Below are positions 1 to 64,000 of a stretch of 64,000 nt of DNA, one piece after another (the first letter of the stretch is position 1; each line of letters opens with the position of its first letter). Source of the stretch: an uncultured Candidatus Saccharibacteria bacterium (GTDB lineage Bacteria > Patescibacteriota > Minisyncoccia > Phycocordibacterales > Zambryskibacteraceae). The stretch is from positions 3,934 through 67,933 of the forward strand of contig CAYGIH010000001.1 of NCBI GenBank assembly GCA_964349945.1, given 5' to 3'. Both the position numbers and the translations under genes were made by a program. The notes beneath the pieces were generated by a model. The model searched no databases. It saw nothing but the letters and a program-made list of their open reading frames with translations, and had not been told where the DNA came from.

Positions 1-1343
1 TCGGTGAAGAAAGTTTTTCAGATAGGATGCAATATATTTTACAAAACACTATCCTCGCACTTTTGGAATATCCTGGGGCCACAATGCTTGGGATAAATAA
101 AATGCTTGTAGATAAAGCTTATAGGGACAAGGTTGTAGCCAATGTGACAGACTCATCAGTGAAAGTTTATTGGACCAAAGAGTTTGCTGGTTATACAGAA
201 AGATTTGCAGCAGAAGCTATCCCAGCCATTCAAAACAAAATTGGACAGTTTACTTCTAACCCATTAATTAGAAACATTATCGGCCAATCAAAATCTACTT
301 TTGATATCCGTGAATTCATGGATAAGAAAAAGATTATTATAGTTAACCTCTCGAAGGGACGAGTGGGTGAAGGTAATGCGAACCTCTTAGGTTCAATGCT
401 CATCACCAAGATTTACCTTGCAGCCATGAGTCGTGCAGACAAGAACAATGCTGAACTAGTCAAGCTCCCAAACTTTTATTTATATGTGGATGAATTTCAA
501 TCCTTTGCGAACGAGTCCTTTGCAGATATTTTATCTGAGGCTCGCAAGTATAAACTTAACTTAACTATCGCTCACCAATACATCGAACAGATGGAAGAAG
601 AGGTGAGAGACGCAGTCTTTGGTAACGTGGGCACGATGATCGCCTTTAGAGTAGGAGCTTATGATGCAGAAGTTTTGGAGAAAGAATTTGCTCCAACATT
701 CATCGCAGAAGATTTAGTGAATTTAGGGATGTATCAAATATATTTGAAGCTCATGATTGATGGGGTTTCTTCTAAACCATTTTCTGCGACGACTATGGCC
801 CCAATCAAGGCCCCAGAAATTAATTATAAAAAAGAAGTTATAGAAAGTTCTCGAGCTCAGTTTGCTCATTCTAGAAAAGATGTAGAGAAAACTATTTCAG
901 ATTGGCAAGGTGAAGCTAAACCAACAGAAGTACACGCCTTTTCTGGTCTTAAACACACAGAATACAAAACCAAGAAAGATGTCCACAGAGAAGTGAGACC
1001 AGAACCAAGACGAGATGTTCCAAGGGCCATTGACCCCAGAGCTATCAAAGAAGAAAGTGATGACTTCAAACCACTAACAGCTATTAATCTGCCTAAAATA
1101 TCACCAGCACCACAAGTACAAAAAGTTTCTTTGGATAATTTAAAGCCTAAACAACAAAATAATCAGCGACAACCAAGCAAGGAACACATGTCTGATTTGA
1201 GGAATGTGTTGGCTGGTATGGTTAAAAATGAACCTCCAAAATCAGAGGTAAAAAAAGAAGAATTAAAAAAACCAGAAGAAAAGAAAAAAACTAATGAACC
1301 TACTCCTGAAGAACTAAAAAAGATTTTAGGAGTTGATGAATAA
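1..1343 (+). CDS. Type IV secretion/conjugative coupling protein (VirD4/TraG/TraD family), C-terminal part. The reading frame is open to the window edge, so it is 5'-truncated here.
   Basis: ORF 27..1343, with the frame open back to nt 3. It contains the motif 'YLYVDEFQSF...ARKYKLNLTIAHQYIEQM...FGNVGTMIAFRVG', typical of the TraG/TraD C-terminal ATPase domain. The C-terminus is a K/E/P-rich disordered tail. Confidence 0.45.
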   Translation, partial: GEESFSDRMQYILQNTILALLEYPGATMLGINKMLVDKAYRDKVVANVTDSSVKVYWTKEFAGYTERFAAEAIPAIQNKIGQFTSNPLIRNIIGQSKSTFDIREFMDKKKIIIVNLSKGRVGEGNANLLGSMLITKIYLAAMSRADKNNAELVKLPNFYLYVDEFQSFANESFADILSEARKYKLNLTIAHQYIEQMEEEVRDAVFGNVGTMIAFRVGAYDAEVLEKEFAPTFIAEDLVNLGMYQIYLKLMIDGVSSKPFSATTMAPIKAPEINYKKEVIESSRAQFAHSRKDVEKTISDWQGEAKPTEVHAFSGLKHTEYKTKKDVHREVRPEPRRDVPRAIDPRAIKEESDDFKPLTAINLPKISPAPQVQKVSLDNLKPKQQNNQRQPSKEHMSDLRNVLAGMVKNEPPKSEVKKEELKKPEEKKKTNEPTPEELKKILGVDE

Positions 1344-2436
1344 AATGAAGCGAGTATTAATCTTCTCATTTGCATATGAGCCAGTGATTGGTGGAGCAGA
1401 AGTGGCGGTTAAAGAAATCACTTCAAGGATTAGTGATGTGGAGTTTGATATGGTGACCAAAAGGTTCGATGTGTCGCATAAAGGATTAGAAAGGATAGGT
1501 AATGTGAATGTTTATAGGATAAACTCTTCTAAATTATTTTTCCCAATAAAAGCGTATCTATTTGGTGAGAAGCTTCATAAACAAAAACCCTATGATGTTG
1601 TTTGGTCAATCATGGCCGCTTTTGCGGGCTTCGCAGCACTCTTTTTCAAAATGAGTTTTCCAAATGTGAAATATGTTCTGACTCTCCAAGAAGGTGATCC
1701 GATTGGACATATTAAACGTCGAGCGTTTTTTGTATCACCACTTTTTAAAAGAATTTTTCTAAAGGCAGATATAATCCAAGTTATCTCAAACTATCTTGGA
1801 GATTTCGCTCGTAGCATGGGGTACAAAGGTAGGATAGAAGTTATCCCTAACGGTGTAGATGTTCGCAAATTTGAAAACGTGCGATCCTCGGGGTCGCACA
1901 AGGATAAAGTGGTGCTTATAACTACTTCTAGGTTAGTGGTGAAAAATGGTGTAGGAGACATTATTGAAGCTTTAAAATATCTTCCAGAAAATGTTGAGTT
2001 ACAAATTGTTGGAGTTGGACCACTGGAAAAAGAGTTAAAGCAAAAAGTTAAAAGTTTACAACTAGAAGCTCGTGTGAAGTTTCTTGGATTTATAAAATAT
2101 GATGACATCCAAAATTGTTTACACGAGGCAGATATTTTCATACGACCGTCGCTTTCAGAAGGCATGGGGAATTCATTCATAGAGGCGATGGCTGCAGGAC
2201 TACCTGTGATAGCCACACCTGTTGGAGGGATAGTTGATTTCCTAAAGGACGGGGAGACAGGACTATTTTGTAAGGTAAAGAATCCAAGGAGTATCGCAGA
2301 GCAAGTGTTGAAGCTCATCAATAATTCAGAACTAAAAACTAAATTAGTAGAGAATGCTGGTTGTATGGTAAGGGAGAAATACGAATGGGATTTAGTGGCC
2401 AAGGATATGAAAGAACGAGTGTTTAATCATGGATAA
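1333..2436 (+). CDS. Glycosyltransferase family 1 (GT4-like)
   Basis: 367-aa ORF. The C-terminal region 'SLSEGMGNSFIEAMAAGLPVIATPVGGIVDFLKDGETG' is a classic GT1 EX7E sugar-donor binding region. It overlaps the upstream gene by a few nt, consistent with an operon. Confidence 0.8.
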   Translation: MMNKMKRVLIFSFAYEPVIGGAEVAVKEITSRISDVEFDMVTKRFDVSHKGLERIGNVNVYRINSSKLFFPIKAYLFGEKLHKQKPYDVVWSIMAAFAGFAALFFKMSFPNVKYVLTLQEGDPIGHIKRRAFFVSPLFKRIFLKADIIQVISNYLGDFARSMGYKGRIEVIPNGVDVRKFENVRSSGSHKDKVVLITTSRLVVKNGVGDIIEALKYLPENVELQIVGVGPLEKELKQKVKSLQLEARVKFLGFIKYDDIQNCLHEADIFIRPSLSEGMGNSFIEAMAAGLPVIATPVGGIVDFLKDGETGLFCKVKNPRSIAEQVLKLINNSELKTKLVENAGCMVREKYEWDLVAKDMKERVFNHG

Positions 2437-3070
2437 ATCACCAGAACAAGAAGAGAGCAAAGAATCATTTATAGATTTAGGTGTGGCTTTAAACCTTGAG
2501 GGATTGGTATTAGAACAAGCACATATTTTAGCCAAACAAATTAAAGGAAAAGCCAAATACGTTTTTACTCTTGATGAAAATGCACTGCCACATATTACTT
2601 TGTTTCAAGGGCGATTTGTAGAGGGGGTAGAGGGACGATTGGAAGAGTTATTGAAAGAATTATTAAAGGAAGGTATTGGAGAATTAGAAATGGAAGATAG
2701 GCTATTTTTTAGGCCAAATGGAAATGTTTTTTGGAATGTGAAAGATAACCAAGTATTAAGGGATCTACACGAAAAGTTAAATACTTTATTAATATCTGAG
2801 ACACAAGGGCTTCTAATGGATCAATTTCAAAAAATTATTGATGACCCAAATGCTTCTGAAACAGATAAATTACAAATAAAAAAATATGGAGCACTGCTTG
2901 CAGGAGATAAATTTTTACCTCATGTCACCCTTGGGCGCCTGATTAATCTAGAAGATAGAAAATTACTTGAAGATATAAAGGTACCTACACTTACATTTCA
3001 CCCAAAACATTTTATCTTGGGTAACCTCGGTTCATATGGGGAAGTAAAGACTGTTATTTCAAACTATTGA
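2429..3070 (+). CDS. 2H phosphoesterase superfamily protein (LigT / 2'-5' RNA ligase-like)
   Basis: 213-aa ORF with two H-x-T-x motifs ('PHITLFQ' and 'PHVTLGR') spaced about 100 aa apart, the hallmark of the 2H family. Confidence 0.55.
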   Translation: MDKSPEQEESKESFIDLGVALNLEGLVLEQAHILAKQIKGKAKYVFTLDENALPHITLFQGRFVEGVEGRLEELLKELLKEGIGELEMEDRLFFRPNGNVFWNVKDNQVLRDLHEKLNTLLISETQGLLMDQFQKIIDDPNASETDKLQIKKYGALLAGDKFLPHVTLGRLINLEDRKLLEDIKVPTLTFHPKHFILGNLGSYGEVKTVISNY

Positions 3071-3096
3071 CTTTTGGGTATAAGGTGTGATATAAT
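3067..3096 (+). promoter_or_regulatory. Sigma70-like promoter (TTGACT - 18 nt - TATAAT) for the GC-rich ORF
   Basis: TTGACT at 3067-3072 and TATAAT at 3091-3096. A consensus AGGAGG Shine-Dalgarno follows at 3133-3138, 7 nt before the ATG at 3146. Confidence 0.5.
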
Positions 3097-3145
3097 ATGG
3101 TTCGCAATAAGATCTTTGTTTTCTTGAATCAGAGGAGGTCAACTC

Positions 3146-3778
3146 ATGCTTGTTCGTGTTTCAGTTGGTAATCTTGCCCCTCGTGTAGTTGTGAAGGAGA
3201 CCGGAAACATCATCTTCTTTGGGGTTCTGAACTCTGCTTCCTACCGCAAGGGGGAGAAGAGGATCGGTGCCTTGGGCGGCGCAGCCGAGCTTACGGTCTG
3301 GGGCCGGAAGTTCCTCGAAGACAACTTCGGAGCAAGCGATTTCGAAGGCGAAGATGCTCGTTTCGTTGTCGACGATGCGCATCTGGAGGCAATCTTTGAG
3401 ATCTTTTTCAATCGTGATCCGAAGTTCTTCGAGACTGATCCCACGAGGGAGATCGTTGAAGAGCTCACGAAGGAGAAGATTGCCAGCCTTGGCACCATTC
3501 TTCAACCCGAAGATGTTGCTGGGGCCGTGGTCCAGTATGTGAAGACTGTGCGTCAGAAACAGGGTGCCGGCACTTCGGCTCGAGAGAAGGAGGGGATGCC
3601 CACTCGGCGTATTTTCCATTTCTTCGACCTTCTCGTGTCTGAAGAGGTGCTTCTGAAGATGATGGACCACGAGACCTTCCATCTCCTTTCGGACGAAGAT
3701 GTATTGACGACTGAAGGGGGCTCGAAGAAGGGTCGTACGTCTTCAGGTATCGAGATCGCCGACAACATCTTCTGGTGA
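3146..3778 (+). CDS. Hypothetical protein encoded in a compositionally anomalous (GC-rich, GC3-biased) island
   Basis: 210-aa ORF with a strong Shine-Dalgarno, an upstream near-consensus promoter and a downstream intrinsic terminator. From about nt 3190 the codon third positions are strongly G/C-biased (ttc, atc, aag, gag, gac, ggc). Every flanking gene uses A/T-ending codons. Because of the high GC, several other frames on both strands are also open across this span. Confidence 0.5.
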   Translation: MLVRVSVGNLAPRVVVKETGNIIFFGVLNSASYRKGEKRIGALGGAAELTVWGRKFLEDNFGASDFEGEDARFVVDDAHLEAIFEIFFNRDPKFFETDPTREIVEELTKEKIASLGTILQPEDVAGAVVQYVKTVRQKQGAGTSAREKEGMPTRRIFHFFDLLVSEEVLLKMMDHETFHLLSDEDVLTTEGGSKKGRTSSGIEIADNIFW

Positions 3779-3789
3779 AGGACGCAACA

Positions 3790-3822
3790 GCCCAGCGCAA
3801 TACATCGCGCTGGGCTTTTTTC
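3790..3822 (+). terminator. Rho-independent terminator
   Basis: GCCCAGCGC-aatacatc-GCGCTGGGC followed by TTTTTT. Confidence 0.7.
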
Positions 3823-3841
3823 TTTGTGTTATATTGGTCTC

Positions 3842-4615
3842 ATGCAAAATAGATTTGAATTTATAAAGACTCTTACAAGAGAAGCTGGACAGAAAGTGCT
3901 TGAAGCACGAGACAAGCATCTAGAAGTTTCATCCAAAGAAGGAGATTCAAGGAATTTGGTTACCAATGTGGATTTGGAAGTGAATCGATTTATCACAGAG
4001 AGGATTAATGCAGAATTTCCAAGTGAACTAATTTATTCAGAAGAAACAAAAGATAAAGTGAACGAATCAGGAAATTTCTGGTCGGTAGATCCAATCGATG
4101 GGACTTCAAACTTCGCTCGTTCTATTCCACACTTTGCAGTAGTGATTTCTTGGATGGAGAATGGTGAACCAACAATGGGAGCGATTTATAATCCAGTCAC
4201 AAATGAATTGTTCAGCTTCGATAAATCTCAAGGGGCGTTTTTGAATGATAAATCTATTAAGGTCTCTGATGTGAATGTGTTAAAGGATGCTTATGTTTTG
4301 CTTCACATAGGTCGCAAGGAAGATATAAGGGAGTGGGGTATTAATCTCCAAAGAGCGTTTATAGAAAAGGCGAAGAAAAACACAAACCTCGGTTCATCGG
4401 CCTTGGACTTAGCATACTTGGCTTCTGGACGAGTTGAGGTAGTTATCTATGGCACCATGACTACTATGGATATAGCTTGTGCCACAGCCCTAATCAGAGC
4501 ATCGGGAGGGGAAGTTTATTCTATAGACGGTACTCCGGTGAAATTCCTCACCACTCCACAGCAAATTATTGCTACTTCAAACCGAGCTTTATTTGAAGAA
4601 ATTTCAAAACTCTAA
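3842..4615 (+). CDS. Inositol monophosphatase family protein (IMPase/SuhB-like)
   Basis: 'WSVDPIDGTSNFARSIP' is the IMPase metal-binding motif W-x-x-DPIDGT. 'ALDLAYLASGR' is the second conserved motif. The ORF track starts at a TTG at 3824. The ATG at 3842 (MQNRFEF...) is preferred. Confidence 0.8.
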   Translation: MQNRFEFIKTLTREAGQKVLEARDKHLEVSSKEGDSRNLVTNVDLEVNRFITERINAEFPSELIYSEETKDKVNESGNFWSVDPIDGTSNFARSIPHFAVVISWMENGEPTMGAIYNPVTNELFSFDKSQGAFLNDKSIKVSDVNVLKDAYVLLHIGRKEDIREWGINLQRAFIEKAKKNTNLGSSALDLAYLASGRVEVVIYGTMTTMDIACATALIRASGGEVYSIDGTPVKFLTTPQQIIATSNRALFEEISKL

Positions 4616-5703
4616 GCCACAGCGAATTCTTTTTGTCTTTCTTTTTCTTCTTCTGAGCGGAGAGTATCGCGTTTGCCTTTATATTCATCCACTAATTCTC
4701 TAGGCAATTGTTCGTCTTCTAAAATATGTTCAAGCACTCTATGCCAGAAGGCGATGCGTTTTTTTGTAAGCTCATGAAGGTCTCCAGAGGTCTTAGGTAG
4801 AGAACGGATGTAGTAATCGATTAGATACCCAAGTTTATAAACTCGCATTAGACGGAGGTTTAGATATTCAACTTCTCCGCGGTTGTTTCGGACATAATCA
4901 GCCAAAAGCTTTTCAAGGTCTGGGTTATGAATAACCATATAATTTAGAAATCTTGCCCAACCTTCATACTTGTTTCCAAACTGTACAGCAGCTGCGTCGA
5001 GCACATACATTTTTTGTCCAGAGACACGAAAGTTGTGAGGGACAAAGTCTGTGTGTACCAAATGGTTTGAGTATGTGTCTATAGTAGCTTTGTTTTCCTT
5101 GAGGAATTTCTCAGCACGTTCTAGAACGTCTTCAAGTATTCCGTCTTCGTCAAGTTTTTTCACTGATGATTGAAACTCATTGAACGAATCAAAATAGGTT
5201 CGGGCGGTAAAAATAGGGAAGACAATACCTACTTTTTTAATATGTTCAAAGGTGGTGGCATGAAAAGCTTCTTGAGCCTCAAATGCCTTTAGAGCCATGA
5301 AGAATTGTTGTTCGAGTGGATGTTCAACGAAAACTTTTTCTTGAGCAATATACTCAGTGATATACATTAAGTATTCTCCAATTTGCCCAAAGTATAATTC
5401 TTTCGGAAAGAGTAAGACTTGTTTGGCGAAGGAAACAGATTGGAGTAAATCTCGAGCATTCTTTTCATAATTGATTTCTTTCTTACCATCCAAATGGTTT
5501 GATGCTTTGATAACTATTCTTTTACCATCTTTGTTTTGACCCATAAGCACCAACTTATTTCTGGTCATAAGGAATCTTTCTCCACTAATATGTGGTTGTT
5601 CTTCATCTAAAACATAACCAAGGGTATTGGTGGCTGTACTTATGGCGGCAATTTCTGTTTGGAGTCTTTCTTGCCAGAGGGTCTCTGTTTCGGTTGATTT
5701 CAT
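4612..5703 (-). CDS. Protein-kinase-like phosphotransferase (aminoglycoside/choline kinase-type fold)
   Basis: 363-aa ORF. 'LVHTDFVPHNF' has the form of a Brenner HxDxxxxN catalytic motif. 'MYVLDAA' is a DFG-like Mg-binding motif. Confidence 0.5.
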   Translation of the reverse strand: MKSTETETLWQERLQTEIAAISTATNTLGYVLDEEQPHISGERFLMTRNKLVLMGQNKDGKRIVIKASNHLDGKKEINYEKNARDLLQSVSFAKQVLLFPKELYFGQIGEYLMYITEYIAQEKVFVEHPLEQQFFMALKAFEAQEAFHATTFEHIKKVGIVFPIFTARTYFDSFNEFQSSVKKLDEDGILEDVLERAEKFLKENKATIDTYSNHLVHTDFVPHNFRVSGQKMYVLDAAAVQFGNKYEGWARFLNYMVIHNPDLEKLLADYVRNNRGEVEYLNLRLMRVYKLGYLIDYYIRSLPKTSGDLHELTKKRIAFWHRVLEHILEDEQLPRELVDEYKGKRDTLRSEEEKERQKEFAVA

Positions 5704-5745
5704 CGTCGTTTCATCCTATAGTAGCCTTATCTTTTCTGCAATTAT

Positions 5746-6714
5746 ATGAAAACAGTCATTCTCACCGGTGGGGCAGGTTTTATTGGTTCAGTGGTCGCTC
5801 GTGAACTTTTGGCCAAGGAATATAAGGTTGTTTGTGTAGACAGTTTTACTGATGATCTATATGATCCGAGTTTAAAGGAAGACAATGTTAGTGTCTTTAA
5901 AAATAATGAAAATTTTGTTTTGTATAGGACTGATATTTGTCATATAGAAGAATTAAAAAATATTTTTGAAAAGGAAAAACCAGAACTAGTTGTTCATCTT
6001 GCGGCCAGAGCCAACACCAGAAAAGCAGTTGGTGAACCTCAGAGTTATGTAGATACAAACATTAGTGGCACCTTAAATATTTTGGAACTTTCAAAGGATT
6101 ATAAAATCGGGAATGTTGTCATTGCATCTTCTTCAAGTGTTTATGGCAATAGTTCAAAAGTGCCTTTGAATGAAAATGATGTGGCTGATAAACCCCTTTC
6201 TCCTTATGGGATGACAAAACGAGCAGATGAAATGCTCGCATATACTTATCATCATAATTTTAATATGAACATAACATGCCTCAGGTATTTCAATGCTTAT
6301 GGAGAGAACAACCGCCCAGACCTCGTGCCTTATATTTGGGGAAATCTGATTTTAGATGATGGAGAGATAGAAATTTCTGGAGATGGTTCTAGGAGTAGAG
6401 ATTATACATATATAGGAGATATCGCAGATGGGACGATAAAAGCGATGGGAAAGCCTCTTGGATTTGAAATTATAAATTTAGGTAATAGTCGTCCGGTTTC
6501 TTTAAAAGAGTTAGTAGGAGTGTTTGAAAAGGTGACAGGCAAGACAGCAAAAGTGAAAAGTCGCCCAAGCAATAAAGCCAGTGTTGAATCTACTTGTGCA
6601 GATATTTCTAAGGCTAAAAAATTGCTAAATTGGGAACCAACAACACCAATTGAGGAAGGAATAGAGAAACTAATTATTTGGCTTAGAAACTATAGAACTA
6701 AAAATACTGTTTAA
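5746..6714 (+). CDS. NAD-dependent epimerase/dehydratase (UDP-sugar 4-epimerase-like SDR)
   Basis: N-terminal Rossmann motif 'ILTGGAGFIGS'. Catalytic 'SPYGMTKRADE' (YxxxK). Confidence 0.85.
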   Translation: MKTVILTGGAGFIGSVVARELLAKEYKVVCVDSFTDDLYDPSLKEDNVSVFKNNENFVLYRTDICHIEELKNIFEKEKPELVVHLAARANTRKAVGEPQSYVDTNISGTLNILELSKDYKIGNVVIASSSSVYGNSSKVPLNENDVADKPLSPYGMTKRADEMLAYTYHHNFNMNITCLRYFNAYGENNRPDLVPYIWGNLILDDGEIEISGDGSRSRDYTYIGDIADGTIKAMGKPLGFEIINLGNSRPVSLKELVGVFEKVTGKTAKVKSRPSNKASVESTCADISKAKKLLNWEPTTPIEEGIEKLIIWLRNYRTKNTV

Positions 6715-7821
6715 GTTTTTGATATGTGCTTCCCAAGAAAACTTTTCTTTTAAAAGTACATGACCTTGTTCGGCTAATTTTTGAGCATAGGCTGGGTCAT
6801 TGAATAATCTTTCTATGGCTCCGGCTAATCCTTGTGGATCATTTGGTTTAACAAGTAAGCCAGTCTTTTCATGATAGAGAGCTTCGTTTGTGCCTGGGAT
6901 ATCTGTGGCTATGGTAGGGATGTTGGCTGCGAAGCTTGTTAGCACTGTATGTGGGAGGCCTTCATAAGTAGAGTTTAGGACGTAAATTTCAGAACGTTTT
7001 CGTAGTTGCCATGTTTCTGCACGAGAAACTTTACCCAAAAGTTCAACCGCCTCATCTAAACCAAGCTCTGATTTAAGTTTTTTTAAATTTTCTAATTCTG
7101 GTCCATCTCCAGCCACAACTAGCTTTGCATCAGGGAACTTTTCTCTGACTATTTTTAAAGCTCTTATCATCCCGTCTATGCCTTTCCAGGCGACAAGGCG
7201 TGCAGTAGTGGCTATTTGATGCGGTACCTTTGTTGCCTCAAACGGGAGTACTTCTGTTTCTTCAGCAGCATTATAATTCACTACCGCCCTTTCATTTTTT
7301 ACTCCGTAAGTTTTTTTGAGTTCTTCGAGTAAATACGCAGATGGAGTAGTGACAACCTTTGCTTGTCTAAGGACAAATCCTTGAATCATCATCATTAGTT
7401 TAATTTTGATACCTCCTTCAGGAGAAGAAAGGAAGTCCTCCAACTTCTTTTCTGTGAGTTTATTTTGTGTAGCTCTTTCCCACGCTTCATCTCCAACAAA
7501 TTTAAGTGCAAAAGGTTTGTTGCAAAGTATAGAAACAAGTGCCACAGGCAATCCAGCGGCCATAGCATTTTGAACATAGATCAAATCCGCATTTTCACTG
7601 GCCTTATAAACGGCGAAGAAATATTTAATTAGTCGAGTGAATAATGGTCGCTGTTTGCTGACTGCGATTAGAGTTGTTTTTGGGAATGCCTCTCGGACAT
7701 CTGTGTAGGCTACCACTATGATCTCGTGTTGGTCATGGAGTCGTTCGCAGAGTTCTTTGGTGTATGTAGCTGGTCCACCGATTTCTGGTGGGTAAATTGG
7801 GGTGGCTATAACTATTTTCAT
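6670..7821 (-). CDS. Glycosyltransferase family 1
   Basis: 383-aa ORF. 'STYEGLPHTVLTSFAANIPTIATDIPGTNEALYHEKTGLLVKPNDPQGLAGAIERL' is a GT1 C-terminal domain. Confidence 0.8.
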   Translation of the reverse strand: MKIVIATPIYPPEIGGPATYTKELCERLHDQHEIIVVAYTDVREAFPKTTLIAVSKQRPLFTRLIKYFFAVYKASENADLIYVQNAMAAGLPVALVSILCNKPFALKFVGDEAWERATQNKLTEKKLEDFLSSPEGGIKIKLMMMIQGFVLRQAKVVTTPSAYLLEELKKTYGVKNERAVVNYNAAEETEVLPFEATKVPHQIATTARLVAWKGIDGMIRALKIVREKFPDAKLVVAGDGPELENLKKLKSELGLDEAVELLGKVSRAETWQLRKRSEIYVLNSTYEGLPHTVLTSFAANIPTIATDIPGTNEALYHEKTGLLVKPNDPQGLAGAIERLFNDPAYAQKLAEQGHVLLKEKFSWEAHIKNLNSIFSSIVSKPNN

Positions 7822-7874
7822 AGGAGTACTATAGCATTTCTAAACATCTAAAATAAAGCTATAATTAGACATAT

Positions 7875-8993
7875 ATGAAGAAAAAACTATTCTATATAGC
7901 CAATATGCGTATGCCCACGGAGCGGGCTCATGGCATACAAATTATGGAAATGTGCCAAGCTTTCTCTAATCTTGAATACGATGTGGAGCTTGTGGTGACC
8001 AATAGAAAAACGAGCGTTTTGGAAGATCCGTTTGTTTTCTATGATATTCCAGAAAGTTTTAAAATTACTAAACTTTGGTGTTGGGACGCCATAAATTTAG
8101 GAAGGATTGGTTTTTGGATTCAATCACTCACTTTTGCAGAAAGGACCGCATGGTATTTATTGAATAAAAAAGGCATTTTTTATACACGTGACGAATTATT
8201 GGCTGTTTATCTCAAGCTGTTTGGTAAAGATGTCGCGTGGGAAACTCATATGGGCAGAAATAATATTTTAGTTAGCATGATTAAAGCTCTTAAAATTCCC
8301 GTTGTCGCTATTACTGATGGACTTAAAGACGTTTATTTAAAAAGTGGCATGGCTAGTGAGAAAATTTTAGTAGCACCAGATGGTGCAGATATTGGTCGTT
8401 TTGATATTAGTATTTCAAAGCATGATGCCCGCAAACAGTTAAATCTTCCACAGGATAAAAAAATTATTCTTTATAAGGGGTCTCTTACTCCATGGAAGGG
8501 AGCAGGGACATTGGCTGAGTCTACAAAATTTTCAATGACTCCAGATACTCAATTTGTATTCATTGGTGGCAATCCAACAGATGTAGAAGAGTTTAAAAAG
8601 GAATTTGGTCATATAGAAAATATTTCTATACTAGGTAATCGTCCAAGGAAAGAAACACCAATTTATCAAAAGGCCGCAGATCTTCTTATTATCCCTAATA
8701 GTGCCAAGGAAGATATTTCCAAACTATATACATCTCCAATGAAGCTTTTTGGATATATGGCTGGTGGGGTGCCGATTATTGCTTCTGATTTGCCTTCTAT
8801 TAAGGAAATCCTTGGAGAGAAAGATGCTTATTTCTTTATTCCAGATGATGCGAGGAGTTTAGGAGAAATGATTGATAATGTTTTTTCAAATATAAACGAA
8901 GCGGAACAAAAAGCTTTAAAGTCTTTGTTCAAGGTCAGAGAATATTCATGGGAGAAACGCGCCGAGTCGATTTTAGCTTTTATTAAGGCATAA
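7875..8993 (+). CDS. Glycosyltransferase family 1-like
   Basis: 372-aa ORF. The C-terminal 'MKLFGYMAGGVPIIASDLPSIKEILGE' is GT1-like. Confidence 0.6.
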   Translation: MKKKLFYIANMRMPTERAHGIQIMEMCQAFSNLEYDVELVVTNRKTSVLEDPFVFYDIPESFKITKLWCWDAINLGRIGFWIQSLTFAERTAWYLLNKKGIFYTRDELLAVYLKLFGKDVAWETHMGRNNILVSMIKALKIPVVAITDGLKDVYLKSGMASEKILVAPDGADIGRFDISISKHDARKQLNLPQDKKIILYKGSLTPWKGAGTLAESTKFSMTPDTQFVFIGGNPTDVEEFKKEFGHIENISILGNRPRKETPIYQKAADLLIIPNSAKEDISKLYTSPMKLFGYMAGGVPIIASDLPSIKEILGEKDAYFFIPDDARSLGEMIDNVFSNINEAEQKALKSLFKVREYSWEKRAESILAFIKA

Positions 8994-9003
8994 TACACAA
9001 ATT

Positions 9004-10161
9004 ATGGAACAAGGTGAACTAAAGGTTTTAATGATTAGCACAGATAGGAAAATCCTTGAGGAGGGTAGCGCTGTGCGTGAGCGTATGAAGGAATACGGTA
9101 AGTTGGTCACAGAACTTCATATTGTTTTACTTTCTGATAAGGCACATAAATTAGTTGAGACAACTTTAGATAAAAATGTTTGGGTTTATCCTACAAACTC
9201 GAGTTCAAAATGGTTTCGCTCAAGTGGTGCTGCCACTTTAGGTAAGAAGATTGTTTTAGAAAAGAAATTTGTGCGTGGTCAATCGGTCATCACCACCCAA
9301 GATCCTTTTGAGTGCGGCCGGGCGGGTTTGAAAGTGAAAAATAAATGGCGAATACCTTTGGAAGTTCAACTTCATACTGATCCTTCTTCTCCATACTTTA
9401 GTGGTTTTTTAAATTTTATAAGGAAATATATTGCGAGGGATGTGATAAAGCATGCGGACACTATCCGTGTAGTGAGTGAGAAGGTGGGTGAAGATATTGC
9501 GAGCTCCTATAAGATAGACAAGAAAAATATAAAAGTACTTCCTATATATATAGACAGAGAGAAGATTGAAACTGGGGCAGTAAAGTTTGATTTGCACACA
9601 AGGTTCGGTTGGGGCTTTGTGCTTTTGGCTGTCTCAAGGCTTAGTGAAGAGAAAAATATAAGTATGATGCTTGAAGTTTTGAAAAAGATTTTACCTTTTT
9701 ATCCAACTACAGGATTAGTGGTTGTTGGTTCTGGTCCAGAAGAAGTAAATCTAAAAAAGAAGGCCAAAGACCTCGGTGTGGATGCTCATGTAGCTTTCGT
9801 TGGATGGCAGGATGAACTTTACACTTATTATCATACTTCAAACGCATTTATCCAGACTTCCTATTTTGAAGGCTACGGACTTTCTTTAGTAGAAGCAGGG
9901 TTGGCGGGGTTGCCTATTGTTTCTACTCCAGTAGGAGTGGCTAATGAACTTGAGAGTGGTGTAGACGCTTATATTTGTCCCCAAAATGATGTTGAGTATA
10001 TGTTTAAAGCAGTTTATGACCTTATAGAAAATAATTCTAAGAGAGAAAGCTTGAGCATAAATATTAAGAACAAAATTCGTTCTAAATTAATTTCTAAGGA
10101 AGATTATTTGGCCAAGATGAAAAGTGCTTGGGCTGAAGCTGCTCTAAAGGTAAATGCATGA
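9004..10161 (+). CDS. Glycosyltransferase family 1
   Basis: 'SYFEGYGLSLVEAGLAGLPIVSTPVGVANEL' is the canonical GT1 motif. Confidence 0.8.
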   Translation: MEQGELKVLMISTDRKILEEGSAVRERMKEYGKLVTELHIVLLSDKAHKLVETTLDKNVWVYPTNSSSKWFRSSGAATLGKKIVLEKKFVRGQSVITTQDPFECGRAGLKVKNKWRIPLEVQLHTDPSSPYFSGFLNFIRKYIARDVIKHADTIRVVSEKVGEDIASSYKIDKKNIKVLPIYIDREKIETGAVKFDLHTRFGWGFVLLAVSRLSEEKNISMMLEVLKKILPFYPTTGLVVVGSGPEEVNLKKKAKDLGVDAHVAFVGWQDELYTYYHTSNAFIQTSYFEGYGLSLVEAGLAGLPIVSTPVGVANELESGVDAYICPQNDVEYMFKAVYDLIENNSKRESLSINIKNKIRSKLISKEDYLAKMKSAWAEAALKVNA

Positions 10162-11204
10162 GACTTTTAATTCTTACTCAGAAAGTAGATAACAAGGATG
10201 ACATTTTAGGATTTTTCCATGAATGGATTAGAGAATTTTCAAAAAATGTAGATTCAATAATAGTCATTTGTTTGTGGAAGGGGGGAGTAGACTTGCCAGA
10301 GAATGTGAAAGTTCTTTCTTTGGGTAAAGAAAATAATTCTTCTAAACTAAAGCAAATTTTTAGTTTCTATAAATATATTTGGCAGGAACGAAAAAATTAT
10401 GATTCAGTTTTTGTACACATGAATCAAATCTATATTATTTTAGGTGGTTGGTTGTGGAAGTTGTGGCACAAAAAGATTGCTCTCTGGTATGTCCATAGAC
10501 AGAAAAATTTTAGTCTTTGGTTAGCTACAAGGTTAGTAAACAATATTTTCACATCATCTTCAGAGAGTTTCACTATAAAGAGTGATAAGGTTTCTTATAT
10601 TGGGCATGGAGTTGATTCTAGTAGATTTAGTATTAATGTTTTTAATAAAGACAATTCGAAAACAAAAATAGTTCATGTAGGTAGAATTTCTGAAATTAAA
10701 GATTTAAAAACTTTGATTTTGGCTGGAGCGATTTTAAAAGAAAAAATAAATAATTTATCCATAGAACTTTATGGTGGTCCGTCGAATGATGTAGATAGAG
10801 TGTATGTAGAGGAATTAAAAAAACTAATCAAGCAGAAAAATCTTGGAAATGTAATTTTGTTTAAAGGTCCAGTTTCGAATAGTGAGATTTCAAGTGTTTA
10901 TGCGGGCGCAAACCTATCTGTGAACATGAGCCCAAAAGGGGGTTGGGACAAGGTAGTTATAGAGTCTTTGATGGCTGAGTGCCCTGTATTTGCCTCAAAT
11001 TTGGCCCTAAAACCGGTGTTTGGAGGGGATAGCGACAAATTCCTGTTTGAGTATAAAAACCCTCAGGATTTGGCTTATAAGATTGAGTCGTTTTTGGCTC
11101 TAGAAAACAAAGAAGAAATCATCAAGGCTCTTCACGACCACGCAGTTGCTGAATATGATTTCAAGAATTTGATAAGGAAAATAACAGCAAAGTTAAATGA
11201 TTAA
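10158..11204 (+). CDS. Glycosyltransferase family 1-like
   Basis: 348-aa ORF with a GT-B like layout and a C-terminal 'VIESLMAECPVFASN' motif. It overlaps its neighbours by 4 nt (ATGA). Confidence 0.6.
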   Translation: MRLLILTQKVDNKDDILGFFHEWIREFSKNVDSIIVICLWKGGVDLPENVKVLSLGKENNSSKLKQIFSFYKYIWQERKNYDSVFVHMNQIYIILGGWLWKLWHKKIALWYVHRQKNFSLWLATRLVNNIFTSSSESFTIKSDKVSYIGHGVDSSRFSINVFNKDNSKTKIVHVGRISEIKDLKTLILAGAILKEKINNLSIELYGGPSNDVDRVYVEELKKLIKQKNLGNVILFKGPVSNSEISSVYAGANLSVNMSPKGGWDKVVIESLMAECPVFASNLALKPVFGGDSDKFLFEYKNPQDLAYKIESFLALENKEEIIKALHDHAVAEYDFKNLIRKITAKLND

Positions 11205-12252
11205 ATACAATATTTATTCTATTCCTAATGAAGTCAGAGGCCTTGAGTATTTGAATTTGTTGTATAAGAACACAATGGGTCAGGATGGTTCAGAAAATAT
11301 ATTTGAACTAAGAAATTTTTCTTGGACGAAAGCTTTTCTAATCTTTAATCATAAGAATGAGAAGAACATTGTTCATATTCATTGGGAGACAAATATATAT
11401 GGGAGTAGATATGCATTGATTTCAATCCTAAGAATGATTTTAAGATTCAGTATACTTTTTGTATTAAAACTTACTGGTATAAAAATTGTTTGGACGATGC
11501 ACAACCTTGAAGCTCATGACTATAAACATAGTGAGATAGATAGATTGGGTAAAAGGATTATGTGGGGAATTGCAGACAGGGTAATCATTCAAGAAAAAAA
11601 AATTGTAGAAGACAAAAACAATAAAAAAGTGGTTTGGATTCCCCAAGGTAATTATGTTGGGGTTTACGGAGAGTTATCAAAAGTAGATCAAAAAGTTTTA
11701 AAGAAACAAAATGGTTTTGATGAGAACAGCATTTTACTCTTGGCCTTAGGCAGCATTCGTCCATATAAAGCATTGTCTAAACTTATTGAGCAAATTGAGA
11801 TTGCAGTTAATCAAGGAGCAAAAATACATTTATTGATTGCTGGCAAATTAGCGGATGATTATAAGGAAGTTATGGAAGAAGCAGTGAGGGGGAAAAATTT
11901 TATAACTTTGAAAGCCGGTTTTGTGCCTGACAAAGAAATTCCAAGTATTTTGAATATGGCCGATTATACGATTTATTATTATAGTAAATCTTCTCTGTCT
12001 TCTGCGGCTATGATTATGTCTCTCTCTTATGGCACACCAGTCATCACCAGAGACATCCCAGCTTCAGAAATGGTTCAAGAAGGAATAAACGGATTTATTT
12101 ACAAAAATGATGATGAATTAATCAGATTATTAAAAAATTTGAAAAGTAAATCATATTTTAAAATTGAAAATGTGGTATCAACTATAGAGGATCAAAGTTG
12201 GGGTAGAGTAGCCAAGGAGCTACGAGAGTTATATATTAATCTATACAAGTAA
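11197..12252 (+). CDS. Glycosyltransferase family 1-like
   Basis: 351-aa ORF. 'SLSYGTPVITRDIPASEMVQEGINGFIY' is GT1-type. Confidence 0.55.
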   Translation: MIKYNIYSIPNEVRGLEYLNLLYKNTMGQDGSENIFELRNFSWTKAFLIFNHKNEKNIVHIHWETNIYGSRYALISILRMILRFSILFVLKLTGIKIVWTMHNLEAHDYKHSEIDRLGKRIMWGIADRVIIQEKKIVEDKNNKKVVWIPQGNYVGVYGELSKVDQKVLKKQNGFDENSILLLALGSIRPYKALSKLIEQIEIAVNQGAKIHLLIAGKLADDYKEVMEEAVRGKNFITLKAGFVPDKEIPSILNMADYTIYYYSKSSLSSAAMIMSLSYGTPVITRDIPASEMVQEGINGFIYKNDDELIRLLKNLKSKSYFKIENVVSTIEDQSWGRVAKELRELYINLYK

Positions 12253-12920
12253 TGCAAAAGTCATTTATCCAAAGAGTGTGGCCATTTATTAAGGCCCGTT
12301 TTGCTCCTCGAGGAGCAAGGATTTCCTTTTCTCAATACGGAGAAGATTTGATAATTGAAGATATTTTAAAGAAAGAAGGAATTAAAGAAATAACTTATAT
12401 AGACATAGGCACACATCACCCATATTTTGGGAACAATACTTATCTTTTTTATAAATCAGGAGGCAGAGGGGTTTTGGTTGAACCTAATAGTGAGATGTGT
12501 GATGTGATAAAAAACAAAAGACCCAAGGATATTTGTCTAAATGCGGGGGTTGGGGCACGAGATGGGGAAGCGGATTTTTATGAATTTACCCAAAGCACCA
12601 GAGATACTTTTTCAAAAATTGATGCAGAAGAACAAGAGAAGAGAGTTGGCGAGAAGGCCAAGATAAAAAAACGAGAAATAATTTCTTTAAATACAATAGT
12701 GGATAAATACTTTGAGGATAAAAACATTTCTCTGGTTTCTATAGATGCAGAAGGTTTAGATTATGAAATTCTTTCAAATTTTAATTTTTCTAAAAGACCA
12801 AAGGTTTTCTGTGTTGAATCAAATAATGAAGATAAGAAAGTTGAAGACCTAATGCATGGAAAAGGTTATGAATGTGTAGCTAAAATTTTCCAAAACGCTA
12901 TATTCGTAGATAAAAAATAA
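12252..12920 (+). CDS. FkbM-family methyltransferase
   Basis: 'SQYGEDLIIEDIL....YIDIGTHHPYFGNNT...GVGARDGEADFYEF' is typical of FkbM-type SAM methyltransferases. Confidence 0.7.
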   Translation: MQKSFIQRVWPFIKARFAPRGARISFSQYGEDLIIEDILKKEGIKEITYIDIGTHHPYFGNNTYLFYKSGGRGVLVEPNSEMCDVIKNKRPKDICLNAGVGARDGEADFYEFTQSTRDTFSKIDAEEQEKRVGEKAKIKKREIISLNTIVDKYFEDKNISLVSIDAEGLDYEILSNFNFSKRPKVFCVESNNEDKKVEDLMHGKGYECVAKIFQNAIFVDKK

Positions 12921-13690
12921 TGAAACTTGTCGCTATCCTTAGGATTAAAGATCAGATGTTGACCATAGATGCTTGTTTATCCAAGCTCTCTGATCTAGTG
13001 GATGAGATAGTGATAGTTGATAATGGTTCAACTGATGGCACATTGGAGGCTTACAAAAAATATCCAAAAATAGTGAAAGTGTTAGAAACCGTTGGATTTG
13101 ATGAGGGAAGAGATAAAATCATGGTTCATGAGGAGGCTAAGGGGAGGAATCCAGATTGGATACTTTGGATAGATGGAGATGAAGTTTTTGAAGCTCATCT
13201 AACCAGAGAGGTTTTAGACGGTTATATGAATTCAAAATATAATCGTATTAGTTTTAGAATGTGTAACTTTTGGTTGAGCGACAAGAAGTGTAGATATGAT
13301 AGTGAGTATTATCTATATACCCTTCACCCGCAGAGGAGTATGTGGAGAAACGTAGAAAGTGCTTATTTTAGAAATATGGTTATCCATAATGGAGACATCC
13401 AAGGAGTGCTGGGCAAGGCTTATATTTCTCCGTACAGAATCAAGCATTATGGTTATGTATACAAACAGAAGATAGAAGATAAAATCAAAATTTATAAAGC
13501 TGCAGACAAAGGAGACGAAAGAGATTACGATCATACATTAAGAGGGATGATTAAATATAAAACTTTCAGATTTTTTGAATTCAAAAATAAGTATTTAAAC
13601 TTGGTTTATATTTATTTTTATAAATATTTTTGTAATCTCTTGTGGCTTTTTGAACGTTTGAGGCTTAAAATAATCAAACTTTTAAAATGA
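12920..13690 (+). CDS. Glycosyltransferase family 2
   Basis: 'IVIVDNGSTDGT' and a 'DGDE' (DxD) motif. Confidence 0.7.
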   Translation: MKLVAILRIKDQMLTIDACLSKLSDLVDEIVIVDNGSTDGTLEAYKKYPKIVKVLETVGFDEGRDKIMVHEEAKGRNPDWILWIDGDEVFEAHLTREVLDGYMNSKYNRISFRMCNFWLSDKKCRYDSEYYLYTLHPQRSMWRNVESAYFRNMVIHNGDIQGVLGKAYISPYRIKHYGYVYKQKIEDKIKIYKAADKGDERDYDHTLRGMIKYKTFRFFEFKNKYLNLVYIYFYKYFCNLLWLFERLRLKIIKLLK

Positions 13691-14592
13691 ATAATCCTAA
13701 ATGCATAATCGATGGGGAAGAGGCTGTTTTTCTACTCAAGAAAGACGGTTTTGATGAGTATATTTGTTCTAAATGCGGTTTGTCCTTTGTCCATCCTCAA
13801 CCTACTGCAGAGTGGCTTAAAGACGAAATATATTCCTCAAAGTCAGGATACCAAGGAAATAAAACTATTGATTTATCTATAGAGAAAGAAGGGAAAAGGT
13901 TTGGGCGACCTCTTGATTATGTGGCGAAGAGAAAACCAAATGGAAAGATGCTTGATGTTGGGTGTTCTAGTGGCCAGGTGATGTATTGGGCTAGGAAAAA
14001 GGGCTTGAATCCAAGCGGTGTGGAGATCAATAAACGTACGGCTGATTTAGCAATCCAAAATGGTTTTCAGGTGTTCAATGGATTTTTGGCCGATGCAGAT
14101 TATTCAAAGGGGAGTTTCGATTTGATTTTCTTGGGTGATGTCTTAGAGCATGTGAACAATCCCAGGCAGTTTATAAAGGAAGCAAAATCTTTTTTAAAGA
14201 ATGACGGATTAATCATAGTCTCTACTCCAAATATAAATTGCTTTTGGTCCAAAGCAACTCTTTGGTTATACAGAGCATTTAACATTCCTTGGACCTCGGC
14301 GACTCCACCTCATCATCTTTTTCAATTCAGCTATGAAAATTTGAACATTCTTATGAAAGAATTTGATTTTGAACCAGAAAAAGTTTTCTATTTACCGCCA
14401 CCAAGTTTAAAGTACGAATTGGGTTCACTTCATTTATATAAAAGATATAAACAAGAGAGAAGTTTAAAGAATTTGTTTTATATGATTTTTGCCTTTAGTT
14501 TATATACTATTGTGTATGGATTAAATTGGTTGAAATTCATTTTTATAAAGAAAGATTTTCAGATGACAGTGGTGTATAGTTTGAGTAAATAA
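13687..14592 (+). CDS. Class I SAM-dependent methyltransferase
   Basis: 'MLDVGCSSGQV' (motif I) and 'DLIFLGDVLEHVNNP'. Confidence 0.7.
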   Translation: MNNPKCIIDGEEAVFLLKKDGFDEYICSKCGLSFVHPQPTAEWLKDEIYSSKSGYQGNKTIDLSIEKEGKRFGRPLDYVAKRKPNGKMLDVGCSSGQVMYWARKKGLNPSGVEINKRTADLAIQNGFQVFNGFLADADYSKGSFDLIFLGDVLEHVNNPRQFIKEAKSFLKNDGLIIVSTPNINCFWSKATLWLYRAFNIPWTSATPPHHLFQFSYENLNILMKEFDFEPEKVFYLPPPSLKYELGSLHLYKRYKQERSLKNLFYMIFAFSLYTIVYGLNWLKFIFIKKDFQMTVVYSLSK

Positions 14593-14593
14593 T

Positions 14594-15271
14594 ATGGATG
14601 AAAAAGAGGCCTTATTTAAGAAAATAGATGGTTCGACAACCTTTAGGAATATTTGCGATACTTTTGGTCTAAGAGAGAAAAAAGTTCTAGATATTGGGAG
14701 TGGGTTTGGGCATTACCTCAGACATTTTGGGAGGGGGAGTATTGGGGTAACCACCTCTCTTCTTGAAGTAGATTTTGGTAAAAAGAATAATTTGGATATT
14801 GTTTTTGGTAATGCAGAATTCCTTGAAGAGAAAAATTTTGATGCTACTTTTGATGCTTTTTGGGCCAACAATCTTTTTGAACATCTTCTTTCACCTCATG
14901 CATTTCTAATGAATCTAAAAAAGTTAGCCAAAGATGATGCAGTGGTTATTCTAGGGGTACCCGTTGTACCTATCTTTCCTTGGTTATTAAATCTCAAATG
15001 GTGGAGAGGGCCACTCGCTTCTAATCATGTGAACTTTTTTAACAACACCACTCTAAGGTTAACTACACAGTACGCAGGTTGGGATTTGCTTGCAGTTAGA
15101 CCTTTTATATTCAAGAATAAGTTTCTTGATATACTAATTCGACCGTTTGCTCCACATATATATGTGGTGGCCAAGAATAAGGTAGATTTTAAGTATCCGC
15201 TTAAGAAAATCCATGAATGGGAGAGTGACAAACATTACAAAGATTTACTTAGTATTACTAAGCAGATTTAA
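14594..15271 (+). CDS. Class I SAM-dependent methyltransferase
   Basis: 'VLDIGSGFGHY' (motif I) and 'NNLFEHL'. Confidence 0.6.
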   Translation: MDEKEALFKKIDGSTTFRNICDTFGLREKKVLDIGSGFGHYLRHFGRGSIGVTTSLLEVDFGKKNNLDIVFGNAEFLEEKNFDATFDAFWANNLFEHLLSPHAFLMNLKKLAKDDAVVILGVPVVPIFPWLLNLKWWRGPLASNHVNFFNNTTLRLTTQYAGWDLLAVRPFIFKNKFLDILIRPFAPHIYVVAKNKVDFKYPLKKIHEWESDKHYKDLLSITKQI

Positions 15272-15274
15272 TTT

Positions 15275-15961
15275 ATGAATCACTTTGATAACATACTTTC
15301 ATATACACCTGATTTATCAAAGAGAAATATTTTAGATGTAGGAGCAGGTAAGGGCAAATTTGTTATTGAGGGTACAAAACTTGGTTATAAAATTACAGGG
15401 GTAGAATATAACATTGAAAATGTAAATCTAGCAAAAAAAACAGCCAACAATCTCGGGATAGATATAAGTATTATTCAGGGTGAAGCGGAACACCTACCAT
15501 TTCCTGATAAAATCTTTGATTTTATAAATTTTTCAGAAGTTATAGAACATGTGAATAGCCCTGAAGAGACATTAAGAGAAGCTTTTCGTGTTTTAAATAA
15601 TGGAGGGGATGTTTATATTTCTGTACCTTGTAGATATTCTTGGTATGACCCACATTTTCATTTGGCGTTTGTTAATTGGTTGCCTAGAAATTTGTCTGAT
15701 TTTTATATTTCAGTTTTTAGTAAACATAAAGATTATAAGGGCGAATCCGGACATCAAAGACTTTCAGAAATGCATTATTATACTTACAACGATTTTGTAT
15801 ATCTAGCAAAAGATACAGGTTTTCAAATTGAAGATATAAGAAAGTTAAAAATTAAAAAAAGATTTGCTAATAAAATAGTTAGAGCTATGGTTGAGAGTGT
15901 GTATTTCTTAATTAGATCTTGGTATTTTAGGGCTTTTCATTTTAAACTCCATAAAATATAA
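15275..15961 (+). CDS. Class I SAM-dependent methyltransferase (Methyltransf_11-like)
   Basis: 'ILDVGAGKGKF' and 'FDFINFSEVIEHVNSPEE'. Confidence 0.75.
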   Translation: MNHFDNILSYTPDLSKRNILDVGAGKGKFVIEGTKLGYKITGVEYNIENVNLAKKTANNLGIDISIIQGEAEHLPFPDKIFDFINFSEVIEHVNSPEETLREAFRVLNNGGDVYISVPCRYSWYDPHFHLAFVNWLPRNLSDFYISVFSKHKDYKGESGHQRLSEMHYYTYNDFVYLAKDTGFQIEDIRKLKIKKRFANKIVRAMVESVYFLIRSWYFRAFHFKLHKI

Positions 15962-15965
15962 AAAT

Positions 15966-17024
15966 ATGAAAATTGGTTATTTATTACACACTATGAATGA
16001 AAAGAGAGGGGATGGTCGTTTTTCTTCAGATATTATCAATGAGGTTATTTCAAGAGGTCACGAAGTTATCGTTTTAAAGGCGATTAATGATGGATTGATG
16101 GGAGAAGTAATTCTTGACCGAGGTATAAACATTTTTAAATCATTATCACAAATCAGGAATTTATTAAAAGATTGTGACATTATCCATGCAATAGATCCTT
16201 ATCCATATGGAGTAATTGGTTGGTTGGTAAATAGAAAATTAAAAAAGAAATTCATTATTAGTGCTTTAGGAACTTATGCTGTGGCTCCACTTTATAGATG
16301 GCAAACTTCATTTTTAGTTAGACAAGCATACAAAAGTGCTTATAAGGTTGTAGCTATTAGTAAATTCACTAAAAGTAAAATTTTAGAAAAATTAAAGCTG
16401 GATAATATTTTAGTTATTAATCCGGGGATAAAATTATCCAATGAAAATCCAAAGAGAGTCGAGTCAAATGAAAAATTTATTCTTGGAGTTGGAGCTTTGA
16501 AAGAGAGAAAGGGATATCACATCGCATTAAGGGCTTTCTCGCAGATTTCCAAAGAATTTCCAGATTTGAGGTACGTGATTGTAGCTGACCCAGATAGGGC
16601 TTATAGAGAAATATTGGATAATATTGTAAAGAAAAATAATCTTGAGGGTAGAGTAGATTTTTTAAGTTTTATTTCAGAAGAAAAATTAGTTGAATTATAT
16701 TCAAGTGCTACTTTGTTTACTTTAACTTCTATCAATACTGCAGGCATTCACTTTGAGGGTTTTGGTTTGGTGTATTTAGAGGCGGCAAGTTTTGGCTTGC
16801 CGGTTATAGGGACATTTGACACTGGTGGAGAAGATGCAATAAATAATGGTAAGAACGGTATATTGGTTCATCAGAATAATGTAGAGGAGATCGCAGCGGC
16901 TATGAGAAAGATTCTTTCTGATAAATCTTTGTGGGGACAAATGAGCAAAGAGAGCCTTGAGTGGTCAAAAGTGAATTCTGTTGAAAGGGAAGTAGAAAAA
17001 ATTTTAAATATTTATAATTCATAA
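15966..17024 (+). CDS. Glycosyltransferase family 1
   Basis: 'HFEGFGLVYLEAASFGLPVIGTFDTGGEDAINNGKNG'. Confidence 0.8.
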   Translation: MKIGYLLHTMNEKRGDGRFSSDIINEVISRGHEVIVLKAINDGLMGEVILDRGINIFKSLSQIRNLLKDCDIIHAIDPYPYGVIGWLVNRKLKKKFIISALGTYAVAPLYRWQTSFLVRQAYKSAYKVVAISKFTKSKILEKLKLDNILVINPGIKLSNENPKRVESNEKFILGVGALKERKGYHIALRAFSQISKEFPDLRYVIVADPDRAYREILDNIVKKNNLEGRVDFLSFISEEKLVELYSSATLFTLTSINTAGIHFEGFGLVYLEAASFGLPVIGTFDTGGEDAINNGKNGILVHQNNVEEIAAAMRKILSDKSLWGQMSKESLEWSKVNSVEREVEKILNIYNS

Positions 17025-17025
17025 A

Positions 17026-17670
17026 ATGTATATATTCCAACCAGATAGATATTTATTGGATAAACAGATAAGAAAATTCTCTCATTATATAAAAGGGAAG
17101 GTTTTAGATGTTGGAGCAGGTGAGTTTAATCGATACAGCGGATATTTTAAATATTCGGAATATGTTCGGATGGACCCAAGGCACGTCGAACATGCGGATG
17201 TTGTGGGAAGTGCAGATAATATACCTTTACCGGACGAAAGTTTTGATTCTGTAGTTTGTACTCAAGTGTTTGAACATTTAGAAAATCCACAAAAAAGTGC
17301 TGAAGAGATTTATAGAGTTTTGAGGAAGGGTGGGTATGTTTTATTGACTGTGCCTCAAATGAATGAATTACACGAAGAGCCGTATGACTTTTTTAGATAT
17401 ACAAAATTTGGTTTAAAATCAATGTTTGAAAAGCCTGGGTTTGAAGTAGTGGAGATTGATCAAAGAGGGGGATACTATTCAACCATGGCTCAGATGAGAA
17501 TTCGTCATGCTATAGATAAGTATTCTTTATACAAGAATAAATTTTTAGGTAAAATATTTTCCCCAATATGCAAAATTTATGGCCGTTTTGCAATCTGGAT
17601 GGATAACTTGGATAAAAGTGTTTCAAATACTAAGCATACTATTGGTTGGTGCATCGTTTTAAAAAAATAA
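17026..17670 (+). CDS. Class I SAM-dependent methyltransferase
   Basis: 'VLDVGAGEFNRY' and 'VVCTQVFEHLENPQK'. It is a tandem paralog of the next gene. Confidence 0.7.
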   Translation: MYIFQPDRYLLDKQIRKFSHYIKGKVLDVGAGEFNRYSGYFKYSEYVRMDPRHVEHADVVGSADNIPLPDESFDSVVCTQVFEHLENPQKSAEEIYRVLRKGGYVLLTVPQMNELHEEPYDFFRYTKFGLKSMFEKPGFEVVEIDQRGGYYSTMAQMRIRHAIDKYSLYKNKFLGKIFSPICKIYGRFAIWMDNLDKSVSNTKHTIGWCIVLKK

Positions 17671-17671
17671 T

Positions 17672-18292
17672 ATGAAATCATTTAATAACACCAGAGAAAT
17701 AATAATTCATACCCAAAAATTTGTTCAAGGTAAGACATTGGATTTTGGAGCTGGTACTGCCAAATACAGAGGTTTAATTAAACCAAAAACAAGTGAATAT
17801 ATTACATTTGACATGATGGGGGGTTCAAATATTGATATAGTCGGTGATGTTTTAAATCCTCCTTTTAAAGATGGAGAGTTTGATACTGTTATCTCTACTC
17901 AAGTTTTAGAACATGTTGAGAAGCCGTGGGTTATGATTAATCAAATAGGAAGAATAATAAAACCCGGTGGTATTTGTATTATAACAGCACCTTTTATCGT
18001 CCCTTATCATGCAGATCCGTATGATTTTTTTAGATATACAGAAACTGGATTAACAAGTATGTTTAAAAATGAAAATTTCGAAATTGTTGAAAGCGGTAGC
18101 TATGGCAAAATATTCGGAGTACTTTCAGAAATGATTCACTTCTCTTTGTTTAGTCCTTATGAGGAGAGAGGAAAAAAATTGTTATCCAAAAGAATTATTA
18201 TGAGAATAGAAAAAATAGCTAGATTTCTTGATAAATTTGTTAAAAATAAAGTAATTTATTCTAATGTTTACGTTGTGGCAAGAAAAAAATAA
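17672..18292 (+). CDS. Class I SAM-dependent methyltransferase
   Basis: 'TLDFGAGTAKY', 'TVISTQVLEHVEKP' and 'DPYDFFRYTETGL'. These match the upstream paralog motif for motif. Confidence 0.7.
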   Translation: MKSFNNTREIIIHTQKFVQGKTLDFGAGTAKYRGLIKPKTSEYITFDMMGGSNIDIVGDVLNPPFKDGEFDTVISTQVLEHVEKPWVMINQIGRIIKPGGICIITAPFIVPYHADPYDFFRYTETGLTSMFKNENFEIVESGSYGKIFGVLSEMIHFSLFSPYEERGKKLLSKRIIMRIEKIARFLDKFVKNKVIYSNVYVVARKK

Positions 18293-18294
18293 TT

Positions 18295-20571
18295 ATGAGA
18301 GTTCCTGGAAAATATTTTGATATTTTAATTTTTACACTACCAATAATTTCTGTTTTGTTTATTTTTAGGAATATTATTTTTACAGATAGTATTACATATA
18401 ATGGGGATTTTCTTTTTAATTATTACCCTTATTTTTACTATTTTTCTAAGGGTGCACCACTTATTATTCAAGAGATACTTTCTGGTTTCCCGGGATTTGT
18501 TACTGTTTCGGGAATATGGTTTTATCCTTTAAATAAAATTGCATTTTCTTTTTTAAACCCAATTTACTTTTATAAATATATGACAGTGATAAACATATTA
18601 CTTACATATGTTTTCACATATTTGTATGCTAAAAAAATGAAATTTTCACACCTTACTGCAATTTTTATTTCTTCAGTTTTTGTTTTTTCGGGGCAGTTGA
18701 TGCAGTGGTCTGATACACTGCTTTTAACTTCATGTTACTTTACCTTACCTCTGGCTCTATATTTGTTTGAAATTTCTTTAGAAAAGACAAGTAGGACTAA
18801 ATATATTTATTATGTATTAAGTGGGATGGTTCTTGGTTTTGGTTGGTTATCTAGTCAACCACAATTTGTTGTTTATCAACATATTTTTTTCTTAGTGTAT
18901 ATTTTATTTAAGGTTAAAAAAATTTGGGTTCCAATAATACCTCTTGTGGTATCTTTTTTGGTTGGTTTTCAACAAATTATAGCTATTTTAGCTTTTAAGG
19001 CAGACACGTTTAGAGTTTCTGGTGTCCCTGTCAGCGAATATTTTATTGGAGCATATCTTCCACAAGACCTAATCCACTATGTTTTACCCTTTTTTACTGC
19101 ATCTCCTAAATTATTAGCATTTGGTAGTCCAAATCTGTATATTGGTATATTGCCAATAATTTTACTTTTATTTTCTTTTTTTATTTTTAAAAAAATCCAG
19201 AGTAATTTATTTAAGTTTTATTTTTTTGTTTTTATATTTAGTATATTAGCTTCTATAAAATATTCTCCAGTTGCCTTTTTAATGCACATTTTGCCAGTAC
19301 TCGATAATTTTAGAGAGGCCCCAAGAATAATGTTTATTGGAGAATTTGCTGCTGCATTTATTGTTGGTTTTAGTTTGGACCATATTTTACTCAAAAAAGA
19401 AGAGATCAATTTATTATTAAAAAAATATTTAAAATATATAGAAAAAGTAATTATATATATATTTACTCCTATAATTATTATTGTTTCTTTATTAAAAATA
19501 TTCTTTTTTGATCATTTATTAAATTTTGCAAACAATTTATTTATTGAAAATATATATAGTCAAACCTCCAAGCTGCCAATTGAGTATTATTTTTCTGTTA
19601 TAAAAATTGAGTTAAATCAACTCTTAAATCAGTTTTATATCTTAGATTTTTCGGTAATAATTGCACTTATTTTTATAATAGCTTCTTTGTATTTATTATC
19701 TTCAATCACAACATTATCAGAAAAACATTTTTTGATCGTCTCTATTTTGCTGGTTTTGTTAAATTTTAGTTTTGTTTACGCATTTTATTACAAAACAGTT
19801 TCAATAAAAGATTATCTTTCAGTGCCTAACACAGCACTCTTTATTAAAGACAGAGAGAAAAATAACAAAGAACCATTTAGGATTTATTCGGTCTTTCCAA
19901 ATGACACTGTCTATAAAGAACAAATACGTTGTGGCATGAACGATCAATCAGAAAGCTTAGAGCTTCAAAAAGAACTCATTGTCCCAAATTTAAACATTCT
20001 TTATGATCTGGATGTGGCTGATGGATATGACCAATTTACTCCCAGAAACATTTCTATACTAACAGCAAAATTTGGTTCTGAGCGTGCTCCAACTGGACCA
20101 ACCCTTGCTTCGGAAAAAATTCCAATAGAAGAAAAAATAAAGAAAATTGTTTCTATGAAGAATGTGTTTCAAATGATGAATGTAAAATATATTATTTCTC
20201 ATTATGAGATAAAAGACATTGATTTTAATAAAGTGTATGCAGCCGATGTTGGCAGATGTGGAACAATTGTTTATGTGTATGAATTAAAAAATCACTGGCC
20301 CAGGTATTACTTATCTAATAATAATGATAAAGTTTCTGTACCCGCTAAATATAATAAAAATGGTATGGATTTTGTGATTGATACGACCAATGATACCAAT
20401 TTATATGTTGGTAATACGTTTTTAAGTGGGTGGAGAGTGAGTGTTGATGGTGAGTGGGTAGAGATATCAAATGCGAACCAAGTTTATATGTCAATTCCAG
20501 TTAAAAAAGGTAACCACGAAATATCATTTATTTATAAAGAACCCAGTATTTTTAACTGGCTTAAAAAATGA
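18295..20571 (+). CDS. Large polytopic membrane protein, YfhO-like / GT-C-fold putative glycosyltransferase
   Basis: 758-aa ORF with about 12 or more hydrophobic helices in the first ~500 aa and a soluble C-terminal domain. It lies immediately upstream of GtrA-like and GtrB-like genes. Confidence 0.45.
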   Translation: MRVPGKYFDILIFTLPIISVLFIFRNIIFTDSITYNGDFLFNYYPYFYYFSKGAPLIIQEILSGFPGFVTVSGIWFYPLNKIAFSFLNPIYFYKYMTVINILLTYVFTYLYAKKMKFSHLTAIFISSVFVFSGQLMQWSDTLLLTSCYFTLPLALYLFEISLEKTSRTKYIYYVLSGMVLGFGWLSSQPQFVVYQHIFFLVYILFKVKKIWVPIIPLVVSFLVGFQQIIAILAFKADTFRVSGVPVSEYFIGAYLPQDLIHYVLPFFTASPKLLAFGSPNLYIGILPIILLLFSFFIFKKIQSNLFKFYFFVFIFSILASIKYSPVAFLMHILPVLDNFREAPRIMFIGEFAAAFIVGFSLDHILLKKEEINLLLKKYLKYIEKVIIYIFTPIIIIVSLLKIFFFDHLLNFANNLFIENIYSQTSKLPIEYYFSVIKIELNQLLNQFYILDFSVIIALIFIIASLYLLSSITTLSEKHFLIVSILLVLLNFSFVYAFYYKTVSIKDYLSVPNTALFIKDREKNNKEPFRIYSVFPNDTVYKEQIRCGMNDQSESLELQKELIVPNLNILYDLDVADGYDQFTPRNISILTAKFGSERAPTGPTLASEKIPIEEKIKKIVSMKNVFQMMNVKYIISHYEIKDIDFNKVYAADVGRCGTIVYVYELKNHWPRYYLSNNNDKVSVPAKYNKNGMDFVIDTTNDTNLYVGNTFLSGWRVSVDGEWVEISNANQVYMSIPVKKGNHEISFIYKEPSIFNWLKK

Positions 20572-20972
20572 AAATCATATTGAAATTCATAATTTCTGGT
20601 GGTACAGCTGCTTTCATAAATTTTTCCTCTTTTTTAATATTTACTAAACTTTTTCATTTTTATTACTTAACATCATCAGTACTAGCTTTCATTCTTTCTG
20701 CTGTTACCAGTTTCTGTTTACAAAAAATCTGGACTTTCAAAAATGTTTCTATTGAAAAGTTACACATACAGTTTGGTATTTATTTTAGTATTATTTTATT
20801 GAATTTAACAATTAATACTTCTCTGGTTTATTTATTTGTTGAATATTTATATTTAGGACATTTTGTTTCTCAAGTAATTGCTGGATCAATTTTGGCAATA
20901 GAAAGTTTTTTCATTTTTAAACATATAATATTCAAAAATAAGGTTATTGATTTACCAGAAAAACATATATGA
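20568..20972 (+). CDS. GtrA-family small membrane protein (polyprenyl-phosphate-sugar flippase-associated)
   Basis: 134-aa, 4-TM protein beginning 'KFIISGGTAAFINFSSFLIF', typical of the GtrA family. Confidence 0.65.
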   Translation: MKIILKFIISGGTAAFINFSSFLIFTKLFHFYYLTSSVLAFILSAVTSFCLQKIWTFKNVSIEKLHIQFGIYFSIILLNLTINTSLVYLFVEYLYLGHFVSQVIAGSILAIESFFIFKHIIFKNKVIDLPEKHI

Positions 20973-21682
20973 AATTTGCATTATGTGTACCAACTTATAA
21001 TGAAGAATCGATAATCTTAGATACTATTTTTGAGTTATCAAATATTTTGGATAAATTATCTAAAAATATTCAATGGCAGATTATTATTGCAGATAATGGT
21101 TCTTCAGATAAGACGCGGGAATTAGTGGCATCTCTTAAGACAGATAATGTGTCTGTTATGTCTATCCTTGAAAAAGGTAAGGGGATTGCTATATCAAATG
21201 TGTCAAAAAACATAGATGCAGATTTTTTTGGTTTTATTGATGCTGATTTATCAGCTGATCCTAAGATAATTCCTGAGATGCTTAATTATTTAATATTTGA
21301 AAAATTTGATGTGGTTATTGGCTCTAGGTTTTCAGATAAAACTTTGGTTAGTAGAGGATATTTTAGAAGTGCTTCTTCAAAAATATTTAATTTTTTACAG
21401 TCATTTATTTTAGGTATTCAAGTTTCAGATACTCAATGTGGTATTAAATTGATGAATAGACAAGGAGTTGAAATATTAAAAATTTGTGAAGAAAAAACAT
21501 GGTTTTTGGATTTAGAGTTTCTGGCTTATGCTGAATTAAAAAAGTTAAAAATAGTCGAAGTACCAGTAAGATGGAATGAATTTAGATATAAAAATCGCAA
21601 AAGCAAGCTTCGAGTATGGCAAGATGGATTTTCTGCTATTATTGCTATGTTTAGGGTAAAAATGAGAGTAAATAATATATGA
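20969..21682 (+). CDS. Glycosyltransferase family 2, GtrB/DPM1-like polyprenyl-phosphate sugar synthase
   Basis: 'IIIADNGSSDKT', 'DADLSADP' and 'SRFSDKT'. The size (237 aa) fits the Dpm1/GtrB class. Confidence 0.75.
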   Translation: MKFALCVPTYNEESIILDTIFELSNILDKLSKNIQWQIIIADNGSSDKTRELVASLKTDNVSVMSILEKGKGIAISNVSKNIDADFFGFIDADLSADPKIIPEMLNYLIFEKFDVVIGSRFSDKTLVSRGYFRSASSKIFNFLQSFILGIQVSDTQCGIKLMNRQGVEILKICEEKTWFLDLEFLAYAELKKLKIVEVPVRWNEFRYKNRKSKLRVWQDGFSAIIAMFRVKMRVNNI

Positions 21683-22386
21683 AAAAGAGAGCCTTTCAAC
21701 TACTTTACGACATGGAGAATTCTTGGTGGTATCAAGGAAGAAGAGTTGTTGTATCAAAAATTTTGTCTAAATTTTTGATAAGTAAAGAACGAATATCAAT
21801 ACTAGATTTTGGGGCAGGATATGGCGGCATGTTTGGTTTATTAAATAAATATGGCAACGTTGATGCTTTTGAATTAGATGCAGAAGCAAGAGATTTGTGT
21901 TCCAAACGTGGATACAGAAATGTATTTAATTCTAGAAATATTGCTCTGTCTGAAAAAAATAGGTTTGACCTAATTTCTCTGTTTGATGTTGTTGAACATG
22001 TTGAAAATGATAAAGATTTGATTGATTCTCTTTATAAATTTTTGTCTAAAGATGGACAAGTTGTTATAACAGTTCCAGCATATCAGTGGTTATGGAGTAC
22101 TCACGATATAGAACATAATCATTATAGAAGATATACAAAAGGAAGTATTGCGAGGCTTTTAAAAGAGGTGGGTTTTGAAATTGAATATTCAAGCTATTGG
22201 AATACGTTGCTTTTTTTACCAGCAGCTTTTACCAGAATATTTGGTTTAAGTGGGGAAGGTTCTCTTAAAATGTCAAAATTTTTTGATTCTGTTCTATATA
22301 TTATTGTTCTTATAGAATCAATGCTTATGCCATTTTTATCTTATAATTTTGGTTTGGGAATTATTGTTATCGCAAAAAAGAAATAA
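21679..22386 (+). CDS. Class I SAM-dependent methyltransferase
   Basis: 'ILDFGAGYGG' and 'DLISLFDVVEHVEND'. Confidence 0.7.
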   Translation: MKKRAFQLLYDMENSWWYQGRRVVVSKILSKFLISKERISILDFGAGYGGMFGLLNKYGNVDAFELDAEARDLCSKRGYRNVFNSRNIALSEKNRFDLISLFDVVEHVENDKDLIDSLYKFLSKDGQVVITVPAYQWLWSTHDIEHNHYRRYTKGSIARLLKEVGFEIEYSSYWNTLLFLPAAFTRIFGLSGEGSLKMSKFFDSVLYIIVLIESMLMPFLSYNFGLGIIVIAKKK

Positions 22387-22388
22387 TT

Positions 22389-23615
22389 ATGAAAATATTA
22401 ATTTTATCTGACGATTTTCCTCCCAAAAGTTCTGGTGGGGCTGGGCTGGTAGCTTTTATGCAGGCCAAAGAATTGGCTAACAGGGGGCATAGTGTTTCTG
22501 TTATAACTACTTTTCAAGAAGAGGATTCAGATGAAAAGATTGATTTTGAAGGGATGACTGTTTATAGAATTTACACCAAGTACAACATGTTTTTTCGTGC
22601 GTATATTTCTTTAGTTAATCTTGGAATAATTTTTAAAGTAAAAAATATTTTAAAGGAAATAAAACCAGATGTAGTTCATGCTCACAATGTTCATCAATAT
22701 CTTTCTTACAAGGTTTTAGATTATGCTAAGCAATATTCAAAAAAAGTTTTTATCACCTTTCATGATGTGATGTCTTTTCATTACACTAAGCTTTATCCAA
22801 AAAGAGTGGGAGACAAATTTGATTATAAAGTTTCTTGGATATATCAGTTAAAAAACTTTAGACTTCAATATAATCCATTTAGAAATATTTTAATTAAGAA
22901 ATACCTAAAGAATATAGATCAAAAATTTGCAGTTAGTGGAGCCCTAAAGGATGCCTTAGAGCAGAACGGGATTGGTGGAGTAGAGGTATTGCACAACGGC
23001 TTAAATATCCATGATTTTAAGGAAAATCAGGAGAGAATAAGAGAGTTTAAGGATAAATATGATTTGAATGATAAGAAAGTGTTGTTTTTTTCCGGACGCA
23101 TAAGTCGGGCGAAGGGTATAGATGTCTGTATTAATTTAATTAGAGAGATTTCTAAGACTACACAAAATATTAGAATTTTAATCGCAGGCAAAGAAAATGA
23201 ATATATAAAGTCTCTATTAAATAAAAATGAGAATAAGAGTATTAAAGATAAAATTATTTTTACTGGGTGGTTAAACAGAACAGACGTTGTCTCTGCTTAT
23301 TATTCAGCAGATTTAATCCCTGTTTTGTCACTTTATCTTGACCCATTTCCAACTACAAACTTGGAAGCTATGGCTACAAAAAAATCTGTTCTAGGTACGT
23401 GTTATGGTGGTACACAAGAAATTATTAAAGATGGACTAAATGGTTTTATAGTTAATCCCAACAATTTTGATTTTGTTTTAGAGAAAGCTAAATTACTTAT
23501 TGAAAATAGTAGTATGGCTATAAGGTTTGGTGATGCTGGTTTTGAAAGGCTAAACTCAATGTTTTTGATTAAAAATCAAATTGATAGACTCGAAGATGTA
23601 TATGTCAGAAGTTAA
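22389..23615 (+). CDS. Glycosyltransferase family 1
   Basis: N-terminal 'ILSDDFPPKSSGGAGLVA'. C-terminal 'PFPTTNLEAMATKKSVLGTCYGGTQEIIKDGLNG'. Confidence 0.8.
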   Translation: MKILILSDDFPPKSSGGAGLVAFMQAKELANRGHSVSVITTFQEEDSDEKIDFEGMTVYRIYTKYNMFFRAYISLVNLGIIFKVKNILKEIKPDVVHAHNVHQYLSYKVLDYAKQYSKKVFITFHDVMSFHYTKLYPKRVGDKFDYKVSWIYQLKNFRLQYNPFRNILIKKYLKNIDQKFAVSGALKDALEQNGIGGVEVLHNGLNIHDFKENQERIREFKDKYDLNDKKVLFFSGRISRAKGIDVCINLIREISKTTQNIRILIAGKENEYIKSLLNKNENKSIKDKIIFTGWLNRTDVVSAYYSADLIPVLSLYLDPFPTTNLEAMATKKSVLGTCYGGTQEIIKDGLNGFIVNPNNFDFVLEKAKLLIENSSMAIRFGDAGFERLNSMFLIKNQIDRLEDVYVRS

Positions 23616-23672
23616 TTATCAAATTGAATCTAAACATTTCAATAACAACATTACTGTGATAACCTCATTTAT

Positions 23673-24389
23673 ATGATTCAAGACGCAGTAGAATTTTATG
23701 ATAAGGAAAGCGGTCATTATACAACCAAGAGATATCCTAAGGTGACCTTGAGTTACACTCAATATGTTTTTAAAAAAAGATTGGAAATTTTTCTTAATCA
23801 ATTAGCTGAGATAGAAAAGAATCTTCCTAGGAACGCTACGGTTTTAGAAATAGGTTGTGCAGATGGAATTGTCTTTAAGGCTATGGAGCAAAGATTTCCT
23901 AATAGATTTGTGAAGATGATTGGCATAGATGTTTCCCCAAAAATGATTAGTGAAGCAAAGAAGACTAATACAAACCCTAGAGCAAATTTTTTTCTACGTA
24001 ATGATGTAAAATCAGAAAAATTCGATTTAATTATTGAGCTTGGTATTCATCCATATGATATTAATGGAGAATTAGAGTATGTTAATGATCATTTAAATTC
24101 TAACGGCCATTATTTTTATTCAGCCGTAGGGAGGAAATCAGCATTTGTTGGCTTAAAACTAAAAAGAGAAAAATATTTGGACGATTATAAATCATATAAA
24201 AAATATGAAGAAATATTTAGTAAATATTTTTCAGTAGAAAAAGGTGAGGTTTATGGTTTATTTATACCGAAATTGTGGACAACTCCCTTTTTGGGCCGTA
24301 ATTTACAATCAATTTTTGATTTAATTTTTAAAGAATTATTTCCAGAATTATTTCATGAAAAGATCTATATGCTAAAAAAGTTAGACTAG
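23673..24389 (+). CDS. Class I SAM-dependent methyltransferase
   Basis: 'VLEIGCADGI' (motif I). 238 aa. Confidence 0.6.
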   Translation: MIQDAVEFYDKESGHYTTKRYPKVTLSYTQYVFKKRLEIFLNQLAEIEKNLPRNATVLEIGCADGIVFKAMEQRFPNRFVKMIGIDVSPKMISEAKKTNTNPRANFFLRNDVKSEKFDLIIELGIHPYDINGELEYVNDHLNSNGHYFYSAVGRKSAFVGLKLKREKYLDDYKSYKKYEEIFSKYFSVEKGEVYGLFIPKLWTTPFLGRNLQSIFDLIFKELFPELFHEKIYMLKKLD

Positions 24390-25652
24390 AATACTTTCTC
24401 TTTTTTCTTTAACAAAGTAATACCAGTGAGCAATAAGCATTACTAACCAAGAAATTCCATTTGCAACAACGGCTCCTTCAAGTCCAAATTTATAAATTAA
24501 TATGAAAGTAATAATTAACGTGGAGATGTTACCAATTAAATTAAGTTCATATAGTTTTCTAGTTGCCTTTTTAAGATTAAAATAAATACTAAAAAGGGAA
24601 ATACCCGGGATGGTAATCATGCCCATCATATAAATTTCTGAATAAAATACGGCTTCAATATATTTAGGGAAGAGAATTATGAATATATATTTTGCTATCA
24701 AAATATAAACTAAAATTCCTAGTGCAGTAATAATTGTAAGTTGAGTGAATTTTTTCATCATACTTTGTCTCATTTCAGCATCTGATAATTTTGCATACTT
24801 AGGCATAGCTAACCCAAATATACTTTTAAATACACCCTTTACTTGATCTGGAATGGCTTGTGCGAAGGCATAAATAGCGAGTTGCCATGAACCTAAATAG
24901 TGGAAGATAAAAATTTTATCTATTGTACCAGCAAGTGTTCCAAAAAACCCCATGATGCTCAAATGTTTCCCATAAGGTATGAGAGTGTGGTCATGAGTGT
25001 CGTTTATATGAAATATTTTAAGAGTGTGTCTGTAAGCCCAAATAGTAGAGATGGTGTTCAAAGCGAAATAAGTGAGAACCATAAACACAATATTTTTTGT
25101 GAGTACAGCCACAGTGATGAGTCCTACAGTGTTCAATAACTGAGAACTAACTGCATAAAGAGTTACTTTTTTAAAATCTTTTTTACCCACCAAATAATTT
25201 CCATAAAGAGTGTATGCTTGGCTCAAGGGCAAACTTAAACCAGCGATGAGCATGGAGAATCCGAGCACTGTGTTCCCGCGAGTGAAGTAGTAAGTAGAAA
25301 TACAAAGTGCGACTAATACAATAATAGAACCCCAACGCAATGTTGAACGAACCGCTGTTTTTAGTATTCCTTCAAATCCTTTGGCCACACCTTGAGCGAC
25401 CACAGAACCCATGCCGGTCAAAGATAGACCAGCAAGTATGCTCGTGGTAGCAATGATGAATTTATAGTTTCCATAAATATCCTTGGAGATAAGATTGGCG
25501 AAGAAGAGGGAGCTTATGAAAGCAATGAACGCAGAAAAGACTTGCCCAACTCCAAGCCAAAACCCACCTTGGGCCACGTATATCATGTCTGTTTTAAAGA
25601 AGTTCTCGCTCTTTTTAAGGAGCATGTGGGTGCCCAATTTCAGATTATCCAT
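24381..25652 (-). CDS. Wzx-type oligosaccharide flippase (MOP/polysaccharide biosynthesis protein family)
   Basis: 423-aa ORF with about 12 TM helices and the typical Wzx size and hydropathy profile. Confidence 0.65.
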   Translation of the reverse strand: MDNLKLGTHMLLKKSENFFKTDMIYVAQGGFWLGVGQVFSAFIAFISSLFFANLISKDIYGNYKFIIATTSILAGLSLTGMGSVVAQGVAKGFEGILKTAVRSTLRWGSIIVLVALCISTYYFTRGNTVLGFSMLIAGLSLPLSQAYTLYGNYLVGKKDFKKVTLYAVSSQLLNTVGLITVAVLTKNIVFMVLTYFALNTISTIWAYRHTLKIFHINDTHDHTLIPYGKHLSIMGFFGTLAGTIDKIFIFHYLGSWQLAIYAFAQAIPDQVKGVFKSIFGLAMPKYAKLSDAEMRQSMMKKFTQLTIITALGILVYILIAKYIFIILFPKYIEAVFYSEIYMMGMITIPGISLFSIYFNLKKATRKLYELNLIGNISTLIITFILIYKFGLEGAVVANGISWLVMLIAHWYYFVKEKRESILV

Positions 25653-25674
25653 AGTTTGATGCTACCATATTCTT

Positions 25675-26220
25675 ATGTCCGAAACACAGCCATATAGTAA
25701 AGAATGGTATGAGAACCAAAAGCATGGCGCCTTTAAATCTGCTGAGATAATTTTACCTATAGTGATTGATTTGGTTTCTCCTAAAATATTCAGCGACGCT
25801 GAATATTCGGACGAACGATCGAAAAATCGTTTTAGTCCAAAGTCAGTGGTGGATGTTGGGAGTGGGGTGGGGATGTGGCTCGCATGTTTTCAAACTCTTG
25901 GTGTGAAAGATATTTTAGGTATTGATGGTGATTATATTACAGAAGAACAGCTTCATATCCCAAAAGAAAAATATTTGAATATAGATATTTCTAAGCCTTT
26001 CAATATAGACAAGAAAGCAGACTTGGTTATTTCTCTAGAGGTAGGGGAACATCTTCCAGACTCTTCAGCAGAAGGTTTTGTAGAAAGTCTTACTAAAATC
26101 GCTCCAATAGTTTTGTTTTCCGCAGCCATTCCTCATCAACCGGGGACTGCGCATATAAACTGTCAGTGGCCAGAGTATTGGGCAATTTTGTTTAAAAAGT
26201 TTGGACGAATCCAAAAGTAG
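25675..26220 (+). CDS. Class I SAM-dependent methyltransferase, possibly C-terminally truncated by a frameshift
   Basis: 'VVDVGSGVGMW' and 'LVISLEVGEHLPD'. It has 181 aa, versus 206-235 aa for its paralogs. A +2 frame stays open from 26202 to 26425 with protein-like sequence. Confidence 0.6.
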   Translation: MSETQPYSKEWYENQKHGAFKSAEIILPIVIDLVSPKIFSDAEYSDERSKNRFSPKSVVDVGSGVGMWLACFQTLGVKDILGIDGDYITEEQLHIPKEKYLNIDISKPFNIDKKADLVISLEVGEHLPDSSAEGFVESLTKIAPIVLFSAAIPHQPGTAHINCQWPEYWAILFKKFGRIQK

Positions 26221-26440
26221 AATATTGGTATGCACAAAATACAATTATTTATGTGAAGGTGAGCGAACTTTCAAAATATCCAAAGCTTCAAAAAGAAATC
26301 GAAAATGGTTTTTCAGCAACTCTGCCTCTCGTTCACCCAGAACGATATAGATACGCACTCAAACCCGCCCCAACCATCCTTTTTCGCATCATCCGCAAAT
26401 TCAAAAAAATCCTCAGCGCAAATTAACATTTCCCTTATTA

Positions 26441-26472
26441 ACATTCCAACATTCTCAAGAATGTTGGAATGT
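26441..26472. promoter_or_regulatory. Perfect palindromic operator-like site upstream of the ArsR-family gene
   Basis: ACATTCCAACATTCT-ca-AGAATGTTGGAATGT: 15-bp perfect inverted arms with a 2-bp spacer. It ends 15 nt before the ATG at 26487. Confidence 0.5.
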
Positions 26473-26486
26473 TTTATAATTGATGT

Positions 26487-26774
26487 ATGAAAAATTCAAT
26501 AAAAACAGCCAGGCAAATTGAACGACATATGAAGGGTGTGGCAAATCACTGGAGAATTGAAATACTTCTCTTCATTAATAATAATGACAAAGCGACATTA
26601 GACGAAATTGCAGATGGTTTAAAGATGAATATAAAAACTGCATCAGAACATACTAGACGTTTGGTTCAGTCGGGATTAATTAATAAGACTTACGCTGGTA
26701 GGCAAGTACAACACTCGCTTTCACCTTATGGAAAATTATTTGTTTCCTTCATTAAATCATTCCAACATTCTTAA
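26487..26774 (+). CDS. ArsR/SmtB-family winged-helix transcriptional regulator
   Basis: 95-aa ORF. 'WRIEILLFINNNDKATLDEIADGLKMNIKTASEHTRRLVQSGLI' matches the HTH_20/ArsR pattern. Confidence 0.7.
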   Translation: MKNSIKTARQIERHMKGVANHWRIEILLFINNNDKATLDEIADGLKMNIKTASEHTRRLVQSGLINKTYAGRQVQHSLSPYGKLFVSFIKSFQHS

Positions 26775-26784
26775 GAATATTGGA
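26759..26784. promoter_or_regulatory. Second, near-identical copy of the palindromic operator (one arm mismatch), overlapping the ArsR stop and upstream of the lipase-like gene
   Basis: TTCCAACATTCT-ta-AGAATATTGGAA at 26759-26784. It has the same half-site as the 26441 site. Confidence 0.45.
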
Positions 26785-26859
26785 ATATCCACGATATGAA
26801 GGGTGTGCATAACTTTCTGGAAATAAATACCTGGAGGTATAGGATTAATAACAATATAT

Positions 26860-29478
26860 ATGAAACGGCTTGGCCTTTCATTTGTTCTTATATTTTTATT
26901 TTCTCCTAGTTTTGCTGACGCTGAGATAACTTACCCATATACAGTTGATGAAAAATCACAAGTGATCTTTGGTGATAGTAATGAAGTCGTAGTTATAGCT
27001 ACCACAACATCCGGTGTTGTGGCGACTACTACATATAGAGGATTAGAAAATTATACGCAAGATTATATAAACGGTTTTGCTCATTTTTCATTTACATATA
27101 CTCATCACCAATGTTGTTATGCTAGCTATCCACCCATTGTTTATGTCACAAATGTTGATCCAAGGTCAACATCTACTCCTATAGATAGATATCGAAGAAC
27201 AATTACTGAGCTTCCGCCTAATACTTGGTTTTGGCCAACAGATTGGTATGTGTTTGATGTTCAGTTTGATGCTCTTGGGTATACGGTGTTAGCCAAACAA
27301 AAGGGTATAGATGAAATTTGGAGCATTCGTGCGGATGTACCGAATATTGCAAGCACTGATTGGGTGTCTGTTGCGAATAATCATCTTTATAATCATGATC
27401 CATCAGTTATCAATTCTCCACAAAGCATGGCATTTTCTCCTCTACCTATTAAGGAGGTATTACCCCCAATTTTGGAATGTTGTTCTAATGTTTTGTTTCT
27501 CCCAGGTATAGAAGCCAGTCGTTTATACAAAATAGAAGAAAATTCAGAAAACCAGCTTTGGGAACCGAATAGAAACTTAGATGCAGAAAAATTGTTTATG
27601 AATGTAGACGGTTCAAGTGTAGATGCAAGTATTTATACAAAGGATGTGATAAATGAAGCTTATATCCAGACAGCTGGTCCAAATATTTATAAATCATTTC
27701 TAAATATCTTGGCCGTTCTAAAATCAGAGAACAATATTACTGATTATTCTGCCGCGCCTTATGATTGGAGATATTCTCCGGATGATGTGGTTAAGCGAGG
27801 GATAAAGGATGAAGAGAAAATTTCTTATCTTAATGAGACGAATAATCCATATATTATTCAAGAATTAAATAGACTGGCTTCTACTTCTCAAACAGGAAAG
27901 GTGACTATTGTGGCGCATTCAAACGGAGGTCTGGTGACTAAAGCATTAATGCAGAAATTAAAAAATGACAACAATCCGCTTTTAAACAAAATAGATAAAA
28001 TTGTCTTTGTAGCTGTGCCACACTTGGGCACACCATCCGCTATCCCTGCATTACTCAATGGATACAATCAAGGTATCACTCCGTTTTTGGATGCTTATGT
28101 GGCTCGTGGGCTTGGTCAAAACTTACCTGGGGCATACACACTCCTCCCGAGCGACAAATACTTTACCTATATAGACAATCCAGTGATGCAGTTTGATGCT
28201 AGTTTGTCTAGTTGGGCAGATAAATTTGGAGATGAAATTCATTCAAAAGAACTTCAGCATAATTTCCTCATAGATATGTTTGAGAGAGTCGAAAGTTCAA
28301 ATGCAGACACAGATAGTCCAAGTTATCTGAGAGAAAGTTTTTTAAATAATGCTGAATTAGCTCACGAAGTCTACGACAACTGGACTCCACCAGACGGAGT
28401 AGAGATGATAGACATTGCGGGGTGGGGAATACCCACAACCATAAGCGGAGTTAAATATGTCAAGGAAAAAGATAAAATAAAATTATATCCAACATGGACT
28501 ATAGACGGTGATGGAACAGTGGTGACCCCAAGTGCTCTATGGGCAAATGATTATGCAAGTACGAGTAGGTATTGGGTTAATGAAAGATTGTGGAATGTCG
28601 ACCATCCTTATGTTTTTATTGATCCTTTTAGTATTTATGCAAAAGACCATAAAAGTATTCTTGATATTTTTGAACTCAATAATTTCATAAAAAATAATAT
28701 AATTCTTGAAACATCAATAACTCTACCGACTTATATATCTACAACAACTCCAAATGGTAATAATTCAAATTATTTGATTTATTCTCTCCATTCACCTCTA
28801 ACTTTAGATATATATGATGATGCTGGGAATCATACAGGAGTATCTACTACCACAGGACAAATAGAAGAACAAATCCCCGGTACATACTTTGTGAAGTTTG
28901 GAGAAGAGAAATATTTCTTCGCTGGCAGTGATGCACCACTGCATATAGTGATGAATGGGTATGAGACAGGGACATTCACGTTCAGTATTGAAGAGAAGCA
29001 AGGTGACAATACTATCTCGACGGTCACTTATAAAGATATCCCCACTACTCCAACCACAAAGGTTTCTATGTCCGTGGTGGGGGATATTAATACACTCTCA
29101 CCACTTAATGTTGATTCTGATAATAATGGCACCACTGACATCATCCTTAATCCCGTTATAGGAGCCGTGGTCACTTATGAATCACCACTAATTCCAGTGT
29201 CGCAGATTAAACCACCATCAGGTGGTAGTTCAAGACGAACTATACAAGGTATAGATACTACTGTATCTACTACTAGTCCTGTAGTCTCATCTACCTCATC
29301 GCAAACAAAATTTATACCAAAACAAACTATACCCACAAAAGCGACAGCAAGGGTTATAAAGATTAAAAAAGCTAATACTCAAACAGCACAAGCAATATCT
29401 GCGAATTCTAAAGTGACTTCAATGATTGGTTCTTTGTGGGGTAGGGCAGTGGGGTGGTTGGTTTCTAAATTCAAATGA
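26860..29478 (+). CDS. Secreted alpha/beta-hydrolase, lipase/esterase-like (LCAT/PGAP1-type GxSxG) with large extra domains and a Ser/Thr-rich C-terminus
   Basis: Signal peptide 'MKRLGLSFVLIFLFSPSFADA'. Nucleophile elbow 'VTIVAHSNGGLV' (AHSxG). 872 aa. The C-terminal ~150 aa are T/S-rich. Confidence 0.55.
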   Translation: MKRLGLSFVLIFLFSPSFADAEITYPYTVDEKSQVIFGDSNEVVVIATTTSGVVATTTYRGLENYTQDYINGFAHFSFTYTHHQCCYASYPPIVYVTNVDPRSTSTPIDRYRRTITELPPNTWFWPTDWYVFDVQFDALGYTVLAKQKGIDEIWSIRADVPNIASTDWVSVANNHLYNHDPSVINSPQSMAFSPLPIKEVLPPILECCSNVLFLPGIEASRLYKIEENSENQLWEPNRNLDAEKLFMNVDGSSVDASIYTKDVINEAYIQTAGPNIYKSFLNILAVLKSENNITDYSAAPYDWRYSPDDVVKRGIKDEEKISYLNETNNPYIIQELNRLASTSQTGKVTIVAHSNGGLVTKALMQKLKNDNNPLLNKIDKIVFVAVPHLGTPSAIPALLNGYNQGITPFLDAYVARGLGQNLPGAYTLLPSDKYFTYIDNPVMQFDASLSSWADKFGDEIHSKELQHNFLIDMFERVESSNADTDSPSYLRESFLNNAELAHEVYDNWTPPDGVEMIDIAGWGIPTTISGVKYVKEKDKIKLYPTWTIDGDGTVVTPSALWANDYASTSRYWVNERLWNVDHPYVFIDPFSIYAKDHKSILDIFELNNFIKNNIILETSITLPTYISTTTPNGNNSNYLIYSLHSPLTLDIYDDAGNHTGVSTTTGQIEEQIPGTYFVKFGEEKYFFAGSDAPLHIVMNGYETGTFTFSIEEKQGDNTISTVTYKDIPTTPTTKVSMSVVGDINTLSPLNVDSDNNGTTDIILNPVIGAVVTYESPLIPVSQIKPPSGGSSRRTIQGIDTTVSTTSPVVSSTSSQTKFIPKQTIPTKATARVIKIKKANTQTAQAISANSKVTSMIGSLWGRAVGWLVSKFK

Positions 29479-29910
29479 GTGATATTATTAATAAATATAT
29501 TTATGTTAAATAAAAAAATTGTATTATGGGTTTCCGGGATTATTTCTATTATTTTGTTATTAATAAATTTTATTGGCACATACAAGACATGTAATCTAGA
29601 CATTAATTGTGCTCAATTACTTGCTGATACGTTAAGAATATTATTTATAATTATTCCGACTTTTATTCTCTCTCTCATCACATATAAAATGCGAGATGCG
29701 GTTTATCAAGCTTGGCTTAAATTTGCTTATGTTTGGGTGCCTCTAACAATCATTCTCACACTTATTGCTCCAGAATATAATCCATCTTTGTTTCCAATCA
29801 CCAAAGGTGTTGTGTCTTTTTATATGTCCGTTCTCTTCGTAATAATCTCAACAGGTATAATCATCATCAAATTCCGTACCTCAAAACATATCTCTAATTC
29901 GCGCGAATAG
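29479..29910 (+). CDS. Small integral membrane protein, hypothetical
   Basis: 143-aa ORF with 3-4 hydrophobic helices. Its start overlaps the upstream stop. Confidence 0.4.
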   Translation: MILLINIFMLNKKIVLWVSGIISIILLLINFIGTYKTCNLDINCAQLLADTLRILFIIIPTFILSLITYKMRDAVYQAWLKFAYVWVPLTIILTLIAPEYNPSLFPITKGVVSFYMSVLFVIISTGIIIIKFRTSKHISNSRE

Positions 29911-29945
29911 GCGAATAGTTAGAGTTTCATGCATCTTGAGTAATT

Positions 29946-30024
29946 TGAGCAACATCGGGTGTTGCTCAAAGCAAATGTGCGACCCCGAGGGTCGCACAAA
30001 GTGTTAAACCCCAGGGTTTAACAC
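29946..30024. repeat. Three consecutive perfect palindromes (hairpin-capable), each of different sequence
   Basis: First: TTGAGCAACA-tcggg-TGTTGCTCAA at 29946-29970. Second: TGTGCGACCC-cga-GGGTCGCACA at 29976-29998. Third: GTGTTAAACCC-ca-GGGTTTAACAC at 30001-30024. A tandem 8-mer GCGAATAG x2 precedes them at 29901-29916. Confidence 0.5.
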
Positions 30025-30078
30025 TAAGGGAATGCAGAGTTTGGTTTGGGGAGGGGATTTCTGGTAACATATACGAAT

Positions 30079-32250
30079 ATGAATAAAAATACGTTGAGAT
30101 TGGTGATTATTTGCGGGTTGTTTTTGGTGCCTTTTATCCCTTTTTTAGTTTATAGTGGTTTCTTTTTCCCATTTATTACCTCTAAGGCTTTCACTTGGAG
30201 AATAATCATTGAAGTTGTTTTTGCTTGTTGGGCAGTGCTTGCGGTAGTAGCTCCAGAGTATAGACCAAAGAAATCCATCATTCTTTATGCTTTAGGTGCT
30301 TTTATAATCTCTATTGGCATCTCTGATTTGTTTGGGATGGCTCCAGTGAAAAGTTTTTGGTCAAACTACGAACGCATGGAGGGATTCATCACCCTACTTC
30401 ACTTAGGAGCATTTTTCTTGGTTTTAGTGTCAGTGTTTAAAGAAAAAGATTGGACCAGATGGTGGAATACTTCTTTGGTCGCTTCTTTCCTTATGTCCTT
30501 GTATTGCTTCGCTCAACTTCTTGGGTTGACACCAATAAACCAAGGAGGAGTGAGAGTTGATGGGACTTTTGGAAACGCTGCTTACCTCGCAGTTTATCTT
30601 CTCATTCATATATTTATTGCCATTCTATTTATTGTTAGAGAGAAAAAAGATTCTTATTTACGCTGGGTTTACGGAGCACTTATTTTCGTTCAGCTCATTG
30701 TTCTATACAACACAGCTACCAGAGGTTCTATCCTCGGACTCATTGGAGGACTCATATTAGTGTCTCTATTAAATATTTGGAATAAGGAATCTTCTTCGGC
30801 TAGGAAGGTAAGTCTTGTAACCCTTGGAGCTATTATTATTTTAGTTGGTGGTTTTTACTCCCTTAGAAACGCTTCATTTGTGCAAAACAGCCCAGTGCTT
30901 CAAAGATTCGCAAGCATAAGTATTTCTTCTGTAAAAACCGAAGGACGTTCGTTCATCTGGCCTATGGCTGTGAAAGGTATCATGGAGCGCCCAATACTTG
31001 GTTGGGGACAAGAGAACTTTAACTATGTTTTCAATCAGTTTTATGACCCAAAGATGTATAACCTCGAACCTTGGTTCGACAGAGCCCACAACATCTTCCT
31101 TGACTGGGGAGTGGCTGGAGGGCTATTAGGACTCTTACTCTACTTATCTCTATACGTAGTGTTGCTTATGTCTATATGGAAAAAAGATGATGATATGCAT
31201 TATATAGAAAAGTCAGTACTCACTGGATTAATCGCTGGATATTTCTTCCATAATTTATTCGTGTTTGATCAGTTGATTAGTTATATTTTGTTTATTTCAC
31301 TTTTGGCTTATGTTCATTCTAGGACAGTTCATAATAGTGAAGATTTGAAACAGAAGAATGATGAGGAAAATATTTCTTATATCCTCGCACCAGCAGTAGT
31401 TGGTTTGGTTTTGGTAATGTATTTTGTAAATATTAAACCAATTATTGCGAACACTACCCTCATCCAAGGATTGCAAACTGTACAAAATCCACAGAGCGAT
31501 AAAAAGCTGGCATTTGTTTATTTCAAAAATGCTTATAATTCTTCAAGGTTGGGTAGACCAGAGACAGTTGAGTGGATTACCTCTTCAGCGGATAGTTTAC
31601 TTAGAGACACCACTCTTTCAAATGATGAGAAGTTGAAGTATCTTGATTTTTCCAAGGATTCTATGAGGACGCAAGTAAATGAACTACCAACGGACACAAG
31701 ATACAGATTAATAGCTGGTACGTTTTTTGGGAAAATTGGAGAATTGGACGAATCAATAAAAAACTTGGAAGAAGCCAAAAGATTGAGTCCTGGTAAGCAA
31801 GCCACTTATTTTGCCCTTGGTTCAGTTTATATAAGTAAAAAAGATTTCAACAAGGCGCTTGAAGAATTCAAGAGTGCCTATGAACTGGCTCCTGATTATG
31901 TTGATGCCAGAATTGCTTATATGATAGGGGCCATATATTCGGGGAAGTTAGATATAGTGAATGAGATGTCGAAAACTTTGCCAGTTGCCACCTATGCGAA
32001 AGATCAAAGGGTCATCAATGCGCTCATGGACACAAACCGATATGACGTATTAGGCGATCTTTTGACTTCTTGGCTAAAAATGGAGCCACAAAATCAAGAT
32101 GCTTATACAACCCTTGCAGCTTTCTACATGAAAATAGGAAGTGTAGAAAAAGCTATCGCATTACTCACTGCCCTCGGTGAAAATATTCCAAGCTCCAAGG
32201 TTCAAGCAGATGAATATATAAAACAAATAAAAAATTCTCCAACAAAATAA
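30079..32250 (+). CDS. O-antigen ligase-like (Wzy_C domain) polytopic membrane protein with C-terminal TPR repeats
   Basis: About 10-12 TM helices, with 'FDRAHNIFLDWGVAGGLLGL' as the Wzy_C conserved loop. The C-terminal ~250 aa carry TPR-like repeats ('AKRLSPGKQATYFALGSVYISKKDFNKALEEFKSAYELAPDY'). The ORF track uses a TTG at 30046. The ATG at 30079 is preferred. Confidence 0.7.
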   Translation: MNKNTLRLVIICGLFLVPFIPFLVYSGFFFPFITSKAFTWRIIIEVVFACWAVLAVVAPEYRPKKSIILYALGAFIISIGISDLFGMAPVKSFWSNYERMEGFITLLHLGAFFLVLVSVFKEKDWTRWWNTSLVASFLMSLYCFAQLLGLTPINQGGVRVDGTFGNAAYLAVYLLIHIFIAILFIVREKKDSYLRWVYGALIFVQLIVLYNTATRGSILGLIGGLILVSLLNIWNKESSSARKVSLVTLGAIIILVGGFYSLRNASFVQNSPVLQRFASISISSVKTEGRSFIWPMAVKGIMERPILGWGQENFNYVFNQFYDPKMYNLEPWFDRAHNIFLDWGVAGGLLGLLLYLSLYVVLLMSIWKKDDDMHYIEKSVLTGLIAGYFFHNLFVFDQLISYILFISLLAYVHSRTVHNSEDLKQKNDEENISYILAPAVVGLVLVMYFVNIKPIIANTTLIQGLQTVQNPQSDKKLAFVYFKNAYNSSRLGRPETVEWITSSADSLLRDTTLSNDEKLKYLDFSKDSMRTQVNELPTDTRYRLIAGTFFGKIGELDESIKNLEEAKRLSPGKQATYFALGSVYISKKDFNKALEEFKSAYELAPDYVDARIAYMIGAIYSGKLDIVNEMSKTLPVATYAKDQRVINALMDTNRYDVLGDLLTSWLKMEPQNQDAYTTLAAFYMKIGSVEKAIALLTALGENIPSSKVQADEYIKQIKNSPTK

Positions 32251-32441
32251 ATTAATTAAAATATAAAATAGATAAAAAATATTTTTCTAAAGTTATCCAC
32301 ATATAAAAAAATAAAATGCTTGTACGTAGCTTCTTTGCATATGATAATTAATGCAAGTCGCACGTAGAAAAATATTTTTAGAAATATTTCTCTGCGACGT
32401 TAACAGTAACTGCGTCTCTTGATCAGGGCGCAAAAAATAAA

Positions 32442-32513
32442 ATGGCAGCAAAAAAGAAAGCAAAGAAAGCAAAGAAGGCAGCTCCAAAGCGAAAGGCAAA
32501 GAAACGAGCATAG
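32442..32513 (+). CDS. Tiny lysine-rich ORF in the secA leader (MAAKKKAKKAKKAAPKRKAKKRA)
   Basis: 23-codon ORF rich in AAA/AAG Lys codons, followed by a terminator-like hairpin. It lies about 100 nt upstream of secA. Confidence 0.3.
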   Translation: MAAKKKAKKAKKAAPKRKAKKRA

Positions 32514-32531
32514 TCGACTTCTGTTTTCATG

Positions 32532-32560
32532 AAAAAGCGTTCCCTAGGGGGCGCTTTTTC
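32532..32560 (+). terminator. Terminator/attenuator-like hairpin between the micro-ORF and secA
   Basis: AAAAAGCGTTCC-ctag-GGGGCGCTTTTT: a GC stem with two G.U wobble pairs in RNA, flanked by an A-run and a T-run. Confidence 0.4.
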
Positions 32561-32611
32561 TTTATCCAAAATCTTCGAATTCAAGGTAATTTATGGTAAA
32601 ATAGGCTTCTT

Positions 32612-35116
32612 ATGGCGTTTTTAGGCAAATTATTCAAATCAAACGAGTCAAAAATCATCTCTTCTTGGAATCCAATGGTAGAGCGTATAAATTCGTTTGA
32701 GAAGGATTATGTAAATTTAAGTGAAGAAGAGCTAAGAGCAAAAACTGTTGAATTTAAAAACCGTTTGTCTAAAGGAGAAAGTTTGGATGATATTCTCCCT
32801 GAAGCTTTTGCTGTAGTAAGAGAAGCATCGAAGAGAACGCTCGGTCAAAGACATTTTGATGTCCAACTTCTTGGAGGTATCGCACTTCATCGTGGTGGCA
32901 TCGCAGAAATGCGAACCGGGGAAGGGAAAACTTTGGTGGCAACTTTGCCGGCGTATCTAAATGCACTTGAAGGTAAGGGAGTGCACGTGGTGACAGTCAA
33001 TGATTATTTGTCTCGACGTGATGCGGTCTGGATGGGGCAAATATATTCGTACCTAGGACTTTCAGTTGGGGTTTTGAATAATCAAATTTCATTTTTGTAT
33101 GACAAAGAACATATAAACAAGGATGAGGAGCGCGATGAGACGGGTTCCTTCAAGGTAGTTCATGAATTCCTTAGACCTTCTACTAAGAAGGATGCTTATA
33201 ATGCAGACATAACATATGGTACAAACAACGAATTTGGATTTGATTATCTTCGAGACAACCTTGTCTACAATAAACTCGACCTTGCTCAAAGGAATTTTCA
33301 CTATGCAGTAGTTGATGAAATTGACTCTATTCTCATAGATGAAGCCAGAACTCCTCTTATCATTTCTTCTAATGTTGGAGCGGCCGGAGATTTGTATGTG
33401 AAGTTTGCTGATATAGCTTCTAAATTAAATGCTCCAGAACATTTTGAGATAGATGAAAAGCTAAAAGCAATAAGTTTGACCGAGGCGGGGATAAACAAAG
33501 CCGAAGCACTTTTAGGTATAGATAATATTTATACTGATGGGGGAGTGAAGTATGTGCATCATCTTGAGACGGCTGTGAGAGCCAAAGCTCTATATGAGAA
33601 TAATAAGGAATACGTAGTGAAAGATGGTGAAGTAGTGATAGTGGATGAATTCACTGGACGCACTCAACCCGGCCGTCGTTGGTCAGAAGGTTTACATCAA
33701 GCAATAGAGGCCAAAGAAGGGGTGAAGATAAAGGAAGAGTCTCGAACCTTCGCTTCTATTACATTCCAAAATTATTTCAGAATGTACAAAAAGCTTTCTG
33801 GTATGACGGGTACAGCCATCACCTCCAAAGAAGAATTTTATAAAGTTTATGGTCTTGATACTTTTGTTATCCCCACAAACGTCAAAGTAGCCCGAATCGA
33901 CCACAATGATCTTATTTTTCAAAATCAAAGTGGCAAGATGAAGGCTGTGGCTAGAAAAGTCAAAGAACTAAATGAGAAGGGTCAGCCAGTACTTATTGGA
34001 ACAGTTTCCATTGAACACAATGAATTGCTTTCTGCATATTTAACTAGTGAAGGTATAAAACATGAGATTCTTAATGCCAAGAATCATGAGAGGGAAGGAG
34101 AAATCATCGCTCAGGCAGGTAGGAAGCATGCGGTGACCATCGCGACCAACATGGCCGGTCGTGGAGTGGACATAAAGCTAGGAGGCAATCCAGGCTCTCA
34201 AGAAGCATTGGAAGAAGTAAGGAAGCTCGGTGGGCTCTTTGTGTTAGGAACAGAACGACATGATGCGAGGAGGATTGATAATCAGCTCCGGGGTCGTTCT
34301 GGTAGACAAGGTGATCCTGGAGAAACACAATTCTTTGTTTGTCTTGAGGACGACCTCATGCGTATCTTTGCCACAGATGCTATCAAATCTATGATGGGTA
34401 GGTTTAATATCCCTGAAGATGAAGCCATAGAAAACGGTATGATTACCAGCTCTCTTGAAAAGGCACAAGAAAAAATCGAAGGTTTTAACTTTGATGCACG
34501 CAAACATGTATTGGAATTCGATGATGTTTTGAATTTCCAACGTTCAATAATTTATAACCAAAGGAAAACAATTTTAAGTGGAGGAATTAAGGAGGTAAAT
34601 GAGTATCTAGACGGAGCCACAATTCAGTTAGATGAAGAAACAAACAAGAAATTAATAGAAAAGAGAAATGCTCTAAATGAACTGCCGATTGAAAAGCAAA
34701 ATTTGGTCTGTGAAGTTTTAAGCAGGGTGATTCTCCAAACTATAGACATGTTTTGGGTTGATCACCTCGAGATGATGGAACATCTAAGGAATACCGTGAA
34801 CCTCCGTGCGTATGGCCAACGAGATCCACTAGTTGAATACAAAAAAGAAGGTCTTATGTTTTTCAAAAATATGGAAGGTTCTATTATTCGTCAGATAGTA
34901 GAGTTTTTCACCGCACTTGATTTTGATGCTTTTGGACAAGTGAAAGTCACAGCAGTAGAGCAAGGTGCACTTGAAGTGGCTGATATAAACAGGATGGTCT
35001 CATCACATGATGAAGTTGGTCGAAATGATCAGTGCCCATGTGGTTCAGGTAAAAAATATAAAAAATGTGGATTACTAAACACAGAAGAGCATCAGAGTTT
35101 AATGAGTAAAAAATAA
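32612..35116 (+). CDS. secA: Preprotein translocase ATPase SecA
   Basis: 834-aa ORF. Walker A 'MRTGEGKTLVATLPAYLNAL', DEAD-like 'AVVDEIDSILIDEARTPLIIS' and 'TNMAGRGVDIKLGG'. C-terminal zinc-binding 'CPCGSGKKYKKCG'. Confidence 0.97.
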   Translation: MAFLGKLFKSNESKIISSWNPMVERINSFEKDYVNLSEEELRAKTVEFKNRLSKGESLDDILPEAFAVVREASKRTLGQRHFDVQLLGGIALHRGGIAEMRTGEGKTLVATLPAYLNALEGKGVHVVTVNDYLSRRDAVWMGQIYSYLGLSVGVLNNQISFLYDKEHINKDEERDETGSFKVVHEFLRPSTKKDAYNADITYGTNNEFGFDYLRDNLVYNKLDLAQRNFHYAVVDEIDSILIDEARTPLIISSNVGAAGDLYVKFADIASKLNAPEHFEIDEKLKAISLTEAGINKAEALLGIDNIYTDGGVKYVHHLETAVRAKALYENNKEYVVKDGEVVIVDEFTGRTQPGRRWSEGLHQAIEAKEGVKIKEESRTFASITFQNYFRMYKKLSGMTGTAITSKEEFYKVYGLDTFVIPTNVKVARIDHNDLIFQNQSGKMKAVARKVKELNEKGQPVLIGTVSIEHNELLSAYLTSEGIKHEILNAKNHEREGEIIAQAGRKHAVTIATNMAGRGVDIKLGGNPGSQEALEEVRKLGGLFVLGTERHDARRIDNQLRGRSGRQGDPGETQFFVCLEDDLMRIFATDAIKSMMGRFNIPEDEAIENGMITSSLEKAQEKIEGFNFDARKHVLEFDDVLNFQRSIIYNQRKTILSGGIKEVNEYLDGATIQLDEETNKKLIEKRNALNELPIEKQNLVCEVLSRVILQTIDMFWVDHLEMMEHLRNTVNLRAYGQRDPLVEYKKEGLMFFKNMEGSIIRQIVEFFTALDFDAFGQVKVTAVEQGALEVADINRMVSSHDEVGRNDQCPCGSGKKYKKCGLLNTEEHQSLMSKK

Positions 35117-35139
35117 TTTAAAAATGTTAATATAAAGAC

Positions 35140-35520
35140 ATGAAAAAGAAAAATATTATCTGGTTGGTGATTCTTGTGGCCTTTATAGGTTTAGTTGTTT
35201 GGCTTATAAAGACTCCAGGGAGGCAGGTACCTTCAAAGTATGAAGGATTGGCTGCTTGTATAAAAGACAGTGGGGCAATATTCTATGGAGCATTTTGGTG
35301 TCCACATTGCCAGAAACAAAAAGCCAATTTTGGAAGCGCAGCTAAACTTCTCCCTTATATAGAGTGTTCCACTCCTGATGGTAATGGACAACTTCCAATT
35401 TGTAAGGATGCGGGTGTAACTGGTTATCCAACTTGGGTGTTTAAAAACGGTGAAAAGCTTTCTGGTGAATTGTCTATGGAAGAATTAGCTAAACAAACTT
35501 CCTGTGTACTCCCACAATAA
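35140..35520 (+). CDS. Membrane-anchored thioredoxin-fold thiol-disulfide oxidoreductase (DsbA/BdbD-like)
   Basis: N-terminal TM anchor, then 'FWCPHCQKQ' (a CxxC active site). Confidence 0.6.
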   Translation: MKKKNIIWLVILVAFIGLVVWLIKTPGRQVPSKYEGLAACIKDSGAIFYGAFWCPHCQKQKANFGSAAKLLPYIECSTPDGNGQLPICKDAGVTGYPTWVFKNGEKLSGELSMEELAKQTSCVLPQ

Positions 35521-36056
35521 TGCCTGAACTCATCACTTCAATTTTTTCTTTCCTCACTCTCGTGTCTCACATTGTCTTTGTGGTTTGTATCTTCGCATTT
35601 ATTTATAGAAAGACTTGGGGTCATGAGTTAATAAAGTTTGTTCATAAACACGCGCTTTGGCTTGGATTTGGAGTTTCTATGGTGGCTATAGTAGGGAGCC
35701 TTCTTTATTCAAATTTGATTGGTTTTGCACCTTGTACACTTTGTTGGTGGCAGAGGATTTTCATTTATCCTCAAGCAGTGTTATTCCTTGTGGCTATTTT
35801 GAAAAAAGATAGAGGGATATTTGATTATGCTCTACCACTATCTATTGCAGCATTTATCATCTCACTCTATCAATCGTATTCAAACTTTAGTGGCATCTCC
35901 ATCTTGCCTTGTACAGCAGAGGGGGGTGAATGTTCAAAGATATTTGTCTTGGAGTATGGCTACATCACTATCCCACTTATGAGTTTGACCCTCGTATGTT
36001 ATCTACTTTTTATTAAACTTTGCGCCTATAAACATGAAAACAATAGTAACTCATAG
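35520..36056 (+). CDS. DsbB/BdbC-family disulfide bond formation membrane protein
   Basis: 4 TM helices. First loop 'APCTLCWWQRI' (compare the DsbB 'CxLCxYQR' motif). Second loop Cys pair 'PCTAEGGEC'. Confidence 0.6.
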   Translation: MPELITSIFSFLTLVSHIVFVVCIFAFIYRKTWGHELIKFVHKHALWLGFGVSMVAIVGSLLYSNLIGFAPCTLCWWQRIFIYPQAVLFLVAILKKDRGIFDYALPLSIAAFIISLYQSYSNFSGISILPCTAEGGECSKIFVLEYGYITIPLMSLTLVCYLLFIKLCAYKHENNSNS

Positions 36057-36912
36057 TGGTAATTTCCACAGTGATGACGTTTTCGCAGTAGCCACTTTGC
36101 TTTTGGTTTATCCTGATGCGAATGTAGTTAGAACTCGTGATGAAGAAGAAATAAAGAAAGCAGACATTGTCGTAGACGTTGGGGGAGAGTACGATCCTTC
36201 TAAAAAGAGATTTGATCACCACCAAACAGGAGGGGCTGGAAAACACGAGAACGGGATACCCTATGCTTCGTTTGGTTTAGTATGGAAAGAATACGGTGAG
36301 AAATTGTCTGGTTCAAAGGAGGTGGCCAAGGCTATAGAAACCAAATTAGTGTTTTTTATTGATGCTTTGGACAATGGAGTAAATATTAGCCAAAATTTAT
36401 TTGAAGATGTTCGTCCTTATACAATATCTGATTATTTTTATTCATATTGGGTAGTCGGTGATTCAGAAAAGGAACACACCGCCAAAATTTTTGGTCAGGT
36501 ATCGGGTTTGGCCAAAGAAATCATCAAACAAGAAATAGAGAAAGCCAAGAAGATATTTGAAGAAACTAAAATTGTTGAACAAGTCTACGAACAGTCTCAA
36601 GATAAAAAAATTATTGTTTTGAATGAAAATCTGGCCTGGGGAAAAGTTTTCGATAATAAATCTGAGACACTGGCTGTGGTATATCCAAATAATGAAGCAG
36701 ATACTTGGAGCGCCAAGATGGTAAGGAAGGGTGACCAGACATTTGAGACAAGGGCATCATTTCCTCAAGCTTGGGCCGGTAAAACTGACAAGGAGCTCAT
36801 AAAAATTTCTGGAGTCCCTGATGCTGTCTTTTGCCATAATGCACGTTTTTTAGCTATAGCAAAATCTAAGGAAGGTGCCATAAAACTTGCTGAAATCGCT
36901 TTAAATGCGTAA
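36034..36912 (+). CDS. MYG1/UPF0160-family metal-dependent hydrolase
   Basis: 'THSGNFHSDDVFAVATLL...RFDHHQ' is the characteristic MYG1 N-terminal His/Asp cluster. Confidence 0.7.
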   Translation: MKTIVTHSGNFHSDDVFAVATLLLVYPDANVVRTRDEEEIKKADIVVDVGGEYDPSKKRFDHHQTGGAGKHENGIPYASFGLVWKEYGEKLSGSKEVAKAIETKLVFFIDALDNGVNISQNLFEDVRPYTISDYFYSYWVVGDSEKEHTAKIFGQVSGLAKEIIKQEIEKAKKIFEETKIVEQVYEQSQDKKIIVLNENLAWGKVFDNKSETLAVVYPNNEADTWSAKMVRKGDQTFETRASFPQAWAGKTDKELIKISGVPDAVFCHNARFLAIAKSKEGAIKLAEIALNA

Positions 36913-36927
36913 GGTTAGGTCAATATT

Positions 36928-37917
36928 ATGTTCATAGATGAAATAACACTACATTTAAAGGCTGGTAAAGGTGGCGATGGAGTAGAACGCTGGCTTCATG
37001 AGAAGGGTAGAGACCACGGAGGACCTTCTGGAGGCAATGGAGGTAAGGGTGGAGATGTCTTCGCTTTGGCTGTTCGAGATATAGGGATATTGGCTTCATA
37101 TAGACAAGTGAAAGTTTTTGAAGCACTGCCTGGTAAGGATGGTATGAATAATACTTGGAGTGGTCGAGAGGGAGAAGATATTGTGGTCAAGTTTCCAATT
37201 GGTTCAAGGATTACTAACCTAACCACAGGTCATGTTTTCGAACTTCTTGAAAACGATCAAAAGATAAAGTTATTGTCTGGAGGTAGAGGAGGCTTAGGCA
37301 ATGAACATTTCAAAGGTTCGACCAACGTTCGACCCAAGGAAACCACTCCAGGCATGTTAGGGGAAGAAGCGGATTTTCATATAGAAGTAGAACTAGTGGT
37401 TGATTATGGGCTAATCGGATTACCAAATGCCGGTAAATCAAGTTTACTCAATGCTCTCACACGTTCTCGTTCCAAGGTTGGAGCCTTCCCGTTTACTACC
37501 CTTGAACCATCACTCGGTGATTTGTACGGCATTATTCTCGGAGACATCCCTGGACTCATAAAAGGAGCGTCTGAAGGTCGAGGATTGGGTCATAAATTTT
37601 TGCGTCATATAAAGAGGACCAAGGGACTCATTCATCTTGTCTCTGCAGAAGAAGAGGATGTGGTGAAAACTTATGAGATTGTAAGGAAAGAGTTAGAACT
37701 TTATAATAAAGAAATAATAGAGAAGTCAGAGATGGTACTTTTGACCAAAGTAGATCTCATAACAGATGAAGAGAAAGGAAAAAAGTTGAAGCTTTTAAGT
37801 ACAGTATCAAAAGCAGAAGTTTATCCAATGTCAGTGATAGATGATAATTTGGTAAAAAACTTTAAAGATATTTTGACCCAAAAAGCTGACAAAATTAAAG
37901 ATGAAGGAACAATATAA
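36928..37917 (+). CDS. obg: GTPase Obg/CgtA
   Basis: Gly-rich Obg fold N-terminus 'AGKGGDGVERWLHEKGRDHGGPSGGNGGKGGDV'. G1 'GLIGLPNAGKSSLLNAL'. G3 'DIPGLI'. Confidence 0.95.
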   Translation: MFIDEITLHLKAGKGGDGVERWLHEKGRDHGGPSGGNGGKGGDVFALAVRDIGILASYRQVKVFEALPGKDGMNNTWSGREGEDIVVKFPIGSRITNLTTGHVFELLENDQKIKLLSGGRGGLGNEHFKGSTNVRPKETTPGMLGEEADFHIEVELVVDYGLIGLPNAGKSSLLNALTRSRSKVGAFPFTTLEPSLGDLYGIILGDIPGLIKGASEGRGLGHKFLRHIKRTKGLIHLVSAEEEDVVKTYEIVRKELELYNKEIIEKSEMVLLTKVDLITDEEKGKKLKLLSTVSKAEVYPMSVIDDNLVKNFKDILTQKADKIKDEGTI

Positions 37918-39286
37918 ACCAACCATAGGACTTGAGATACACGCTGAACTTCGAACCAAGACGAAGATGTTTTGTAATTCAAAAAATGATACTGATGAGG
38001 AGAAGCCCAACATAAATATCTGTCCAGTGTGTATGGGTTATCCAGGGACACTACCAGTTATAAACAAAGAAGCAGTTAGGCAAGTGCTCCGTGTTGGATA
38101 TGCGGTAGGAGGAAACATTGCTGATTATACAGAGTTCGATAGGAAGAATTATTTTTATCCAGATATCCCCAAGGGCTATCAGATCAGCCAGTATAAATAT
38201 CCTTTAGTGACCGGAGGAAACCTTGCGGGGGTAGCCATCACTCGTATTCACTTGGAGGAGGATACAGCCAAATCAAGTCATGATAAAGGAGATGAGAGTC
38301 TCATTGATTTTAATCGTGCTGGGGTACCTCTTATGGAGCTTGTGACTGAACCAGTAATACACGACGCAGAGACGGCTGCCAAGTTTGCAAAAGAGTTCCA
38401 ACTTTTACTAACATACCTTGAAGCAAGTCATGCGAATATGGAAAAGGGAGAAATGAGAGTAGAGGCCAATATTTCTGTAAGCAAAGACGATAAGTTTGGA
38501 ACCAAGGTAGAAGTCAAAAACCTTAATTCATTTAGAGCTGTAGAAAAGGCCATAAAATATGAAGTAGAAAGACACATAGAGCTACTAGAGAAAGGGGAAC
38601 AGATAGTGCAGGAAACTAGAGGGTGGGATGAGAATAAAGAAGAAACTTTCTCTCAAAGAGCCAAAGAAGACTCTCATGATTATAGATATTTCCCAGATCC
38701 AGATTTACCTAAATTATTTATAAGTGAAATACCAGAATTTTCTAAAGAAAAAATATTTGAGTCACTTCCAGAATTACCTGCGGTAAAAAGAAACAGACTT
38801 CAAAAGGAGTTTCTCATTAAACCCGAGGATGCAGAGATATATGTGCAGGATAGAGAATGGGGGAGTTATTTTGAGACAGTTGTAGAACTACTAGGCAATA
38901 AGGAGTTAAATCAGCTTGCTTCAAACTACATCACTACAGACCTCAAGATACTTATCAAAGCAGAGGACTTTGCAGAATTAATACGAATGGTTGGGAGTGG
39001 GGAAGTGTCGTCTAGAGGGGCAAAAAACATCATCAAAATAATTGAAGAAAAAGGTGGTAAACCAAGAATGATTGCAGAAGAAAATAATCTCATTCAGAAA
39101 AGTGATAAGGAGGAATTGAAGAAAATAGTTGATACGGTTATAAATGAAAATCCAAAAATAGTTGAAGATTATAAAAATGGAAATGTCGCATTACTACAAT
39201 TTCTGATTGGGCAGTCTATGAAAGCATCGAAGGGAAGTGGAAACCCGGTCGTGCTTAAAGAAATTCTTGAAGAAGTATTAAAATAA
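37901..39286 (+). CDS. gatB: Asp/Glu-tRNA(Asn/Gln) amidotransferase subunit B
   Basis: 'YKPTIGLEIHAELRTKTKMFC...CPVCMGYPGTLPVINKEAV' is a GatB N-terminal signature. It also has a C-terminal YqeY-like tail. It overlaps obg by 17 nt. Confidence 0.95.
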   Translation: MKEQYKPTIGLEIHAELRTKTKMFCNSKNDTDEEKPNINICPVCMGYPGTLPVINKEAVRQVLRVGYAVGGNIADYTEFDRKNYFYPDIPKGYQISQYKYPLVTGGNLAGVAITRIHLEEDTAKSSHDKGDESLIDFNRAGVPLMELVTEPVIHDAETAAKFAKEFQLLLTYLEASHANMEKGEMRVEANISVSKDDKFGTKVEVKNLNSFRAVEKAIKYEVERHIELLEKGEQIVQETRGWDENKEETFSQRAKEDSHDYRYFPDPDLPKLFISEIPEFSKEKIFESLPELPAVKRNRLQKEFLIKPEDAEIYVQDREWGSYFETVVELLGNKELNQLASNYITTDLKILIKAEDFAELIRMVGSGEVSSRGAKNIIKIIEEKGGKPRMIAEENNLIQKSDKEELKKIVDTVINENPKIVEDYKNGNVALLQFLIGQSMKASKGSGNPVVLKEILEEVLK

Positions 39287-39287
39287 A

Positions 39288-39313
39288 AAACTTCCCAATC
39301 GGGAAGTTTTTAG
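39288..39313. terminator. Bidirectional rho-independent terminator between gatB (+) and the HTH gene (-)
   Basis: AAACTTCCC-aatc-GGGAAGTTT, flanked by an A-run and a T-run. Confidence 0.7.
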
Positions 39314-39334
39314 TATTGACAAACAATAAATTTT

Positions 39335-39574
39335 CTAGTCCTCTAGGTGTTTAATCATTAGTTTCTTAATACGCTTTTCAGCGTTACTTTTGGTGGTACC
39401 TATCTCAATATCCTCAATTATCTTCTGGAGTGCGGTTAGTTTATAAACCCTATAGTTATTCATTGGGTGTCTGTGGGCAGGAAACTTACCTGAAGCGTCC
39501 CAATTCCTAAGAGTGAGAGGAGTGACACCTAATATCTCCGCCGCTTCTTTTATAGAAAAATATACTTCGCTCAT
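39335..39574 (-). CDS. Small HTH_17 (excisionase/MerR-like) DNA-binding protein
   Basis: 79-aa ORF. 'SIKEAAEILGVTPLTLRNWDASGKFPAHR...YRVYKLTAL' has the HTH_17/Xis-type pattern. It is homologous to the N-terminal repeats of both giant genes. Confidence 0.6.
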   Translation of the reverse strand: MSEVYFSIKEAAEILGVTPLTLRNWDASGKFPAHRHPMNNYRVYKLTALQKIIEDIEIGTTKSNAEKRIKKLMIKHLED

Positions 39575-39582
39575 ATAATTAG

Positions 39583-39603
39583 TTTAATAAACATTAATAA
39601 TCT
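39583..39603. promoter_or_regulatory. Dyad-symmetric motif GTTTAATAA-ACA-TTAATAATC in the divergent promoter region between the HTH gene and giant gene 1
   Basis: Imperfect copy of the perfect palindrome found at 49795-49815. It sits 9 nt upstream of the minus-strand HTH gene's start. Confidence 0.4.
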
Positions 39604-39857
39604 TGTATATTAATTTTATATTGATTGTATACAACTAGCAATAGATATGTATGTTTGAATGTTGATAACAGCAATTAATAATATTACTGAGTAAATGATC
39701 ATAAATAGAAATTCTGTGTGAAAAATTTACTATCTTCAGCACTAGGGTCGGTATAGGTCAGTATAATTCAAAGCGAGATGAGAGTGCTCCTGAGTACATA
39801 AATCAAACATTAAAAAAAATTTTTTATGCTGTAAAAAATTTTAGAATCTGCATAAAA

Positions 39858-39869
39858 GTTGTCCACAAA
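39858..39869 (+). promoter_or_regulatory. Conserved 12-mer GTTGTCCACAAA, 64 nt upstream of the giant gene 1 ATG (39922)
   Basis: The identical 12-mer recurs at 50019-50030, exactly 64 nt upstream of the giant gene 2 start (GTG 50083). Confidence 0.45.
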
Positions 39870-39897
39870 ACAAGAGATTTCTTGTTAGGAGAATAAG

Positions 39898-42800
39898 TTG
39901 CCGAGATTTACAATTAACCTTATGAATAAAGACTATTTTGCCGAGGAGGCAAAATACATCTCGGCAAAAGTTGCTTCAAAAAAAACTGGTTATGCGCAAG
40001 ATCATATCGGCGCTCTTGTGCGTTCTGGAAAGGTGATAGGAAAGAAAATCGGTCGAGCTTGGTTTGTTGATTTGGAGTCACTAGAGAATCATAAAAATTC
40101 GCAAAGTTTCAAAAGTGATAAAAAAGTTTCTCCTATCAAAAAATCTTTGGAGAGGGCGCTCGTCAGCGCGAGCTTCGCTTCAACTAAAGTTGGCTATGCT
40201 CAAGACCATATCGGAGCACTTATTCGTACAGGCAAGGTTAAAGGCAAAAAAATTGGTAGAGCTTGGTTTGTGGATTTGGAGTCACTTGAGAACCACAAGA
40301 CAAACATAAAGCTAAAAACAGTTTTAAAGCCAACAGCGAAAATTTTACCAATTGCTTCGATTGCACCAATTGAACCAAGACTTTCTTTACCCCATCCAAT
40401 TAGTCAAAAGGTAATTAAGTATGAAGAAGAAGTCGCTCCAAAATTTGTAGAGGTTTCTAAGGACAAATATAAGATAAAGAAAGAACTACTTCTCAGGGAA
40501 CTTCTAGGGGGAGCTCTCATCACCTCAATGCTCATTATGGTGGTCACCCTTGCTTCTGTCTCTGGTATAAAACAAATAGCTAAAACAGATACATTTAATA
40601 AATTGGCCGATGGTTCAATCAGTGCAGAAATATCTCAAGGTTTAAACAATACTAGCGCTTCTATCCTAGCTACTATCTCGGATGGATTACAGAATCTTTG
40701 GAATAATCTCTTTGGTAAGAAAGAAAATACTGTTTTGGTAGTGGTGCCACCAGATTCTCTTTCTAATAAAGAACCAACATTAAAACCCTCTACATCAGAA
40801 GGTTCAGGTAAGACTACTATAATCAATAATCCTCCGGCTCAAACAATCATCAATGAATACAAATCCATCACTCAAGTCACTCCGCTAGATCTAACCTTGG
40901 ATGATGTGGTAAACAATGGTGATACAACAAGACTGGATGTACGTTTACTCGGTAATGTAGAAATAGGAAAAAACCTTAATATTAAGGGCAGTATCGTTTC
41001 TGGCAGTTCAGTTATAGCCAAAAATGGCTCTTTTTCTTCGCTTAGCACTAGTGGAGATTTCTCTGCAGGAGGAGAGATAACCCTAGGGAATCCAGAAGAT
41101 AACTTCATCATTAATTCTAAGAATGTTTCTATAGATAAGGACGGCAACACTACCTTCCTAGGTAATTTCTTCTCGGCCAATGCTTCTACCACTAACGTTT
41201 ATGCAGTTAACTCTACCTCTACCAATTCATATATTTCTCTACTTACAGGAGATATTGCCACTATCACTAATTTCACTGGTACAAACAACACTCTTACTAA
41301 TCTCATCTATACCAATGCCACAGGTACTAACTCCACCACTACAAATCTTTTTGCCAACTCTGGAGTAATCACAAATCTCAATACTAATAATCTCAGTCTT
41401 GGTACAACCTCTACTTCAGCCAACATAAACATTGTTCAAACTTCTAATGGTTCGACCACTATCCAAGCGAATAGAATTACTGATGCTGCTCCTGCTGGAG
41501 ATTTCATCCGCTACAACAATGCGGCGAACGACACCACATTATTTAGAGTAGATAATTCTGGAAATTTGTATGCAGGAGGAATCATCAACTCTGGTTCACA
41601 AACAATCACCTCTACCTCTCAACCTCAGTTTAGAGTGCAGTATGATGCCTCAAACGAAAACACTAATTCTATCTCTGCTACAGGAGTCTCCACCTTTGGC
41701 TTTAATGGTTCAACTCCTCGAGCAATCTTTACCCCACAACTCAACGCCACCAACTCTTTCACCTTCACTGATCTCTCTTCTACTCCCATCTTCAACATAG
41801 ATACCCTAAACCAAATTGTCTCTGCTCCACATTTCCTCTCTACAAGTTCCACTACTCTCCAAAACTTCACCTTCATAAATGCTACAGGTACAAGTGCAAC
41901 GACGACGAATCTTTACACCACTTTACTCGTAGCAGGTAGTGCCACAACAACCAATCTTTTCTCTACAAATGGGGCTTTCACCAATTTATTATCTTCTTAT
42001 GCCACAACAACCAATCTTTATTCTTCAGGTCAAACTATATTGGCAGGAACAAGTGGAAATGTGGGCATAGGAACAACAAATCCAACAAACGCACTTAGTT
42101 TTGGAAATTCACAAAATCAGAAAATTTGGGTTGAGAATTCAACTAATGTTATTGCAGGTAGAGCACTTACTCTTTCGGCGGGAAGTACCGTAAACACAGG
42201 ACTCGTTGATTTTGCTCCTCTGAGTCAGGCAAATCTCAACTGGTGGAGTATGGCAGCTGCTCCTAGTGGCAATGTGTATGCTGCTGCTTATAATAACAAT
42301 CTTTACAAACAAACAAACGGAACGGGAAATTTTGTTGCCCAAGGTTTAAATGGAGGTTTGTGGGGTGTAGCGGTCGCCCCCAATGGAAATGTGTATGTAG
42401 CAAAGCACAATGATGATATCTACATGCAAACAAATGAGACTGGAAGTTTCGTAGCCCTTGGACAAACGCCAAGCTCTTGGGGAGCAATGGCCGCCGCCCC
42501 TAGCGGCAATGTGTATGCTCTAAAAGTGTATTCTGGAGCAGGACTTTACAAACAAACAAACGGAACTGGAGATTTTAATCTTGTTGTATCGGGTTCTTGG
42601 AATGCCGTAGCCGTCGCGCCAAATGGGAACGTCTATCTTGTTGGTAGTAGTGACATCTACATGCAGACAAATGAGACTGGAAGCTTCGTAGCCCTTGGGC
42701 AAGGAGCTAAAAGTTGGCAGTCTGTTACCGTTGCTCCAAACGGAGATGTGTATGCCGTTGTTTATGGTGGAGATGTCTACAGGCAAACAGGAGGAACTGG

Positions 42801-45800
42801 AAACTTCGTGGCACTTGGACAGATAAGTAGAAACTGGCAATCAATGGCTGCCGCTCCAAACGGAAATATCTATGCCGGTGTTGGTGGAGGAGATATTTAC
42901 ATGAATGTGGCACAAGGAGGAACAGCTGATTTGGCTGGAGGAAATTTGATTTTGTCTGCTGGGGTGGGTAAGGGAACTGGTGCAAGCAACATCTCATTCT
43001 TGACCGGCACAACGTTGACCTCGGGGACAACACTACAAGCATTGTCTGAAAAGATGACAATTTTAGGTAATGGAAATGTCGGCATAGGCACCACATCACC
43101 AACATACAAACTCTCCGTCGAAGGTTCATCAACTCTTGGTAATCAAGCTATCGCAGGATATTTTACTGCAACATCAACTACAGCCACTTCGACTTTTGCG
43201 GGAGCGGTGGGGATTGGGACGACGAATCCAACACGAGCATTCGAAATTGTTGGCAATGTTGAAAATAATAATACTGGAACAGCTTCACAATTATCAATAC
43301 GTGGAACTGCAAGTACAATAGATAAGTTAAATATTGGATATAACACTACAAGTAATTTTGGTTTTATTGAAGCAGTAAGAGAATCTTCCGTAACTCAGAA
43401 TCTTATTCTCGGACCTGTTGGAGGTAACGTTGGAATTGGAATTACGAATCCCAATTCTAAGCTCGCAGTGAATGGGACTATAGCAATTGCTGCTACAGTA
43501 AGCACAAGCATTCCTCAAACATTAATTTGGTCAAGACAAAGTGATAATTGGACACCAGCATCCATTGGTCAATTATATGATGGTTCAACATATGGAGGGT
43601 ATTTGGTTTTTAATACACACACTTCAAATCTGACTATTGGTGATCAGGCTACTCCACTAGAAAGAATGAGAATTGATAGTTCTGGTAATGTGGGTATAGG
43701 CACCACTTCTCCAGCATACAAACTCTCCGTCGAAGGTTCATCAACTCTCGGCAATCAAGCCATCGCAGGATACTTCACTGCGACTTCTACAACAGCCACT
43801 TCGACGTTTGCAGGAGGAATAACTGGCCCAAATAATTTTATTGTCCAACAAGTAAGCGGGAATGTTGGAATAGGGGTGAACCCAACATCAAATAAACTAG
43901 AAGTAACTGGCGTGACAAAAATAAATGGCACACTTACTGTGGATGGTCAGGGAACATACACGATCATTGGTCAATCAACAGGCTCCAGTCCTGCATGGTT
44001 TCAAACAAAAAATGGGAGTGGTGCATTCAATGAATTCGGTATAGTTGGTTCAAATGGGCAATTTGCAGTTACAACTATTACAGACGACGCGGTATTCAAA
44101 TTTACCGGTAGTAATTTCGTTATTGTTGGAGACAATCAATTAGAAAAATATAGATTTACTTCTTTGGGTAAATTTGGAATTGGAAGTACTTCTCCAACTT
44201 ATCAACTTTCCGTCGAAGGTTCGTCCACTCTTGGTAATCAAGCTATTGCGGGATACTTCACTGCGACTTCGACTACAGCCACATCAACATTTGCGGGAGG
44301 AATTTCTGGACCAAATAATTTTGTGGTTCAACAAGGAAGTGGGAATGTTGGGATTGGTGTGACTAATCCACAAGGAAAACTGGATGTATCTGAAATTCCT
44401 GATTTAGGAAGTGTTTACTTTCGTTCAACTGGTAGACCTTTTATAGATATTAAAGGAGGAGCAAATAGTTATAAAACACTTAGATTTTCTGACGGCGCTG
44501 ATGGTACTTATAAATGGGATGTAAATGTTTTACCTGCAGACGATGGAACATTACCTAATGGTTTTAGAATTAGCAATTCGGGTGGAACTGCTCTCTCTAT
44601 TAATTCAACAAATTATTATGTTGGTTTGGGAGGTATTAATTCTCCTGCTGGTGTACTTGATGTTAATGTTGGAGGTGGTCAAAGTGTATATTTTCGTTCA
44701 GCAGGACGACCATTTGTAGATATTAAAGGAGGAGCTAGTGATTATAAAACACTCCGATTTTCTGAAGGAGCAGATAGTACATATTTGTGGGATGTGAATG
44801 TTGAACCAACAAACAATAATATGGAATTTTGGGGAGGTGGAGGTTTTAGAGTAGCCTTCACTTCTGGGGGTAGTGTTGGTATTGGGACAGCGAATCCAGG
44901 ATATATGCTTGATGTTTCTGGAAGCAATGCAACTAGCCCGATGATTGTGGCTAGAAATGCGGTGAATTCTGGTGATACAAATTGGGGTTCACTAGGTATT
45001 CTAAATGATGCTGCGTATGCAGTGGGGAATAATGCACGTCTTATGTTTTTAGCTCATGATTCTTCTCAAGTCATTCATCCTTACGCAAGTCTTGGTTTAG
45101 AAGTTGAGGGTAATTATATGGGAGCAATAACTTTCAATACTCGAACTGTGGGTGGAGCTACTGGTGAACGAATGAGGATTACAAATGCTGGCAATGTAGG
45201 AATCGGATCAACCACTCCTGCATACAAACTCTCCGTCGAAGGCTCTTCCACACTTGGTAACCAAGCTATCGCAGGATACTTTACTGCCACTTCAACCACA
45301 GCTACTTCAACTTTTTCAGGAGCGGTTGGGATAGGAACGACGAGTCCAAATGCAAAACTTGCGATAACTGGGACAAGTGTTTCTGCGAACAATAAAACAT
45401 TTGTTGTTACCGACAGTTCGAATAATAAACTGTTTACTATACTTGATGACGGGAAAGTTGCCGTTGGCGCAAGAGACCCCTTTTACAACAAGTTCACTAT
45501 TAATCTAGGGGTCAATCAAAATATTGGTTTTGATAATGATGGAGGGGTATCACGTATCCAATTTAGAAATGATGTTAATTCTGGTCATGTGCCTGGAGTT
45601 TTTTCCGCTTCGAGTTTTAGTTTTTTAAGTGGAAATGTCGGAATTAACTTACCATCATTTTCATCTATTCCAAGTAGCCAACTTGATGTCAATGGAAATA
45701 TCGTGAGACAGGTTGATGCCACTGGAGTAGAGACTCGCATAGGCATACATTCAAATGATGGGCCAATCACGGCAACTTTTGGGGGTACATTGATTGGCAC

Positions 45801-48800
45801 AACCGGTGTTACGGATGGTAATGGAAATACATCGAACTACATTGCATTCCACACATACAAATCTGGTGTTAGATCAGGTGAAGTGATGAGAATAGACGAA
45901 AACGGGAATATTGGAATAGGGACGACTAGTCCAATGGCCAACCTTACAATAAATGGTACAACGGGTGCCATCTCGCAATCAGGAACCGCAAGTGGTGGAA
46001 CATTGCGAATCACAGAATATCCAAATTCAGGAGCAATGTTTTTGATTGGAACGAACGGAGGAAATTATGGTTATATTCAATACACGAACAGCGCTGATAA
46101 ATCAGTCGGTTATCCATTGGTCCTAAATCCAACTGCAGGCAACGTCGGAATAGGCACGACCACACCAACAGGGAAATTACACATTGTTTCAAACACAATA
46201 CCTTCACTTGTTGGAAGTGCTGCCGCAGGAATAATTATCACAAGCCAACAAAACTCCGGAACGGAATTAGCTATGGGTGTAGATTTAACTAATTCTCCTT
46301 ATCCAGCATATTTACAGTCCAGACATGCAGGCAATGGAACAGCTTATCCTTTAGCACTTAATCCTCTTGGTGGTAACGTCGGTATTGGGACTACGAATCC
46401 GGGGACGAAGTTAGATATTCAAGGCAACGATACCACGGCATACTCCACATCTTTGGCTGTAAGTCCCTCTGGGTCAGATTTGTTGAGGCTTTACAACATG
46501 TCTAACAGTTCCAACTTCACAGCTATTGAGCTTGGGTCACGTAATAGTGGCGCAGCGATAGGTCGCATCGTGCTCGTAGATGATGGAGGAGCTAATGGTG
46601 ACTTTGCGTTTCAGTTACGAAATGCGAGTGGAGCCAACACAGTGGAAAAAATGAGAATAACAACCACTGGCAACGTGGGTATTGGGACGACGGCACCGTT
46701 TACAAAATTAACCATCAAAGGTACGACATTCGCTGAAATGGATTTGACAAATGGGTCAACTGCTTTATTGGGCAATGATATTCTTGGTAAATATTCATTT
46801 AGGTCAGTTGATGCTGACGCTCATGTTGGTGGAGATCAAACTCTCGGTGGCATGTACGGTATTATTGTTCACGAAGCAGGTGGGACAGGTGTAATAGATG
46901 GTTCTGCAGATGAAGGTATGGAGCTATCCTTTACAACTTCAAAAAGGCCATCACCGAATACTCTTTTCACACTTACAGAGGCAATGAGAATTAATAAACT
47001 CGGTAATGTCGGTATTGGGACGACGACACCCGGGGCGGCTTTTCATTTATATAAATCAAACGCATCGCAGCCCTTTGCGCTATTTGAAGATATTGGGATA
47101 GATAGTAATCCAGCTATCCAAATTAAAAATGACGCTCAAGCATGGAACCTCCATACAGTTGGTGCAAGAAGTAATAATTTTGAAATATTTAATGCTACAG
47201 CAGGTGGCGCAGCAGCTAATGCATATTTGACAGTAACAACCGCAGGCAACGTTGGCATAGGGACAACATCACCAACAACTAAATTAGTAGTAAATGGTGG
47301 AGATATTTCAGTTGTAGATGTGAATCCATCTATAATGTTGAAATCAAGCGCTTCGGGAGAGCATTATGGTTTTTTACAATTCGATCACACAGAAGGAGAT
47401 TTTTTGAGAATGTTTGATGGCACAACTTATTCAATGCATTGGAGAGCTGGCAATGTCGGTATCGGCACCACAACACCAACTGCGGCACTAACTGTAAAAG
47501 ATAATAACCTTAATAAGAATGCTATTGAAATACAATCTAGTGCAGTTTCACCAAATAATTATATTTGGGGTTTGAGTGCACAATCAAATAATTTCTTTTA
47601 TATAAATCAAGGTTCAAACTATGGCACACCTACGACTAGATTAACTATTGATAATAATGGCAACGTCGGTATTGGTGTGACTAATCCTGGGAAACGGTTA
47701 TCAGTAGGTACTACTGGTACTGGAGATATTGGAGTGGGAGGAAGTATTTATATTGGAGAAAATTCTCCTTATGCAGGTGGTGGAAATTTATATTTGGATG
47801 CAACCGGTACGGGAGATAGAGATTTTAATTTAATTCAGTATAATGGTGCATCTTGGGTTACTAATTTATTTGTGAATGGAGGAAACGGCAACGTCGGGAT
47901 TGGAACTACGACCCCGACCAGCCATCTAGATGTCTATGGTTCAGCCATAAGTCAGGCTAACTTCAATTCAATATTTACCAACTTACATACAGGTGCTTCT
48001 GTAGTAAAAATTGAAGCAAGCGCAGATACGACTGTTAATACGTTTTATCACAGACTTCTTGATTTAGATTATAGCGGGGATGCCTCGGGTGTTACTGGAA
48101 CATATATGAGAATGCTTACTGGTGGTACTGAACGTTTTGGTATCGGTCTTTCTAATGATGAATTTGCAATTACTTCCAATGCTGTCGAAGTATTACATAT
48201 AACAACTGCTGGTAACGTCGGCATCGGGACGACGAATCCAAATTCATTACTCGAGCTTAAAGGGAATGGTGCAAGAATGGCAGTGAGAGATGACGGTGTT
48301 TCAACTGATGCTATAAATTTTGGCACAGATACGTCCGGAAATGGTATATTCCAAATGTATGATACAAATGGGGTACAGAGGGTAAATCTTTATTCTCATC
48401 AGACAGAAGGTATTGCAAATTATTGGTTTACAAACGGCAACGTCGGCATCGGGACGACGAGTCCGGGAGCGAAACTTCATTTAACTTCTAGTGTTGCAAA
48501 TGATACCTATTTGTTTTTAGATGCCGCTCATGCAACTGCAGGAACAGCTGGAGGTCTTGTTCAAAGGAGGGCACGGGGTTCGATTTCTTCACCTAGTGCT
48601 GTTTCAAGCGGTGACAGATTAGGATTGTTTGTAGCCCAGGGTTATGGCTCAACAGCATATGGTACTGCTGGAGGAATGACTGTAATAGCAGACGGTACTC
48701 CTTCTGGTGATAATATTCCTGGTCGTGTGGAATTTTGGACTTCAACAGCAAGCCTTCAAGATCAAATTAGAATGACAATAAAAAATGATGGCAACGTAGG

Positions 48801-49788
48801 CATAGGTACTACAAATCCCGGACAACAACTTACCGTCGCTGGTTCAATTGGATTTCTTGGAGTAACCAATGGAGCGGGGACTGCTTATCTCTGTCAGACT
48901 TTGGCGACTGGTGTAGTCTCAACTTCGACTACTGCTTGTAACCCTTCATCTATGAGGTTCAAGGATAATGTTGCAAATATAAATTATGGATTGAATGAAG
49001 TGATTCGTATGAGACCAACAACATTTGATTACAAACCAGAATTACTCGTACCTGGTCACCAAGTTGGATTCATTGCAGAAGATATGGCTGGCATAATCCC
49101 TGAAGTAGTTGGTTATGATTCAAACGGTTTGCCTTCAAACATTGATTATGGGAAGTTGACTCCAGTGTTAGTGAGAGCAATCCAAGAACTTGATTTGAAG
49201 TTTGATTTATTAAATGCTTCTACCACCGCATCGCTCTCACAAATTTCATTGGCTATCCAAGACCAGAGTCTGAAGATAGAAAGTATGCAAGCTGACATAG
49301 CCAACCTCATGAATACTGCTTCAACCACTCTAGCTACTCTCTCTACTCAAGAACAAAGAATTTCTGACATCGAAACATTGATTGCTTCATCAACAATATT
49401 TACAATAGCTACAAGTACAGCAACATCTTCAATAGATACAAATAATGGATTCCTCGCAAATATTATCTCTTGGTTAGGAAGTATGACAAATGGAATAGGG
49501 GACGTGTTCGCGAGTACGTTTAATGCGAAGGATAAAATCTGCGTAGATGGGGAATGTCTAACCAAGGATGATATCAGGGCCATGCTTTTGGTTATACATC
49601 CAGCAACCACAACAACAGATACGGGCACTACCACTCCAACTACAGATGTTGGCTTAACTCCTACTACAATAATAGATACATCCACAACCACCCCTATACT
49701 AGATACAAGTTCAACTACCACCCCTACTATAGACACCACTACGACAACAGTAACAATAGATACAGCCTCAACCACTCCAGTTATATAG
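39898..49788 (+). CDS. Giant (about 3290 aa) type-II membrane-anchored surface protein. It has two cytoplasmic HTH_17-like domains, one TM helix, and a tail-fibre-like GNVGIGTT repeat ectodomain. It also has a 7-blade propeller-like block and a C-terminal peptidase-S74 intramolecular-chaperone domain.
   Basis: Single uninterrupted ORF. The track start is a TTG at 39898, preceded by AGGAGA 7 nt upstream. An alternative start is the ATG at 39922 (MNKDYF...), which aligns with the gene 2 N-terminus. See the domain features below. Confidence 0.85.
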   Translation: MPRFTINLMNKDYFAEEAKYISAKVASKKTGYAQDHIGALVRSGKVIGKKIGRAWFVDLESLENHKNSQSFKSDKKVSPIKKSLERALVSASFASTKVGYAQDHIGALIRTGKVKGKKIGRAWFVDLESLENHKTNIKLKTVLKPTAKILPIASIAPIEPRLSLPHPISQKVIKYEEEVAPKFVEVSKDKYKIKKELLLRELLGGALITSMLIMVVTLASVSGIKQIAKTDTFNKLADGSISAEISQGLNNTSASILATISDGLQNLWNNLFGKKENTVLVVVPPDSLSNKEPTLKPSTSEGSGKTTIINNPPAQTIINEYKSITQVTPLDLTLDDVVNNGDTTRLDVRLLGNVEIGKNLNIKGSIVSGSSVIAKNGSFSSLSTSGDFSAGGEITLGNPEDNFIINSKNVSIDKDGNTTFLGNFFSANASTTNVYAVNSTSTNSYISLLTGDIATITNFTGTNNTLTNLIYTNATGTNSTTTNLFANSGVITNLNTNNLSLGTTSTSANINIVQTSNGSTTIQANRITDAAPAGDFIRYNNAANDTTLFRVDNSGNLYAGGIINSGSQTITSTSQPQFRVQYDASNENTNSISATGVSTFGFNGSTPRAIFTPQLNATNSFTFTDLSSTPIFNIDTLNQIVSAPHFLSTSSTTLQNFTFINATGTSATTTNLYTTLLVAGSATTTNLFSTNGAFTNLLSSYATTTNLYSSGQTILAGTSGNVGIGTTNPTNALSFGNSQNQKIWVENSTNVIAGRALTLSAGSTVNTGLVDFAPLSQANLNWWSMAAAPSGNVYAAAYNNNLYKQTNGTGNFVAQGLNGGLWGVAVAPNGNVYVAKHNDDIYMQTNETGSFVALGQTPSSWGAMAAAPSGNVYALKVYSGAGLYKQTNGTGDFNLVVSGSWNAVAVAPNGNVYLVGSSDIYMQTNETGSFVALGQGAKSWQSVTVAPNGDVYAVVYGGDVYRQTGGTGNFVALGQISRNWQSMAAAPNGNIYAGVGGGDIYMNVAQGGTADLAGGNLILSAGVGKGTGASNISFLTGTTLTSGTTLQALSEKMTILGNGNVGIGTTSPTYKLSVEGSSTLGNQAIAGYFTATSTTATSTFAGAVGIGTTNPTRAFEIVGNVENNNTGTASQLSIRGTASTIDKLNIGYNTTSNFGFIEAVRESSVTQNLILGPVGGNVGIGITNPNSKLAVNGTIAIAATVSTSIPQTLIWSRQSDNWTPASIGQLYDGSTYGGYLVFNTHTSNLTIGDQATPLERMRIDSSGNVGIGTTSPAYKLSVEGSSTLGNQAIAGYFTATSTTATSTFAGGITGPNNFIVQQVSGNVGIGVNPTSNKLEVTGVTKINGTLTVDGQGTYTIIGQSTGSSPAWFQTKNGSGAFNEFGIVGSNGQFAVTTITDDAVFKFTGSNFVIVGDNQLEKYRFTSLGKFGIGSTSPTYQLSVEGSSTLGNQAIAGYFTATSTTATSTFAGGISGPNNFVVQQGSGNVGIGVTNPQGKLDVSEIPDLGSVYFRSTGRPFIDIKGGANSYKTLRFSDGADGTYKWDVNVLPADDGTLPNGFRISNSGGTALSINSTNYYVGLGGINSPAGVLDVNVGGGQSVYFRSAGRPFVDIKGGASDYKTLRFSEGADSTYLWDVNVEPTNNNMEFWGGGGFRVAFTSGGSVGIGTANPGYMLDVSGSNATSPMIVARNAVNSGDTNWGSLGILNDAAYAVGNNARLMFLAHDSSQVIHPYASLGLEVEGNYMGAITFNTRTVGGATGERMRITNAGNVGIGSTTPAYKLSVEGSSTLGNQAIAGYFTATSTTATSTFSGAVGIGTTSPNAKLAITGTSVSANNKTFVVTDSSNNKLFTILDDGKVAVGARDPFYNKFTINLGVNQNIGFDNDGGVSRIQFRNDVNSGHVPGVFSASSFSFLSGNVGINLPSFSSIPSSQLDVNGNIVRQVDATGVETRIGIHSNDGPITATFGGTLIGTTGVTDGNGNTSNYIAFHTYKSGVRSGEVMRIDENGNIGIGTTSPMANLTINGTTGAISQSGTASGGTLRITEYPNSGAMFLIGTNGGNYGYIQYTNSADKSVGYPLVLNPTAGNVGIGTTTPTGKLHIVSNTIPSLVGSAAAGIIITSQQNSGTELAMGVDLTNSPYPAYLQSRHAGNGTAYPLALNPLGGNVGIGTTNPGTKLDIQGNDTTAYSTSLAVSPSGSDLLRLYNMSNSSNFTAIELGSRNSGAAIGRIVLVDDGGANGDFAFQLRNASGANTVEKMRITTTGNVGIGTTAPFTKLTIKGTTFAEMDLTNGSTALLGNDILGKYSFRSVDADAHVGGDQTLGGMYGIIVHEAGGTGVIDGSADEGMELSFTTSKRPSPNTLFTLTEAMRINKLGNVGIGTTTPGAAFHLYKSNASQPFALFEDIGIDSNPAIQIKNDAQAWNLHTVGARSNNFEIFNATAGGAAANAYLTVTTAGNVGIGTTSPTTKLVVNGGDISVVDVNPSIMLKSSASGEHYGFLQFDHTEGDFLRMFDGTTYSMHWRAGNVGIGTTTPTAALTVKDNNLNKNAIEIQSSAVSPNNYIWGLSAQSNNFFYINQGSNYGTPTTRLTIDNNGNVGIGVTNPGKRLSVGTTGTGDIGVGGSIYIGENSPYAGGGNLYLDATGTGDRDFNLIQYNGASWVTNLFVNGGNGNVGIGTTTPTSHLDVYGSAISQANFNSIFTNLHTGASVVKIEASADTTVNTFYHRLLDLDYSGDASGVTGTYMRMLTGGTERFGIGLSNDEFAITSNAVEVLHITTAGNVGIGTTNPNSLLELKGNGARMAVRDDGVSTDAINFGTDTSGNGIFQMYDTNGVQRVNLYSHQTEGIANYWFTNGNVGIGTTSPGAKLHLTSSVANDTYLFLDAAHATAGTAGGLVQRRARGSISSPSAVSSGDRLGLFVAQGYGSTAYGTAGGMTVIADGTPSGDNIPGRVEFWTSTASLQDQIRMTIKNDGNVGIGTTNPGQQLTVAGSIGFLGVTNGAGTAYLCQTLATGVVSTSTTACNPSSMRFKDNVANINYGLNEVIRMRPTTFDYKPELLVPGHQVGFIAEDMAGIIPEVVGYDSNGLPSNIDYGKLTPVLVRAIQELDLKFDLLNASTTASLSQISLAIQDQSLKIESMQADIANLMNTASTTLATLSTQEQRISDIETLIASSTIFTIATSTATSSIDTNNGFLANIISWLGSMTNGIGDVFASTFNAKDKICVDGECLTKDDIRAMLLVIHPATTTTDTGTTTPTTDVGLTPTTIIDTSTTTPILDTSSTTTPTIDTTTTTVTIDTASTTPVI
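39958..40095 (+). other. HTH_17-like domain, repeat 1, of giant protein 1 (cytoplasmic)
   Basis: 'ISAKVASKKTGYAQDHIGALVRSGKVIGKKIGRAWFVDLESLENHK'. This aligns with excisionase/MerR HTH_17 (..G.s..ti..li..G.l...kiGr.W.i...dLe..). Confidence 0.55.
40168..40299 (+). other. HTH_17-like domain, repeat 2, of giant protein 1
   Basis: 'ASFASTKVGYAQDHIGALIRTGKVKGKKIGRAWFVDLESLENHK' is nearly identical to repeat 1. Confidence 0.55.
40364..41136 (+). repeat. 773-bp segment of giant gene 1 that is 100% identical to 50546-51318 in giant gene 2
   Basis: Line-by-line comparison shows it is identical throughout. It covers the juxtamembrane region, the TM helix and the first ~190 aa of the ectodomain. Flanking sequence is only about 85% identical. 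Confidence 0.8.
40501..40569 (+). other. Single transmembrane anchor of giant protein 1 (N-in, C-out predicted)
   Basis: 'LLGGALITSMLIMVVTLASVSGI' is preceded by the basic stretch 'KDKYKIKKELLLRE', following the positive-inside rule. Confidence 0.6.
42241..42909 (+). other. Seven tandem ~40-aa repeats (beta-propeller-like) in giant protein 1
   Basis: The repeats follow the pattern W..[AV]A[AV]APNGNVYA......IY[KM]QTN[GE]TG[NS]FVALGQ, 7 times. Confidence 0.5.
43103..43228 (+). repeat. About 110-bp intragenic module, copy A (encodes ..YKLSVEGSSTLGNQAIAGYFTATSTTATSTFAGAVGIGTT..)
   Basis: Near-identical at the DNA level to copies at 43713, 44197, 45220 (gene 1) and 53044, 53695, 54247 (gene 2). 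Confidence 0.7.
43713..43815 (+). repeat. 110-bp module copy B
   Basis: gcatacaaactctccgtcgaaggttcatcaactctcggcaatcaagccatcgcaggatacttcactgcgacttctacaacagccacttcgacgtttgc. Confidence 0.7.
44197..44300 (+). repeat. 110-bp module copy C
   Basis: acttatcaactttccgtcgaaggttcgtccactcttggtaatcaagctattgcgggatacttcactgcgacttcgactacagccacatcaacatttgc. Confidence 0.65.
45220..45346 (+). repeat. 110-bp module copy D
   Basis: gcatacaaactctccgtcgaaggctcttccacacttggtaaccaagctatcgcaggatactttactgccacttcaaccacagctacttcaactttttc. Confidence 0.65.
48936..49220 (+). other. Peptidase S74 / tail-fibre intramolecular chaperone auto-processing domain at the C-terminus of giant protein 1
   Basis: 'NPSSMRFKDNVANINYGLNEVIRMRPTTFDYKPE...HQVGFIAEDMAGIIPEVV...IDYGKLTPVLVRAIQELD' matches the endosialidase/tail-spike chaperone pattern: a Ser-x4-Lys dyad, GFIAQEv..P.lV, and vDY..L...Li.AiQEL. 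A predicted coiled coil follows (49221-49400), then a Thr-rich tail (49600-49785). Confidence 0.6.
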
Positions 49789-49794
49789 GAGTAA

Positions 49795-49815
49795 GTTTAT
49801 TAAACATTAATAAAC
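49795..49815. promoter_or_regulatory. Perfect palindrome GTTTATTAA-ACA-TTAATAAAC, 7 nt after the giant gene 1 stop and upstream of giant gene 2
   Basis: 9-bp perfect inverted arms around an ACA centre. A degenerate copy lies at 39583-39603, upstream of the small HTH gene. Confidence 0.45.
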
Positions 49816-49829
49816 TAGGATAGAGAAAC

Positions 49830-49947
49830 TAGCTTTTAGCTGTTAAATTATAGCTGCTAGTAGATTCAGCTATTAGCTAAGAGCTTTCAGCTTCTAGCTT
49901 ATGATTCAAATAAGTTCTTAATACCAATAGCTCACAGCTAGTAGCTA
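49830..49947. repeat. AGCT-rich degenerate heptamer tract ([CT]AGCTNN, 7-bp phasing) in the intergenic region between the giant genes
   Basis: About a dozen AGCT tetramers between 49831 and 49987. Runs with exact 7-bp spacing: 49868/75/82/89/96, 49831/38 and 49928/35/42. Confidence 0.5.
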
Positions 49948-50018
49948 GTCAAGAAAGATGACAGTTCGTAGCCAGCACTTAAAAGCTGCACTAAAAATTT
50001 ATATAAATTTTAGTGCTA

Positions 50019-50030
50019 GTTGTCCACAAA
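50019..50030 (+). promoter_or_regulatory. Second copy of the conserved GTTGTCCACAAA box, 64 nt upstream of the giant gene 2 start
   Basis: Same 12-mer and same spacing as at 39858. Confidence 0.45.
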
Positions 50031-50082
50031 GTGATATATATTCTGCTAGGATAATTGTAATTGGAATTCTATAATATATGTT

Positions 50083-53000
50083 GTGAATAAAGAACTTTTT
50101 AGCGAGAACGGAGAATTCATCTCGTCGAGACTTGCCTCAAAAAAAATTGGTTATTCTCATGACCATATTAGTGCTCTCATCCGTTCTGGAAAAGTTAGTG
50201 GAAAGAAAGTTGGCCGTGTTTGGTTGGTAGATTTTCATTCACTAGAAAATTATAAAAAAAGTATTGATTTAAAGAACTTTGAGCCAGGAAAAATAAGTGG
50301 CCAAATGAGATCATACACGTTTAAGACTAAAAATCACTTAGGTAAGAATTTTTTATCTGTAGAGAAGGCTTCTAAGAAAATTGGTTATAGTCAGGACCAT
50401 ATAGGAGCCCTTGTTCGTGGAGGAAAGGTGGCTGGTCAAAAAATTGGGAGAGTGTGGTACGTAGATTTTAGATCTCTCCGTAGGCACAAAAAAAGTCAAA
50501 GAATTATATTTAGGCAGAATGTTCAAAAGCCAACAACGAATGTTCCACCAATTGAACCAAGACTTTCTTTACCCCATCCAATTAGTCAAAAGGTAATTAA
50601 GTATGAAGAAGAAGTCGCTCCAAAATTTGTAGAGGTTTCTAAGGACAAATATAAGATAAAGAAAGAACTACTTCTCAGGGAACTTCTAGGGGGAGCTCTC
50701 ATCACCTCAATGCTCATTATGGTGGTCACCCTTGCTTCTGTCTCTGGTATAAAACAAATAGCTAAAACAGATACATTTAATAAATTGGCCGATGGTTCAA
50801 TCAGTGCAGAAATATCTCAAGGTTTAAACAATACTAGCGCTTCTATCCTAGCTACTATCTCGGATGGATTACAGAATCTTTGGAATAATCTCTTTGGTAA
50901 GAAAGAAAATACTGTTTTGGTAGTGGTGCCACCAGATTCTCTTTCTAATAAAGAACCAACATTAAAACCCTCTACATCAGAAGGTTCAGGTAAGACTACT
51001 ATAATCAATAATCCTCCGGCTCAAACAATCATCAATGAATACAAATCCATCACTCAAGTCACTCCGCTAGATCTAACCTTGGATGATGTGGTAAACAATG
51101 GTGATACAACAAGACTGGATGTACGTTTACTCGGTAATGTAGAAATAGGAAAAAACCTTAATATTAAGGGCAGTATCGTTTCTGGCAGTTCAGTTATAGC
51201 CAAAAATGGCTCTTTTTCTTCGCTTAGCACTAGTGGAGATTTCTCTGCAGGAGGAGAGATAACCCTAGGGAATCCAGAAGATAACTTCATCATTAATTCT
51301 AAGAATGTTTCTATAGATGAAGATGGTAATGCCAACTTTGTTGGTGGGCTGACTGCGACTTTTTTGGATTTGACTGGGCCAACCACTATGGGTGATTTGG
51401 AATTTAATAATGCCACAGGCACTTCTGCTACTACTACAAATCTTGCTACCACTAATTTCACCACTTCTAACCTCAACACGAATAATTTAAGTCTTGGGAC
51501 TACTTCAACTTCTGCCAACATTAATATCACCCAAACTGCCAATGGTTCAACTACTATCCAAGCCAACAGATTCACTGATGCTGCACCAAGTGGAGATTTC
51601 ATCAGATACAACAATGCGGCGAATGACACCACACTCTTTCGAGTAGATAATTCTGGCAACCTTTATGCAGGAGGAATCATTAACTCTGGTTCTCAAACCA
51701 TCACCTCCACCTCTCAACCGCAATTTAGAATTCAATACGATGCATCAAATGAAAACACCACTTCAGTTACCTTAAACGGAGTTACTACATATGGTTTCAA
51801 TGGTACCACCCCTCGAGCTATCTTCACTCCGCAGTCTAACCGCACTGATACCTTTACTTTTACTGATGCATCATCAAATCCAATATTTAATATTGATACG
51901 ACTAATCAACGAGTAGGTATTGGCACTACTTCTCCATTCGCTAAACTTTCAATCAGTAATGCAGTCACAGATACAGTCAACACTCCACTTCTAAATATTT
52001 CTTCAACTACCGGAGGTACATCAACTACTACTTTGTTTACAGTTCTTGCGAGTGGAAATGTGGGTATAGGAACTACGTCGCCAACAAATAAACTTAGTGT
52101 TTCAGGAAACGCCGATATTTCAGGCACTCTTACTGTTTCTGGAAATGCGGCGTTTGGAGGTGGTACGGTTCAAGGCAATGCTGTAGTGTATGCGTCTAAG
52201 ACAATAACATCAGTTTTATCTCAAGCAGGTTTAAGTGGAGTGCTTACTCTTAATCCCAGTGGCAATACAAGTGCGAGTTATCTCGGTGGTCAAGGGGCTC
52301 TTCTTGTTTCAAGTGGAAATGTAAGAAATCTTACAGGTACGATTTTAGGACTACTTGGTGAGGTTCAACATAGTGGTACCGGAATTTTAAGCAATCCAAT
52401 CGGTGTGATTGGTAATGTGATAAATAAATCATCCGGCAACATGACGAATGCTCAGGGGGTTAGATCCAGTATTGATAATAATGGTACTGGAATAATCACC
52501 AATGCTTATGGTACATACGCGATTATAGATAATACGAACACAGGCACAACAACAAATGCTTTTGATTTATTTGCTGCGAACGGAGCAGTTTCCGCAGGAA
52601 GAATTGATAATTATTATGGTCTTTATTTAGAAAATATAACTGCTGGAGCACTGACTAATTATTCGATTTATTCTGCTGGTGGTAATAATTATTTTGGTGG
52701 AAATGTAGGCATAGGGACGACGAATCCTGGGTATAAACTTGATGTTGTTGGAAATGTGGATGGAGCAGTGAATGCATACGGCATGAGAAATCTTAGTGAT
52801 GGTGGCAGTGCCTATAGTATTTTCCAAATGTGGAATAATACAGCCAATACTGCTGGATTTTTCTTTAATTCATCCAATCGTGGTGGAGATGGTGGGCCAA
52901 ATGGATTCTCTTTCTTCAATGATGCTGGGCCAGTAAGATTTAGGGGTAATGGAAATGTGATTTTTGCCACAGGGGCTTATCCGGGTGTAGATAAAATGAT

Positions 53001-56000
53001 TCTTTCTTCTGGGGGTAATTTTGGTATTGCTACTTCTTCTCCTACATATGCTCTCTCCGTCGAAGGTTCATCAACTCTTGGTAATCAAGCTATTGCTGGT
53101 TACTTCACTGCAACTTCTACAACAGCTACGTCTACGTTTGCTGGAGCGGTGGGGATTGGGACGACAACGCCTTCCTCTAAGTTTGCGATCACAGGCTTGG
53201 GAACAGGTATTGGTAGAGCCTTTGTTGTTGCTGATTCTACAAATTCAGAGAAACTTTCAGTTCTTGATAATGGAAGCATTGTTTCAAATGGCCAAATTAC
53301 TTTCCCTAATTCGAATGGTCTCCATTCTGGTTATGGCATAGGGAATAGTGGCGAAAATCGTCTCCAATTTAATGGAGGTCCTAATGGATATGTTTTCAAT
53401 AGTTATAGCAATGGTTCGAATATTTTGAGTATAGATAATACTGGAAATATCGGTGTGCTTGGTTCAAACATTAGTCTGGGTACAGGCAGTGGTTCATATT
53501 CACAAGTTATCTTGAGTACTTCAGGTAGGAATTGGGATTTTGGGGTGGATACTGGTTCAGCTCCTGTTGGGGGGTTCTCTATACGTGATAGAGATAATTC
53601 CTATGCAAAAGTATTTACCTTGGAAGCTGGTGCACCAAATGGTTCATTTTATGTAAAAAATTCTGGCAACGTTGGTATTGGCACTACCTCTCCAACACAC
53701 AAACTCTCCGTTGAAGGTTCATCAACTCTTGGTAATCAAGCCATCGCTGGATATTTTACTGCGACTTCGACTACAGCTACTTCGACTTTCGCTGGAGATG
53801 TGAGAATTGCAAATAATAAAAAATTAGGTTTCCAACCTGTTCAAGGATATGACCATGCGAAATGGAACATGTCTGTTGATACAAATAATGATTTCACATT
53901 TAATGGTGAGGCTGGTAAAAACCTTACCTTTGCTGGTTTTGGTTCACTTGCTGCATGGCCGGAAAATGTAAGCCATCTCATATCTGGAACTGGAGATTTT
54001 CAAATGGATGGTTATACAGGTGGACAGTTGCGTTATCTCGGTGGTGATGCGAATTGGTATTCAGGTGCCGCAAGTGATTATTCGCTCGATGGAAGTTTTG
54101 GTATGAGATTTAGTATTGGTGCATCTGGAAACTCAAATCGAGGATGGACATTTTATGATAATACTTCATCAACGATTGAGGCTGCTATTTCATCTATAGG
54201 AAATGGATACTTTAGAGGAAGTTTGGGTATAGGCACCACAACTCCCGCATACAAACTTTCTGTCGAAGGTTCATCAACTCTCGGCAATCAAGCTATTGCA
54301 GGATATTTCACTGCAACTTCAACTACGGCTACTTCAACATTTGCAGGTGCGGTGGGGATTGGGACGACAACCCCAACTTCAAAAATGAGTATCGTTGGAA
54401 ATGGGTCTTCTGGAATTTTTGGACCATATATGAGCAACGTTTTGAATGTTAGTGGTGCAAATTTAGGTACTACCGCAGGGGATAATTCGCTCATTGCGTC
54501 GTTTGGTGCTGATGTTGGATCAGGTTGGCAAAATGCTTTAGGAATTAGAAGTTATAGATATTCAAATGGAAATGGTTATACTACTGCAGGAATAATGCTT
54601 GGGCTTGATTACAATACTGCGCCGATAATGAGTTATATAGGTTTGAATCAAAACGGCAATATTGGAATAGGAACAATGGACCCTCAAAAAAAATTAACAA
54701 TTGAAGTTGGGGGTGGTATTGATTATCAACTGCGTTTGGGTAAATCAAACGCTTATTATGATATAGGTAGAAATGATGTTGATGGATTACTGTACTTTAC
54801 AGGTAATCAAAGCTTTCCATATGTTGGTTATGTTTTCAATACTGGTAATTTAGGAATAGGCACTACTTCTCCATATCAGAAACTGGCAGTAGTTGGGAAT
54901 GTTTTGGCTGATGCATTTATTGCCACCTCGACTACTGCCACATCAACATTCTCAGGATTTATAGATGTAAATGGCACAGGGACAAATGCTACATCAACCT
55001 TCGCTTCAAACCTTTGGGTCAAGGGAGGATTGAAAGTAGGAACTGGTTCACTTTATCTGAATGATGCAGGTATCACTTCATCAGATGGAAACCTTTCAAT
55101 CCAAAGAAATACTAGTTCATATTTACTTGGTGGAAACGTGGGCATAGGGACAACTACACCAAATAAGAAATTTGTAATTCGAAGCAATAGTGACGCTAGT
55201 TTTTTAAGATTAGAGACTGATGGGACACACGGTGTTAAACCAATTATTTCTTTTGATTCAGGATTATCTGGAATTAATAGAATGGATAAGGCTCAAATTC
55301 AGGGTGGATATGATTCTGTGCAAAGTGGTTCTGGTGGTATTTTAAATTTTTTGACTAAAGATACTTCCGAAGTGTTGCAAAGTAGAATGTATTTAGATGC
55401 AATGGGTAATGTAGGGATAGGAACGACGGGACCGGGGGCACTATTAGATCTCTACAAGTCGGATGCGATCACTGGGGCGGGATTAAGAATTGTGAGTCAA
55501 GATACTGCCGTGGGCAGTCCTCCGTTTTCTACTATAGAATTCAAAACTTCACGGACAGATTCCACCAGCCTTCTACAAGCAGGCAGAATAGTCAGTGGTT
55601 GGGATGGTGCTGGATATGACACTGCGCGTACCACACTTCAATATCCTACAGGAGCTGATGCTTGGACTGATGGACTAACTCTTAAATACGGCAATGTTGG
55701 TATAGGGACAACGAATCCAGGGGCAAAATTGGATATTGGAACAACAGTAGATGGTAGTAAAACATTAGGAATTAATGGAGCAGATACAGCTTGGGATGCT
55801 ATTAGTTTCAATGCAGCATCTGCAGCCAAGAGTTATTCTATTGCGAGACGAGGGTCTGCAGAATATTTTGGTATTCTTAATAATGGTAATTGGCGCCTTG
55901 TTATAGCAGATACTACTGGTAATGTCGGTATAGGGACGACCACTCCTGGTTCTTTGTTGCATGCATATGCTGGTTCTGGTAATCCAGAATTTAGACTTGA

Positions 56001-59000
56001 AACTGCGGGGGCAGGGAACAATCCTTATATAACTCTCAAGGGTGGTTCAAATTATTGGGGTATTCAAGGTACATTTAGTGATTCAAATAAAAATTTACAA
56101 TTTTTATATAATGGTTCAGCTGTAAATGTTGCAATAGATAATACGGGCAAGGTAGGAATCGGAAATGTAAACCCAGGTAAAACACTAGATGTCACAGGTA
56201 CAGGTAGATTCTCTGGAGTACTTACCATCTCAAATACTTCAAACTGTACAGGAAGCCAAGCTCTCCAAACTAATGCCAATGGAGATATAGCTTGTGGCAC
56301 TATCAACACAGGGGGTATCTCATCTGCAGGAGGTTGGACAACAAACAATGTTGGTTTTGTCTCTCTTTCTACCACTACAGATATCGCAGTAGTAGGTGCT
56401 TCCTCTACCCCTTATGCCAAATTTGCCATCATCTCTGGAGCTACAGCTACCACCACTTTAGCCATAGTGCCTTCAGGTTCTCAAACAGCTAACATCATTG
56501 ATATCTACAACACTTCAGGTGCTCTTTCTTCTGTCTTTACAGCAGGAGGAAATTTGGGGATTGGGACGGTGGGACCAACAGAAAAACTTCATGTGGCAGG
56601 AAATATTATTGCAAATTCAGGGAATGCTATCGGTTGGGGAGATAGAACAGCACAAATAGTTGGTGTTACTGGTGGGAGTGGAAGAATAGCTTTCGAGGTG
56701 GCTGGAGCAGAAAAAATGCGGATCGATGGAGCAACAGGCAATGTGGGAATAGGGACGACGACTCCACTGATGCCACTTTCTATAGCAGCAAATTCTGGAG
56801 CATCCGCTGTTCAACTTATTGGTCGTGTTGCGGATAATATTAGTACATTAAATTTTAGTACAAATTCTGGTGCGGTCAGCACTTATATTCAAGGCAATGG
56901 TTCTTGGCTTCGTTCTCAAGCAGATGGAGGAATTCATTTTAGAAATGGTGGGACACCTTCTGTGGCTTCTACTGATTATACGATTGAAGGTATGAATTTG
57001 GGTATAAATTCAACTTCTCCTGGTGAAAAATTGTCAGTAGAGGGTTCTGCGATAGCAAACGAAAATATTGTACGTTTTAATAATCAAGGAAATTATGCTT
57101 CGAGGATATGGTTGAGAAATACTAATCGTTCTGCATATTTTTCTGTTTCTGGTACAACCGCTGACACAATCGCAACAGATATACTCCCTTCAGGTTTGGC
57201 AATTGGTTTGGGGGGTAGTCCGAGCCCGGTTCAATTTTTTAACGGAGCCTCTGCTTCTGTGAAAATGACTATTGCTACTGATGGAAATGTGGGAATTGGG
57301 ACAACGACTCCACAACAAAAACTTGAAGTGGTGAGTGGGAATATCGGTCTTTACAACACTGGTGCTTTGAAATTTTCTCAAACATATGCAACTCCTTACA
57401 TGGACATTGCGATGCCAGATACGGACACTCTTTCTTTTAGAACAAATGTTGGCTCTGCTGATGTAAACGGAACTGCAATGGTTATCAAAAGAACTACAGG
57501 CAACGTTGGTATAGGGACAACAACACCTTCAAACTTACTTGTAGTAAATACCACAACTGCAGGAGCAGTGGGGCGTATTCATGTTCTCGGCGGGCAACCA
57601 TCCAGTGTAGGAGATACTACCTCTGCTTTGGTACTTGGAATGAATGAAGGTGCTGTGGCAAATAATGGGGTTGAGCTCCGTGCTGTCCGTTCAGCATTTT
57701 CATCACCCAATGCAACTGACTTCTCGATCGCTGTCGCTGGTTCTGAACGTGTAAGGGTCGATAAATCAGGTAATGTCGGGATTGGTTCTTCAACTCCAAT
57801 GGATTTGTTGAGTATAGGAAACTCTAACAATGGTTCGACTGATAGAAGAGCTATTAATCTTGGAGCTGGTGGATATGGTGTCCCTGGAAATGCTAACAGT
57901 TCTTCTAATGGGGATAAATTAATTTTGTTCCGCACACCAACTGGTGCGAGTGGCGATATTACTCTTGGTGTTGGAGATATTGGTGATATGTGGTTCAAGG
58001 GCACTGTATTTCGTTGGTATACCCACAATGGAGGGACAGGAGCAAGTTCAGAAAAGATGCGCTTAACACAAGCTGGCAACGTCGGTATAGGCACCACTAA
58101 CCCTGCAGAAAAGTTGCAGGTAGGAGATACTGGTTCAAATGCGATTTATATTCAATCAAGTGGTCAGACGGATACATCAGCATTAAAGTTTAGAAATACT
58201 TATGGTTCTAGTGCTACACGCAATATAAGAATGTCTGGTGATTTGGCAGTGCACATTACAGATGCTGGTGATGTGGAAAAAATGACAATACTGAATAGTG
58301 GGAACGTGGGTATAGGGATTACGAATCCTGGATATGCATTGGATGTTCAAAGGGCCGCCACTTCTGATTGGACAACCAGGATTTATAATACTGGAGTTGG
58401 AAACGGTCTTTTGGTGAGAACTTCTTCAGTAGATATGAACATGGCCCTTGGTGTTTATAATGGCACCTCGTATGTAATGTCAGTATTAAATAATGGCAAC
58501 GTAGGGATAGGGACAACAACACCAATCAATTCTCTCGGTTTTGGAACTGGAAGCACAGGTATTGGATTTTATAGTAGCAACACAACTCTTAATAGTGGGA
58601 AAATAGCAGAAATAGTCCAGAGTGAAGTTGGATCTGGAAATGGTCATCTTTTGTTTAAAACGTACCAAGGTGGTTCTGGTGGAGCAGAACGAATGCGGAT
58701 ACAGAATGATGGTAATGTAGGTATCGGGACGACGACACCGATGTCTGCCTTACATTTAGTTTCTCCAAATACAGCGACTTCTCTTACGATAGGCAATGGT
58801 CAATTCGGCAAAACCCTAGGACTCATTCAAACTTCTGCAGACACTAGTGGTTTTTTAAGAATTCAAAGTGTGCAGTCTAATGGAAGTACATATGGAAATA
58901 TCGTTCTTAATGATGCCGGTGGTAATGTAGGTATCGGGACGACGAATCCTGGGAGAGCTCTGGATGTTGTTGGCACCGCACAAGTAAGAACAGATGAAGG

Positions 59001-62000
59001 TGGTTGGTATCTCTATTCTACTGCAAATGCATTTCGTGGAGCATTTTATGACAACGGAACTTATACAGGTATCTTTGGTGATGGATCAGGAAGTAGTCCA
59101 GCTATTGCAATAGAAAATAGTAATGTGGGTATTGGGACAACTGGGCCAGGTAGCAAATTATCTATTGTGGATGGTGCGGGTGGTACAGGAAAGGGTTTTG
59201 AACTCTATTATGGTTCTGGTGCCAATAGACCTCTCACAATGGGTATCAACCGAAGTAATGGTGATGGTTGGCTTGGTTGGAATGCATATCAATCCACGGG
59301 TGATACTCAAACATACGCTGTTTCAAATTTCGCCGCACAAATTCTGTCGGCGGATGGATTAAGATTCAAGGTTGCTCCGAACGGTACTGGTGGCAATGTC
59401 ATAACTTGGACGGACGCCATGACCATTCTTTCTGGTGGTAATGTAGGTATCGGGACGACGAATCCAAGTGGTGTGTTGCAAGTAGGACCACTAGGAGGAA
59501 CTCCAGCTGGTTGGGTATATTTGAATAATAATGTTGGTCCAACTAGTGCGAATCCTTCTGCCTTTGCAGGTTTAGCTTTAGGTTGGAATGCGACGAACGG
59601 GAATGGGGAATCCATTATTGCTTTTGGGACAGGTTCTGGTTCGGCAGGAGGAGGTGCTGCCAGAAGATTATCATTTGTTGAGTGGGATGGAACCACAAGA
59701 AATGAAAGGTTAACAATTGATGAAGGTGGCAATATTGGAGTAGGTACTACCTCTCCTTATACACGATTTGCAGTCGTTGATTCTACTTCTGTGAGAGAGA
59801 TGATTTTTAACGACACCATTAATTCTGCTGCTAACTATTTGACTCTAAAGGGTCCATCAGGGGTAAATGGTCAAGTTGGTTTGAATCTCCGTATTGACAG
59901 TACAAATCTTTGGCAAATTTATGCAGATAACAATCAATCTGGTGCATCACAAAATGGTTTGGCTATCCAAAGTGGTGGTGGGGTAAAAATGTTTATACAA
60001 GGCGGGGGTAATGTAGGAATTGGGACGACTACACCGATTGAACAACTTACAGTTTATGGAGCAACAAATCCAAGAATCGGTATTAATGCTCCTGCAGGCA
60101 CTTCTGTTGGGTTGAACTTGTATGAAGCCCAGGTGACTAAATGGACTGTAGGGAAAGATAGCAACAATAAGTTCCTAATCGCTCGTCCAGGTCAGTCAGA
60201 TTTTTATATTGATACTTCTGGAAACGTCGGCATCGGGACGACGACTCCTGCGACTATGTTGGAAATAAGTGGAACCGCAAATATTGGCCCACAATTAACC
60301 TTACGTTCTACTAGTGCTAATGGTACATATGCGGGTCTCAAAATTAATACTGACGTCACTACGAATAACAGTTCTCGAACCTGGTTTATTGGATCCAACA
60401 CATATGAATATGGCGATTTTGCTCTGATTCAAAGCAATACGAAAATGGGCGATCCGGTTATTGCTGGAACTGATAGATTTCACATTAGTGCCGGTGGCAA
60501 CGTCGGGATTGGAATAACAAATCCTGCATATAAATTAGAAGTTAAGGAAACAGGTGGTGCTGCGATAAACTTAATTAATCAATTAGAGTTGGAAACAGTT
60601 GGAACCAATACTTGGGCAGGTGTTAGGTTTACTGATGGTGTTACTGCTAATGCTTTCATAGGTTATATTACCGGAACAGGGGCATCAGATAGACTGCTGG
60701 GTTTTGCTAATAATTCCGCAACATCACAAATGGTTATAAATGGAAACGGCAACGTCGGTATCGGGACTACGAATCCAGCAAATGCAAAACTTGATGTGAA
60801 TGGGAACATTAGTTTGGGAACTAATGCTGGTGGTGGTACTTTATATTTTGGAAACGATGCTGCTGGTGGTGTTCAAAATAGAATTCAATATGCAGCGAGT
60901 GAATTTGGTTTGTACACAAATCAAAGTCTTGGTTTTAATTTTTACAATAGTGGAACTAATGCTGTTGCCATTAATGCGAATGGCAAGGTTGGTATCGGGA
61001 CGACGAGCCCACTTACAAATTTGCATGTTTATGGAACTTCATACCCATGGTTTATGCTTGATGGTAATGGAACAACAAAGGGGTTTTTGGCTATGAGAGT
61101 TAATACTGCCACAAATAATGATGTCAATGTTTTTTATGGCAATGATAATAGTTCAAAATTGATTTTTAACAGACAAGGGTATGCGAATCGAGGCACAGCT
61201 GTCGGTGAGACGGCGGTTATGACATTAGATAGCACTGGCAACGTCGGTATCGGGACGACGAACCCGAGCCAGTTGCTCACGTTAGCAAGCACTGGGTACT
61301 TTGGATGGGATAATGGAGCGGGCACTGTCGACGCAAGTTTATATCGTGCTGCAAGTGGCATTATTAGGACGGGTAGTCGTCTTGATGTGACGAACGCAAG
61401 TGGTATCCTCACGAACAGTATCGCACAATATACCGCAAGCAATCTCGTTATTGGTAACGCTGCCTATAACATATCAATGAACGGCAATGTCGGGATTGGA
61501 ACCACGAGCCCTGGGGTTAAATTTGATGTTCTTAATAGTGCTGGGGGTACAGTCAGTAGATTTTATAATTCTGGCACAAATGGTGTAGCAGGATATGCGG
61601 CCACTCCAGTACTCGCAGTTTCCTCAAAAAGTAATGGAACTTTCACAGCTGGGCATGCAATATTTAGTGTGGGTCGAGATAATACATCATCAGACTATTT
61701 CAACATAACTGACACATTGTTTACAGTTCTTGGTGCTGGAAATGTGGGAATTGGGACAACGAATCCAGGTACCAAATTGGAAATAGTTGCATCTGGAGGT
61801 ACTACTGCATTAATTAGAAATACCGATTCCACAAGCTATGGGGGCTTGAGAGTTTACAATGATCAAAACAGTAATTTGCGATCATTAGAAATTGATTATT
61901 CGGGTAGTACTTATGCTGGTTCATTAGTTACTGGAGGACCTACTGGAGAATCTGCGTCAATCGCCACTACTGGTGCATATCCACTAGTTCTAGGAACTAA

Positions 62001-64000
62001 CAATACAGCCAGGATGACAATATTGTCTGGTGGAAATGTAGGAATTGGAACAACAGCACCAGGAAATATTTTGGAAATCAAAAGTGGGGTTCCAAGGCTG
62101 TTAATTAATGGAACAACCAATCCAGGTTATAGAGGAATTGAATTTCAAAATACAGGTACATCATTTGCATCAACAACAGCAGATGCATCTTCTGGAGAAT
62201 ATAGAGATAGTATCGGACCTATTACTCCGTGGGGAGGTTTTAGAACATTTTATACTGATACTGTAGAAAGAATGAGGATTACATCAACAGGCAACGTAGG
62301 TATTGGGACGACTAATCCTTCTACAGCTCTCTATGTAGTCGGAGAAATTACAGCTAGCACTGTATTAAATGCTGGGTCGTATGTATATACTGGTGATCTT
62401 TATCATCGAGGAAATTTCCGAGTTCTCAACAAAGCCGCCAACGATTTTGTGACATGGGCAACACGGGACACATCTGGATCAGAAAGTGTTATGAATTTAT
62501 CAAGCATTGGGACTATTACAACGAGTGGGGCTGTTACTATAAATGCGAGTGGTGCAGGAGCTTTTGTTATGAATGGTTCTGGAGGAACAGATTCATATAT
62601 TAGATTTGCGGATGCGCAAATTGGAGGACAGACTGCAGGACTCGCCTATCTTCAATGGCAACGAGATAATAATCAAGGAAGAAGGTTTTCAGTAAATGTA
62701 TCAAGTAATGGGGGTGTGACAAATCAAGCGATGACAATTATGGAGACAGGCAACGTCGGAATAGGCACTACCACACCTGCAGAAAAATTAAACTTGTATG
62801 GAGGAAATATTAGATTGAGTAATTCTTTAGGTGGAACAGGAGAGATAGGTAGAATTGTTGGTTGGAACAATATCGGGACACAATTGGAGGCAGCTTCAAT
62901 TGCATTCTTGAGAGATAGTATAGGAGATGGTGATTATGGTGCGATTGCATTTAATACACTAGCTGGCTCGGAAAGAATGAGGATTGCTTCTACTGGCAAT
63001 GTGGGTATTGGGACAACAAGTCCTGTTACAAAATTAGAAGTAGCATCAGCTACTGATGGAGATGGATTAAGACTGCATTATACAGGTGGTACTGCTGGGG
63101 GTGTTGGTTCTCGATTGACATTCAATTCAAATACTAATAGTGGACCCTCTCAAATATTTGCAGCTATCAAGTCATATATGCAAAGTGGTAATGATGTGAA
63201 TTATGGTGGAGATTTGAATTTCTATACAGCTGATTCAGGAAATGCTGGAGCATTAACTCAAAGAATGACAATTTTAACTGGGGGTAATGTTGGTATTGGG
63301 ACGACTGCACCAGGTGCGAAGTTAGATATTTATGAAGGGGGAAGTGTTGATAACCTGCATTTATATAAAACATCTGGGGGTGCACATGTACTTTCAATGG
63401 GTACAAATTTTGGAGGAGGAAACACTTTTGCAATAGATCCTTTTATAAATGGAGTTGATAATGGAGGATTTAGTATTTATGATGTAACTAATTCTGTTAA
63501 TAGATTGGTAATAGCACCAACTACTGGCAACATTGGAGTTGGAACAGTAAGCCCTGGTGCGAAGTTAAGTGTTTCTGGTGGAGTTGGAATTGGTAGTGGG
63601 TACGCAACAACCGCAGTTTCTGATGGAAATTTGATTGTATCTGGTAATGTTGGCGTAGGTACAACAAACGCAACTAATCGTGGGTTAAATGTTGTGGCTC
63701 CAAGTGATGTGGGAATTGAGGTTTCTGTTCCACGCACGACAGGAACTAATTATGCAATATTGGCTAGTGCCACCGGAGCGGGGGCTGGTTTGAATCAAGG
63801 TTTGAACGTGGGGGCAAGTGGTGCGACTAGCAATTATTCTATACGAATTGCTAGTCCAGTGGCTTCTGCGGGTAATTATGCAATATACAGCGATGCGACC
63901 GCTCAAGCTTATTTTGAAGGTAGTGTTGGGATAGGGGTTGCAAGTCCAGGACAAAAACTTGATGTGAATGGAATTTCTAGATTTAGAGATTATTTAAATT
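50083..64000 (+). CDS. Giant paralog 2 (more than 4630 aa inside the window; runs off the 3' edge). It has the same architecture: two HTH_17-like domains, a TM anchor, and a GNVGIGTT-repeat ectodomain.
   Basis: The frame is open from the in-frame TAG at 50047-49 to the window end. The first start is a GTG at 50083 (VNKELFSENGEFISSRLASKKIGYSHDHISALIRSGKVSGKKVGRVWLVDFHSLENYKK...). The second HTH repeat is 'ASKKIGYSQDHIGALVRGGKVAGQKIGRVWYVDFRSL'. The TM helix is identical to gene 1. The frame was spot-checked at 53041 (..PTYALSVEGSSTLGNQAIAGYFTATSTTATSTFAGAVGIGTT..). No long + strand ORF in any other frame is listed in this span. Confidence 0.8.
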   Translation, partial: MNKELFSENGEFISSRLASKKIGYSHDHISALIRSGKVSGKKVGRVWLVDFHSLENYKKSIDLKNFEPGKISGQMRSYTFKTKNHLGKNFLSVEKASKKIGYSQDHIGALVRGGKVAGQKIGRVWYVDFRSLRRHKKSQRIIFRQNVQKPTTNVPPIEPRLSLPHPISQKVIKYEEEVAPKFVEVSKDKYKIKKELLLRELLGGALITSMLIMVVTLASVSGIKQIAKTDTFNKLADGSISAEISQGLNNTSASILATISDGLQNLWNNLFGKKENTVLVVVPPDSLSNKEPTLKPSTSEGSGKTTIINNPPAQTIINEYKSITQVTPLDLTLDDVVNNGDTTRLDVRLLGNVEIGKNLNIKGSIVSGSSVIAKNGSFSSLSTSGDFSAGGEITLGNPEDNFIINSKNVSIDEDGNANFVGGLTATFLDLTGPTTMGDLEFNNATGTSATTTNLATTNFTTSNLNTNNLSLGTTSTSANINITQTANGSTTIQANRFTDAAPSGDFIRYNNAANDTTLFRVDNSGNLYAGGIINSGSQTITSTSQPQFRIQYDASNENTTSVTLNGVTTYGFNGTTPRAIFTPQSNRTDTFTFTDASSNPIFNIDTTNQRVGIGTTSPFAKLSISNAVTDTVNTPLLNISSTTGGTSTTTLFTVLASGNVGIGTTSPTNKLSVSGNADISGTLTVSGNAAFGGGTVQGNAVVYASKTITSVLSQAGLSGVLTLNPSGNTSASYLGGQGALLVSSGNVRNLTGTILGLLGEVQHSGTGILSNPIGVIGNVINKSSGNMTNAQGVRSSIDNNGTGIITNAYGTYAIIDNTNTGTTTNAFDLFAANGAVSAGRIDNYYGLYLENITAGALTNYSIYSAGGNNYFGGNVGIGTTNPGYKLDVVGNVDGAVNAYGMRNLSDGGSAYSIFQMWNNTANTAGFFFNSSNRGGDGGPNGFSFFNDAGPVRFRGNGNVIFATGAYPGVDKMILSSGGNFGIATSSPTYALSVEGSSTLGNQAIAGYFTATSTTATSTFAGAVGIGTTTPSSKFAITGLGTGIGRAFVVADSTNSEKLSVLDNGSIVSNGQITFPNSNGLHSGYGIGNSGENRLQFNGGPNGYVFNSYSNGSNILSIDNTGNIGVLGSNISLGTGSGSYSQVILSTSGRNWDFGVDTGSAPVGGFSIRDRDNSYAKVFTLEAGAPNGSFYVKNSGNVGIGTTSPTHKLSVEGSSTLGNQAIAGYFTATSTTATSTFAGDVRIANNKKLGFQPVQGYDHAKWNMSVDTNNDFTFNGEAGKNLTFAGFGSLAAWPENVSHLISGTGDFQMDGYTGGQLRYLGGDANWYSGAASDYSLDGSFGMRFSIGASGNSNRGWTFYDNTSSTIEAAISSIGNGYFRGSLGIGTTTPAYKLSVEGSSTLGNQAIAGYFTATSTTATSTFAGAVGIGTTTPTSKMSIVGNGSSGIFGPYMSNVLNVSGANLGTTAGDNSLIASFGADVGSGWQNALGIRSYRYSNGNGYTTAGIMLGLDYNTAPIMSYIGLNQNGNIGIGTMDPQKKLTIEVGGGIDYQLRLGKSNAYYDIGRNDVDGLLYFTGNQSFPYVGYVFNTGNLGIGTTSPYQKLAVVGNVLADAFIATSTTATSTFSGFIDVNGTGTNATSTFASNLWVKGGLKVGTGSLYLNDAGITSSDGNLSIQRNTSSYLLGGNVGIGTTTPNKKFVIRSNSDASFLRLETDGTHGVKPIISFDSGLSGINRMDKAQIQGGYDSVQSGSGGILNFLTKDTSEVLQSRMYLDAMGNVGIGTTGPGALLDLYKSDAITGAGLRIVSQDTAVGSPPFSTIEFKTSRTDSTSLLQAGRIVSGWDGAGYDTARTTLQYPTGADAWTDGLTLKYGNVGIGTTNPGAKLDIGTTVDGSKTLGINGADTAWDAISFNAASAAKSYSIARRGSAEYFGILNNGNWRLVIADTTGNVGIGTTTPGSLLHAYAGSGNPEFRLETAGAGNNPYITLKGGSNYWGIQGTFSDSNKNLQFLYNGSAVNVAIDNTGKVGIGNVNPGKTLDVTGTGRFSGVLTISNTSNCTGSQALQTNANGDIACGTINTGGISSAGGWTTNNVGFVSLSTTTDIAVVGASSTPYAKFAIISGATATTTLAIVPSGSQTANIIDIYNTSGALSSVFTAGGNLGIGTVGPTEKLHVAGNIIANSGNAIGWGDRTAQIVGVTGGSGRIAFEVAGAEKMRIDGATGNVGIGTTTPLMPLSIAANSGASAVQLIGRVADNISTLNFSTNSGAVSTYIQGNGSWLRSQADGGIHFRNGGTPSVASTDYTIEGMNLGINSTSPGEKLSVEGSAIANENIVRFNNQGNYASRIWLRNTNRSAYFSVSGTTADTIATDILPSGLAIGLGGSPSPVQFFNGASASVKMTIATDGNVGIGTTTPQQKLEVVSGNIGLYNTGALKFSQTYATPYMDIAMPDTDTLSFRTNVGSADVNGTAMVIKRTTGNVGIGTTTPSNLLVVNTTTAGAVGRIHVLGGQPSSVGDTTSALVLGMNEGAVANNGVELRAVRSAFSSPNATDFSIAVAGSERVRVDKSGNVGIGSSTPMDLLSIGNSNNGSTDRRAINLGAGGYGVPGNANSSSNGDKLILFRTPTGASGDITLGVGDIGDMWFKGTVFRWYTHNGGTGASSEKMRLTQAGNVGIGTTNPAEKLQVGDTGSNAIYIQSSGQTDTSALKFRNTYGSSATRNIRMSGDLAVHITDAGDVEKMTILNSGNVGIGITNPGYALDVQRAATSDWTTRIYNTGVGNGLLVRTSSVDMNMALGVYNGTSYVMSVLNNGNVGIGTTTPINSLGFGTGSTGIGFYSSNTTLNSGKIAEIVQSEVGSGNGHLLFKTYQGGSGGAERMRIQNDGNVGIGTTTPMSALHLVSPNTATSLTIGNGQFGKTLGLIQTSADTSGFLRIQSVQSNGSTYGNIVLNDAGGNVGIGTTNPGRALDVVGTAQVRTDEGGWYLYSTANAFRGAFYDNGTYTGIFGDGSGSSPAIAIENSNVGIGTTGPGSKLSIVDGAGGTGKGFELYYGSGANRPLTMGINRSNGDGWLGWNAYQSTGDTQTYAVSNFAAQILSADGLRFKVAPNGTGGNVITWTDAMTILSGGNVGIGTTNPSGVLQVGPLGGTPAGWVYLNNNVGPTSANPSAFAGLALGWNATNGNGESIIAFGTGSGSAGGGAARRLSFVEWDGTTRNERLTIDEGGNIGVGTTSPYTRFAVVDSTSVREMIFNDTINSAANYLTLKGPSGVNGQVGLNLRIDSTNLWQIYADNNQSGASQNGLAIQSGGGVKMFIQGGGNVGIGTTTPIEQLTVYGATNPRIGINAPAGTSVGLNLYEAQVTKWTVGKDSNNKFLIARPGQSDFYIDTSGNVGIGTTTPATMLEISGTANIGPQLTLRSTSANGTYAGLKINTDVTTNNSSRTWFIGSNTYEYGDFALIQSNTKMGDPVIAGTDRFHISAGGNVGIGITNPAYKLEVKETGGAAINLINQLELETVGTNTWAGVRFTDGVTANAFIGYITGTGASDRLLGFANNSATSQMVINGNGNVGIGTTNPANAKLDVNGNISLGTNAGGGTLYFGNDAAGGVQNRIQYAASEFGLYTNQSLGFNFYNSGTNAVAINANGKVGIGTTSPLTNLHVYGTSYPWFMLDGNGTTKGFLAMRVNTATNNDVNVFYGNDNSSKLIFNRQGYANRGTAVGETAVMTLDSTGNVGIGTTNPSQLLTLASTGYFGWDNGAGTVDASLYRAASGIIRTGSRLDVTNASGILTNSIAQYTASNLVIGNAAYNISMNGNVGIGTTSPGVKFDVLNSAGGTVSRFYNSGTNGVAGYAATPVLAVSSKSNGTFTAGHAIFSVGRDNTSSDYFNITDTLFTVLGAGNVGIGTTNPGTKLEIVASGGTTALIRNTDSTSYGGLRVYNDQNSNLRSLEIDYSGSTYAGSLVTGGPTGESASIATTGAYPLVLGTNNTARMTILSGGNVGIGTTAPGNILEIKSGVPRLLINGTTNPGYRGIEFQNTGTSFASTTADASSGEYRDSIGPITPWGGFRTFYTDTVERMRITSTGNVGIGTTNPSTALYVVGEITASTVLNAGSYVYTGDLYHRGNFRVLNKAANDFVTWATRDTSGSESVMNLSSIGTITTSGAVTINASGAGAFVMNGSGGTDSYIRFADAQIGGQTAGLAYLQWQRDNNQGRRFSVNVSSNGGVTNQAMTIMETGNVGIGTTTPAEKLNLYGGNIRLSNSLGGTGEIGRIVGWNNIGTQLEAASIAFLRDSIGDGDYGAIAFNTLAGSERMRIASTGNVGIGTTSPVTKLEVASATDGDGLRLHYTGGTAGGVGSRLTFNSNTNSGPSQIFAAIKSYMQSGNDVNYGGDLNFYTADSGNAGALTQRMTILTGGNVGIGTTAPGAKLDIYEGGSVDNLHLYKTSGGAHVLSMGTNFGGGNTFAIDPFINGVDNGGFSIYDVTNSVNRLVIAPTTGNIGVGTVSPGAKLSVSGGVGIGSGYATTAVSDGNLIVSGNVGVGTTNATNRGLNVVAPSDVGIEVSVPRTTGTNYAILASATGAGAGLNQGLNVGASGATSNYSIRIASPVASAGNYAIYSDATAQAYFEGSVGIGVASPGQKLDVNGISRFRDYLN
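50546..51318 (+). repeat. Copy 2 of the 773-bp perfect repeat (in giant gene 2)
   Basis: See 40364-41136. The identical antisense 63-aa ORFs 40635..40826 and 50817..51008 in the ORF track confirm it. Confidence 0.8.
53044..53171 (+). repeat. 110-bp module copy E (gene 2)
   Basis: acatatgctctctccgtcgaaggttcatcaactcttggtaatcaagctattgctggttacttcactgcaacttctacaacagctacgtctacgtttgc. Confidence 0.65.
53695..53800 (+). repeat. 110-bp module copy F (gene 2)
   Basis: cacacacaaactctccgttgaaggttcatcaactcttggtaatcaagccatcgctggatattttactgcgacttcgactacagctacttcgactttcgc. Confidence 0.65.
54247..54374 (+). repeat. 110-bp module copy G (gene 2)
   Basis: gcatacaaactttctgtcgaaggttcatcaactctcggcaatcaagctattgcaggatatttcactgcaacttcaactacggctacttcaacatttgc. 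Confidence 0.65.

What the first reader, a model, noticed from the sequence alone, without database searches (positions are those of the whole stretch)
49789..50082. Intergenic region between the giant genes: perfect palindrome, AGCT heptamer tract and conserved -64 box
Three unusual elements sit in 290 bp:
- 49795-49815 is a perfect palindrome GTTTATTAA-ACA-TTAATAAAC. A degenerate copy lies upstream of the small HTH gene at 39583.
- 49830-49990 holds about 12 AGCT tetramers, where fewer than 1 is expected at this base composition. Many are spaced exactly 7 bp apart in [CT]AGCTNN units.
- GTTGTCCACAAA (50019-50030) is identical to 39858-39869 and lies exactly 64 nt upstream of both giant-gene start codons.
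Together these look like a regulatory region with an operator, a repeat array and a promoter-proximal box. The AGCT array could be a multimeric protein-binding array or a slipped-strand phase-variation tract. It could also be a methylation (RM) target cluster.
Basis: seen in the sequence. Interest (0 to 1): 0.55.

Follow-up and report, generated by a model that had tools for sequence, protein, structure and literature searches.

The report
AGCT heptad array upstream of giant gene
The 290-bp spacer between two giant surface-protein genes of an uncultured Minisyncoccia (CPR) bacterium is a duplicated copy of the genes' upstream control region. It carries a real, evolutionarily conserved track of AGCT motifs spaced 7 bp apart, which most likely docks an oligomerising DNA-binding protein, although its function is untested.

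Summary
All three observations are real. There are 12 AGCT in 157 bp (0.54 expected; at most 3 per 160 bp elsewhere), and 7 of 11 spacings are exactly 7 bp. There is a perfect 9-3-9 palindrome, and a 12-mer shared with the first giant gene's upstream region.

Comparison with three related Minisyncoccia lineages shows the spacer is a paralogous copy of the giant-gene 5' region. Both ends are conserved: the palindrome at one end, and an AT-rich inverted repeat, the box GTTGTCC[A/C]CAAA and TAGGA-N6-start at the other. The central cassette is exchangeable.

A homologous AGCT array sits upstream of the first giant gene in a species about 81% identical in housekeeping genes. There, AGCT cores are 50/54 conserved against 77/111 for other positions. 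In the 5-heptad block, cores are 20/20 and spacers 9/15.

- **Best reading:** a cis-regulatory array that binds a cooperative protein, analogous to omega heptads, MetJ boxes or BldC repeats. This is an inference.
- **Slipped-strand phase variation:** not supported. There are no identical units and TRF finds nothing.
- **AGCT restriction-modification target cluster:** not supported. AGCT observed/expected is 1.00 and the window holds no DNA methyltransferase.
- **The "-64" coincidence:** explained by paralogy.
- **Side result:** AGCT-N3 arrays with variable spacers are 5-15 times commoner than control cores in viral contigs.

The parts
49795..49815 (.). IR1: perfect 9-3-9 palindrome GTTTATTAA-ACA-TTAATAAAC, 7 nt after the stop codon of giant gene 1. 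It is a paralogue of the operator-like inverted repeat next to the small MerR-type gene.
   Evidence: It is not terminator-like: the stem has no G+C and no T run follows.
49831..49987 (.). AGCT heptad array with 12 cores in three registers: block A at 49831/38/52, block B at 49868-49899 (5 contiguous AGCTNNN units), block C at 49929-49946 (3 units), plus a lone core at 49984.
   Evidence: It is homologous to the array in L203/L204, with cores conserved and spacers not. No ORF of 20 aa or more crosses it.
49988..50016 (.). IR2: AT-rich inverted repeat GCACTAAAAATT / AAATTTTAGTGC immediately upstream of the box.
   Evidence: Counterparts lie at the same place in window U1 (39816-39842) and in L203 (1274-1303). 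The outer arm bases differ between the window and L203, with 6 compensatory pairs.
50019..50030 (+). Conserved box GTTGTCCACAAA. blastn homology between the two giant-gene regions starts here.
   Evidence: It is 12/12 in window U1, window U2 and L203, and 11/12 in L198/L219. Related TATCCCCACAA is in L122 and TTATCCACA in L232.
50047..50052 (+). TAGGAT, the counterpart of TAGGAG or TAGGTA that lies 6 nt before the ancestral TTG/ATG start in the other copies. It is either a Shine-Dalgarno sequence or the -10 of a leaderless promoter. In this copy no start codon follows it.
50083..64000 (+). Giant gene 2. Its first usable start is GTG 50083, and the reading frame is open to the end of the window. 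The N-terminus has two HTH_17-like domains followed by a membrane segment.
39898..49788 (+). Giant gene 1 (3296 aa from TTG 39898). It has the same N-terminal architecture and a C-terminal Peptidase_S74 chaperone domain.
39582..39602 (.). IR1 counterpart in U1, GTTTAATAAACATTAATAATC. It lies inside an 85-nt stretch that is about 97% identical to L203, 7 nt from the start of the small gene and downstream of a sigma-70-like TTGCTA-N17-TAAAAT on the minus strand.
39816..39869 (+). U1 counterparts of IR2 (39816-39842) and of the box (39858-39869).
39335..39574 (-). Small stand-alone MerR/HTH_17 winged-helix gene (79 aa), divergent from giant gene 1. It is the candidate binder of IR1.
   Evidence: The synteny is conserved in L122, L198-L204 and L219.

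Best explanation
The spacer at 49789-50082 is the paralogous, tandem-duplicated copy of the giant-gene upstream control region of a Minisyncoccia (CPR) bacterium.

It is built from four modules:
- IR1, a 9-3-9 palindrome. In the original copy it lies in the leader/operator position of the divergent small MerR-type gene, so it is probably that protein's dimer site.
- An exchangeable central cassette, which here is an array of 12 AGCT cores phased at 7 bp.
- IR2, an AT-rich inverted repeat.
- The box GTTGTCCACAAA, followed 16 nt later by TAGGA(G/T) and, 6 nt after that, the ancestral start.

The AGCT array is most likely a DNA-level docking track. Each heptad would offer one AGCT core to a subunit of a cooperatively oligomerising DNA-binding protein, wrapping the DNA upstream of the core promoter and tuning transcription of the downstream giant surface-protein gene, and possibly of the divergent small gene in the sister species.

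Shown:
- paralogy of the two upstream regions;
- conservation of each module;
- purifying constraint on the AGCT cores and on the 7-bp register.

Inferred:
- that a protein binds the array;
- which protein it is;
- the direction of the regulatory effect.
For: Enrichment and phasing are far beyond chance.

A homologous array lies in L203/L204, upstream of the first giant gene, in a species only about 81.5% identical in housekeeping genes.
- In the ungapped 5-heptad block, cores are 20/20 identical and spacers 9/15 (Fisher p = 0.003).
- Over the whole array, core columns are 50/54 identical against 77/111 for non-core columns (p = 7e-4).
- In L203, nine cores keep one 7-bp register over 95 bp, with spacings 14, 14, 7, 28, 7, 7, 7, 7.

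The units are not identical and no ORF crosses the array. A core with free spacers is the signature of a recognition motif, not of slippage.

The flanking modules are conserved in position and sequence across three lineages and both paralogues. The array therefore sits in a region that is otherwise under regulatory constraint.

There are precedents for short-unit arrays bound cooperatively:
- omega/ParB of pSM19035 binds 7-10 contiguous 7-bp heptads overlapping promoters, one dimer per heptad (PMC9499535);
- BldC, a small effector-less MerR-like winged helix, binds variable numbers of 9-bp direct repeats head-to-tail (PMC5859096).

A stand-alone 79-aa MerR/HTH_17 protein is encoded next to the locus, and the giant proteins themselves begin with two HTH_17 domains.

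AGCT-N3 arrays with variable spacers recur in viral contigs. At least 44 loci carry them, against 7, 9 and 3 for GATC, TGCA and GTAC cores, and 81% lie outside ORFs. They use the same commonest units (GAA, AGA, AAA, AAT) as this array read on the minus strand.
Against: - No binding protein is identified. No ribbon-helix-helix protein is seen in the window.
- The array is dispensable for a giant gene as such. It is absent upstream of gene 1 in this genome and in the L198/L219 lineage and in L122.
- Only two lineages carry the array and the two arrays are homologous, so the conservation test rests on a single comparison.
- The aligner favours matching AGCT to AGCT. The ungapped 5-heptad block is free of that bias.
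- The window array is split into three registers with gaps of 16, 33 and 41 bp, unlike the strictly contiguous omega sites.
- No transcription start is known, so the position relative to the promoter is inferred.
Confidence: 0.45

Rival explanations
1. The tract is a decayed heptanucleotide simple-sequence repeat. It arose by polymerase slippage and is now neutral, or acts at most as a former contingency locus. Heptamers are the commonest class of long SSRs in prokaryotes.
For: - Heptanucleotide repeats are reported as the most abundant long-SSR class in most prokaryotic genomes (Mrazek 2007, as summarised in PMC4679880).
- Heptad arrays of any palindromic core are common in viral contigs: 43 to 120 or more loci per core.
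- Other CPR loci fetched here carry period-7 arrays.
- The array is present or absent among paralogues and species.
- It lies upstream of a surface-protein gene, the classical place for contingency repeats.
Against: - TRF finds no tandem repeat, and the longest run of identical units is two.
- Random decay should hit cores and spacers alike, but cores are 20/20 against spacers 9/15 in the aligned block, and 50/54 against 77/111 overall.
- The array is 100% identical in two independent metagenomes.
Confidence: 0.2
2. The element acts as RNA. The AGCU repeats would lie in a long leader, an intercistronic RNA or an antisense RNA. They would form a structured element, or a landing pad for an RNA-binding protein, as proposed for TAACTGA heptamer repeats.
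For: - The plus-strand RNA folds better than shuffles (z = -2.95).
- A consensus fold exists for the window and L203 arrays.
- Many viral AGCT arrays fill short spacers right before a ribosome-binding site and ATG.
- TAACTGA repeats just upstream of start codons were proposed to bind S1, Csp or CsrA-like proteins (PMC4679880).
- Read on the minus strand, the box is a -35-like TGGACA with TAAAAT 16 nt on in U1 (10/12). Such a promoter would transcribe the cassette in the purine-rich sense, the sense seen in phages.
Against: - AGCU is self-complementary, so any AGCU array folds well. The core pairs cannot covary, and the fold signal is therefore uninformative.
- The array ends 96 nt before the start codon, not a few nucleotides before it.
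- In L203 it lies between divergent genes, upstream of both putative core promoters.
- The minus-strand promoter is not conserved in L203 or L198.
- There is no Rfam match.
Confidence: 0.15
3. The tract is a cluster of methylation targets. An AGCT-specific (AluI-type) methyltransferase would modify the cores, and methylation would compete with a regulator to give an epigenetic ON/OFF switch of the giant adhesin gene. This is the logic of Dam-GATC sites at pap or agn43. Alternatively the sites are plain restriction-modification targets.
For: - AGCT is a 4-bp palindrome typical of restriction-modification specificities.
- The cluster lies in the control region of a surface-protein gene.
- The cores are conserved.
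- The pap/agn43 analogy is from general knowledge, not tested here.
Against: - AGCT is not avoided in the window: observed/expected is 1.00, while GATC is 0.49. There is thus no sign of an AGCT restriction system.
- No DNA methyltransferase or restriction-enzyme family appears in any window ORF.
- Methylation alone does not explain the strict 7-bp register.
- The rest of the genome could not be examined.
Confidence: 0.08
4. The tract is a recombination-promoting sequence that drives exchange (gene conversion) between the tandem giant-gene paralogues and their upstream cassettes.
For: - The upstream regions are mosaics. The coding 5' end of L203 is closest to gene 1 (81.5%), but its cassette aligns only to the gene 2 spacer.
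- The two paralogues share a roughly 980-nt block at 92% identity inside otherwise 72-75% identical 5' regions.
Against: - No recombinase or nuclease is encoded nearby.
- I know of no recombination system that uses AGCT heptads.
- The mosaicism needs only homologous recombination at the conserved ends.
Confidence: 0.05

Closest known systems
Omega (RHH ParB) heptad operator/centromere arrays of Inc18 plasmid pSM19035
   Same: Arrays of 7-bp units overlap or precede promoters. One short recognition core per heptad is read cooperatively, and four or more contiguous units are needed for full activity (PMC9499535). Here there are 5 contiguous heptads plus further in-register units.
   Different: The omega consensus is WATCACW, non-palindromic and strictly contiguous for 7-10 copies. 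Here the core is the palindrome AGCT with free spacers, and the array is split into registers. No RHH gene was found, and the setting is a chromosomal CPR locus, not a plasmid partition or copy-control module.
BldC-type small MerR-like winged-helix regulators on direct-repeat arrays (Streptomyces)
   Same: The locus encodes a stand-alone MerR-type wHTH of 79 aa without an effector domain. BldC binds variable numbers of short direct repeats head-to-tail and distorts the DNA (PMC5859096).
   Different: BldC units are 9 bp with consensus AATTNNNN(C), not 7 bp with AGCT. The sequence relation to BldC was not shown. The small protein is better matched to the 9-3-9 palindrome IR1 than to the array.
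MetJ met-box arrays (general knowledge, not checked here)
   Same: These are tandem arrays of a short palindromic unit, each bound by one dimer with cooperativity between neighbours.
   Different: The met-box unit is 8 bp (AGACGTCT) with 2-5 copies, bound by an RHH repressor with a corepressor. No homologue was identified here.
Intergenic heptamer direct repeats (TAACTGA repeats of Beggiatoaceae/Cyanobacteria; heptanucleotide long SSRs)
   Same: These are period-7 arrays in intergenic DNA of unknown function. They are sporadically distributed and often lie near gene starts (PMC4679880).
   Different: Those are identical units, mostly within a few nucleotides of the start codon. Here only a 4-bp core is kept, the spacers vary, and the array lies 96-250 nt upstream of the start.
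Dam-GATC epigenetic switches at pap/agn43 (general knowledge)
   Same: Clustered 4-bp palindromic methylation targets lie in the control region of a large surface adhesin gene.
   Different: Those switches use 2-3 sites inside a regulator's footprint with no 7-bp register. Here no methyltransferase is known and AGCT shows no methylation-linked or restriction-linked skew.

Membership tests
Omega/RHH heptad operator arrays | Contiguous 7-bp repeat units, at least 4 in a row | tested here: met
   5 contiguous AGCTNNN units at 49868-49899 and 3 at 49929-49946. 5 contiguous units in L203.
Omega/RHH heptad operator arrays | Heptad consensus WATCACW | tested here: not met
   The units are AGCT plus a variable 3-nt spacer.
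Omega/RHH heptad operator arrays | Cognate ribbon-helix-helix protein encoded at the locus | tested here: inconclusive
   No RHH family was found among window ORFs scanned with Pfam. The small intergenic ORFs listed were not scanned and show only an ArsR-like candidate by eye. The rest of the 381-kb contig is not available.
BldC-type MerR-like regulator with direct-repeat array | Small MerR-type wHTH lacking effector-binding domain | tested here: met
   The 79-aa protein matches MerR (E = 8e-11), MerR_1 and HTH_17 over residues 5-54 only. The best PDB relatives are MerR-type DNA-binding domains and a phage excisionase, all weak.
BldC-type MerR-like regulator with direct-repeat array | 9-bp direct repeats AATTNNNN(C) | tested here: not met
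   The period is 7 bp and the core is AGCT. The BldC unit is from PMC5859096.
BldC-type MerR-like regulator with direct-repeat array | Head-to-tail oligomerisation on the array | not testable with these tools
   This needs EMSA, footprinting or a structure.
Slipped-strand (SSR) phase-variation tract | Run of identical tandem units | tested here: not met
   TRF finds nothing at a minimum score of 30. The spacers of the 5-heptad block are ATT, AAG, TTC, TCT, TAT.
Slipped-strand (SSR) phase-variation tract | Unit-number polymorphism between strains or reads | tested here: inconclusive
   L203 (ENA) and L204 (JGI) are 100% identical over 1713 bp including the array, but they may be one strain. No second copy of the window's own spacer could be retrieved.
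Restriction-modification / methylation target cluster | Genome-wide avoidance of the target word (restriction pressure) | tested here: not met
   AGCT observed/expected is 1.00 and dinucleotide shuffles give 216 against 215 observed. GATC is 0.49.
Restriction-modification / methylation target cluster | Cognate AGCT methyltransferase in the genome | tested here: inconclusive
   There is none in the 64-kb window. The only methyltransferases are generic SAM-dependent ones in a glycan cluster.
TAACTGA-type intergenic heptamer repeats | Identical heptamer direct repeats within a few nt upstream of a start codon | tested here: not met
   The units are not identical. The last core ends 96 nt before GTG 50083. 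Family features are from PMC4679880.
DnaA box (for the 12-mer) | Match to TTATCCACA conserved among relatives | tested here: inconclusive
   The window has TTGTCCACA (8/9), L198/L219 have TTGTCCCCA (7/9), and L232 has a perfect TTATCCACA at the analogous place. There is no dnaA/oriC context.
Intrinsic terminator (for the palindrome) | G+C-rich stem followed by a T run | tested here: not met
   No terminator-like site lies in 49500-50400. The stem is nearly all A-T and is followed by TAGGATAGAG.

The most novel reading that the evidence does not exclude
AGCT-N3 heptad arrays are an undescribed, widespread class of cis-element shared by CPR bacteria and many phages. Their defining features would be a palindromic AGCT core under purifying selection, free 3-nt spacers (purine-rich on one strand) and a 7-bp register. 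They would be read by a still unknown oligomerising DNA-binding protein or RNA-binding protein. In this Minisyncoccia lineage the array would be a swappable cassette that decides which of the tandem giant surface-fibre paralogues is expressed, possibly through the cytoplasmic tandem HTH_17 domains that the membrane-anchored giant proteins carry themselves.
Probability: 0.2. Interest if true: 0.75.

Novelty: new variant of a known kind. Interest (0 to 1): 0.45.

Why it matters
CPR/Patescibacteria are mostly uncultured episymbionts. Their giant surface proteins are the presumed tools for attaching to hosts, and almost nothing is known about how their genes are controlled.

This locus offers a compact and testable regulatory architecture: a palindrome, a heptad array, an AT-rich inverted repeat and a conserved box. 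There is comparative evidence that each part is constrained, and the central cassette is exchanged between paralogues and species.

If the AGCT heptads are a protein track, they would extend the omega, MetJ and BldC style of cooperative short-repeat recognition to a new motif and a new phylum. They would also explain the many AGCT-N3 arrays seen in phage intergenic regions.

Tried and rejected
- **Known RNAs:** Rfam at gathering thresholds on the whole window and at permissive E-values on 49700-50200 gave nothing. The only hit was a chance-level CRISPR-DR match at E = 0.54. There are no tRNA or tmRNA genes.
- **Tandem repeats:** TRF found none.
- **Promoters and terminators:** the sigma-70/terminator scan of the spacer gave nothing above shuffles.
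- **Coding explanation:** no ORF of 20 aa or more crosses the array.
- **Retrieving other copies of the inter-paralogue spacer:**
  - Exact look-ups of giant gene 1 with two different starts, and of the 38-aa ORF, found nothing.
  - Every related contig breaks inside giant gene 1.
  - The first genome scan, with a single sequence as query, found nothing.
  - The C-terminal homologue search returned only distant Peptidase_S74 proteins. Their contigs (L231, L232) have no array.
  - Fourteen metagenome relatives and twelve genome relatives of the N-terminal domain have no AGCT array. L219 is the L198 type.
- **DnaA-box reading of the 12-mer:** considered and left open, not adopted.
- **RNA stem enclosing the start codon:** GCCGAGAT/ATCTCGGC in gene 1 and GAATTCT/AGAATTC in gene 2. 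Alifold prefers a local hairpin and the covariation is weak, so I did not pursue it.
- **Box as the -35 of a minus-strand promoter:** good in U1 (10/12) but not conserved in relatives.

Full report
**Observation**

The tract at 49831-49987 holds 12 AGCT. AGCT is not unusual in the window as a whole: 215 observed against 216 in dinucleotide shuffles. The local expectation is therefore 0.54 per 160 bp, and no other 160-bp stretch has more than 3.

The spacings are 7, 14, 16, 7, 7, 7, 7, 33, 7, 7, 41. None of 200,000 random placements of 12 cores in 157 bp gave 7 or more spacings of exactly 7. The units are AGCTTTT AGCTGTT (gap) AGCTGCT / AGCTATT AGCTAAG AGCTTTC AGCTTCT AGCTTAT / AGCTCAC AGCTAGT AGCTAGT, so they share a fixed 4-bp core and variable 3-nt spacers.

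The palindrome at 49795-49815 is perfect. Its only relative in the window is 39582-39602. The 12-mer occurs exactly twice, each time 64 nt before ATG 39922 or GTG 50083. All three observations are confirmed.

**Context**

The window comes from a Minisyncoccia (Patescibacteria/CPR) genome. It holds a glycan-synthesis cluster, SecA, DsbB, MYG1, Obg and GatB. Then comes a 79-aa MerR/HTH_17 gene on the minus strand, followed by two tandem giant genes.

The giant proteins start with two HTH_17-like domains and a membrane segment. Gene 1 ends with a Peptidase_S74 chaperone domain. The two genes are paralogues. blastn homology between them begins exactly at the 12-mer (39857/50018), and further in there is a roughly 980-nt block at 92% identity.

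**The spacer is a duplicated upstream region**

Aligning the gene 1 upstream region (U1, 39575-39921) with the spacer (U2) shows homology at both ends. One end is the palindrome. The other is the box, then 16 nt, then TAGGAG/TAGGAT, then 30 nt to the ATG/GTG, with no net indel. That explains the identical "-64" distance.

In gene 1 the TAGGAG lies 6 nt before an in-frame TTG (39898, MPRFTINLMNKDYF). In the more distant relative L122 the same extension starts with ATG. The ancestral start is therefore probably 40 nt, not 64 nt, from the box.

In gene 2 that start is lost (AAT). A stop at 50047 closes the frame upstream, so GTG 50083 is the first usable start and it has no Shine-Dalgarno sequence.

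**Relatives**

The small MerR-type protein led to syntenic contigs of three further lineages:
- type B: L198-L202 and L219;
- type C: L203 and L204;
- type D: L122.

All contigs break inside giant gene 1, so no second inter-paralogue spacer could be obtained. Housekeeping genes of types B and C are about 80-82% identical to the window.

Against that background several elements are strongly conserved:
- The first 85 nt of U1 next to the small gene are about 97% identical between the window and type C. They contain the palindrome, 7 nt from the start codon and downstream of a sigma-70-like TTGCTA-N17-TAAAAT.
- The box is 12/12 in type C and 11/12 in type B, while its flanks diverge.
- An AT-rich inverted repeat sits directly upstream of the box in U1, in U2 and in type C. 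Its outer arm bases have changed in a compensatory way between U2 and type C.

These are discrete constrained elements.

**The AGCT array in a sister species**

Type C carries 11 AGCT in 160 bp between the palindrome and the box of its first giant gene. The window's U1 and type B have none or only scattered AGCT. This array aligns with the window's U2 array.

- In the ungapped 5-heptad block all 20 core positions are identical but only 9 of 15 spacer positions are (Fisher p = 0.003).
- Over the whole array, core columns are 50/54 identical against 77/111 for the rest (p = 7e-4).
- In type C nine cores keep a single 7-bp register over 95 bp.

The coding 5' end of type C is closest to gene 1, yet its cassette matches only U2. 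The upstream regions are therefore mosaics with exchangeable centres.

The constraint on AGCT and on the register argues for a recognised motif. It argues against a decaying microsatellite.

- **Phase variation by slippage** needs identical units. TRF finds none. The type C array is identical in two independent metagenomes, although these may be one strain.
- **A restriction target** should be avoided genome-wide. AGCT has observed/expected 1.00, whereas GATC has 0.49. No DNA methyltransferase or restriction enzyme is encoded in the window. An orphan AGCT methylase elsewhere in the genome cannot be excluded.
- **RNA.** The plus strand folds better than shuffles. However, AGCU is self-complementary, so this is expected and uninformative. 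There is no Rfam match, and in type C the array lies between divergent genes.

**Wider occurrence**

Control cores of the same composition gave 75 (GATC), 70 (TGCA) and 43 (GTAC) loci. Heptad repeats in general are therefore common, as reported for prokaryotic long SSRs (PMC4679880).

Arrays with three or more different spacers among four are a different matter. There are at least 44 for AGCT against 7, 9 and 3 for the controls. The AGCT arrays lie outside ORFs of 100 aa or more in 81% of cases, against 24% for random positions. When the arrays are oriented, the spacers are purine-rich, and the commonest are GAA, AGA, AAA and AAT. These are the same units as in this array when it is read on the minus strand.

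The window's array thus looks like a member of a broader, undescribed motif class. Other CPR loci fetched here also hold period-7 arrays of a fixed core with variable spacers in intergenic spacers.

**Mechanism**

The best-supported reading is a DNA-level array bound cooperatively by a small oligomerising protein, placed upstream of the core promoter elements (IR2 and the box). Precedents are:
- omega/ParB of pSM19035, with one dimer per 7-bp heptad, 7-10 heptads, overlapping promoters;
- BldC, a small MerR-like wHTH that binds variable numbers of 9-bp direct repeats head-to-tail;
- MetJ boxes (general knowledge).

Three heptads span two helical turns, so such a filament would wind around the DNA. 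IR1, a 9-3-9 palindrome in the leader/operator position of the small MerR-type gene, is the natural site for a dimer of that protein. Its perfect copy in U2, without the neighbouring 85-nt region, suggests it is kept as a separate site.

Whether the box is a -35-like element (TTGTCC/TCCACA), an operator or a minus-strand -35 (TGGACA) cannot be decided without transcription-start data. Protein binding, the identity of the binder and the regulatory outcome are all inferences.

**Verdict**

The region is a duplicated regulatory region, and the AGCT heptad array is under constraint, but its function is unproven. It is a new variant of the known theme of short-repeat operator arrays. Interest is moderate, and would be higher if the phage and CPR arrays prove to be one system.

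Noticed in passing
window 39898-40617 and 50083-50802: Both giant surface proteins begin with two tandem HTH_17 (excisionase/MerR-like) domains followed by a membrane segment. They would therefore be membrane-anchored proteins of more than 3000 aa with a cytoplasmic DNA-binding-type N-terminus. The architecture is conserved in relatives L198, L199, L203 and L122.
   Followed up: partly
viral loci L002-L121 (AGCT) against L123-L197, L233-L344 (controls): AGCT-N3 heptad arrays with variable spacers occur in at least 44 viral contigs, against 3-9 for GATC, TGCA and GTAC cores. 81% lie outside ORFs. They often fill the spacer just before an RBS and ATG, or abut TTGACA-N17-TAGGAT promoters. Some contigs (for example L039 and L105) carry many arrays flanking GC-rich hairpins.
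   Followed up: partly
window 50047-50085: Giant gene 2 has lost the ancestral TTG start (now AAT at 50059) that follows TAGGA-N6 in all other copies. An in-frame TAG at 50047 closes the frame upstream. The first usable start is GTG 50083, which has no Shine-Dalgarno sequence. Expression of the second paralogue may therefore be weak or unusual.
   Followed up: partly
window, whole: GATC is strongly under-represented (94 observed against 192 expected, observed/expected 0.49). CATG (0.68) and CGCG (0.53) are also low. This suggests restriction pressure on those words, but not on AGCT.
   Followed up: no
window 39900-39966 and 50064-50118; L122 964-1029 and 675-740: Inverted repeats bracket the start-codon region of the giant genes. 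In gene 1 and in L122 they are GCCGAGAT...ATCTCGGC, and in gene 2 they are GAATTCT...AGAATTC. L122 also has an extra pseudo-copy of the gene's 5' end, with the same inverted repeat, inside its intergenic region. This may be a translation-control stem, but the covariation evidence is weak.
   Followed up: partly
L203 1440-1466 (minus strand): A perfect 11-bp-stem hairpin, CTCTTACTTGT-gtata-ACAAGTAAGAG, lies directly before the AGCT array of the sister species. It is absent from the window's spacer.
   Followed up: no
window 32293-32301; L232 2564-2572: A perfect DnaA-box-like TTATCCACA lies in the intergenic region upstream of secA. A perfect TTATCCACA also stands where the box would be, upstream of the giant-gene homologue, in a distant 50% GC relative (L232). 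One-mismatch DnaA-box matches are enriched in the window: 37 against 22.5 expected.
   Followed up: no
window 26487-26774 (+): An unlisted 95-aa ORF in the 640-bp gap before the LCAT-like gene looks like an ArsR-type winged-helix regulator by eye. It is one of only three kinds of DNA-binding candidate in the window.
   Followed up: no
L207 943-974; L218 2073-2245, 4068-4092, 7512-7536; L230 2159-2183: Other Patescibacteria loci carry period-7 arrays of a 4-nt core with variable spacers in intergenic spacers. Examples are AAAG x5 ending 1 nt before an ATG, and AACT, TTCT and AATT x4. Period 7 dominates over periods 6 and 8-11 in about 330 kb scanned.
   Followed up: no
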